A stretch of 32,000 bases of DNA from Vibrio vulnificus CMCP6 (GTDB lineage: Bacteria > Pseudomonadota > Gammaproteobacteria > Enterobacterales > Vibrionaceae): positions 690,001 to 722,000 of the forward strand of contig NC_004460.2 of assembly GCF_000039765.1 (NCBI RefSeq). The letters are read 5' to 3'. The position numbers and the translations under genes were made by a program. This document shows positions 1 through 32,000 of this stretch, in pieces; position 1 is the stretch's first letter, and each line of letters opens with the position of its first letter. The notes under the pieces were generated by a model, which saw nothing but the letters and a program-made list of their open reading frames with translations, was not told where the DNA came from and did no database searches.

Positions 1-7
1 CCAAACC

Positions 8-1015
8 ATGATAAACCGTCTCGGCTTAATATTGATGCTATTAGGAACCTTACTTTCAAGCTCTATTGCTCAAGCAAAAGCAACGTGCTCAGGGCACTTT
101 ATTAACCCTATCAGTGATATTTGCTGGAGTTGCATGTTTCCGATGACCGTAGGCTCTGTGCCTGTCATTCCCTCAAATTATCCTGACACTCGCAACCCGA
201 CGATGCCTATCTCATACTGCCCCAAACCTCCCCCTATTTTCGTACAGATTGGCTTGAACATTGGCTACTGGGAGCCGTATGCATTGACCGATGTTACGAG
301 AGTACCTTACTGCATGGTCAATATGGGAATGGAGTTAAGTGGCGCAAACATGCAAAAGTTAGGAGGTCGCACGACAGCAAGGGAATCAGCCAGCAGCGAC
401 GGGGGGGTTTATCATGCTCATTGGTACAAGTACCCGGTAATCTATTGGTTGCAATTAATGCAATCTACGGCCTGTATGGCAACTGATGCCTTTGATGTCG
501 CGTATTTAACGGAGCTCGATCCGCTTTGGGATGATGATGAACTTTCTTTCATCTTAAACCCTGAAGCCATTTTATTTGGCAACCCCATCGCGCAGCTCGC
601 CTGTGTCCCCGAAGCCATTGCGACCACCACTAACTCAGTATTACCTTTTGACGCTTTATTTTGGTGTTTAGGCTCTCAAGGCAGCGCCTATCCGTTAACA
701 GGCAATACCAACTACCGAGATACACCAGTCCAAGCGGGTACACTCATCATGGAAAGGTTGAATTACAAACTGCACAGGCAAGGCATTGTGTGGGAAACAC
801 TCGGGGAAGATGGCGCAATTTGTTATCAATACCCAACGCCTATTTTACCCAAATCTCGTTACCGCTATCAGATGAGCGCCCCGATCCCCGATGCAGGATG
901 GTGCCACCCTTACACCACTACAACAGCTATATGGGAAATGGGACACGATAACCCGACTACTGGGGATAACTTTGGTTATGTCCAATGGCGTAAACGTAAC
1001 TGCGTATTTCTATAG
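8..1015 (+). CDS. traU: F-type conjugative transfer protein TraU
   Basis: 335-aa ORF with a signal peptide (..SSSIAQA) and the Cys-rich block CSGHFINPISDICWSCMFPMTVGS, which matches the hallmark N-terminal TraU motif. It heads a collinear traU-trbC-traN-traF-trbB-traH-traG block. Confidence 0.9.
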   Translation: MINRLGLILMLLGTLLSSSIAQAKATCSGHFINPISDICWSCMFPMTVGSVPVIPSNYPDTRNPTMPISYCPKPPPIFVQIGLNIGYWEPYALTDVTRVPYCMVNMGMELSGANMQKLGGRTTARESASSDGGVYHAHWYKYPVIYWLQLMQSTACMATDAFDVAYLTELDPLWDDDELSFILNPEAILFGNPIAQLACVPEAIATTTNSVLPFDALFWCLGSQGSAYPLTGNTNYRDTPVQAGTLIMERLNYKLHRQGIVWETLGEDGAICYQYPTPILPKSRYRYQMSAPIPDAGWCHPYTTTTAIWEMGHDNPTTGDNFGYVQWRKRNCVFL

Positions 1016-1324
1016 CAAGGAATCTCTCATGGCGTTACCAAGCTGGATAAAAGCACTTCTAAAAGCGTTAGTGTTACCGCAATCATTTTAACGTTCGTCG
1101 CCGCTGGTCAGGCGTCACAGTACATCACTTCATCAAAAGAGCTTCGATTTGAGGCAATCGCTCACGGGAAGCTCACGCACCCTGAGCAAAGCGAACTGGT
1201 ATAGAAATATGTGTCCATCTGTCTCAACGGAAAAGCCATTGGTGCTCATGATCTTATGCAAGAAATGCAGTGCATCGATAACCAATTAAGCACACTAGCT
1301 TGGGCACTCTCTCTTATTGAATAA
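1016..1324 (+). pseudogene. Degraded small ORF (signal-peptide-like protein) with start-region frameshift and an in-frame TAG
   Basis: One frame is open from 1016 to the TAA at 1322-1324 except for a single in-frame TAG (1202-1204). It has no in-frame ATG at its 5' end. The only RBS-preceded ATG (1029, AAGGA at 1017-1021) is in another frame and stops after 20 codons (1091). The long frame encodes a signal-peptide-like ..TAIILTFVAAGQA/SQ. Confidence 0.3.
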
Positions 1325-1419
1325 CGCTCGCTTTTGGCTGCGATAACGAGCGAAGCTCTTGTTGAGACAAAAGGAGTACCACGTCAAGCGTGGATAACAT
1401 CACTACAAAAAGGTTAACC

Positions 1420-1602
1420 ATGATTCTATTGATTACCGAGGAAGTCAATGCGGCATCTCAAAACACTGACATCGATATCGTTAATTTTAAAATTGTTGAA
1501 GGCGAGCCAACACTAAACGACGTTACTCAGCTTCTCAACCAAGAGTTAGAGTATGTATTCACCCCTTCTTACTCACAAGAAGATAAAACAGGGCGGTTTT
1601 AA
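1420..1602 (+). CDS. Hypothetical small acidic protein (60 aa)
   Basis: ATG at 1420 is preceded by AAAGG. The GTG at 1390 used in the ORF track has no RBS. Co-directional with the tra genes; no recognisable motif. Confidence 0.4.
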   Translation: MILLITEEVNAASQNTDIDIVNFKIVEGEPTLNDVTQLLNQELEYVFTPSYSQEDKTGRF

Positions 1603-1654
1603 AGCCTGCCCTACGAATGCATTAAAGGGATGCACTTTAACGTAGAGGAGCACA

Positions 1655-1894
1655 ATGAACTTCATCACTGATACAGATTGCGAACAAGCCCGAAAACTCC
1701 TCCTTAAACATAAATTCAGCCTAATGAAACTTCAGCACCCTGACGGCCATCAACTTGCCTGCTTCCCTCCCCCGCGACAAGGTTGGACACCTTACGATTT
1801 ATGGCAAATGCGACAACAATTCCCCCCTCAATGGGAAAACACAGCGGTTCTTGCTTACTTACGCGATACGCCTATAGGGGGAACCCAAATTTAA
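1655..1894 (+). CDS. Hypothetical protein (79 aa)
   Basis: Strong RBS (GAGGAG, 5 nt before the ATG). Its stop abuts the trbC RBS. No recognisable motif. Confidence 0.5.
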   Translation: MNFITDTDCEQARKLLLKHKFSLMKLQHPDGHQLACFPPPRQGWTPYDLWQMRQQFPPQWENTAVLAYLRDTPIGGTQI

Positions 1895-1903
1895 GGAAAT
1901 CCC

Positions 1904-2611
1904 ATGATATACATGCGATCATGTTTAATCGGGTTATTGACCCTGTTTTATAGTCATTTTGCTCTGGCAAACATCGGTTATACTCAAAACGAGCTCAAAG
2001 CGCTCGCTAAGCTTGAACAACAAACATCTTCGCTACAGCCCTCAGAGCAAGCCCAACAGGCCATTGAGACACAACAACAAGCCAGCCATGAATTTATTGA
2101 GCATGCTAGGCAGCAAGCGATGCAGTGGCAGGAGAAGCTTGACCCGAGCTCACTACAAGACATTATCGACATCCCCACGCCGACAGAAAACCCTAACGCA
2201 GCCCCCGCGGGTGTAATGATCTTTGTCTCTCTCACCATGCCAAAGAGCAGCCTTCAAGCGCTGCTAAAGCAGAGTGAGATTTGGCAAGTACCTTTGGTTA
2301 TTCGAGGGGTTTTACCTGACGGCTTCATGACCACCGTCAATAACATTCAATCCCTGTTACAAACAAACGAAAAGAAACCGATAAACAGCGGCTTCGCTAT
2401 CAGTCCAGAGTGGTTTCAGACCTTCAACATTCTAGAAGTGCCCACGTTTGTTGCAGTAAAGCCTGGGCGCTGCTTACCCAAGCAGCCTTGCAGTGAAAGT
2501 GATTACGACATCGTAAAAGGCAACGTGTCTCTTCCAAACGCATTGGAGCACCTTGCCAACGGAGATAATCCCGACGTTGTTCGCCAAGTACTTCAAAGAA
2601 TAAAACGATGA
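1904..2611 (+). CDS. trbC: F-type pilus assembly protein TrbC
   Basis: Signal peptide followed by a C-terminal region (GVMIFVSLTMP..VPLVIRG..ISPEWFQTFNILEVPTFV..IVKGNVSL) collinear with F TrbC. ATGA stop/start overlap with traN at 2608-2611. Confidence 0.8.
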   Translation: MIYMRSCLIGLLTLFYSHFALANIGYTQNELKALAKLEQQTSSLQPSEQAQQAIETQQQASHEFIEHARQQAMQWQEKLDPSSLQDIIDIPTPTENPNAAPAGVMIFVSLTMPKSSLQALLKQSEIWQVPLVIRGVLPDGFMTTVNNIQSLLQTNEKKPINSGFAISPEWFQTFNILEVPTFVAVKPGRCLPKQPCSESDYDIVKGNVSLPNALEHLANGDNPDVVRQVLQRIKR

Positions 2612-4353
2612 AAGTCATCATAGTCGTGTGTTTGTCGTGGTTGCTCAACGCTCATGCCATTGCCTCCAATCTGACTATTGCTGAGCAAGAGAAACAGTAT
2701 CAAGACAACTTGGGTTGGGCGCAAAATGCTCAACAAGGCATTCCCAATAAAGCCAATGGCAATCTTAATATCGCGGATTATTGTGACGGGGCAGAGTGTG
2801 TCAGCCAAGTGAATAATCCGCCACAAAAAGGGCTCAATGACAGCACTATTAATACCCAAAAAACCGCAGATTTCTATTCCAACGACACCGCAGGCGCCAT
2901 GCAAGAAAACTTTGATAAAGGCCGACCAGACGTAAAATCCACCCCCACTTACCAGTATGCACTATTGGGTCAGGAAAATGCGTATGAAATTACCCATGGC
3001 ATCTCTAATACCTATGTGGATTGCGAGAGTGGCTCCCAATGCATCATCGAACGCATTCCTAAGCAGTGTCATCGCCCAACGAACAACAACGTCCCTTGTA
3101 CAAAAGTACCCGTTGCGACTGTTGTTACTGGCAATGTCACCTACAGTTGCCCAGCGGGCTGGACAAGGCAAGGGGTCAATTGTGTACGCACCATCGAGCA
3201 GTGCCGTTACGATGGGAACAATATGGTGTCTCAAAGAGGTGGCAACAGTAACTGCGCTTCTGGAGGAACAAGCTACACATGGAATGGTCAGCGGGTTCTT
3301 CCTAGCCAAGGCTATCGTATGGGAGCACTCAAAAGCTCGACAAGCTGGGGATCGTGTCAAGGAACCAACTGGAGCAGAAGATATGAAATCTGCGGCCCTG
3401 TCCAACAGACTATCAAAGCCACATTAAGCTGCTCAAATGGATTCACCCTCTCCGGTGGTAACTGCATCAAGAACACCATGACCTGGCGAACACAATGCAC
3501 TCTAATGAACTCGTGCACGGTCACCAGCCAGCAATGCATTGAAGGTCGAGAAACTCGCATAATTAATGGCATTCCAACCACACTCGATTGTTGGAAATAT
3601 CAAGTTAACCACCAATGCGACCGACCGAATACCTGCTCGACTCTTGCCAGTGATTGTGAGACGACCTCAAGCCGTTGCAGCCTGATGCAAAATGGCGTGT
3701 GTATTGAGCAAGAGCTTCAAAAGTCATGCCCTGAAAAAAATTGCAGCACCACCCATTTACAATGCCTCGACACCACCTTTTGCCTTGATGGCGATTGTTA
3801 TGACGGCACACCCACTCAATCCCAGGACTTTAATGAATCAGCGGCCGGGCTGGCAGCTATCTCAGAAGCCGCAGAAGGATTAGGCGATCCACCTTTAATC
3901 TTTACGGGAAAAGGCATGCAATGTACTGACAAAGCCTTTGGGGTTGCCGACTGCTGTAAAGATGGGGGCTGGGGAACGGGTATTGGCCTTGATAAATGCA
4001 ATGAAGAAGAGGAAGCCCTCGGACAAGCCAAAGAGAAAGGTATCACGATTGCATTAGGGGAGTATTGCGCCAATAAAGTCTTAGGGGTTTGCACTCGCAA
4101 AAAGAAGGGGTATTGCGTCTACGACAGTAAGCTCGCTCGCATCGTTCAAGAGCAAGGCGTAAAAGGTCAACTTGGTATCAGTTTAGGCTCAGCAAAAGAT
4201 CCGTTATGCGAACCTATCACCCCTGAGCAGCTTCAGCAAATCAACTTCGAGCACATCGACTTTTCTGATTTCTATGAGGATATGCACGATAACACAAACC
4301 TTCCTTCCGCCACCGAAATCCAAAACCGCCTGCAAAGTGCGTATGGGCAATAG
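2608..4353 (+). CDS. traN: Mating-pair stabilisation outer-membrane protein TraN
   Basis: 581 aa with a signal peptide and very Cys-rich middle and C-terminal parts (..CCKDGGWG..CNEEE..YCVYDSKLARIVQEQG..), typical of TraN. Sits between trbC and traF. Confidence 0.9.
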   Translation: MKVIIVVCLSWLLNAHAIASNLTIAEQEKQYQDNLGWAQNAQQGIPNKANGNLNIADYCDGAECVSQVNNPPQKGLNDSTINTQKTADFYSNDTAGAMQENFDKGRPDVKSTPTYQYALLGQENAYEITHGISNTYVDCESGSQCIIERIPKQCHRPTNNNVPCTKVPVATVVTGNVTYSCPAGWTRQGVNCVRTIEQCRYDGNNMVSQRGGNSNCASGGTSYTWNGQRVLPSQGYRMGALKSSTSWGSCQGTNWSRRYEICGPVQQTIKATLSCSNGFTLSGGNCIKNTMTWRTQCTLMNSCTVTSQQCIEGRETRIINGIPTTLDCWKYQVNHQCDRPNTCSTLASDCETTSSRCSLMQNGVCIEQELQKSCPEKNCSTTHLQCLDTTFCLDGDCYDGTPTQSQDFNESAAGLAAISEAAEGLGDPPLIFTGKGMQCTDKAFGVADCCKDGGWGTGIGLDKCNEEEEALGQAKEKGITIALGEYCANKVLGVCTRKKKGYCVYDSKLARIVQEQGVKGQLGISLGSAKDPLCEPITPEQLQQINFEHIDFSDFYEDMHDNTNLPSATEIQNRLQSAYGQ

Positions 4354-4372
4354 TCCATACGTAAAGGAAGCG

Positions 4373-5167
4373 ATGATGAAATACCGACATAAGACAAAAT
4401 TAGCATGGCTACTGACACTGTTTACCTGGGCGTTAAGTAACACCCAGATAAGTTTTGCCAACCCTTCCCCCCCGAAAGGCTGGAAATGGTATAACGAGCC
4501 CAAAGACCTTCCATCCTCACCAAAACCAGTGCCCACACCCCTACCTTCAAATACGAAGACTACCGTGATGAGCGCCACTCAGCAGATGCAGTGGTTTCAT
4601 CAGACTTATGAGGAGGTAAAGGCGGATGCCACCATTCACCCCGATGATGAACAGAAATATCTCAAACTGATGCAGCTCAATCACTTCATTGGTGAGAAGA
4701 CGGCCCAAACAGGCATGACGTTTAAAAAACTGCTACTCAAGTATCCAGAGTACTCCTACGTCAAAGATCGCCCTGTGGAGCAAGCCGCGAGAAGTACCTA
4801 TCACCAACAAGAGCGCCAAAAGAAAATCGATATGGTGGAGAAGATGAAAAACGAAGGTTGGGGCTTTTTCTTTGTCTATGAAGGTGACGATCCGCTCACT
4901 CAGAGTCTGGCTCCCTCAATGCAGCAATTTGCCGATAGGTACAAGCTTGAACTGCTCGGCGTGAGTAATGACGGCGTGTTTATCGACAACATCCGTCAAA
5001 ATCGCCTCAATAATGACAAAGTTGTCGTGCCGTTTACCCCAGCCCTGATCTTGGTCAATCCAACCACCTCAGAGTTTAAACCCCTCGCTTACGGGTTTAT
5101 TTCACAAAACGATTTGTTGGGACGGTTCTATAACGTCGCGACCAATTACCAATCCCCTGACTTTTAA
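4373..5167 (+). CDS. traF: F-type pilus assembly thioredoxin-fold protein TraF
   Basis: Start moved to the ATG at 4373 (AAGGAAG RBS at 4364-4370), which gives a signal peptide. Contains GWKWYNEP and the C-terminal PLAYGFISQNDLLGRFYNV, both collinear with F TraF. No CxxC, as in TraF. Confidence 0.85.
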   Translation: MMKYRHKTKLAWLLTLFTWALSNTQISFANPSPPKGWKWYNEPKDLPSSPKPVPTPLPSNTKTTVMSATQQMQWFHQTYEEVKADATIHPDDEQKYLKLMQLNHFIGEKTAQTGMTFKKLLLKYPEYSYVKDRPVEQAARSTYHQQERQKKIDMVEKMKNEGWGFFFVYEGDDPLTQSLAPSMQQFADRYKLELLGVSNDGVFIDNIRQNRLNNDKVVVPFTPALILVNPTTSEFKPLAYGFISQNDLLGRFYNVATNYQSPDF

Positions 5168-5188
5168 CGCCACACAGGAAGAAAAACT

Positions 5189-5602
5189 ATGCTCAAACGT
5201 GCGCTCTTTTGCCTTTTATTCATAACCACGGCCTCGCCCACTTATGCCGTCATGCAAGATCAGTATGCGATGGTCTTTTTCTATCGCAGTGACTGCCCTT
5301 ACTGCCACAAGTTTGCCGCTAAGTTCAAGACCTTTACTCAGCAAGCGCAACTACAAACTTACGTTTTCTCACTCGATAACCGACCGATCACGGAGTATCC
5401 CGTTCCTATTCCGGCCACACCGGAACTCAGCCAACTGTTCTTTGAGAACCCAAGAAACATCACGGTGCCAGCGACGTTTTTAATCAACGTCAACAGCCGA
5501 AAGTTTGTCAAAGTATCGATTGGAGATGTGACTTACGACGAACTAGAACAAAGCGTTAAGGGCATATTGAGTGATAAAACCATATTGGAAGCGATGCAGT
5601 AA
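5189..5602 (+). CDS. trbB: Thiol:disulfide isomerase TrbB (thioredoxin-like)
   Basis: 137 aa with a signal peptide and the thioredoxin active site FFYRSDCPYCHKF. Sits after traF, as in F-like systems. Confidence 0.8.
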   Translation: MLKRALFCLLFITTASPTYAVMQDQYAMVFFYRSDCPYCHKFAAKFKTFTQQAQLQTYVFSLDNRPITEYPVPIPATPELSQLFFENPRNITVPATFLINVNSRKFVKVSIGDVTYDELEQSVKGILSDKTILEAMQ

Positions 5603-5837
5603 TCCTGTTACTTCGAGTAAAATGCACTAAGCAAGATCATCGCAATAACAAGCAGCCATAACCAAGGGCAAACAGTAAACCTAGCCCCTCTGTCCGCCCC
5701 GACCTCTCTCATCTACTCCATTTTGCCCTGACTACCAAGAGAAAATTTGATACTTAATTTATTACCTTATCAGTCTCATATGTGAAACGTGAACAAGGTT
5801 ATTTGACGACCATTTCCATAAATAAGGAAGTCGAAAT

Positions 5838-7247
5838 ATGAATGCCTCTTTATCCACAATAACTGTGGGAAAAACACTCCACCTAATGAAATATCTTGCC
5901 TTGTACTTGATGCTCTCCTATCAAGTACAAGCCGCTGGTGTCAGTGGCTCTCTGGATAATTTTTTTAGCGATTTGGGCTATCACACTAACGTGTCTAACC
6001 CAAACGCTTACAAAGGCCAAGCTGCCAACTACTATAATGGCGGCTCTTTGTATGTTCGGTCCCCGATACAAAACGCTCAATTGATCTCTGCGACCGTCCC
6101 ATCAGTCAGTATGGGGTGTGGCGGTATCGATGCCTTTATGGGGGGATTCAGTCACATCAACTCAGACCAACTGGTTCAGTTTGGCCAAGCGGTCGTCTCA
6201 AATGCGGTGCCATTTGCCGTCGATTTAGCGCTGCAAACCTGGGCGCCTCAAATCAAGCAAATCCGAGACAACTTACAAAACATTGCCGATAAATGGCTCA
6301 ACCAATCCATCAACTCATGTGAAACCGCGCAAGCAGCCGTGAGTGGCCTTGCGGGCGCATTTGACAACCCTCAAACGAAAAAGCACATCTGCGCAACCAT
6401 GGGTACACATAACAATGCCTTCTCGGATTGGGTCTCCGCGCAGCAAGAGTGTGGTGTAGGCGGTCAGGCAAATGCCCAACTGGCCAATGCACGAAACAAC
6501 CCCACACTGGAAGACCTAACCCAGACCAATCACAACATCGTGTGGTCAGCCACGCTAAAAAACAGCTTTCTTTCCAGTGATACGCCGCTCGCGGAATTTC
6601 TCATGAGCTTATCGGGTACGTACATCTATGACGCCAGTGGTCAACCTCGTTATTACGCAAGCTTGCTGGCCGACAACAATAACTTAGTTCAAGCGTTACT
6701 CGAAGGGGGCGAAGTGTCTTATTACCGATGTGATAACACTGACCGTAAGCAGTGTTTAAACCCAAACCAAGCGACTTTAACGTTAGCCTCATCAAAGGGG
6801 CTTCAAGAGCGCATTCGAACCCTTTTGGAGCAGCTTTATACGGCTATTGCCAACGACAGCGCATTAACGAGCACCCAAAAGTCATTTCTTGAGTACACCG
6901 AGACCCCTATACAAGCCATTTTCATCAGTGCGACACGCGCTAACCGTTACCCAAACTTTGCTGCTTACTCACGACTCATTGCCATTGAGTTACTCAATCG
7001 CTACTTAGCGAATATGCTGAACATTGTACAGACCTCACTGGCGAACACGCAAGTCAACCACAAAGACATTGCACTTATTACCCGCGATATCGACAGAGCG
7101 AAACACTTCACCGATGGGTTGGCCGACAAAGCCACCAGACAACTGCTCGAACAAGAGCAGCTTATCCAAGCGCATAAAAGCAATGATCAAAAAGCCTGGC
7201 AAAAACTCAACGAACAACTCCAACAAAACTTAACTTTCGGGGAGTAA
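5838..7247 (+). CDS. traH: F-type conjugative transfer protein TraH
   Basis: 469 aa with an AAGGAAG RBS. The N-terminal block LDNFFSDLGYHTNVSNPNAYKGQAANYYNGGSLYVRSP and the C-terminal coiled coil are typical of TraH. An alternative start at 5886 gives a cleaner signal peptide. Confidence 0.9.
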   Translation: MNASLSTITVGKTLHLMKYLALYLMLSYQVQAAGVSGSLDNFFSDLGYHTNVSNPNAYKGQAANYYNGGSLYVRSPIQNAQLISATVPSVSMGCGGIDAFMGGFSHINSDQLVQFGQAVVSNAVPFAVDLALQTWAPQIKQIRDNLQNIADKWLNQSINSCETAQAAVSGLAGAFDNPQTKKHICATMGTHNNAFSDWVSAQQECGVGGQANAQLANARNNPTLEDLTQTNHNIVWSATLKNSFLSSDTPLAEFLMSLSGTYIYDASGQPRYYASLLADNNNLVQALLEGGEVSYYRCDNTDRKQCLNPNQATLTLASSKGLQERIRTLLEQLYTAIANDSALTSTQKSFLEYTETPIQAIFISATRANRYPNFAAYSRLIAIELLNRYLANMLNIVQTSLANTQVNHKDIALITRDIDRAKHFTDGLADKATRQLLEQEQLIQAHKSNDQKAWQKLNEQLQQNLTFGE

Positions 7248-7250
7248 CTC

Positions 7251-10058
7251 ATGACTCTCGAATACTACGTTTACACCCAAGGCGAGACGCTTCAACGCGC
7301 ACTCAACGCCATCGCCGCGTTTTTTCAATCGGCTAGTTTTGCCTCCATGACCTCCATCGCCTTAATGATTGGGGCGATTATGACCATGGTGCTTTTTTTT
7401 ACCACACGCAACACCAAACATATTTATGTTTGGGCGATTATCTTTACCCTTGTCCCGTCGATGCTGCTGCAACAAACCGCACGCGTCCAAATCATCGACA
7501 AAACCGAACCAAGCGGCATCTATTCCGTGGACAATGTGCCTTATCTTGTCGCCGTCCCCACTTGGTTTTTCAGCACCCTGATGATGGGTGTAACCGAAGC
7601 CGTTGAAACCATTTTTATGACCACCGACGATAAACGTTACGGTCGGGCAGGCATGATGTTTGGATCAGAGTTGTATCAGTTATCCAGACAAGCGGATTTA
7701 AGAGATATTGAAGTGCGCCGAACTTGGAATGACTTTTTCAAAAACTGCATTATTGGGGACATCGAAATCAATCGTAAATACACCTGGCAAGCCTTACTGA
7801 GCGCCCCTGATATTTTTGGTTTTCTAGATGGGCAATCAATGAGCCCCCTTCGCGGCGTCATGATAAACGGCATGAGTCAGGACTTTAAAACCTGCCGAGA
7901 AATCTATCCGGACTTAAAAAGCCAATTCGGCGTCGCGTCCGCAGAGGAGCTTGATCTGATTGGCACGTATCTTCATGGAGCCAAAGCGGCGACCTATGCC
8001 CCTCACGTTCGCAGTGCGCTGCAAAATAGTTATCAGGACTTTATTGGCATCAGCAATAACGCCGTGGACGTGCTTCGACAAAATATGACGATAAATGCGA
8101 TGCGCCGCAGCATTCATGCGCTCAACCCGAATGCCAGTGCCATGAATTACGCCTACACCTCCAACAAAATGCAGCAAACCTCGATGTGGGCAACACTTGG
8201 CATGCAAGCACGTGAGTTCATTCCCATGATGCATACCATGCTGTTTTTCCTGTTCAGTTGCTTAAGCTTTATGATTGCCGCCGCCGCGCTCATTCCAGCA
8301 CTCACTAAAATGGTCTTGGTCAACTACATCAAGACCTTTGCGTATTTAGCGACCTGGCCTCCACTGTTCGCGATTTTAAATGTCCTGATGGTTTGGCCAT
8401 TGGAACTCTCATCAAACGCCACCGCCGACCCTATGAATGGCCTCTCCCTTTCTAATGCGAATGCCCTTGATGAGCTCCACTCACGCTTTGGCTACATGGC
8501 AGGCTTTCTCATGATGACCATTCCGGTCTTGGCCGGAAAAGTGCTGCAAGGCGGCGTTGCAGCGGCGCAAGCCATGAACTACCAGTTGGCAGGAATGATT
8601 AACAGCACCAACGCCCGGGTCAGCGCGGCAAGCTCAACCGGTAATATGGACTTTGGCAATTTGCAGATGCAAAACCACAGTTTCAATAACACCAGTGCCA
8701 ATAAGTTTGATGACAACATACTGTTAAGAACCGGCATGGCGACCATTCAACAACCAGATGGCGCTTCCATCACCACTCTACAAAATGATGATGGAAGCAA
8801 GCTCTATAACGCACAAGAAGCCATCTCAAGGCCCGTGTGGTCAGCCCAAACCTCAAGCATGCTACAAAACAGCATTCACGATCAATACTCCAGTGCCTTG
8901 ACCGCGCAAAAGCAGAGTATGAATACCTTCACCGATTTCTTCTCCAACAGCATGCAGCAAAGCGACCGCTGGAACGATAACTGGACACGCAGCCTCTCGT
9001 ATGGGGATGGCCATAGCACCGCTACCGAAGGTCAAATCAGCCAATCTTACTCGAAGATGGAGTCCGCCATCGATAACATCTCACAGACGATGGGCTGGTC
9101 ACATAACCAAGCCAGAGCGTATGCCATTTCAGCCAATGCAGGTGTCACCATCGGTACGCCAGGTCAAACTGTGCTTGGCAGTGGCGCCAGTGCCGGCGTT
9201 CAATGGAGCACCGACCAACGTGAGGCGTACAGCAACATGAGCGCTGAGCAGAAACAAGCTCTTGAACAAGCGACGCAGCAATACAGTGAAGGCGCGACCT
9301 CAATGGAGCGAGCAGGTCGCACGCTTGATACCAAAGATAACCGCAGCGCGGTGGAGCAATACGCCCATGACTTTGCGCTTAGCCATCAACGTCTGCAAAG
9401 CAGCGCAGCATCGGTCAGCGAATCGAATGCGGAAGTGGATAGCTTGCAGAACATTCAATCTCGCCTTGATACAAACTCGGTCAACTTTAGTGCCAGTGCG
9501 GTAACAGGTTTCCAAAAATACCTAGAGTCGAAGTTTGATGATAAAGGAGAAATCACGCGCCTAATGAACGCCACTAAGCCAGAAGATTTGAAAGATGCGC
9601 GTAGAGAATTTGATGACTACACACGTACAAACCAATTCCAGAAAGCTTTCGGGGTATCCACCTCCAAGAGTGATATCGAGGCTCTGGCTGATATGTACCA
9701 ACCTCGCAACCTGGGGAACATGCCAACCTCGACTAGTGAGCAGAAAGCCGGGGTCAACAGTGGCTCAGAAAGAGCGAAAGGTAAGATCGAGGAGGTAACG
9801 ATCGATATGATTAACTACCAAGGAAGTAACGAGCTGTATGACAATGACATTTACCGTAACGTGAAAGGCAATGCGTTAGTGGCCGGAGGACAGATGCAAA
9901 ACGAAGCTGAGCAGAACGTCACTTCAACCACTAATCCGAATGCAGACCTTAAGAAAACGGTAGACGATAAGATTATCTCGCCACCCAAAATGGATACGGA
10001 CCGGCCCCCTCATGAGGGATATCAGTTATATGATACCCATTCCAAAAGCAATGGATAA
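7251..10058 (+). CDS. traG: Mating-pair stabilisation / pilus assembly protein TraG (F-type)
   Basis: 935 aa with a polytopic N-terminal half and a Q/S/N-rich periplasmic C-terminal half. Starts 3 nt after the traH stop. Size and position match F TraG. Confidence 0.9.
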   Translation: MTLEYYVYTQGETLQRALNAIAAFFQSASFASMTSIALMIGAIMTMVLFFTTRNTKHIYVWAIIFTLVPSMLLQQTARVQIIDKTEPSGIYSVDNVPYLVAVPTWFFSTLMMGVTEAVETIFMTTDDKRYGRAGMMFGSELYQLSRQADLRDIEVRRTWNDFFKNCIIGDIEINRKYTWQALLSAPDIFGFLDGQSMSPLRGVMINGMSQDFKTCREIYPDLKSQFGVASAEELDLIGTYLHGAKAATYAPHVRSALQNSYQDFIGISNNAVDVLRQNMTINAMRRSIHALNPNASAMNYAYTSNKMQQTSMWATLGMQAREFIPMMHTMLFFLFSCLSFMIAAAALIPALTKMVLVNYIKTFAYLATWPPLFAILNVLMVWPLELSSNATADPMNGLSLSNANALDELHSRFGYMAGFLMMTIPVLAGKVLQGGVAAAQAMNYQLAGMINSTNARVSAASSTGNMDFGNLQMQNHSFNNTSANKFDDNILLRTGMATIQQPDGASITTLQNDDGSKLYNAQEAISRPVWSAQTSSMLQNSIHDQYSSALTAQKQSMNTFTDFFSNSMQQSDRWNDNWTRSLSYGDGHSTATEGQISQSYSKMESAIDNISQTMGWSHNQARAYAISANAGVTIGTPGQTVLGSGASAGVQWSTDQREAYSNMSAEQKQALEQATQQYSEGATSMERAGRTLDTKDNRSAVEQYAHDFALSHQRLQSSAASVSESNAEVDSLQNIQSRLDTNSVNFSASAVTGFQKYLESKFDDKGEITRLMNATKPEDLKDARREFDDYTRTNQFQKAFGVSTSKSDIEALADMYQPRNLGNMPTSTSEQKAGVNSGSERAKGKIEEVTIDMINYQGSNELYDNDIYRNVKGNALVAGGQMQNEAEQNVTSTTNPNADLKKTVDDKIISPPKMDTDRPPHEGYQLYDTHSKSNG

Positions 10059-10138
10059 CCATCACTGTTTATTTATACAGGCATACACTATAAGTAGCAA
10101 TGCGCGCAGAATCTAAGTTTATTCATGGAGAGCCTGTT

Positions 10139-10765
10139 ATGAAAAAGACATTCGCAGTTATATTAAGTTGCTTCTCATTAAATGCGTGCGTTTCACACAC
10201 TGCTAATGATTTTAGCTCAGCCTATGATTACCTTAAAGCGACACTAACTCCAACCTTATTGGGACTTGAAGTACCGATCAGTGGGGATCAAGAAGTGTTT
10301 CTCTTTCGTAATACTTTTCATTCAGTAACTCAAAAGATTCAGAGTAATGCAAACATCTATTGGGAAAACGATATACGCTACCTAGCATTTACAAGTCCGC
10401 TAGACACAGAGCATTTAATGAAGCCTCTTATCTACGCACACCGATATTGCAAAGGGAGATTGCATCGTTTAAGAAATATCCAAGGGGAATTCTTTTATGA
10501 CTCAGGCACCAATACATGGGTGCTGTATAAAAATTCAACATCCTTTTTATATTCTTCAGCACACACATCCGTTCCAGCCTCAGATAACCCTAAGAGCATT
10601 CAAGAAGCTTTATTTATATCTGAGCAATATTTTGGGTTATTTGCATGCGAAAGTAACGAGAAAAACTGGACAATAGAGATTGCACCTACCGCTTTCTCTA
10701 TCGATAAAAGTGGGCCTATACCCGTATTCACTACAGGAATCGTTGTCCGAGTAAGCCCCCCATAA
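10139..10765 (+). CDS. Lipoprotein, function unknown (positional candidate for an exclusion function)
   Basis: ATG at 10139 with a GGAGAG RBS. Lipobox in MKKTFAVILSCFSLNAC. AT-rich gene located directly after traG. Confidence 0.6.
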   Translation: MKKTFAVILSCFSLNACVSHTANDFSSAYDYLKATLTPTLLGLEVPISGDQEVFLFRNTFHSVTQKIQSNANIYWENDIRYLAFTSPLDTEHLMKPLIYAHRYCKGRLHRLRNIQGEFFYDSGTNTWVLYKNSTSFLYSSAHTSVPASDNPKSIQEALFISEQYFGLFACESNEKNWTIEIAPTAFSIDKSGPIPVFTTGIVVRVSPP

Positions 10766-10864
10766 ATCATACCTATTGACGTTATTAGTTGAATACAGAA
10801 AACCGCCTAGCTATGTCGGTGTTTTGTCTTCCATGCAACGAATACCCTCTTCAGCCCCTGCTTA

Positions 10865-10891
10865 CTGCGTGACGCTTGCGGTGTCACGCAG
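10865..10891. terminator. Hairpin between convergent genes (9-bp stem, 9-nt loop)
   Basis: CTGCGTGAC-gcttgcggt-GTCACGCAG, followed on the + strand by TGATTTCTTTCC. Lies between the lipoprotein stop (10765) and the kilA-N-like stop (10909). Confidence 0.5.
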
Positions 10892-10908
10892 TGATTTCTT
10901 TCCACGCT

Positions 10909-11655
10909 TCACAACACCTGATTCATCAGAGCGTTGTGGTTTCGGCTTAAGGCCATAACATCATCGGCTAGCCTATCAATCTGCTGCTGTTGCATCCGCA
11001 TCCGGCCTTGAAATCCTTGGTATTCTTGCTCATCTATTAGCGTTAAGCCGTGTTGTTTGGCTTGTTGTTTAAGTCGCTGCAATTGAGGTGACTGAGTACG
11101 TAACTCATTGGCTAAATCCTGTTTTAATATTCTTTTTGCTAGCGCATGCTCGAAGCCTTGCTCTTGTGACCAAGCGTTGGTGTTGAAGACCGAGTTGTAA
11201 TGAAAGTGGATATTCTGGGTGGTGACGTTTTTGACTTGGGCGAGTTCGTAGATGAGATCATTCAGTGAGAAGTCAGACGAGGGTATTGGAGACGGTAGTG
11301 GCGGTGTTTGATGGTTACTTATGTTCTCAAAGGCACGAATCACCTTGAGATGGAACTTGGGGCTAATCCACATTGCGTATGAGTAGACCAGTTCTTTGCA
11401 TACCCAGGTACCAGAATTACAACCGCCACGCTTGGTATTTACGGCAAAGTGTGAATTCGCACTTTGGGATTTTTCACGAAAGCAACAATTCCTGCTTTGG
11501 TCTATTTCATTAATCAGTTCTTGGGTTTGCTGATTGCGAAGAAATTGAACAGGCTTGTGTTTTTGATGGCCACCACTCGCTTTATGTAGATCATTCAGCG
11601 AGTACAAGTTGTCGAGTACACGAATGTTTTTGGAAAGGATAGTTAGATTAGTCAT
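10909..11655 (-). CDS. KilA-N domain protein with C-terminal coiled coil
   Basis: Start set at the ATG at 11655 (GGAGG RBS 6 nt upstream) rather than 11907. The N-terminus MTNLTILSKNIRVLDNLYSLNDLHKASGG..KPVQFLRNQQTQELI..GTWVCKELVYSYAMWISPKFHLKVIRAF matches the KilA-N/Bro-type DNA-binding domain. The C-terminal half is Q-rich and helical. Confidence 0.75.
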   Translation of the reverse strand: MTNLTILSKNIRVLDNLYSLNDLHKASGGHQKHKPVQFLRNQQTQELINEIDQSRNCCFREKSQSANSHFAVNTKRGGCNSGTWVCKELVYSYAMWISPKFHLKVIRAFENISNHQTPPLPSPIPSSDFSLNDLIYELAQVKNVTTQNIHFHYNSVFNTNAWSQEQGFEHALAKRILKQDLANELRTQSPQLQRLKQQAKQHGLTLIDEQEYQGFQGRMRMQQQQIDRLADDVMALSRNHNALMNQVL

Positions 11656-11935
11656 ACTGACCTCCTTGGAATGATACATATAATCACCACTCAAAGGGAC
11701 TAATCTTCGGGTGGTGAACTGAACAGGGTTAGTTCTACCGCTTCCAAGGATACGGCTAGCCGAAGCTGCCCAGCCCACCATAATGCAGATAGTACAATCC
11801 GTAACCGAATCGACTATGTCCAGGTGTGCCGAAGCTACACATAAAAACCACCAAAAAGCCGGAGAGTACCCTAAACCATATTTGCCCCAAAGCGTGTTTC
11901 GTATCAAACGAATGGGAAATACATGTTTTCAAAAG
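11656..11935 (-). promoter_or_regulatory. Long hairpin-rich leader / possible structured RNA upstream of the KilA-N gene
   Basis: On the minus strand there are two hairpins capped by UUCG tetraloops (GTGTAGC-TTCG-GCACAC near 11825-11842; GGCAGC-TTCG-GCTAGCC near 11752-11770), sharing the repeated core AGCTTCGGC. A CACCAC..GTGGTG stem lies near 11686-11717. A candidate promoter TTGCCA-N17-TTTTAT lies near 11938-11966. Confidence 0.3.
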
Positions 11936-11991
11936 TGCATAAAAAATGTGATGGTTTCAACTGGCAAATTTAGTCGATCTTTTAGCATCTA

Positions 11992-13179
11992 CTACTGTTT
12001 CTGTAACTCATCAAACCCATTAAACCGCTGATGCAGTTTCGTGCCTATGGTCAACGACACCAAGAGGCTGGTCAAAGCGATCACTGCTCCTACAACAAAC
12101 ACCCATTGATAACCAGACATCCAAATGATTCCCAACAAAAACGGTAGGAACACCGCTGCAATATGGTTAATGGTGAATGACAAGCTCGCAGTTGAAGCCA
12201 CTTCATCTTCCCTAATTGTTTTTTTAAAATAAGTATTTAGGGCTATCGCAAAACTAAAAGTGATACTGTCGACAACGTATAGTCCGGCTGCCGCATAATG
12301 ATCATCTACAAATGCGTAAGATAAGAACACCAACATTAACGTTGTATACTCAATGATCAAACCTTGCCTTTCTCCTACACGGTCAATAAAGCGTCCGACA
12401 TAAGGTAGAGCAACAGTCGTTGCTAAACTAGATATCATAAATAAAGCGGCCATCATCGCGATCGTATAGTGAAACTTGGTAACCATTAGTAAGCCAGCAA
12501 ATGCGACAAAGATTTGCCTTCTTGCCCCACTCAAAAACGTCAGAATGTAATACGTCGTGTACTCGCGTCGTATAAGCAGTTTGATGCGTTGCTTAACCTC
12601 TGTATGAGTTTCTTGAAACGTGACCAAATAGACCGCCAGCAAGAAACATATTGCCCCACAAGTAAAGAAAATTGCCTTATCGGAAACATCAAAAAGATAG
12701 CTAGCGACCATAATGCCTAAAAAAGTCACCATCGAGAAGAAAGATGCGGTGGAGCGAATCTTTCCCATTGATTCACTAAAACTTTCGGTAGCTAACAATT
12801 GTGTTGACAGTGATTTGTCTACCGCTTCTAGGTAATGGAAACCAATAGACATAATAGTCGTACTGAAATAGAAGCCATAAATCGAAGGCAAAAAGCCGGT
12901 TGCTGCAACACCTAGCCCTAATGTTGCAACCGACAGTACCGCGACTCTTTGTTCAGAGACAATGAACAACAGGAACAATACGGTGAATGAGAGTAAACCA
13001 GGGATTTCCCTAACACTCTGCAATACACCCACACCAGCACCAGTCATACCAACAGTATCGACGGCAAAGTTATTCATAACGACTCGCCATCCGGTATTCG
13101 CTATTACTGACGCGATAGCAATAATCACCAACATCGCGAATGCACTCCGCGATGTTAAAAGTCGAAGCAAGTCGGTCAT
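11992..13179 (-). CDS. MFS transporter
   Basis: 395 aa with about 12 hydrophobic segments and an MFS motif-A-like loop GRFIDRVGERQG. Its ATG directly abuts the stop of the upstream gene (TAA-ATG at 13177-13182). Confidence 0.85.
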   Translation of the reverse strand: MTDLLRLLTSRSAFAMLVIIAIASVIANTGWRVVMNNFAVDTVGMTGAGVGVLQSVREIPGLLSFTVLFLLFIVSEQRVAVLSVATLGLGVAATGFLPSIYGFYFSTTIMSIGFHYLEAVDKSLSTQLLATESFSESMGKIRSTASFFSMVTFLGIMVASYLFDVSDKAIFFTCGAICFLLAVYLVTFQETHTEVKQRIKLLIRREYTTYYILTFLSGARRQIFVAFAGLLMVTKFHYTIAMMAALFMISSLATTVALPYVGRFIDRVGERQGLIIEYTTLMLVFLSYAFVDDHYAAAGLYVVDSITFSFAIALNTYFKKTIREDEVASTASLSFTINHIAAVFLPFLLGIIWMSGYQWVFVVGAVIALTSLLVSLTIGTKLHQRFNGFDELQKQ

Positions 13180-13917
13180 TTAAGCTACCGATCCCAAAAG
13201 AAAATCTTGAATATGGTCACGCATGAACAAAGCCATCGAAGAAAGGTCGTCCCATGTTTCTTTGTTCGTGTGGGTTATACATTCGATAAAGACTTTACTT
13301 AGGTGTGGCTCAGCATGTAACCAACAACTTACATATTGTGCGGTGTAACACACATGCTGCATTTCATCTTCTAAGATTTTTTGAATCGTTGGACGCATTT
13401 GTTTCATGTAATCATCGTCCGACTCATCAATGATGGCCAAATGTAGTACAAGTAAACGCCATGAACGTATTTCAATAGAGTGAACCCGAAACAGGAATGT
13501 CTTAAGGTCATCGTCAAAGTTCATGACTTTGTCTAACTCAAATTGAACTTCATGTTCATGTGTTTCTGTCTCGTACCCAGTTAAAGGAATAAGACTGGCA
13601 AACAGCGTAGAGTGGTTCATTTCATCATTATAATGACGCAACATACGCTGCCTTAATTCATCATCAGCATACCGCTCTGCGATCATTCGCAACCTTGCTG
13701 CACCTTTAGCTTCATCTATCGCGTTGTGCAAAAGGTAGTAAGCCATCATCTTTTTATTTTGAAAAATAGTTCGAGCCAACCCATTCATCATCTCAGAAGT
13801 GAATGACAAATCAGATACTAAATACTTCTCGATGCAATCTTTGTATTCTTTTGAAAGACTCACACCTTTAATATCGTATAAGTCATAGAGACTGTTTTGT
13901 ATATTATTCATAGACAA
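13180..13917 (-). CDS. Ferritin-like diiron-carboxylate family protein
   Basis: 245 aa with a duplicated E..ExxH pattern: E69 ... E99-M-N-H102 and E149 ... E185-M-Q-H188, with spacings typical of four-helix-bundle diiron enzymes. AAGGA RBS. Forms an operon with the MFS gene. Confidence 0.6.
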   Translation of the reverse strand: MSMNNIQNSLYDLYDIKGVSLSKEYKDCIEKYLVSDLSFTSEMMNGLARTIFQNKKMMAYYLLHNAIDEAKGAARLRMIAERYADDELRQRMLRHYNDEMNHSTLFASLIPLTGYETETHEHEVQFELDKVMNFDDDLKTFLFRVHSIEIRSWRLLVLHLAIIDESDDDYMKQMRPTIQKILEDEMQHVCYTAQYVSCWLHAEPHLSKVFIECITHTNKETWDDLSSMALFMRDHIQDFLLGSVA

Positions 13918-13988
13918 TTCCTTTTCTCAGTTGACTCCTTAACTGATACACTTTCTTGAGTGCCTTATTGAGTGGGGGAGCAAGCTAG

Positions 13989-14132
13989 TTAGCGAGACTC
14001 TTTTTTGTGTGGTATTGACGGGACTGGATTCGATTCAAAGGCAGCATTTGATCGTACGAGTCTTGGAGGTTGGTTAGAGATATCTTGCTTCTGAAGTTTT
14101 AGCGCCAAAGCAGTTCTTAGTTTTCCGTTCAT
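13989..14132 (-). CDS. Candidate 47-aa ORF upstream of the diiron/MFS operon
   Basis: Below the ORF-track cutoff. ATG at 14132 is preceded by GAGGA with 7-nt spacing. It encodes MNGKLRTALALKLQKQDISNQPPRLVRSNAAFESNPVPSIPHKKESR and stops 71 nt before the diiron gene. Confidence 0.3.
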   Translation of the reverse strand: MNGKLRTALALKLQKQDISNQPPRLVRSNAAFESNPVPSIPHKKESR

Positions 14133-14290
14133 ATTCAAATCCTCAAAAATAATATTATGTTCAGAGTTTGGTCACGATATGCAACTCAAATCAAGAACAC
14201 AGAGATAATACCCCTGGTTATCACGTTGTTACACGATCATTTATAAAATGTTACCTTTTGAAATTAACAAGTATTACGGGTGTTTTTATT

Positions 14291-14313
14291 TATTTGAGAT
14301 TCTTACTATTTCC
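14291..14313 (+). repeat. Junction motif copy B
   Basis: TATTTGAGATTCTTACTATTTCC. Its first 11 nt are identical to 22232-22242. Confidence 0.45.
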
Positions 14314-14419
14314 AACTGACGATGATGTACCGGTTAGATCTGCGCCAGATGAGCTGAACTACAAGTTAAGAGACTTCTCGCATTCATAGTTATTCATGAA
14401 AGACTAATTTAGCAAGATA

Positions 14420-14847
14420 TTGACAAATACACGTAACCTGAGGCGACCAGCAAAGGGGCTTGTGTTACACAGCGATAGGGGCTCCCAGTATCCGAGCAGA
14501 CAATATCGCAAACAACTACAGGGTTATGGCATGTGGGCGAGCATTGGAGATGTCGGTGCTTGCTGGGATAATGCCGTGGTCGAGCGGTTCTTCGGAAGTT
14601 TAAAGCACGACTGGTTGTTTAAAGTGCACCAACCAGAGAGCATATGAAGGAGGATGTCTCAGCCTACATGAGGTATTACAACCTCGAAAAGCTGCATTCG
14701 GCGAACAATGACATGAAGCCAATTAATTATGAAGAGTTTTTAGCAGAAATAGACAAATGCCCACAGGCGTCTATAAAACGTTTTTATCCACCAACGTTTC
14801 AGATCTTCCTGAACCCTACTAAATGTGACTGCCAAACTTCATGTTGA
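14420..14847 (+). mobile_element. IS3-family transposase (OrfB) remnant, 5'-truncated and frameshifted
   Basis: HSDRGSQY (second DDE Asp) and CWDNAVVERFFGSLKHD (DDE Glu region) lie in one frame. The tail AYMRYYNLEKLHSANNDMKPINYEEF lies in another frame, with the shift near 14640. The N-terminal catalytic region and OrfA are absent. Confidence 0.8.
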
Positions 14848-14872
14848 CCAAAAACACTGAGAGGAGGTCATC

Positions 14873-15469
14873 ATGAGAAAGTTTTCTTCTGGAAAATGCA
14901 GTGGCATAAAAAGGCCATTTAAGCTTGAAGAAATCTGGCGGATCAGAACTAGGCTGGAGATTGAAAACGATTTAATGCAGCTCGCGCTACTGAACTTAGC
15001 TATAGATAGCAAGTTAAGAGCGAGTGATTTGCTAAAGCTACACGTTTACGATGTGTCTTCGCAAGGAGTTATCTATGACAGGGTTCAGTGCATCCAGCAA
15101 AAAACGGGCACCGATGTCCACTATGAGATAACACCAAGAACACAGCAAAGTATTAGCCGATGGATTTTTGCAGCATCCCTAGAGGCAAGCAGTTTTCTAT
15201 TTCCGAGTAGCAGACGCTCTGGGCAACCCATCAGCTACTCATTCTATCGTTCAATTATCAGGAGCTGGGCTGTAAAGCTTGGATTGAATGCTGACTATTA
15301 CGGTACTCACTCCATGCGTCGCACCAAAGCCACTTTAATCTATGCCAGAACGAAAAACATCAGGGCTGTACAGATCTTACTTGGACACTCGAAGCTTGAT
15401 AACACAATTCGATACCTCGGCGTTGAGCTAGAAGACGCTCTGAGGTTGTCTGAGAAAACAGACTGCTGA
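14873..15469 (+). CDS. Short tyrosine recombinase (catalytic domain only, FimB/FimE-sized)
   Basis: 198 aa with a GAGGAGG RBS. Catalytic signature: R in SKLRASDLL, HSMRRTKAT (H-x-x-R), LLGHSKLDNTIRYL (H..Y). There is no N-terminal core-binding domain. Confidence 0.85.
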   Translation: MRKFSSGKCSGIKRPFKLEEIWRIRTRLEIENDLMQLALLNLAIDSKLRASDLLKLHVYDVSSQGVIYDRVQCIQQKTGTDVHYEITPRTQQSISRWIFAASLEASSFLFPSSRRSGQPISYSFYRSIIRSWAVKLGLNADYYGTHSMRRTKATLIYARTKNIRAVQILLGHSKLDNTIRYLGVELEDALRLSEKTDC

Positions 15470-15484
15470 GAGATAGGAGCTGTT

Positions 15485-15510
15485 ACAGGCTTTTCTCCTG
15501 AAAAGCCTGT
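15485..15510 (+). terminator. Perfect 11-bp stem hairpin after the recombinase gene
   Basis: ACAGGCTTTTC-tcct-GAAAAGCCTGT, 16 nt after the stop. No clean T-run follows. Confidence 0.55.
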
Positions 15511-15794
15511 GCCCCTATATGTTTTAGATAGACTTGTCATTAGCAGGAAGCAAATAGAGGAACGAACTACTTTTCCTAATCGAAATGTATCGACAAATCC
15601 AAGGCCTTACTAGGTATCTATTGGCTGGGCAATGACCGAGGGATTAACTCATGATGTGTTTAGCTGAGTTGGTTTCGCTATCGCCATCTATGTGAACATT
15701 GAAACGGCGAAAACGATGTTATTTATGAATGAAGAGCGACATCAAACCCATTATCCGCTTAGGGCAATTCCGGCATTGGCGCTCATGACATTGC

Positions 15795-15816
15795 AAAAAG
15801 GACACATTGCGTGTCC
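15795..15816 (-). terminator. Rho-independent terminator of the NTase-SLATT operon
   Basis: On the minus strand: GGACAC-gcaat-GTGTCC followed by TTTTT, 10 nt after the SLATT stop codon. Confidence 0.6.
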
Positions 15817-15825
15817 CCCATGTTG

Positions 15826-16536
15826 TTATTTAGTCGCTTCACTATCCGGATTTGGTTCTGGTGTGGCATCTTTGACTAAAGCTGATTGTGATTCCGGTGC
15901 GGGTTGTTCTTGCCAGCATCCCACACAAGGCTCAGAAACCCATGCCCAAGTCTTGCTTGTGATACAAAATGGGTTTAGCCATAGCAAGGCAGCTACTATG
16001 GCACCAATGACCACAGCACGCAGGCTTAGAGGAACTTTGTCATTAAAGCCGAGAGCAAGTTCAGTGCTCATCCAGTCGCTATTGTGCTCAGAAAAGACTT
16101 TGTAATGGGCATACCATGAGGACAGCAACACAGGAGACATGGTGTCAACAGCTCGATGATCAGCCTGCACTTGAGCTAGGTCAGCTCTTGCTTTGGCAAC
16201 AGAGTTGGTATCTTGTATGTCAACTTCGCAGTAAATGCGCTCTAGTTTCTTGCTGATATCAGTCAAGCTAATCCCTGTCGCTTCATACTGCTCTTTCTGA
16301 AGCTCTCTTGGCTTAAGGACGATCCCGATAATACCGATAATAAGCAACAGAGCCGCTAAAGCCTTGCTGTTGAACTCTGCAAATGCCAAACCAAGCACAC
16401 CAAAAGACAGCGAAACTACGCTAATAATCGTAGGAAGCTTTTCGCAGATATCGAATGACGCAAAATGAAGCTTGGCGCTGTAGAGTACGTTGTAATACTC
16501 TCTAGCCACTTGCTTCTTAATCGTCTGTTCCGTCAT
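15826..16536 (-). CDS. SLATT-like membrane protein (predicted pore/effector partner of the NTase)
   Basis: 236 aa. N-terminal helix (AREYYNVLYSAKLHF), two closely spaced TM helices (about aa 34-52 and 58-74), a helical linker, a third TM (about 168-189) and a Cys/Trp/Pro-rich tail. AGGA RBS in the 12-nt gap after the NTase stop. Confidence 0.65.
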   Translation of the reverse strand: MTEQTIKKQVAREYYNVLYSAKLHFASFDICEKLPTIISVVSLSFGVLGLAFAEFNSKALAALLLIIGIIGIVLKPRELQKEQYEATGISLTDISKKLERIYCEVDIQDTNSVAKARADLAQVQADHRAVDTMSPVLLSSWYAHYKVFSEHNSDWMSTELALGFNDKVPLSLRAVVIGAIVAALLWLNPFCITSKTWAWVSEPCVGCWQEQPAPESQSALVKDATPEPNPDSEATK

Positions 16537-16548
16537 AAACTATTGTTC

Positions 16549-17814
16549 CTATTCGATTGGGACGGTGATTTCATGTCGTGCTATCACCGTATTGTTGCGG
16601 ATAGCGTAACACTCAACCGTATGATCGCCATAGAAATTAGCGGTCTCGATACGAGTTTTGCTACCGTCATCATCCATGATTTCACCACGGTGATTCCTCA
16701 GCTTGTCAGCCTCATCCCCACGGTTACGCACCTTCCACTTCACCTCATAATCTTCTCCGATGTCGGTTTGTTTTACAAAGAAGTGCAGTTTCCGTTGATG
16801 CTGAATTCGCTCCCCAACAAATTTTATTGATGACAACATTCTGGTCATCAGGTCGCTTTTAACCTCACAATCAATGATAATTTGGTTGGTAATATCCAGA
16901 TCGAACAGTTCCTCGATAAACTGCTCATTAACCGCCGCCGCTTGTTTGGCTTCACGATTAGGAAACTTAGTGCCAAAAATAGCCTTATATCGCTGGTTGC
17001 ACTTATCCTCATAGCCGCTCTCTCTGGCTTCTATGGCTTCAATGGCATTTTCCAGCGCTATCTGCGCATCAGCTTGGAATGCTTTCTTTATACCGACTTG
17101 GGAGTTACTGCCAAATGCGTAGTAGTACGTTTTCTCTGGCTCTTTGGTGAGGTATTGGAAAAAATCTCGCACCATCTTGTCAAAGCTACCGAAACTAGCT
17201 TTGTCGTAATCGGTGTTATCTTTGAAGAAGTTGTAGCAGAGAGTATCAATCAGAAAGCCACTCATCTGAATATCGTTTCTGGCCTTCCAAGCACGAATCA
17301 TTTTCGCAAGCTTACGTAGGTTGTCTTTACGCTCGGTGTTCAACTCCCTAAATGCTTGTAATTCAGCACGAGTGTTACACTTGCGCCATAAGCCGCCGTT
17401 ATATGTGTCAGGATATTTGAAAACTCCCTGCCATTCGAATACGGGCACCACCTCAAAGGTAAAGTCCTGCATCTCAACTACCACCACGTTGCGGTCTTTT
17501 TTTACCTTACTTGTCTTGTATGTCTTCTTGATAGCATCTTTGGCGTGGTCTAGTGCCTTTGATGGGTCTTTGCGGTAGGTAGGCCAAGTGCTAGGTGGGA
17601 GTATGTAGAGCATATCAAGGTCAGAAATACCTTGGATTCCAGAGTAACGACCATACGATCCAGCCTGAAGACTGTAACTTGTCTTGTCGTTTTCCAAACC
17701 TCGAAACTGTTCATTGAGGTTCTTCGTGATGCTTTCATAGCGACTCGAAATTTTGTTCTTGTTCTTGATCTTCAAGTTGTCCAAAAACACACTGAAATCC
17801 CGTCTTACCGTCAT
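16549..17814 (-). CDS. SMODS/CD-NTase-like nucleotidyltransferase with C-terminal AGS-C-like domain
   Basis: 421 aa with a GAGGG RBS. Pol-beta NTase signature G52-S53 .. D65-L-D67 .. E121 (FEVVPVF). A helical middle region is followed by a beta-rich C-terminal domain (EDYEVKWKVRNRGDEA..HRGEI..FYGDHTVECYAI). Confidence 0.75.
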   Translation of the reverse strand: MTVRRDFSVFLDNLKIKNKNKISSRYESITKNLNEQFRGLENDKTSYSLQAGSYGRYSGIQGISDLDMLYILPPSTWPTYRKDPSKALDHAKDAIKKTYKTSKVKKDRNVVVVEMQDFTFEVVPVFEWQGVFKYPDTYNGGLWRKCNTRAELQAFRELNTERKDNLRKLAKMIRAWKARNDIQMSGFLIDTLCYNFFKDNTDYDKASFGSFDKMVRDFFQYLTKEPEKTYYYAFGSNSQVGIKKAFQADAQIALENAIEAIEARESGYEDKCNQRYKAIFGTKFPNREAKQAAAVNEQFIEELFDLDITNQIIIDCEVKSDLMTRMLSSIKFVGERIQHQRKLHFFVKQTDIGEDYEVKWKVRNRGDEADKLRNHRGEIMDDDGSKTRIETANFYGDHTVECYAIRNNTVIARHEITVPIE

Positions 17815-17838
17815 ATGTCACCCTCATGTAGTTAAGTC

Positions 17839-17874
17839 CATGTATTACATGGGGGCATTGTTTGGTAAAACAAT
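17839..17874. promoter_or_regulatory. Two adjacent palindromes just upstream of the NTase start codon
   Basis: CATGTA-T-TACATG (17839-17851) and ATTGTTT-ggta-AAACAAT (17857-17874), lying 25-60 bp upstream of the ATG at 17814 on the minus strand. Confidence 0.35.
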
Positions 17875-18108
17875 CCTCCCTATCAATATACTGTGTCTGT
17901 GAAGACTGGTAAACACTACATGTGCGATGCGAATAATAAGAGATACCACTATTTGTTGAGTTGTTTATCAATGTAACTTTGCGGTGATTAGAATTCTTTG
18001 GGTAAATAAGAAACGCTTGTCTTTGTTCCTGCTTGTCCCGCCGATACACATGAGTTACAACTTTGCTACACCAAAGGCAATCCACGATTAACTAATTTAG
18101 AAGATGCT

Positions 18109-18164
18109 GTAACTCAGTATTATCCAGAACTTTCACAGTTGGCACTTCGTAACTCAGAAGTGCC
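18109..18164. promoter_or_regulatory. Direct repeat GTAACTCAG x2 (40-bp spacing), the second copy in the loop of an 8-bp hairpin
   Basis: GTAACTCAG occurs at 18109-18117 and 18149-18157. The hairpin is GGCACTTC-gtaactca-GAAGTGCC at 18141-18164. Lies in the divergent intergenic region. Confidence 0.3.
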
Positions 18165-18209
18165 CCAAAATGCGCTGCCTTACTTCTGCTCCTCGAGTTT
18201 ACAAACAGC

Positions 18210-18235
18210 CATTTGACTTAATTTTTCTTATCCGA
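18210..18235 (+). repeat. Junction motif copy D
   Basis: CATTTGACTTAATTTTTCTTATCCGA. TTTTTCTTATC (18222-18232) is identical to 22252-22262, with flanking ACAAA..ATTTGA and ..AAGG also shared. Confidence 0.45.
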
Positions 18236-18268
18236 ACAAAGGGCATTTCGTCAGAGCTTTCTAAGCTA

Positions 18269-18290
18269 AATATGATATTGTAATCATATT
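18269..18290. promoter_or_regulatory. 8-bp inverted repeat, operator-like, upstream of the SIR2 gene
   Basis: AATATGAT-attgta-ATCATATT, about 115 bp upstream of the ATG at 18404. Confidence 0.3.
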
Positions 18291-18403
18291 AGTGTTCTTA
18301 ATGCCGCTATTACCAATAGGAGCACTGACACCGCTATTGATGCGATTAATTATCGCTTAAGTCACAACACCTAAAAGTTAGAACTTTAAACACAAAAGGA
18401 AAC

Positions 18404-21400
18404 ATGATGCGATTCCTCGAAAATGGACCTTCAATACCTGATGAACTCTTATTAGCCAGAGACCAAGGTCGGGTGGTATTTTTTTGTGGTGCAGGTGTTT
18501 CAAGAGCAAAAGCGGGATTTGCCGACTTTTTTGGGCTAGCTTCATCTGTAACATCTGAGCTTGGTGTAGAAACCAGCAGCCCTGCCTTGAAGCTTATAGA
18601 GGCTGCTAAAGAAATAACCGCTAGTACTGGCGTGGAAGGGGTAGTTTCGGCTGATAGAATATTTGGTTTGCTGGAGCGAGAGTTCTTAACGAGAGATATA
18701 TATAAATCAGTAGCTAAGGCTCTCACACCTGAGGGAGAAGTTGACCTAAGCGCACATCAAACGATGCTTAAACTAGCTACAACGAACGATGGTATCGTAC
18801 GTTTGGTAACAACTAACTTTGATCGCTTATTTGATCTTTGCAAACCAGATATAAATACCTTTATGCCCCCAAGACTGCCTGATCTTAATCATCCAATTGA
18901 TTTTAATGGCACGGTATACCTTCATGGCAAAGTAAACGAGGATGGTACAGGTGCTGCAAGCAACGGCTTTGTCCTCTCAAGTTCTGAATTTGGTGATGCT
19001 TACTTGGCTAATGGTTGGGCTACCTCATTTGTCAAAGGGATATTGGAAAAATATGTCGTAGTTTTTGTCGGTTATTCTGCGGACGATCCGCCAATTCAGT
19101 ATTTGTTAGAAGCACTCAATAAAAGCTCAAGCCATCTCAACGATATATACGCATTTCAATCTGGTGATGAAAGTTACGCTAGCTCAAAGTGGCACCATAA
19201 AGGGGTAAAAGCGATTGCGTATGACGATACAAATGGACATATCGCGCTTTGGAACACTTTGGAATCTTGGGCCGAGCGGGCTTCTGATCCGGATGCATGG
19301 TATCAAGGAATAATCACAAAAGCTGGAATGGGGCCTCACCTCTTACTGCCCTTTGAACGCGGTCAGATTGCACATATTGTTTCTACAACCGAAGGAGCCA
19401 AAAAGTTTGCTAATAGTGAAATACTAGCTCCTGCCACTTGGCTTCATGTGTTTGATCCTGAATTGAGATATGAAACTCCTCGTAAAAATTTATCCGGTGC
19501 AGAAAACCTAACTGAGATGGTAGACCCATTTCACTTTTACTCTCTGGATTCGGATCATACACCACAGCATGTTGACCCTAATGACTTTTATAACAAACGT
19601 GAAGTTCCCACAGGAGCATGGGATGCTTTTGAGTTTAACTCACAAGACATTAAAGGAACACAAGACCAACGTTCTATAAGATTTAGAGGGGATGATTCCA
19701 GTTCCCCTCAGTTTTCAACCCTGCCTCAAAGGCTCAACGCATTAACATATTGGTTGAGCAGAGTGGCGGAACAGCCAGAAGTAATCTGGTGGGTTACGAA
19801 GCAGCAATGTCTTCATCCTTGGGTTCAGTTTGTACTTAAGTCAGAATGTGAGCGTCGTTCTAAAGATATGGATAGTACACTCAATGAGGCATGGAGCTAT
19901 GTTTTGGATGGCTTTGAACAAACTGATAAAGGAGGACACCGCGATTGGTTTACTCTGGAAAGAGCAATAAAGAATAATGGCTGGTGTCCCAGAAAATTAC
20001 GGCAATTTGAAAAGGTAACGAAACCATTCATCAAGGTCTCGCCGCCTTTCCGCACCCCGAATGAGATCAACTGGGAGCAGATTAGTTTAAAAGACTTAAT
20101 TCATTTAGATGTCCATTACTCAGAACTACCAAGAAGGCTAGAAATTCCTGATGAGTGGATAATTCGTACCGTTGAAGTCCTGAGACGTAATCTAGAGCTT
20201 GCTGTTGAACTAGAAAAAGAAATAGGAGGATATGGCCTGAGCCTGAGTTGTTCGTTAACACCCGAGAAGAAAACAGAGGATTCGTATAGTCGAACTTACG
20301 GTCTATCTGCATGGGTATTGCTGTTTGTTTCTTACTTAGAGAAATTAGTTTTGATTGACCTTGATGCTGCTCGGAAGGAGCTTTCAAGGTGGCCATGCGA
20401 TGACAGTACTATCTTTGCAAGGTTAAAGATTTGGGCGTTAGGGAAAACCAATCTTGTGCCTAATGAAAGTATTATTACTACTTTAAATCAACTTTCAGAC
20501 GAAGCATTTTGGGATAGTTATCATGCTAGAGACTTGCTTCTAGCTTTCGTAGCTAGATGGAAAGAACTCGACCAATGTCGCCGTTCCACAATAGAAAATA
20601 GAATATTGCAAGGACCTAAACTTTGGAAAACCAAAGATGAAAGTAGATTTAAGGAACAGAAAGCGAGAAATATTCTGGATAGAGTAACTTGGCTTAAACA
20701 AAATGGTTGTGAGTTAACAATAGCAACGGATAAGTTAGTTGATAGGCTAAGAGATGATGCGCCGGAATGGAAGCCTGAGCATGCAAAAGATGCAGCGTGC
20801 TCTTTTGAAGTTCGCGGCGGTATTGTAACCAAAAATACAGACTATTCTTTGTTAGCAGATGAACCAATAGACTCAATCCTTGAAAGAGCATATGAATTAT
20901 CTGGTAGACAAGCTGATTTTTTGATTGATGAAGACCCATTTCTAGGTTTATCACAAGAAAAACCGATTCGAGCTTTCAGCGCTTTAACTTGTTCGGCAAA
21001 AAAGGGAAACATTGTGGACTGGGCTTGGGATACTTTCCTTTATGCTGAAGCCCGTAAGAATGATAAACCCCGATTTATGGTGTTAATTGCAGAGCGTTTG
21101 TCTGGTTTTACCAGTAATGACTTGGCAAAAATACTTCGTTCAGTATCAAGCTGGTTTGAGCAGTCTACTAGCGTACTTGCTGGTAATTATTATGCTACAT
21201 ACTATAAATTAGCGTTTAAATTAGTTGATGCAATGTCGATACAACCTGCTAACGGTGAATCTTCAATAATACGAGGTAGTAAAGCTCCTGATTGGGCCAT
21301 GGAGTCAATAAACTCACCAACTGGAAACTTAACCAGTGCCATACTGAAATCACAGTATGGCCGTACTTTTGAATCTGGAGAGTGCTTCACTGGGGATTTA

Positions 21401-22216
21401 TTGTTATTACTCAACCAATTATTAGCTTTACCTAATGATTTACATCGTTACGCAATGGTTATACTTAGCCGCAGTTTAAGTTGGTGCTTTTGGGTTGATC
21501 CTGACTGGACTCAACGTAACTTGCTTTCTACCTTAAACTCTTCTTCCAGAGAAGATCGTCAGGCATTTTGGGCTGGTGTTTTATGGGGAGAAGTTCGCGG
21601 GAAAGAACTATTCACCATTTTGAAGCCAAGTATTCTGGAATTGGCATATTCAGGAGAAGTTGAAACCCGAGGTCATCAGGATGCTATTGTGGGATTAATT
21701 TTCTCAGCTTGGAAAATTAAGGATGAGGATAAAAGGTGGGTATCTGATCTTGAATTAAAAGAAGTATTAATTAAAGCAAGTGATGGCTTTAGGTGTGGAA
21801 TATTATGGCAAGCTAGGCATGGAGAGAGTGAAGACAAAGAGCATTGGTTACTAGCATTCAGAGAACTTATCTCAAATGTTTGGCCAAAACAGCTTGCTGC
21901 TAAATCCCCCGCTGTATCAGAACGCCTTTGTGATATCGCATTTTGGTCGGAAGAACACTTCCCTGAAATTGTAAACCTAATCACTCCGTTCTTAACGAAA
22001 TTCGAACGTGCTAACCACATCTACCTGAATGATGACAACGTACTTAAAAAATATCCTAATGATCTATTGTTACTCCTGAACATTGTATTACCTGATGATG
22101 TTAACAAATGGCCTTACGGCATTGGGGACTATTTAGAGCAAATGATAGAAGCTAATAGTGAGTTAGGTGATGATGAACGCTTTATCGAACTCAAAAGAAA
22201 ATGGGATGCAAGGTGA
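18404..22216 (+). CDS. Large SIR2-like-domain protein (DSR-like architecture: N-terminal NADase-type SIR2 plus about 1000-aa unassigned C-terminal region)
   Basis: 1270 aa with an AAGGA RBS; the ATG at 18407 is equally possible. SIR2-like motifs: VVFFCGAGVS (aa 24-33), LVTTNFD (134-140), VYLHGK (171-176), VVFVGYSADDP (219-229). The rest looks helical, is rich in W and L, and has no motif I recognise. Confidence 0.8.
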   Translation: MMRFLENGPSIPDELLLARDQGRVVFFCGAGVSRAKAGFADFFGLASSVTSELGVETSSPALKLIEAAKEITASTGVEGVVSADRIFGLLEREFLTRDIYKSVAKALTPEGEVDLSAHQTMLKLATTNDGIVRLVTTNFDRLFDLCKPDINTFMPPRLPDLNHPIDFNGTVYLHGKVNEDGTGAASNGFVLSSSEFGDAYLANGWATSFVKGILEKYVVVFVGYSADDPPIQYLLEALNKSSSHLNDIYAFQSGDESYASSKWHHKGVKAIAYDDTNGHIALWNTLESWAERASDPDAWYQGIITKAGMGPHLLLPFERGQIAHIVSTTEGAKKFANSEILAPATWLHVFDPELRYETPRKNLSGAENLTEMVDPFHFYSLDSDHTPQHVDPNDFYNKREVPTGAWDAFEFNSQDIKGTQDQRSIRFRGDDSSSPQFSTLPQRLNALTYWLSRVAEQPEVIWWVTKQQCLHPWVQFVLKSECERRSKDMDSTLNEAWSYVLDGFEQTDKGGHRDWFTLERAIKNNGWCPRKLRQFEKVTKPFIKVSPPFRTPNEINWEQISLKDLIHLDVHYSELPRRLEIPDEWIIRTVEVLRRNLELAVELEKEIGGYGLSLSCSLTPEKKTEDSYSRTYGLSAWVLLFVSYLEKLVLIDLDAARKELSRWPCDDSTIFARLKIWALGKTNLVPNESIITTLNQLSDEAFWDSYHARDLLLAFVARWKELDQCRRSTIENRILQGPKLWKTKDESRFKEQKARNILDRVTWLKQNGCELTIATDKLVDRLRDDAPEWKPEHAKDAACSFEVRGGIVTKNTDYSLLADEPIDSILERAYELSGRQADFLIDEDPFLGLSQEKPIRAFSALTCSAKKGNIVDWAWDTFLYAEARKNDKPRFMVLIAERLSGFTSNDLAKILRSVSSWFEQSTSVLAGNYYATYYKLAFKLVDAMSIQPANGESSIIRGSKAPDWAMESINSPTGNLTSAILKSQYGRTFESGECFTGDLLLLLNQLLALPNDLHRYAMVILSRSLSWCFWVDPDWTQRNLLSTLNSSSREDRQAFWAGVLWGEVRGKELFTILKPSILELAYSGEVETRGHQDAIVGLIFSAWKIKDEDKRWVSDLELKEVLIKASDGFRCGILWQARHGESEDKEHWLLAFRELISNVWPKQLAAKSPAVSERLCDIAFWSEEHFPEIVNLITPFLTKFERANHIYLNDDNVLKKYPNDLLLLLNIVLPDDVNKWPYGIGDYLEQMIEANSELGDDERFIELKRKWDAR

Positions 22217-22231
22217 GCCAATTTTAACAAA

Positions 22232-22265
22232 TATTTGAGATTTTAAGTTACTTTTTCTTATCTGA
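22232..22265 (+). repeat. Junction motif copy E (longest; shares segments with all other copies)
   Basis: TATTTGAGATTTTAAGTTACTTTTTCTTATCTGA, lying between the SIR2 stop (22216) and its terminator. Confidence 0.45.
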
Positions 22266-22271
22266 GTAAGG

Positions 22272-22303
22272 CGCGTTAGAGCGATATACCTAACGCGTTT
22301 TTG
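22272..22303 (+). terminator. Rho-independent terminator of the SIR2 gene
   Basis: CGCGTTAG-agcgatatac-CTAACGCG followed by TTTTTG. Confidence 0.75.
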
Positions 22304-22335
22304 TCCAGAACCTTCATAGACTGAATTTTACCCTT

Positions 22336-22370
22336 GGGGCTTTCTAGCTCGAAAGCCCCCCTTTCTTTGT
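22336..22370 (+). terminator. Second hairpin terminator upstream of traD
   Basis: GGGGCTTTC-tagctc-GAAAGCCCC followed by the T-rich CCTTTCTTTGTT. Confidence 0.6.
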
Positions 22371-22451
22371 TAGTGCTTTACTCATTCATATCTTATTTAC
22401 CTGAATTTAAACTACTCCACCTTACTCTCTTTTTACTAAAAAGGAGCATTT

Positions 22452-24545
22452 ATGCACACGCCTACACGCAAGAAAAGCAACCACTTTACTCGTGGAGGAC
22501 AAGTGACCTTTCACGCCATTACCATGTTCTTTCAAGTGAACAATAAACTTGTGAAATTCATTGGTTGGGGCGTAGTTGCGCTCACTTTGTTACTGACGCA
22601 CCTAAATTCCCCTCCTAATGCTTTGTGGGGCGAATTTTATTACTTCCGTAATGTTCTATATGCAAAGCTAGGGAAGCCTCTCGATAGCCCTGTCACCACC
22701 ATTTGGGAAGGTGAGCGCTACACCGACACCCTCGCCTATCAACTGCAAAACTCTGTTCTCCTCGATATCCACGCCACCATTTGGCACAACGTTCAAATCT
22801 ACTTTCTGATTGCTTTAGTGATAGGCATGGCCATCTTCATGATCGCCTTACGCTTTTTTAAAGAGCAAGGCGAAAAACAGAGTGAAGATATTCATATCCG
22901 AGGCTTTCGCTTAGCCCCGCCAGAAGCCATCACCAAAAAGCTCAAAGCACGAGCAAAAGCCAAGAAGAAACGAGGCTATGGGGATGGGTCAATATCGAGT
23001 TTTAAAATCGATGGTCATGCGCTTTTAAAGCAGTACTTCGAAGTTCAGCACTTACTCATTGATGGCACCACAGGGGCGGGAAAATCCATCATGATCCGCA
23101 AACTGGTGCGTTGGATACGCGCTCAGGGCGATAAAGCCATCATCTACGATAAGGGATGCACCTTTACTAGTAAATTCTACAACCCAGCGACCGACGTTCT
23201 CCTCAACCCCTTTGATAAACGCTGCGCTAACTGGGATGTATGGAGTGATGCCATCGAGGCGCCGGATTTTGAAAACATGGCCGCCGCATTAATCCCTCAA
23301 CATGGTGAAGGCGACCCGTTCTGGGTCGATTCTGCCAGAACAATCTTTTCCTCTACCGCTTATCGCATGAGTCAAGATAACAAACCTTGCACCACTGAGC
23401 GATTACTCAGTTTGATCTTAACTTCTGAGCTGGAAACACTTGGCAACTTCTTAGAAGGTACAGAGTCCGCTTCTCTTGTCTCAACGGACATTAAGAAAAC
23501 CGCGATTTCCATCAAATCGGTATTGGCCACTTACATCAAAAGCCTGCGCTTTTTGGATGGTCTTAATCACCAAGAGCGCCCTGATAAGCTCAGACAAAAG
23601 TTTTCAATCACAAACTGGGTTCAAGACGATAACCAAAAAGGCTTTTTGTTTCTCTCCAGTAATGCGCAGCAACATGCTTCACTAAGACCACTGATATCGA
23701 TGTGGTTAGCCATTGCTTCCAATGCCATTTTAGGACTGAAAGAAGACGAAGAACGTCGTATCTGGGTCATTATGGATGAAATGCCAAGCTTGCATAAGTT
23801 GCCTGAGCTGGGCTCTATCATTGCCGAAGTTCGTAAGTTTGGGGGATGCTATCTGATTGGTATCCAGTCGTATGCGCAGCTCGTCAAAACCTATGGTAAG
23901 AATGCCGCTGAAGAGATGTTTGATTTACTTAACACACGCTTCTTCTTTCGAGCCCCGTCTGAGCCTATGGCGCGTATCTCTGCTAAAGACTTGGGTGAAC
24001 AAGAAGTCGATGTCTCAAAAGAAAATGTCTCTTACGGCGCAAATACCTTGCGTGACGGTGTCTCTCTTGGCCACCAAACCATTACACGCCCTGTCGTATC
24101 TGCTAGTGAAATCCAAGCCTTAGATGACCTGCAATGTTATCTGCGCTCTCCTGGCATTGATCTTATCACTAGGCTCGACCTAGAATTCGACAAAATGAGT
24201 GACATTTGTCCAGCGTTTGATAAACGCACCATTGTACTTTCATCCGCAATGAGCAAAGTATATGAACAGGCAATTTACCATGAATGTGTTGCGCCTGGCT
24301 TATACCTGAACGAAGAAGATCGTCATAAGCTAACGGATGCTCAAGAGACGAACTTTGAAAACGAAGAGCAGATGAAAGCAGAAACCGTTCACATTCAACA
24401 AGCGATAAAAAGCGAGACAGTGAGCGAGCTGGTCAACCAATATCCACAACTCAAACAGGAGCAAGCCTATCAAGAGGAAGCTCAGCGCAATATTGAAGAA
24501 GCCGCCATTTCTCAAGAAGCCGAAATAGGAGAAGTTTACGACTAG
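22452..24545 (+). CDS. traD: Type IV coupling protein TraD
   Basis: 697 aa with an AAGGAG RBS. Has N-terminal TM helices, Walker A DGTTGAGKS, and long collinear blocks with F TraD (IIYDKGCTF..LNPFDKRCANWDVW..DPFW..KTAISIKSVLATY..RKFGGCYLIGIQSYAQL..). The C-terminal tail is acidic and Q-rich. Confidence 0.95.
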   Translation: MHTPTRKKSNHFTRGGQVTFHAITMFFQVNNKLVKFIGWGVVALTLLLTHLNSPPNALWGEFYYFRNVLYAKLGKPLDSPVTTIWEGERYTDTLAYQLQNSVLLDIHATIWHNVQIYFLIALVIGMAIFMIALRFFKEQGEKQSEDIHIRGFRLAPPEAITKKLKARAKAKKKRGYGDGSISSFKIDGHALLKQYFEVQHLLIDGTTGAGKSIMIRKLVRWIRAQGDKAIIYDKGCTFTSKFYNPATDVLLNPFDKRCANWDVWSDAIEAPDFENMAAALIPQHGEGDPFWVDSARTIFSSTAYRMSQDNKPCTTERLLSLILTSELETLGNFLEGTESASLVSTDIKKTAISIKSVLATYIKSLRFLDGLNHQERPDKLRQKFSITNWVQDDNQKGFLFLSSNAQQHASLRPLISMWLAIASNAILGLKEDEERRIWVIMDEMPSLHKLPELGSIIAEVRKFGGCYLIGIQSYAQLVKTYGKNAAEEMFDLLNTRFFFRAPSEPMARISAKDLGEQEVDVSKENVSYGANTLRDGVSLGHQTITRPVVSASEIQALDDLQCYLRSPGIDLITRLDLEFDKMSDICPAFDKRTIVLSSAMSKVYEQAIYHECVAPGLYLNEEDRHKLTDAQETNFENEEQMKAETVHIQQAIKSETVSELVNQYPQLKQEQAYQEEAQRNIEEAAISQEAEIGEVYD

Positions 24546-24759
24546 GTTTCCTTTACTGCTAACAAGGATTAAACAATAACAGACACCCAAGACCTTCACC
24601 CCTTTCAAAAGCAGGCCTGAGCCAGGTTATTCAAGGAAAAAGCCCACAAAAGAGCAAAGCGAGCTGAAAAAAATTCGAGATCGCATTGAGCAAATTGAAG
24701 AGTAACAAGCTTGGGAAGCCCTTTGGGGAAAAGATACACTTTAAGAGTGAAAACAACGT

Positions 24760-25503
24760 ATGACGACAAGACATATCTTCGGAATGTGTTTACTGGTTAT
24801 CGTCTCGGGAGCCTGTGTGGCAGAACCACTCGGCAATACCAGCATTACCTCTTTCAACACCGCCAAGAAGATCGTGCAACAGCATGTGTACACCACCACA
24901 GAGCTGCGTAAAACGCTCTATTCCGATGCCACATTTAACGCGAAAAAAGACGTCTCGCTCCCTGGTGGGTTTAAGACAACTCAATACAAAAATCGATTGA
25001 AACGCTGGGAAGCCGAGCACGTTGTACCCGCTGAAAACTTTGGCCAAACCTTTATTGAATAGCACGAAGGACACGCCCAATGCGTCAATAGGAAAGCAAA
25101 AGCCTTTAAAGGCCGTAAGTGGGCAGAAAAGGTCAATACCGAGTAGCATCTGATGCCATCGGTTCTGTATAACCTCTACCCTGCAATTGGCAGTGTCAAT
25201 GCGGCAAGGCAAAACTACAACTTCACATTGCTGCCCCATGCAAGGTCCAGCTTTGGTCAATGCGATGTGCCTATTGATGGTAGGAAAGTGCAGCCGCCTG
25301 AGCAGGCACGTGGCGCGATTGCTCGCACATACTTATATTTTGAAGCGCTCTACCCTCGATACTCGATGAGTAAAGCGCAAAGGCAGTTAATGCAAGCTTG
25401 GGACAAACAATACCCAACAACGAAAGTGGAGTGTCAGCGAGCTCAACGAATAAAACAACAACAAGGCAATGCCAATCCTATCCTTGCCGAACGTTGTAAT
25501 TAA
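24760..25503 (+). pseudogene. Endonuclease I (EndA/Vvn/Dns family) pseudogene
   Basis: A single frame carries signal peptide, ..RWEAEHVVPAENFG.., ..LYNLYPAIGSVNAARQNYNF.. and ..ARGAIARTYLYF..MQAWDKQYP... It is interrupted by two in-frame TAG codons (25060-25062, 25144-25146). Several conserved Cys positions are substituted (FYCGC becomes LYSDA). Confidence 0.8.
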
Positions 25504-25567
25504 CCTTCTCCCCTTAAACAATCACCAGAGTAGCCATCCCTCTGCATTTTGTTACAATGCTCCTGGG

Positions 25568-25593
25568 CGCTTAGACATACCCATGTCGAAGCG
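25568..25593 (+). promoter_or_regulatory. Leader hairpin upstream of the hok-like gene, downstream of a candidate extended -10 promoter
   Basis: CGCTTAGACAT-accc-ATGTCGAAGCG (11-bp stem, one mismatch). TGTTACAAT (extended -10) lies at about 25549-25557. Confidence 0.4.
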
Positions 25594-25704
25594 TTAGCCA
25601 AAACATGGATATGAAAAAGCCCCGAATGAACTATAAATTCAAACGAGGCCTTTACCATGTATAAGCAACTTGATAATAGCCTCTTACTTCATAGGAGGCA
25701 AGTT

Positions 25705-25854
25705 ATGCCTAAAAAAACGGCTCTCGCAGCCTTAGTCGTGGTCTGCATCACGGCGGTCATTCTCACTGCACTTTATACCGGTTCGCTCTGCGATATCCGA
25801 TACAAAGATCAGCAAAATGACTTAAGCATTAAACTTGCCTACGAAGTAAGATAA
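25705..25854 (+). CDS. hok: Hok/Gef-family type I toxin
   Basis: 49 aa, MPKKTALAALVVVCITAVILTALYTGSLCDIRYKDQQNDLSIKLAYEVR. It has a single TM helix followed by SLC(D/E)IRY..D and ..AYE, as in R1 Hok (..[22 protein letters not shown]..). AGGAGG RBS 6 nt upstream. An in-frame ATG at 25657 would add 16 codons. Confidence 0.85.
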   Translation: MPKKTALAALVVVCITAVILTALYTGSLCDIRYKDQQNDLSIKLAYEVR

Positions 25855-25858
25855 GGTC

Positions 25859-25900
25859 AAAGGGCAAGAGCTTGCTCTTGTCCTTTCCTTTATCTCTTTG
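25859..25900 (+). terminator. Terminator of the hok-like transcript
   Basis: AAAGGGCAAGAG-cttg-CTCTTGTCCTTT (one G-U pair) followed by the T-rich CCTTTATCTCTTT. Confidence 0.7.
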
Positions 25901-25957
25901 TGAACTTGGTTTCTAAGCGCCCCTACTCTTGGTGGTTCCCGTAAAGGAAACACCACA

Positions 25958-28900
25958 ATGATGTCAATCAGCCCTTTAAGATCTCCCTCTAACGCTGCTC
26001 AATACTACTTAAACGAAGAAAACACCCAAGACCTACCGGACACCTCTCTCGAAAAAGACGCTAGCGACAACTATTACCTCAAGGAAAAACAACAAGGTGA
26101 AAACACCTTTTGGCATGGAAAATTAGCACAAGAAGCAGGATTGCTTGGTAAACCTGTAGAACAAAAAACCTTAGAGACTATCCTTTCTGGCACACTCAAT
26201 GATGAAACCATTAAGGGCAAGCGAGAAGACCATAAAAGTGGATTCGATCTCACTTTTTCTGCTCCTAAAAACGCCAGTATACTCGCATTGGTCGGTGGGG
26301 ATTCACGTCTGATTGAAGCGCACAACAACGCGGTGAAATTTGCCCTCTCAGAGTTAGAGAAGGACGTAGCTCAGGCCACGCACACCAACGAAGCTGGCGA
26401 ACGCGAGTTTCACAATACTCAGTCCATGATTTTTGCGGTCGTTCGTCATAAAACCAGTCGCAACAACGATCCACAAGTTCACTCCCATGCCCTCGCTGCC
26501 AATATGACCCGAGATCAGGAAGGCAACTTACGTACACTCGCGTCTAACTTAAAACAGAAAGGCGGCGTCATTAATGGCAGTGGCGAGCGCATCTATAACT
26601 TTCAGAAGTATTACACTGCCCTTTACCAAAGCCAGTTCGCCAGAGAATCCGAAGAATTGGGTTTCCAAACAAAAGGACTCGGTAACGCTCAATTTGATAT
26701 CGATGGCGTCCCGGAGTCATTACATAAAGCGTTCTCAACACGCAAACAGCAAATTGACCAACAGGTAATGGAGTTTGGCCATGATACCCAAGCAAGTAGA
26801 GACACCGCAGCCCTTGATACCCGACAGAGAAAAACTTACCACAGCGATTCGACCTTAAACCACAAATGGCAACAAACCGTAAAAGGTGAAGGTTTTGACC
26901 CTGCCCTTTTGGTCAAACAAAGCCAAGCAATGCCTCAAAAAGGCGGCCATGCCATGCAGCAAGCCCATGAAGCGTTTTCACATGCAATGACGCACTTGGG
27001 GCAGTACTCAACCTCATTGAGCCTTGAGAAAGTGATTGAGGTCGCGGCCTCAGACTTTACTAAAGGAACACAGCAAGCCAATGCGATTGATTTAAAGCAA
27101 GTCGCCGACGAGTGGATAAAAAACGGCCAGCTTGTACCACTGGCTGAGAAAGGACACTACACCTCCCAAACGATGCTGAAAAACGAAAAAGCACTCATGG
27201 ACATCACTAAGGGACGGACTCATAACATGCGCACTAATATCGATGAACCGACCCTAAACCGTCTCAATATTGCCCAAGATAATCGCCAAAAAGTGGCCGA
27301 CCTTTATGGCTCAACCAAACAGTTTCACGTGGTCAACGTATTTGGTTCTTCCGAGCAAATCGCGCAAAACCTACTTAACGCAGGCAACCACAGTGGTAAG
27401 CGAGTACAGCTTGTCTCTCAAAACACCCAACACCACCGCCATAATCAACAAAACATCCCCCGAGAAAGCCACACCTTTGTCACTTGGGTTAAGCATTTAT
27501 TTCAAGACGATCAGCGTCATACCTTACAAGGTCTACTTGATTCTAAGCACCCGCTGACCAACAAGGACATTATTTTAGTCGATAACGCAAACAAAATGAG
27601 TGCGAATGAACTGCTCTCACTCAGTGAAAAAGCCGGTAACAGCAACAGTAAAGTTATCTTACTTAACCGTGTCTCAAACCGCCAAGGCATGAAAGCGCAC
27701 AGCGCTATCGACCTTTACAGTAAAGGAAATGTCACGACGCACACCTGGGTCAACAGCAAACAAGCGGATAGCGTCGTGCGACTGCATAATCGAGAGGATC
27801 ACAACATCGCTCTCACTTACGCCGACTTGCCCGACAAAACCAATGCTCAAGTATTGGCAACCTCTGGAGTCGAACAACGGCGATTAACCAATGAGATACG
27901 CGCCGCTTTGAAGAACGATGGCCAACTCTCACGCACCAGTGTCACTGTCTTCACCCAGCAACCTCATTACCTTTCAAAGCCACAACAACAATTTGCAAAG
28001 CATTACCAATCCGGTATGACCCTCAGACAATGGGATAAGGGAAAACCTCACGACTTCGTGATCGCCAGTGTCGATAAAGCCTCTAACACCCTAGAGGTTT
28101 TGAGCAAAACGGACGGTAAAGCAAGCACTTTTGACCCTTCGTCTAAAGCGTTTCAATCTATGAACATGCAATTGTACAAACCAGACGCCCTTGAGATCTC
28201 TCAAGGTGAACGTATTCTGGCCACAAATAAGCACTTTCCTTCTCAGCTCGAAGCTGGACACCATTACCTTGTCACGTCCATCACTAAAAACTCATTAACG
28301 CTAACCAATCAACAAGGACAATCAAGTACGCTCCCTCTAGATAAATTGAAAGACGCGCCACTCACGTATGACTATGCTCACTCAGCTAATCACTTTGAGC
28401 CCAGAGAACATACCTTACTGTCGGGAAAAGCCTTTACGCTCTCTAAAGCATTACTCAATGACCTAACAGAGAGCAGTGCTCGCTTAGACATTTTCACAGA
28501 CCATCCTGAGAAAGCGCAACAAGCTCTAGAAAAAGCAGAAGTTCGCCCCTCAGCCATCGAACGAGTCCTGCACACTCAGCACATCAATGATCGCTATCTC
28601 TCTGAAGCCACAGAGTCTACCCTCAGACACGATATTGAACACGCCATTGGTGTACTCGCGAAAGAGCAACACGCGCCTGTTTCACAGAAAGCAGTCGATT
28701 TCGCCCTAAACCACCTGTCAGAAAAAGAGGCCGGATTTACTCAAAAAGAGCTAGTGATTGAAGCGGTACGTTTTGCTTTTGAGGAAACCAATAGCCCCAT
28801 CACCAAAGCGCACATTGAGGCCGAGCTGGCGGAGCGCAGTGACACCCTTTCTGCAGAATACAGTGACGGTACACGTTGGACGACAGAGGCAGCCATCGAA

Positions 28901-31744
28901 ACCGAGAAGCATATCCTTAGTAATATTGAACAAGGTAAGGGGCAACACTCCCCTTTTGCCACCTCAAAACAGGTACATTCCTACCTTGAGGCTCAATCTT
29001 GTCTCACTCATGGTCAAAAAAATTCAATTCATCTGATCTCCACCACAAAAGACAGCTTTGTGGCCATACAAGGTTTAGCCGGTACGGGTAAGTCCACAAT
29101 GCTCGAAACCAACATCGAACTCATCGCCCAAGCGGGAAAAAACCAACCTGATCAAATTATTGGTCTTGCCCCCACTCACTCAGCTGTCGGGGAATTGGAA
29201 AGTAAAGGTGTCAAAGCGCAAACACTGGAGAGCTTACTCACCGATATTCGCCAGGGCCGTGCCTCACCAGAAGACTATAAAAACACCTTATTCTTTCTGG
29301 ATGAGAGTTCGATGGTCAGCAATAAACAAGCGAAGGAGCTCACTGACTTGGTACTGCAAAGCCAATCTAAAGCTGTGTTATTAGGTGATAAAGAGCAGCT
29401 ACTGTCTCTGAATGCGGGTAAGCCGTTCGAGCTGGCCATGACAAAAGGCATCATCGATACCGCGCAGATCATCGAGTCAGAGCAAATGACCGACATCATT
29501 CGTCAGCGCAACAAAGCAACATTAGGTGCAGTGCACAACATTCTCGATAAACAACCCGACAGTGCGCTCGACAAACTCAGTCAACAAGGCGCGGATAAAC
29601 AAGGAAAAACGCAACATGTCATTTCAACACTTACCGATAACCCTCAAGACCCTCGAAAAGCGCAGCAAATCGCGACTGAGAAGCTTCCTTATGAAGTCGC
29701 ACAAGATTACCTATCACGTACTCAAGAAACGCGCGAAAATACGCTTATCATTGCTTACACGAACAACGAGCGAGATGCCATCACTGAACACATTCGCCAC
29801 GGCTTAATAAAAAAGAACGAGTTAGGCAAAGAAAATGTCATTGTGCCAAGACTTCGTTCTATCGGCGCCAGTGGCGAAGAGCTCAAAACGATGATGCCGT
29901 ACCAAAAAGGGCTTGTGCTCAGTACCAAGCCAGGGCAATACGGAACCATCACCAAAGTCGATTCTGAACATGGTGTGGTCGTGGTAAAGAGCCACGAGAC
30001 AGGGAAAGAAAGCGCCTTTTTACCAAGGCATCGCGATCATAAGTTTACTGCTCTGTTTTCGGTTTCGCATAAACCGTTATCAACAGGCGATAAGATCATC
30101 ACCCGCTTTACAGACAAAACTCGCGGCATTAAGGCCAACGTCGTGCACCACATTGTTCAAGCCGACAATAACGCCGTGATTGCCCAATCCAAAAATGGAC
30201 AATCACTCACGATCGATCCCGAAAAAATTAAGGATGGCCATTGGGATTACGCCTATACCCGAACCGCAGATATGGCGCAAGGTGCCACGTACCAAAACGT
30301 CATTACCTCTATCAAAGGGAAAGGTGCTCTAACTAACCTAAGACGTGCTTATATCGATTTAACAAGGGCAAGTGAACACGTCAGACTCTACACCGATAAC
30401 CCCAAACAGATGATGAAGAGCTGGTTATCCAAAGAGGTCAACAAAGCCAGTGCGATTGAAACCGTTAAGCACATCGCCCCTCAATCGACCACGTATTTTA
30501 ATGGCAACGCGCTTCCTCATGAAGACGTTCGTTATCAAAACAAAAATGGCGATTTCGATTACGACAAATTCAGAGAGCACATCAACTCTGAGTTACCAAA
30601 ATACACAGAAAGCCTCGCCATCCACCTATTAGGAGCGCCTAACAAATCGAAATCCGATCGAGACTATTTAACGTTTGGTACGGGCAAGTCCGCCATTAAA
30701 GTCAGTTTAACGGGGGACTATCGCGGTTATTTCAAAGATTACACAACAGGAGAAAAAGGCTCGCTGATTAATCTAATGATGAGTCATAAAGACCTCAGTT
30801 ACAAAGAGGCGATGAACGAGGCTCATCACCTCTTAAATAATCCTGAACACTATCAAGTTGCAATTAACAAGGATCACGACAAGCTTATGAATACAACACC
30901 AAAACACATTGCTCAATTTGAACAACGATCGAAAGATTATTTACAAGAAAGCCAAGAGCTAAAAGGAACATTAGCTGAGCAATACCTCCATAAGTTAGGT
31001 GTTAAAAACGCTGAGAACGACAACGTTCGTTTCCATCCCGCAGTTTACTCGTCAGAAGATAAAGCGTTCCACCCTGCTATGATTGCAAACATTCACAACC
31101 AGAAAGGAGAAACACGAGCGATTGAAATTACCTATCTTGACCATGATGCTAATAAAGACAGTGATATGGATGTGAACCCAAGAGTATTAGGGACCAAATC
31201 GAAGCAAATGACTCTCTTTAACCAAGGACAGGATTTAAACACAACGATTATTAGTACGGGCATTGAGCAGTCGTTCATAATAAATGAGCATACTCACGGC
31301 CAATATGACATCATCAATGTCAATCATAAAAATGACATTCAAAATATAACGCCTGACGAAATACGACAAAATGTCATTATTGTGTTGACCAATCAAAACT
31401 TAGATATCAACTCAAACAACATGGAGAAGATCATTAAAAAATTCTCTTCTCCTAATATTAACTTTGTTACCGAAGAAGATATGCTCAAGCAAATCACTGA
31501 GTGCATTCATAAATTTGAAGGACAGGATAAAGACATCAACCTCAATATTGCCATTGATGATAGTGTGTTGAAACAGCCTAATAGTGACCATAAAGATGTT
31601 ATTTCGTCTATACATAATGAGCGAGAGAGTAAAGAATTAGAGCACTTTGATCATAAAGAACATTCACCTCAACAAGATATTGACTTAAATAAAGCTCAAG
31701 ACGTAGACAAACATCTAGATTTAGACAGAGAGTTAGAACGATAA
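25958..31744 (+). CDS. traI: Relaxase/helicase TraI (MOB-F) with an additional C-terminal primase-like extension
   Basis: 1928 aa. The relaxase part has paired tyrosines (AAQYY, DNYY), GFDLTFSAPKNASILALVGGD and the His motif RHKTSRNNDPQVHSHALAANMT. The helicase part has Walker A GLAGTGKST, LFFLDESSMV, and YAYTRTADMAQGATY..RAYIDLTRASEHVRLYTD. About 430 further aa follow (see findings). Confidence 0.95.
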   Translation: MMSISPLRSPSNAAQYYLNEENTQDLPDTSLEKDASDNYYLKEKQQGENTFWHGKLAQEAGLLGKPVEQKTLETILSGTLNDETIKGKREDHKSGFDLTFSAPKNASILALVGGDSRLIEAHNNAVKFALSELEKDVAQATHTNEAGEREFHNTQSMIFAVVRHKTSRNNDPQVHSHALAANMTRDQEGNLRTLASNLKQKGGVINGSGERIYNFQKYYTALYQSQFARESEELGFQTKGLGNAQFDIDGVPESLHKAFSTRKQQIDQQVMEFGHDTQASRDTAALDTRQRKTYHSDSTLNHKWQQTVKGEGFDPALLVKQSQAMPQKGGHAMQQAHEAFSHAMTHLGQYSTSLSLEKVIEVAASDFTKGTQQANAIDLKQVADEWIKNGQLVPLAEKGHYTSQTMLKNEKALMDITKGRTHNMRTNIDEPTLNRLNIAQDNRQKVADLYGSTKQFHVVNVFGSSEQIAQNLLNAGNHSGKRVQLVSQNTQHHRHNQQNIPRESHTFVTWVKHLFQDDQRHTLQGLLDSKHPLTNKDIILVDNANKMSANELLSLSEKAGNSNSKVILLNRVSNRQGMKAHSAIDLYSKGNVTTHTWVNSKQADSVVRLHNREDHNIALTYADLPDKTNAQVLATSGVEQRRLTNEIRAALKNDGQLSRTSVTVFTQQPHYLSKPQQQFAKHYQSGMTLRQWDKGKPHDFVIASVDKASNTLEVLSKTDGKASTFDPSSKAFQSMNMQLYKPDALEISQGERILATNKHFPSQLEAGHHYLVTSITKNSLTLTNQQGQSSTLPLDKLKDAPLTYDYAHSANHFEPREHTLLSGKAFTLSKALLNDLTESSARLDIFTDHPEKAQQALEKAEVRPSAIERVLHTQHINDRYLSEATESTLRHDIEHAIGVLAKEQHAPVSQKAVDFALNHLSEKEAGFTQKELVIEAVRFAFEETNSPITKAHIEAELAERSDTLSAEYSDGTRWTTEAAIETEKHILSNIEQGKGQHSPFATSKQVHSYLEAQSCLTHGQKNSIHLISTTKDSFVAIQGLAGTGKSTMLETNIELIAQAGKNQPDQIIGLAPTHSAVGELESKGVKAQTLESLLTDIRQGRASPEDYKNTLFFLDESSMVSNKQAKELTDLVLQSQSKAVLLGDKEQLLSLNAGKPFELAMTKGIIDTAQIIESEQMTDIIRQRNKATLGAVHNILDKQPDSALDKLSQQGADKQGKTQHVISTLTDNPQDPRKAQQIATEKLPYEVAQDYLSRTQETRENTLIIAYTNNERDAITEHIRHGLIKKNELGKENVIVPRLRSIGASGEELKTMMPYQKGLVLSTKPGQYGTITKVDSEHGVVVVKSHETGKESAFLPRHRDHKFTALFSVSHKPLSTGDKIITRFTDKTRGIKANVVHHIVQADNNAVIAQSKNGQSLTIDPEKIKDGHWDYAYTRTADMAQGATYQNVITSIKGKGALTNLRRAYIDLTRASEHVRLYTDNPKQMMKSWLSKEVNKASAIETVKHIAPQSTTYFNGNALPHEDVRYQNKNGDFDYDKFREHINSELPKYTESLAIHLLGAPNKSKSDRDYLTFGTGKSAIKVSLTGDYRGYFKDYTTGEKGSLINLMMSHKDLSYKEAMNEAHHLLNNPEHYQVAINKDHDKLMNTTPKHIAQFEQRSKDYLQESQELKGTLAEQYLHKLGVKNAENDNVRFHPAVYSSEDKAFHPAMIANIHNQKGETRAIEITYLDHDANKDSDMDVNPRVLGTKSKQMTLFNQGQDLNTTIISTGIEQSFIINEHTHGQYDIINVNHKNDIQNITPDEIRQNVIIVLTNQNLDINSNNMEKIIKKFSSPNINFVTEEDMLKQITECIHKFEGQDKDINLNIAIDDSVLKQPNSDHKDVISSIHNERESKELEHFDHKEHSPQQDIDLNKAQDVDKHLDLDRELER

Positions 31745-31748
31745 AAAA

Positions 31749-31777
31749 GGGTAGCCATTAGGCTACCCTTTTTTTTT
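31749..31777. terminator. Bidirectional Rho-independent terminator
   Basis: AAAAAA-GGGTAGCC-atta-GGCTACCC-TTTTTTTTT. Shared by traI (+) and the convergent minus-strand gene. Confidence 0.85.
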
Positions 31778-32000
31778 GCCTTCAAGAAATGAATCCACCT
31801 GATTATCAATATCGGCTTTAACTTGGCGCCTAACGGGTTGAGACTCTTTTTGATCTTTAAATAACTTCTCACCATTAAATGTCTGACCATGAATAACATC
31901 CCCTATCGCAGAGGACTGGCGAACAACCCGATAAATCTCCTCCATCAGCTCTCTGTTTGAAGGACGGCCTTCATCACTATCATTCAGCTTGATCCGTAAA
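31763..32000 (-). CDS. Partial CDS (C-terminal part; continues beyond the window), function unknown
   Basis: The minus-strand frame is open from the window edge to the TAG at 31763-31765 (..NRELMEEIYRVVRQSSAIGDVIHGQTFNGEKLF..SFLEGKKKG). The stop codon and the KKK tail lie inside the terminator. Confidence 0.4.
   Translation of the reverse strand, partial: LRIKLNDSDEGRPSNRELMEEIYRVVRQSSAIGDVIHGQTFNGEKLFKDQKESQPVRRQVKADIDNQVDSFLEGKKKG

Follow-up and report, generated by a model that had tools for sequence, protein, structure and literature searches.

Organization and genomic surroundings of the locus

The window analyzed in this work is a stretch of 32,000 nucleotides from Vibrio vulnificus CMCP6 (NC_004460.2:690001-722000). 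Two adjacent genes of its minus strand encode a nucleotidyltransferase (gene 1) and a membrane protein (gene 2). The following features were revealed at this locus (positions are counted from the first nucleotide of the window):

15795..15819, minus strand: hairpin followed by T5, similar to an intrinsic terminator (GGACAC-GCAAT-GTGTCC)
15826..16536, minus strand: gene 2, SLATT_6 membrane effector, 236 aa, identical to AAO07598.1
15829..15966, minus strand: subfamily-specific C-terminal tail of gene 2, residues 191-236, with the motif PxCxxxKxWAWxxEPCxGCW
16537..16550, minus strand: intergenic gap, read from the sequence; its AGGA Shine-Dalgarno sequence extends into the TAG stop codon of gene 1
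16549..17814, minus strand: gene 1, CBASS cyclase with a CD-NTase/SMODS core and AGS-C, 421 aa, identical to AAO07599.1 (Vibrio vulnificus)
16552..16926, minus strand: AGS-C domain of gene 1, residues 297-421 (Pfam PF18134), beta-rich
16927..16965, minus strand: inter-domain linker, residues 284-296, disordered and hypervariable in sequence and length
16966..17814, minus strand: CD-NTase catalytic core, residues 1-283, with G52-S53, D65-x-D67 and E121
17815..17923, minus strand: 5' leader moving with the cassette; homology to the Photobacterium damselae copy stops at 17923
17821-17830/17846-17855 and 17851-17863/17868-17880: leader inverted repeats, from an inverted-repeat search
17913-17885, minus strand: sigma-70-like hexamers of the leader, defined by consensus matches only

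The two open reading frames are separated by exactly 12 nt, as had been noted in a preliminary description of this DNA, and most homologous cyclase-SLATT_6 loci are likewise tightly spaced or overlapping (from -17 to +14 nt). Gene 1 has a ribosome-binding site (GAGGG, 17825-17821) located 6 nt upstream of its ATG. The site of gene 2 (AGGA, 16550-16547) is found 10 nt upstream of its ATG; it had been placed in the gap, but in fact it straddles the stop codon of gene 1. Its position suggests that translation of gene 2 may be coupled to that of gene 1. The expected terminator was also recovered: its hairpin begins 9-10 nt past the stop of gene 2 and has a folding energy of -11.1 kcal/mol, with the stem at 15816-15811/15805-15800, the loop GCAAT and the T-run at 15799-15795. 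This structure was found by direct folding and was absent from the list produced by a consensus terminator scan, probably because a G-U extension of the stem uses up the T-run. The upstream region had been called palindrome-rich, and this enrichment is real but modest: the 589-nt leader (17815-18403) contains four perfect 8-mer inverted repeats versus 0.61 expected from dinucleotide shuffles (p ~0.02).

Homology to the copy of P. damselae is limited to positions 15786-17923, comprising both genes and short flanks. This finding agrees with the earlier view of a self-contained operon, here a cassette of about 2.1 kb. The identical cassette was detected on at least 23 contigs. A megablast search of the cassette against plasmids revealed only short matches to its flanks, in Vibrio plasmids, and a tblastn search of the cyclase against phage records returned only three weak partial matches. 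Decay of the genes can be rejected: neither open reading frame is disrupted, none of the invariant residues has been lost, and identical copies are widespread.

In V. vulnificus, the operon lies in an F-type transfer region, with traG (7251-10058) on one side and traD (22452-24545) on the other. The flanking open reading frames include a truncated integrase, IS fragments and DSR1, which adjoins the operon; in a sister element, a Gabija-like gene pair takes the place of DSR1. Since these phage-defence neighbours swap between strains, the region has the pattern of a defence hotspot. It illustrates how conjugative elements of a human pathogen carry exchangeable defence islands, here in the traG-traD cargo slot. 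The same location raises the question of whether the pair serves the element itself, either as an addiction or stabilization module or by excluding competing mobile elements, in the slot that holds traS/traT in F. A hok/gef-like gene near the operon would be consistent with such a role, as would the intrinsic toxicity of CBASS effectors (two of the 17 operons proved toxic to E. coli). However, the P. damselae copy resides in an unrelated chromosomal context, operons of this kind are found on IncX plasmids and chromosomes of E. coli and also in prophage-derived families, and the exchange of the neighbouring genes points to defence. We consider a role in element maintenance or exclusion to be highly improbable.

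The cyclase and its AGS-C domain

Gene 1 matched the Pfam models SMODS (E=1.4e-45) and AGS_C (PF18134; E=1.3e-38, 132 bits at a cut-off of 26.7), and its residues 1-421 matched the PADLOC model CBASS Cyclase PDLC00796 (model length 432, E=3.2e-159). The pol-beta nucleotidyltransferase pattern recognized earlier is present at the positions then given. All five of its residues (G52, S53, D65, D67 and E121) are invariant in 30 homologues with identity down to 44% and at least 95% conserved across 80 species, and in the alignment with P. aeruginosa CdnD, E121 falls on the third catalytic Asp. In the AF2 model the catalytic core has pLDDT values mostly above 80. A Foldseek search with this model gave exclusively bacterial CD-NTases among the top 50 matches listed, the best being 6p8u CdnD (E=1.2e-12); CdnD, CdnC, CdnB and DncV ranked best among these matches. 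A phmmer search against PDB sequences likewise pointed to CdnD (6p82, E=7.5e-8). MNT/HEPN antitoxins and aminoglycoside nucleotidyltransferases, the alternatives named beforehand, appeared neither among the Pfam, NCBIfam and PADLOC matches nor among those to PDB sequences and folds, and were rejected.

The C-terminal domain had been taken for an AGS-C domain of roughly 110 aa. Its identity and its beta-rich fold (8-9 strands in the AF2 model) were corroborated, but the length proved to be 125 aa. AGS-C is fused to about 40% of Type I CBASS cyclases and is said to have an Ig-like fold (Richmond-Buccola et al., bioRxiv 10.1101/2023.05.21.541620); the model described here displays only beta-rich secondary structure. 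A search of the AGS-C profile against the PDB gave no homologue at E<=10. It should be mentioned that in the review PMC7288161 the name AGS-C denotes the helical C-lobe of DncV, so that this work is uninformative for PF18134. Across the 80 species, AGS-C is conserved to the same degree as the catalytic core, with 23% of its columns at least 95% identical. The conserved set includes W360, K361, N364, G366, R376, G377, E390, H398, E401 and C402. The domain was C-terminal in every match listed among 488 clusters (50% identity).

[quoted passage not shown] Residues 284-295 have pLDDT below 50 and are, along with residues 1-5 and 53-59, the only low-confidence segments of the model. The mean column entropy of the linker in the 80 species is 2.58 bits versus 1.2-1.6 in the domains, and its length varies from 12 to 26 aa. 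The pTM of the model is 0.63.

Cleavage by proteases activates CD-NTases of clades A, D and G. The AF2 model of gene 1 is devoid of an internal disordered loop of about 30 aa resembling the protease-sensing activation loop of these clades; judging from the model, this route may be inapplicable here. It can also be imagined that AGS-C is an autoinhibitory cap and that a phage protease turns the cyclase on by cutting the linker. The linker is the sole exposed disordered segment besides the N-terminus and the active-site loop, and it is the most variable part in both sequence and length, as expected for a site of an arms race. Activation of other clades by cleavage would fit this scheme, as would the partial cross-resistance that prohead-protease escape mutants gain specifically to AGS-C operons (bioRxiv 10.1101/2023.05.21.541620). 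At the same time, the scheme is purely inferential. In the protease study, which leaves AGS-C unmentioned, the loops of clades A, D and G are part of the catalytic core, and the linker of the window's subfamily is among the shortest, with 13 aa. Activation by linker cleavage seems to us unlikely.

The SLATT_6 effector

Gene 2 was assigned to SLATT_6 by Pfam (PF18169; E=2.2e-70, 236 bits at a cut-off of 27.1) and NCBIfam (214 bits at a cut-off of 100), and its residues 1-235 matched the PADLOC model CBASS Effector 2TM PDLC00709 (model length 236, E=8.3e-126). Hydropathy analysis revealed hydrophobic segments at about 34-55 (TM1), 59-74 (TM2) and 168-190 (TM3). The protein is thus composed of an N-terminal cytoplasmic helix, TM1, TM2, a cytoplasmic helical region (75-167), TM3 and a tail rich in Cys, Trp and Pro. 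The AF2 model is all-alpha; its helices agree with the TM calls and the tail is disordered (pLDDT <50). The SLATT layout proposed earlier, an N-terminal helix with two closely spaced TM helices, is borne out by the profile match and by the positions of TM1 and TM2. In contrast, the third TM helix, then regarded as atypical, turned out to be family-wide, being present in all 22 aligned SLATT_6 proteins, with identity down to 30%. No relative of the protein was found in the PDB by sequence, the best Foldseek match with the AF2 model had E=0.54, and searches of the PDB by sequence, profile and Foldseek revealed no solved SLATT or AGS-C structure.

The tail, also considered unusual, is indeed specific to a subfamily. 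It holds three Cys, three Trp and six Pro residues, and its motif occurs only in marine relatives at about 50% identity or more and is missing from distant SLATT_6 proteins. The middle region contains 11 Lys and Arg residues, compared with five at the N-terminus and three in the tail. From an N-in topology the tail is predicted to be periplasmic. Two speculations can be added, of which we consider the pair, taken together, rather improbable. Either marine SLATT_6 proteins may have acquired a periplasmic Cys/Trp module capable of forming disulfides (C192, C207, C210), which would provide a second control from the envelope side, or AGS-C may be a conserved cap, autoinhibitory as described above or ligand-binding, in which case its rapidly evolving, protease-cut linker would extend a tripwire to about 40% of Type I CBASS. 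Both readings draw on patterns of conservation and disorder only.

The view of the effector as a bare pore-former found no support. Of the 21 invariant residues, 16 are outside the TM helices and fall within the N-terminal helix on the cytoplasmic side and the helical region 75-167, and a response to cADPR has been reported for SLATT effectors of Thoeris type VII. In the current model, SLATT effectors oligomerize into membrane-breaching assemblies, and pockets are predicted between the cytoplasmic protomers. A SLATT killing module like that of the window is found in ThsH of Thoeris type VII and in DRT10 (RT and SLATT), but there the signal, cADPR or cDNA, comes from a TIR protein or an RT, whereas the partner in the window is a CD-NTase.

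Assignment to Type I CBASS and partner exchange

Type I CBASS is defined by a cyclase and a TM effector without ancillary genes, TM effectors being the commonest partners. The locus contains a SMODS/CD-NTase with an intact active site and, adjacent to it on the same strand, a SLATT_6 gene. In the open reading frames within about 5 kb on either side, the Pfam survey revealed neither Cap2/Cap3 nor HORMA/TRIP13 nor the genes characteristic of type IV, and SAVED and STING were also absent nearby, in agreement with what had been supposed for Cap2/Cap3, SAVED and STING. With a cyclase and a TM effector but no ancillary genes, the locus has the make-up by which Type I CBASS is defined. The preliminary description had correctly named all three domains (SMODS, AGS-C and SLATT, each recovered by Pfam), but its designation of the module as non-canonical and merely CBASS-like cannot be retained, as PADLOC CBASS models cover both proteins at full length. 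Pfam and NCBIfam agree with PADLOC in assigning the two proteins to families of CBASS cyclases and effectors. We conclude that the locus is very probably an intact two-gene Type I CBASS operon, a cassette in the defence island of an F-type element.

Comparison with known systems supports this assignment and delimits it. (i) EcCdnF04-SLATT6 and EcCdnF05-SLATT6 have the architecture of the window: two genes, an AGS-C-fused CD-NTase, SLATT6 and no cap genes. Both had already been cloned, contrary to the earlier statement that this architecture lacks experimental characterization; both restrict phages, EcCdnF04-SLATT6 at least 10^4-fold for five phage families, and the authors of that work regard two-gene minimal operons as sufficient for defence (bioRxiv 10.1101/2023.05.21.541620). 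Cyclases with AGS-C belong to clades B, F, G and H; the SLATT6 operons tested are F04 and F05 (Richmond-Buccola et al., bioRxiv 10.1101/2023.05.21.541620). The family of the window may correspond to these clade F operons. In the E. coli operon of pMAS2027, which has the same architecture and may correspond to the tested F04/F05 operons, the cyclase is 41% identical over its full length and the SLATT_6 partner about 33% identical to those of the window; the E. coli SLATT_6 protein has 191 aa and no tail, whereas the effector of the window ends in a Cys/Trp/Pro tail of 46 aa. (ii) EcCdnD12-4TM and EaCdnB/PspCdnB06-Cap15 share the minimal set of cyclase and TM effector and act by membrane-disrupting abortive infection. 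CdnB06 cyclases also carry AGS-C, unlike clade D cyclases, and the effectors have the S_4TM or Cap15 beta-barrel fold instead of SLATT_6. (iii) Type II and III systems (DncV-CapV-Cap2-Cap3; CdnC/CdnD-HORMA-TRIP13) have the same CD-NTase fold and catalytic motif. Both types were rejected, as neither Cap2 (E1/E2) with Cap3 (JAB) nor HORMA with TRIP13 was found in the open reading frames within about 5 kb on either side; AGS-C is also reported to be absent from them. (iv) Pycsar resembles the window in its two genes, a cyclase and a TM effector, and in the AGS-C of some PycC proteins. It was rejected because the catalytic domain here is SMODS/CD-NTase and not a pyrimidine cyclase.

The design is common and already catalogued, and standard defence finders would call the locus automatically. 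Its architecture is already validated in E. coli, and as a discovery it contributes little; its value is that of a clean, compact and naturally mobile example of the class combining an AGS-C cyclase with SLATT_6. Our literature search found no cloning or assay of this Vibrio operon.

By analogy with tested Type I CBASS, the following scheme can be proposed. The two genes would be co-transcribed and, as far as their sequence indicates, translationally coupled. In uninfected cells the CD-NTase core would stay idle until a late phage cue, connected with virion assembly or the prohead protease, activates it; mutations that let phages escape fall in the prohead protease and in further proteins of virion assembly (bioRxiv 10.1101/2023.05.21.541620). 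Tethered by the disordered hypervariable linker, AGS-C might tune phage sensing or regulate the cyclase, which would then make a cyclic di- or oligonucleotide. Following the model for SLATT effectors, SLATT_6 would receive this signal through its conserved helical parts in the cytoplasm; the protein would oligomerize and breach the inner membrane, and the cell would die before phage release, as in abortive infection.

A different logic had also been suggested, in which AGS-C serves as the sensor of the system. It would bind the product of its own cyclase, as auto-sensing or as feedback, or else the cyclase would gate SLATT_6 through direct protein-protein contact, with no signal diffusing freely. 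Comparative genomics did name AGS-C a sensor domain (Pfam description). Its invariant polar residues K361, N364, R376, E390, H398 and E401 suggest a fixed site for a ligand or partner rather than a variable antigen-binding surface, SLATT_6 has no recognized nucleotide-sensor domain, and the pTM value leaves the arrangement of the two domains of the cyclase only loosely defined. The distribution of the genes argues against such a mechanism. Full-length relatives of the cyclase were found in 473 species genomes, and the same architecture is present in 272 of 5,426 complete E. coli genomes. In the best 80 of the loci from these species, the directly downstream partner was SLATT_6 in 57 cases, SLATT_4 in 20 and S_4TM in one. 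The effector types are interspersed over the cyclase tree, which implies modular exchange, with swaps recurring within one cyclase family. Moreover, a DncV-like nucleotidyltransferase with AGS-C is paired with a soluble Sa_NUDIX effector, and SLATT_6-like genes are also located downstream of reverse transcriptases, which, together with the cADPR response of Thoeris type VII proteins, suggests that SLATT proteins are generic signal-gated effectors. In a published screen the presence of AGS-C correlates with phage range, pointing to input sensing and not to output gating (bioRxiv 10.1101/2023.05.21.541620). This alternative logic seems to us unlikely, and Type I CBASS remains the preferred reading. 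AGS-C cyclases partner interchangeably with SLATT_6, SLATT_4, S_4TM and Sa_NUDIX effectors, and such modularity is easier to reconcile with a diffusible signal than with gating by a dedicated protein contact.

The operon and its class

The two minus-strand genes named in the preliminary description were recovered as ORFs separated by a 12-nt gap:

16549–17814 (−), gene 1, cyclase, 421 aa
15826–16536 (−), gene 2, effector, 236 aa

GAGGG is located 6 nt from the ATG of gene 1, and AGGA 10 nt from the ATG of gene 2. The ribosome-binding site placed in the gap thus exists, but it reaches into the TAG codon that ends gene 1 and so does not lie wholly within the gap. The proposed terminator, a hairpin (GGACAC-GCAAT-GTGTCC) followed by T5 at 15816–15795, was revealed starting 9–10 nt past the gene 2 stop, with a folded energy of −11.1 kcal/mol; a generic terminator scan of the window did not report this hairpin, likely because a G-U extension of the stem uses up the T-run. 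The 589-nt leader common to gene 1 and its divergent neighbour contains four perfect 8-mer inverted repeats where 0.61 would be expected (p ~0.02), so it is palindrome-rich, as had been claimed, but only modestly.

Profile searches confirmed all three assigned domains, and the domain interpretation was correct. In Pfam, gene 1 matched SMODS (residues 1–159, E=1.4e-45) and AGS_C (residues 297–421, E=1.3e-38), and gene 2 matched SLATT_6 (residues 1–176, E=2.2e-70). Both proteins also matched PADLOC CBASS models over their full length: Cyclase PDLC00796 (1–421 of 432, E=3.2e-159) and effector "2TM" PDLC00709 (1–235 of 236, E=8.3e-126). As originally noted, Cap2 and Cap3 are missing; neither these nor HORMA/TRIP13 genes were found among the flanking ORFs, which comprise a truncated tyrosine recombinase, IS fragments and the defence gene DSR1.

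Such operons have been characterised, in terms of phenotype, by Richmond-Buccola et al. (bioRxiv 10.1101/2023.05.21.541620). Among ~2,400 Type I CBASS operons analysed, ~40% encode a CD-NTase-AGS-C fusion, which almost all of clades B and H possess and which occurs on branches of clades F and G; the usual partners of Type I cyclases are TM effectors. The 17 cloned operons included EcCdnF04-SLATT6 and EcCdnF05-SLATT6, both AGS-C fusions, and restriction by EcCdnF04-SLATT6 was at least 10^4-fold and covered five phage families. AGS-C-containing operons gave broader protection against Drexlerviridae, prohead-protease escape mutants were partially cross-resistant to them, and the authors concluded that minimal two-gene operons are enough for defence. 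Furthermore, a CapV study counted SLATT4 and SLATT6 within the most abundant CBASS effector class, and in a lactococcal plasmid survey the Type I CBASS label was given to a pair described as "NTase/AGS-C sensor + SLATT effector". Therefore, the terms "non-canonical" and "experimentally uncharacterised" cannot be retained. By analogy with these operons, the system is of an already known kind, catalogued and functionally validated in homologous form.

The operon is thus very probably a Type I CBASS abortive-infection module, while the individual steps are less certain: a late phage cue would activate the cyclase, the activated cyclase would produce a cyclic nucleotide, and SLATT_6 would oligomerise and breach the membrane. 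[quoted passage not shown] The compact cassette would be a convenient model for field-wide questions on AGS-C and SLATT function.

Structure and conservation of the cyclase and the effector

The catalytic residues of gene 1 (G52-S53, D65-x-D67, E121) were found at the positions predicted; none of them varies among 30 homologues, and their conservation across 80 species is at least 95%. By sequence, CdnD proteins are the closest with a solved structure, and their third catalytic Asp is aligned to E121. With the AlphaFold2 model (mean pLDDT 82), only bacterial CD-NTases were present among the top Foldseek matches listed (CdnD, CdnC, CdnB, DncV, CdnE). No search matched gene 1 to an MNT/HEPN or aminoglycoside NTase, so the affinity that would have spoken against the original assignment was not observed.

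Parts of the cyclase in the AlphaFold2 model
Residues 1–283, core, well modelled
Residues 284–295, linker, disordered (pLDDT <50)
Residues 296–421, C-terminal domain, beta-rich

It should be mentioned that the name AGS-C is used inconsistently, denoting the alpha-helical C-lobe of DncV in PMC7288161 and a separate beta-rich C-terminal add-on in Pfam PF18134. The domain of gene 1 is of the PF18134 type, distinct from the DncV C-lobe. Richmond-Buccola et al. term AGS-C a "domain of unknown function", and a PDB search revealed no relative of either AGS-C or SLATT_6. Across the 80 species, columns with at least 95% identity make up 23% of AGS-C and 23–24% of the core; AGS-C matches the catalytic lobes in conservation, its conserved residues including W360, K361, N364, G366, R376, G377, E390, H398, E401 and C402. 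This pattern is more in keeping with a fixed site for a ligand or partner than with a variable surface like that of antibodies. The linker is hypervariable in both sequence (2.58 bits) and length (12–26 aa) in the same species and is the obvious candidate for an arms-race site. A tripwire operated by linker cleavage is attractive but purely inferential, and we consider it improbable. The cyclase model contains no internal disordered ~30-aa loop resembling the protease-sensing activation loop mapped in CD-NTase clades A, D and G.

The gene 2 protein contains three hydrophobic segments, and 3 Cys, 3 Trp and 6 Pro are present in its tail; in its model, an N-terminal helix running into TM1 is followed by TM2, a cytoplasmic helical region, TM3 and the unmodelled tail. 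Both the third TM helix and the tail had been regarded as atypical. The helix occurs throughout the SLATT_6 family and therefore is not, and the PADLOC effector model takes in the tail; the Cys/Trp motif of the tail (PxCxxxKxWAWxxEPCxGCW) is indeed limited to marine relatives, of roughly 50% identity or more in the SLATT_6 alignment. The distribution of charges is suggestive of an N-in topology, and the Cys-rich tail would then be periplasmic. Of the 21 invariant SLATT_6 residues, sixteen lie in cytoplasmic parts, among them Y15, N16, K22, D29, K33 and the block A143-H144-Y145-K146, preceded by W141 and Y142 (at least 90% conserved). This placement agrees with the current view of SLATT effectors, in which pockets between cytoplasmic protomers bind the signal and oligomerisation follows, so that "bare pore-former" was an unfair description.

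The surrounding conjugative element

The window covers the distal transfer region of an F-type conjugative element:

8–1015, TraU
1904–2611, TrbC
2608–4353, TraN
4274–5167, TraF
5838–7247, TraH
7251–10058, TraG
between TraG and TraD, cargo region
22452–24545, TraD
25958–31744, TraI, 1928 aa

An Endonuclease_1 gene is listed between TraD and TraI in the second transfer block (22452–31744). Host contigs reach 0.4–1.9 Mb, which makes integration of the element in the V. vulnificus chromosome probable; the nearest plasmid relative, from V. mediterranei, is only 72.5% identical. The defence cargo occupies the traG-traD position, where F carries traS/traT, and the cargo genes are a KilA-N gene, an MFS transporter, IS3-like fragments, a truncated integrase, the CBASS pair and DSR1. 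The latter (18404–22216 (+), divergent from the pair) encodes a 1270-aa SIR2_2 protein matching PADLOC Dsr1 (E=8e-93) and forms a small defence island with the CBASS pair. In a sister element (L003), an OLD-TOPRIM ATPase and a UvrD helicase (a Gabija-like pair) replace DSR1 at window ~18171–22296; thus, the slot behaves as a defence hotspot. Nucleotide homology with the P. damselae copy is limited to 15786–17923, which defines the limits of the mobile cassette.

The KilA-N protein (10909–11907 (−)) weakly matched PADLOC candidate PDC-S22 (E=7e-7, 40 residues only), probably without meaning. Degenerate IS3-like transposase fragments lie within 14168–15469 (ORFs 14420–14647 and 14644–14847, with rve-like 'HSDRGSQY' and 'YYN..KLH' remnants), followed by a 198-aa tyrosine-recombinase ORF (14873–15469) whose match to Phage_integrase is confined to the C-terminal catalytic part; together they look like scars of an earlier cargo insertion beside the CBASS terminator. 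Three related, otherwise 99.9%-identical elements (L001, L003, L004) contain an extra ~1-kb segment (8623–9644) in the CBASS-DSR1 intergenic region (window ~18161–18171), with a 188-aa ORF lacking a Pfam match. The blast pieces at its junction overlap by ~11 nt, which may be a target-site duplication.

Distribution and effector exchange

The exact proteins, AAO07599.1 (gene 1) and AAO07598.1 (gene 2) of V. vulnificus, are already annotated with these domain names, and identical copies of the pair are encoded on at least 23 contigs. Scanning one genome per species, we found full-length cyclase relatives (40–97% identity) in 473 genomes of Proteobacteria, Bacteroidota, Cyanobacteria, Planctomycetota, Acidobacteriota, Leptospira and Firmicutes.

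Gene directly downstream of the cyclase in the best 80 loci
SLATT_6, 57
SLATT_4, 20
S_4TM, 1
Unclassified or not adjacent, 2

On the cyclase tree, SLATT_4 and SLATT_6 partners intermingle at no fewer than seven places, which is the effector exchange previously described for Type I CBASS. The preliminary description had proposed a signalling logic unlike that of described CBASS or Pycsar, such as auto-sensing or protein-protein gating. Such modular exchange argues against this, as do an AGS-C cyclase partnered by a soluble Sa_NUDIX effector and the SLATT effectors that also serve TIR and RT systems; we regard it as unlikely and favour the Type I CBASS reading.

SLATT_6 homologues were found on 71 plasmids, mostly conjugative and enterobacterial. 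The E. coli IncX plasmid pMAS2027 encodes a 442-aa SMODS-AGS_C cyclase (41% identical to gene 1 over the full length) followed by SLATT_6, and of 5,426 complete E. coli genomes, 272 contain this type of operon. PHROGs contains full-length families for both proteins, so prophages also carry the pair. A role in ICE maintenance or exclusion is very unlikely given the presence of the cassette in such unrelated contexts.

Several loci contain further genes. On pMAS2027 (L089 4783–6950), two HEPN-domain genes directly 3' of the operon may be a further defence/toxin module of the same island. In Vibrio penaeicida (L016 7335–10209) and Photobacterium chitinilyticum (L018 7638–9852), a 509-aa RVT_1 reverse transcriptase lies between the cyclase and SLATT_6 genes; L016 also has SLATT_4 on the cyclase side, and the cyclase of L018 has no adjacent effector. 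The arrangement may represent a DRT10-like RT+SLATT defence pair beside CBASS or else an intron-type insertion. An 'UNVERIFIED_ORG' Enterococcus phage contig (OR846606, L090 2083–4372) encodes a 454-aa DncV-like NTase with C-terminal AGS_C, then a SMODS-associated NUDIX protein; hence, membrane effectors are not the only partners of AGS-C fusions, which may be phage- or prophage-borne. Finally, the 90%-identity cluster of gene 1 includes several truncated proteins from V. parahaemolyticus (208, 250, 307 and 413 aa), which suggests decay of the cyclase in some strains; the gene of V. vulnificus, by contrast, is intact.

Follow-up and report, generated by a model that had tools for sequence, protein, structure and literature searches.

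The window, a stretch of 32,000 nucleotides of Vibrio vulnificus CMCP6 (contig NC_004460.2, positions 690,001 to 722,000), contains on its + strand an open reading frame (18404..22216) that codes for 1270 amino acids counted from the first ATG and 1269 amino acids counted from the second. The deduced protein is identical to AAO07600.1, encoded by VV2_0658 of this strain; elsewhere, the identical protein is found on a single further short contig only, and for the protein P0003 no contig that encodes it is recorded. The reading frame and its length had been given in a preliminary description and were borne out, but the start calls for a small correction. Homologues of VV2_0658 begin with MRF, the gene is called at 1269 amino acids in other assemblies and the predicted ribosome binding site AAGGA (18396-18400, + strand) is separated from the first ATG by just 3 nt. 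Therefore, the second ATG at position 18407 is probably the true start and is more likely than the first.

The gene, which is dsr1-like as outlined below, is located in an F-type transfer cluster, where it occupies the interval from traG to traD. In V. vulnificus CMCP6 and many other strains, this cluster is carried by contigs of the size of chromosome II. Directly upstream, a type I CBASS is encoded (cyclase, E 3e-159; 2TM effector, E 8e-126), and a hok/sok addiction module is nearby. In the sister strain GCA_047044505.1, a Gabija system (GajA, E 1e-247; GajB, E 1e-204) takes the place of the dsr1-like gene with the same breakpoints, a clean natural case of defence-cassette turnover in a chromosomal F-type cluster. 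The cassette has a size of 4.1 kb and recurs with 97% identity on an unrelated plasmid of V. alfacsensis (plas2, MOBH conjugative), where the shared DNA comprises the gene, ~250 bp upstream and ~95 bp downstream. A 74%-identical homologue is present in V. parahaemolyticus in an ordinary, non-conjugative chromosomal context. The neighbours are unrelated in the window, on plas2 and on the V. parahaemolyticus chromosome, as expected of a stand-alone gene, and the distribution of the gene is patchy and horizontally mobile. The gene had been described before as part of a conjugative element rather than of a chromosomal island. The position between traG and traD agrees with the first half of this statement, but the cluster itself resides on chromosome II and offers a swappable defence slot, and the V. 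parahaemolyticus homologue has no conjugative surroundings; the exclusion of a chromosomal setting was, therefore, not upheld.

The region upstream of the gene (18248..18400, + strand) is promoter-like. It has a predicted sigma70-like promoter TCGTCA-17-TATGAT (18248-18276, + strand), whose -10 element is overlapped by the palindrome ATATGATattgtaATCATAT (ATATGAT-N6-ATCATAT, 18270-18289, + strand), followed by the direct repeats CCGCTATT (18304-18311 and 18331-18338, + strand), a second palindrome, GCGATtaattATCGC (18342-18356, + strand), and the AAGGA sequence. V. alfacsensis has this region with 97% conservation, and at the 74%-identical locus of V. parahaemolyticus it is conserved in part. 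A TGGCAC-N-AGC sequence was considered as a sigma54 promoter but was dismissed by eye since one base is missing from the spacing between GG and GC. Downstream of the gene, a hairpin resembling an intrinsic terminator (GCGCGTTAG / CTAACGCGT, 22271..22303, + strand) with a 9-bp stem and a 10-nt loop precedes a T-run, and a second GC hairpin follows at 22336-22359 (+ strand). The first hairpin is also conserved in V. alfacsensis, and in V. parahaemolyticus it can still be recognised. The ribosome binding site, the terminator and the operator-like upstream repeats which had been ascribed to the gene are all present as AAGGA, hairpins with T-run and palindromes; to judge from these predicted signals, the dsr1-like gene is an autonomous cassette with a promoter-like region and a terminator of its own.

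The N-terminal effector block (aa 1-366, 18404..19501, + strand) consists of a SIR2_2 NADase fold (aa ~1-295) and a helical extension. It is the portion best conserved with respect to Dsr1, with the best stretch on the NCBIfam Dsr1 model spanning residues 2-366. The SIR2 motif series noted previously was present at exactly the positions given: CGAGVS (28-33), TTNFD (136-140), LHG with H174, and FVGYSADDP (221-229). In 50 homologues, G29, G31, S33, T136, T137, N138, F139, D140 and H174 are invariant, and so are G223, Y224, D228 and P229. In the BLASTP alignment to E. coli Dsr1, the catalytic residues N138 and H174 line up with its VTTNFD and YLHG motifs. Pfam SIR2_2 (PF13289) matched aa 134-271 with an E-value of 3.8e-14, and no second Pfam domain, the canonical sirtuin family included, was matched at E<=1 anywhere in the 1270-aa protein. 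Furthermore, a structural model of the N-terminal domain (pLDDT 79) matched the NADase structures of KomC, DSR2 and ThsA in Foldseek with E-values of ~1e-10. The assignment to the SIR2 family, which had been made from motifs, was thus corroborated by both the Pfam and the Foldseek matches, and catalytic residues and modelled fold indicate an intact SIR2_2 NADase domain.

The remaining ~900 amino acids (aa 370-1270, 19511..22213, + strand) are predicted to form an alpha-solenoid sensor. An AlphaFold2 model of aa 300-1270 (pLDDT 84) is nearly all alpha-helical, in agreement with the earlier reading as helical repeats, and among the 50 PDB fold matches listed for this region only generic HEAT/ARM solenoids were found. 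The C-terminal part had also been called unassigned and possibly novel, a reading which was not supported in this form. A profile built from the sensor only aligned in hhalign with the C-terminus of E. coli Dsr1 over 781 columns (probability 99.5%, E 4.8e-23, ~21% identity), the same profile was matched by 3014 representative clusters, and the sensor architecture is constant across thousands of proteins. The long tail is, on this homology, the usual sensor of the Dsr1 family and not a new one. Since the sensor identity is only ~21-24%, the trigger specificity of EcDsr1 is not transferable to VV2_0658. Fusions of the sensor to effectors other than SIR2 found no support: among the best 150 sensor matches, eight proteins of atypical length were checked and all eight were fusions to SIR2 or truncated SIR2. 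The sole non-SIR2 match in tblastn (H84) falls within a 'hypothetical protein' of 225 aa that has IS transposase genes close by; this locus is probably a gene remnant and says nothing on sensor fusions.

The family was assigned with profiles and full-length alignments. The PADLOC models for Dsr1 matched with E-values of 8.1e-93 (PDLC02183, best stretch 2-295) and 2.1e-92 (PDLC04167, best stretch 2-352), and the NCBIfam profile NF041818 (Dsr1) matched with E 2.1e-123 and 413.3 bits. BLASTP against E. coli Dsr1 WP_053264524.1 aligned residues 2-1265 with residues 1-1263 (E 7e-66, 24% identity). The close homologues P0012 (56% identity), P0040 and P0112 each covered positions 1-1259 of the 1263 positions of the Dsr1 profile in one stretch, and tblastn gave one-piece alignments with 98-99% coverage to dsr1 genes named by PGAP in Shewanella, Agrobacterium and E. 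coli. The earlier designation as a DSR1-like single-gene SIR2 NADase is, therefore, backed by sequence comparison. The equivalog cut-off of NF041818 is 1400 bits, and VV2_0658 with its 413.3 bits does not reach it; seven clade members scored 359-468 bits, whereas true Dsr1 proteins used as positive controls scored 1674 bits (the BLASTP reference WP_053264524.1) and 2098 bits. From these scores, VV2_0658 appears as a divergent member of the Dsr1 family that belongs to a homologous sister clade rather than being an equivalog. The clade comprises >4700 full-length homologues of constant architecture, which NCBI names only 'SIR2 family protein' and for which 'SIR2 family NAD-dependent protein deacylase' also occurs as a source name. 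The full-length link to Dsr1 gives this clade of thousands of sequences a testable function and a candidate class of triggers.

The closest known system is EcDsr1 (WP_029488749.1; NF041818; Gao et al. 2020; Lee et al. Nature 2026, PMC13581612). Like EcDsr1, VV2_0658 is a collinear single polypeptide in the range of ~1260-1280 amino acids with a SIR2_2 domain that carries the motifs VTTNFD and YLHG at the N-terminus and a sensor of helical repeats at the C-terminus, but the overall identity is only ~24%, the profile score is 413 instead of 1674-2098 bits and the hosts of the clade are marine (Vibrio, Shewanella, alphaproteobacteria). The sensor of EcDsr1 is made of Avs7-type helical repeats and is triggered by the phage major capsid protein (PMC13581612, PMC12803255). 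Avs7 is a STAND NTPase whose sensor is homologous to that of Dsr1 (PMC13581612), whereas neither a STAND nor another NTPase family was found in VV2_0658 by Pfam search; a relationship of the clade to Avs7 would be transitive, through Dsr1. With DSR1 of Bacillus subtilis, VV2_0658 shares the family name and the single-gene SIR2 architecture. DSR1 depletes NAD+ upon phage infection (Garb et al., bioRxiv 10.1101/2021.12.14.472415), and in B. subtilis this depletion is merely transient and the culture does not collapse (bioRxiv 10.1101/2021.12.14.472415). DSR2 of B. subtilis (PDB 8WY8, 8WKN), which senses the phage tail tube protein, likewise combines a SIR2 NADase fold (Foldseek E ~1e-10) with a helical sensor in one protein, but its similarity to VV2_0658 is limited to the SIR2 domain: PADLOC gave no Dsr2 match at E<=1, and the 50 C-terminal fold matches listed were generic solenoids with no DSR2 chain among them. 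An identity as DSR2 was, therefore, rejected.

The SIR2 effector fold is also common to ThsA (Thoeris) and KomC (Kongming). ThsA and KomC are activated by small-molecule signals, which act via SLOG or partner proteins. Neither a SLOG or TIR domain nor ThsB- or KomA/B-like neighbours were found in the protein or the neighbouring ORFs scanned. With only marginal PADLOC matches to ThsA (E 2e-4 over 38 residues), no SLOG/STALD domain and no ThsB TIR partner in the scanned ORFs, VV2_0658 was not regarded as a Thoeris ThsA. SIR2-HerA, SIR2-APAZ/pAgo and Avs5 (SIR2-STAND) were discarded as well, since no HerA, pAgo or STAND was found in the protein or the flanking genes.

We consider it likely that VV2_0658 is a single-gene anti-phage protein of the Dsr1 (defence-associated sirtuin 1) family and belongs to a divergent clade that is sister to the E. 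coli prototype. By analogy with the homologues described in the literature, the sensor would hold the SIR2 domain inactive in the uninfected cell. Upon infection, a phage structural protein, which is the major capsid protein in the case of EcDsr1, would bind to the bent helical-repeat sensor and thereby activate the hydrolysis of NAD+ into ADP-ribose and nicotinamide; with NAD+ lost, phage replication would come to a halt. The outcome could be growth arrest or, as for Bacillus DSR1, only a transient dip in NAD+.

The same family membership and NADase output would also be compatible with a trigger other than the major capsid protein, be it a different phage protein or a plasmid protein. This would fit the 21% identity of the two sensors over 781 columns and the distance of ~1000 bits between the clade and the Dsr1 equivalog, as well as the protection by EcDsr1 against few phages only (PMC13581612, PMC12803255) and, according to PMC13581612, the binding of different folds by related sensors in other families. 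On the other hand, the capsid protein triggers both Avs7 and Dsr1 despite the distance between them (PMC13581612), which suggests a conserved mode of recognition, and the sensor of VV2_0658 is collinear with that of EcDsr1 over the full length; overall, we regard a different trigger as somewhat unlikely. In F plasmids, the interval between traG and traD harbours the exclusion genes traS and traT. The position of the dsr1-like gene in just this interval, the hok/sok addiction module nearby and the second copy of the cassette on the MOBH conjugative plasmid of V. alfacsensis could indicate that the gene serves the mobile element, be it as an addiction module or as a barrier to incoming plasmids that compete with the element or to conjugative DNA. 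We hold such a role to be very unlikely, given that Gabija, a system of phage defence, can take the same slot, that the V. parahaemolyticus homologue is found outside any conjugative context and that the experimental data on Dsr1 all concern phages. The name 'SIR2 family NAD-dependent protein deacylase' and similar ones in databases would suggest an ordinary deacylase that has a large regulatory domain and is unconnected to defence. This is extremely improbable: the domain matched is SIR2_2 (PF13289), a sirtuin family of the defence type, with the canonical sirtuin family absent at E<=1, the nearest structures are those of NADases, namely DSR2, ThsA and KomC, the homology to Dsr1 extends over the full length, and distribution and location are those of a patchy, mobile gene in a defence slot. 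As CMCP6 is in wide use as a clinical reference strain of V. vulnificus, VV2_0658 and the adjacent CBASS are readily testable as determinants of vibriophage host range, with the Dsr1-type anti-phage function as the favoured reading.

The cassette is bounded by two copies of a repeat of ~125 nt which is dispersed in Vibrio genomes. The left copy (18060..18166, + strand; nhmmer E 1e-17) ends with GGCACTTCgtaactcaGAAGTGCCCC, and the right copy (22238..22361, + strand; nhmmer E 4e-24) includes the terminator hairpin, TGTCCAGAACCTTCA and the hairpin at 22336-22359. In comparison with the strain carrying Gabija, the alleles diverge immediately after the left copy and identity resumes at position 22296 in the right copy. 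It is exactly at breakpoints marked by this repeat that Dsr1, Gabija and an unknown gene of 188 aa replace one another, and arrays of the repeat in the same orientation, with a spacing of 0.7-2.9 kb, are present in several Vibrio chromosomes and plasmids. The repeat had no match in Rfam, and a literature search with its sequence returned nothing relevant. It was rejected as an integron attC site because it folds into three to four short local hairpins instead of one long imperfect hairpin, its ends lack R''/R' (RYYYAAC...GTTRRRY) pairing and the sequence after the breakpoint is unconserved.

The dsr1-like gene might belong, as a cassette, to an undescribed cassette system of Vibrio that does not use attC and in which site-specific recombination takes the repeat as its substrate, a proposal which we rate as unlikely; alternatively, the repeat merely supplies homology for RecA-mediated exchange. 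Within the cassette-system proposal, the repeat is possibly acted on by a conserved 198-aa tyrosine recombinase, whose gene is located 2.6 kb upstream of the left copy. The repeat could account for the passage of such modules between chromosomes of Vibrio and unrelated plasmids, and it is a more unusual by-product of the analysis than the Dsr1 member itself. In V. sinensis, a homologue of the 198-aa recombinase directly adjoins a copy of the repeat.

The open reading frame proposed for 18404-22216 is real and encodes 1270 aa on the plus strand. It begins with tandem ATG codons (18404 and 18407), of which the second is the probable true start, giving a protein of 1269 aa, since homologues have the N-terminus MRF... 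and the gene calls of other assemblies have this length. A ribosome-binding site, a terminator and upstream repeats had been ascribed to the gene, and a candidate for each was seen: AAGGA is found a short way upstream, the promoter-like region 5' of the gene carries two palindromes and one direct repeat, and a GC-rich 9-bp hairpin with a T-run follows the gene at 22271-22303, with a second hairpin further downstream (22336-22359). The G+C content is ~0.40-0.42 across the gene versus 0.46-0.50 across the tra genes.

All four SIR2 motifs were found at the residues named in the preliminary description. Alignment of the protein to 49 homologues showed G29, G31, S33, T136-D140, H174 and most of FVGYSADDP to be invariant, and the NADase catalytic residues are intact. 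SIR2_2 was the sole Pfam match (aa 134-271, E 3.8e-14); a Pfam scan of the remaining ~1000 aa revealed no domain. The structures of the two parts were compared separately, as had been suggested: the N-terminal model (pLDDT 79) resembled KomC, DSR2 and ThsA in their SIR2 NADase domains (E ~1e-10), and the sensor model matched only generic HEAT/ARM solenoids (karyopherins, PP2A-A, SF3B1) with low TM-scores. This sensor model (aa 300-1270, AlphaFold2 with a 50-sequence alignment as input, mean pLDDT 84) was nearly all alpha-helical, in agreement with the earlier impression of helical repeats. A sequence search for a solved structure of a Dsr1 or Avs7 sensor retrieved none.

The protein matched the Dsr1 models of PADLOC (E 8e-93 and 2e-92) and the NCBIfam Dsr1 equivalog model (E 2e-123), the latter with 413 bits, which is far under the curated cut-off of 1400 bits. 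In the matches to both collections the best-scoring stretch was the N-terminal ~300-366 aa; therefore, the C-terminal region was tested separately for its likeness to Dsr1. Three close homologues, P0012 (56% identity to the Vibrio protein), P0040 and P0112, covered positions 1-1259/1263 of the Dsr1 profile in one stretch. A tblastn search against plasmids gave single-piece alignments over 98-99% of the query with 22-25% identity to genes of Shewanella, Agrobacterium and E. coli that are annotated by PGAP as anti-phage defense-associated sirtuin Dsr1. By BLASTP, residues 2-1265 aligned with residues 1-1263 of the E. coli plasmid Dsr1 WP_053264524.1 (E 7e-66), to which the equivalog model itself gives 1674 bits. 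Finally, a sensor-only profile built from aa 370-1270 of nine clade members was aligned by hhalign to the C-terminal 893 aa of WP_053264524.1 with a probability of 99.5% (E 4.8e-23, 781 columns). These four comparisons identify the long tail as a Dsr1 sensor that has diverged, rather than a domain without assignment.

The protein is thus placed in the Dsr1 family, as a divergent member: it is homologous to Dsr1, would act in the same way, and fails only the narrow equivalog threshold. Related systems were weighed and rejected. The sensor differs from that of DSR2, the SLOG domain and the ThsB partner of ThsA are absent, no partner gene as in SIR2-HerA or SIR2-pAgo lies beside the gene, and no NTPase domain as in Avs5 or Avs7 was found in the protein. 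The central idea of a DSR1-like SIR2 NADase held. The suggested novelty of the sensor is largely overtaken by the full-length homology and by an account of the Dsr1 sensor and trigger published in 2026.

The clade is large and its architecture constant. More than 4700 proteins matched the Vibrio protein at E <= 1e-5; among the 120 matches listed nearly all were of 1250-1295 aa with 100% coverage, and their sources were Vibrio, Shewanella, Pseudoalteromonas, Rhizobium, Serratia and Pectobacterium as well as many metagenomes. The sensor-only profile found 3014 matches among 1.8 billion cluster representatives (917 at E <= 1e-30), in which the sensor almost always began around residue 370 and the protein was ~1270 aa long. 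Eight matches of atypical length were inspected: their SIR2_2 domain was either complete or truncated at its N-terminal end, or the N-terminus was too short to hold one.

The dsr1-like gene forms an autonomous unit by itself and lies in a defence context, and its product shows full-length homology to Dsr1. DSR1 depletes NAD+ upon infection, and with Bacillus DSR1 and phage phi29 the depletion was merely transient and without collapse of the culture (10.1101/2021.12.14.472415). The sensor of the E. coli prototype EcDsr1 has a bent, bilobed helical-repeat structure and shares homology with that of Avs7, a STAND protein; both are reported to be triggered by a phage major capsid protein (PMC13581612). 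By homology, the SIR2 domain of the Vibrio protein would most likely be held inactive in the uninfected cell, a phage structural protein would most likely bind to the solenoid and release the SIR2 domain, and the released domain would then, again most likely, hydrolyse NAD+. That a phage capsid protein is the trigger is rated well below even odds, and a trigger other than a capsid protein is considered the main rival, because the sensor is only ~21-24% identical to that of EcDsr1.

The exact protein is AAO07600.1 (VV2_0658) on a 1.84-Mb contig of Vibrio vulnificus CMCP6. It belongs to a consecutive accession run with AAO07592, 07593, 07598, 07599 and 07601, which are TraG, a KilA-N protein, a CBASS 2TM effector, a CBASS cyclase and TraD, and these TraG, KilA-N, CBASS and TraD proteins sit on 1.8-2.0-Mb contigs in many strains of V. 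vulnificus and V. parahaemolyticus. The gene order is traU, trbC, traN, traF, traH, traG, then a 12-kb cargo block (KilA-N gene, MFS transporter gene, transposase remnants, a 198-aa tyrosine recombinase, type I CBASS and the dsr1-like gene), then traD, an endonuclease-I fragment, hok/sok and traI. Since the F-type cluster (traU...traG, traD, traI) is found on chromosome-II-sized contigs (1.8-2.0 Mb) of CMCP6 and many strains, it is an integrated element, not plasmid-borne here, and apparently widespread. The claim of a conjugative element was right as to the F-type tra genes, but the contrast with a chromosomal island was not: the cluster has integrated into chromosome II and carries a defence island between traG and traD. 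The type I CBASS (15826-17814, minus strand) lies directly 5' of the dsr1-like gene and is divergently transcribed; it comprises a 421-aa cyclase with SMODS and AGS_C domains (PADLOC cyclase E 3e-159) and a 236-aa 2TM effector (SLATT_6, E 8e-126). Between traD and traI, an endonuclease I gene appears to be split or truncated (24760-25062 and 25153-25503, +): a 116-aa ORF matches positions 93-231/235 only of the Endonuclease_1 profile and is preceded by a separate 100-aa ORF, an arrangement common to other strains. It is followed by a hok/sok-type addiction module at 25565-25715 (+) and 25657-25854 (+), where the Rfam sok antitoxin RNA scored 82 bits (gathering score 59) and is overlapped by a 65-aa ORF; the matching 65-aa gene in other assemblies of the element has a weak HOK_GEF match.

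Less expected than the Dsr1 identity was a repeat-bounded swap of defence cassettes. Positions 18151-22310 are the only part in common with V. alfacsensis plas2 (97% identity), a MOBH conjugative plasmid unrelated to the element studied here. The sister V. vulnificus strain GCA_047044505.1 is 99.9% identical over 15001-18171 and 99.7% over 22296-24469, and between these flanks it has a 188-aa ORF and, on the opposite strand, Gabija (GajA E 1e-247, GajB E 1e-204) in place of dsr1; the insert (L033 2454-6347) replaces 18172-22295. In a third arrangement, from another strain (L031), the 188-aa ORF cassette is followed by the dsr1 cassette. One breakpoint between the alleles directly follows '...GTGCCCC' in a ~125-nt repeat, and the other falls where the next copy starts. 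Exchange between repeat copies may be site-specific or may simply be RecA-mediated.

Copies of this junction repeat flank the dsr1-like cassette at 18060-18166 (+, nhmmer E 1e-17) and 22238-22361 (+, E 4e-24), a weak partial copy lies at 14372-14417, and the V. alfacsensis locus L001 has copies at 17639-17763, 21838-21910 and 22962-23032. The 3' part of the repeat (~61 nt) reads TGTCCAAAACCTTCACAGGTTGAATTTTTACCCGTGGCAYTTTCTAGCTCGAAARTGCCCC. In its terminal hairpin, pairing reached 90% over 15 copies, and 4 of 9 pairs showed compensatory changes. Fold and end motifs disagree with an integron attC site, which was rejected; neither an Rfam scan nor a literature search for the repeat gave a match. 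A strict 28-nt pattern of the repeat was present in 24 stretches among species-representative genomes (loci L007-L030), nearly all from Vibrio, on chromosomes and plasmids. Within 8-kb stretches the repeat profile found up to four or five copies, spaced 0.7-2.9 kb, in a single orientation per stretch bar a few short weak matches, and separating small accessory genes of either orientation.

The 198-aa tyrosine recombinase (14873-15469, +) is a candidate for the cassette recombinase. All alleles of the element for which this region was recovered have kept it, and its DNA is 87-96% identical to segments of Pseudoalteromonas and Vibrio plasmids. A recombinase beside the repeat was found at one of the 25 loci searched (the 24 repeat-bearing stretches and L001), namely in V. 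sinensis, where a 66%-identical homologue (L007 651-1223) lies 157 nt downstream of a repeat copy. Just 5' of the recombinase, two short ORFs at 14420-14847 (+) end in ...YMRYYNLEKLHSANNDMKPINYEEF; this was taken for the C-terminus of an IS3-type transposase and points to an IS remnant.
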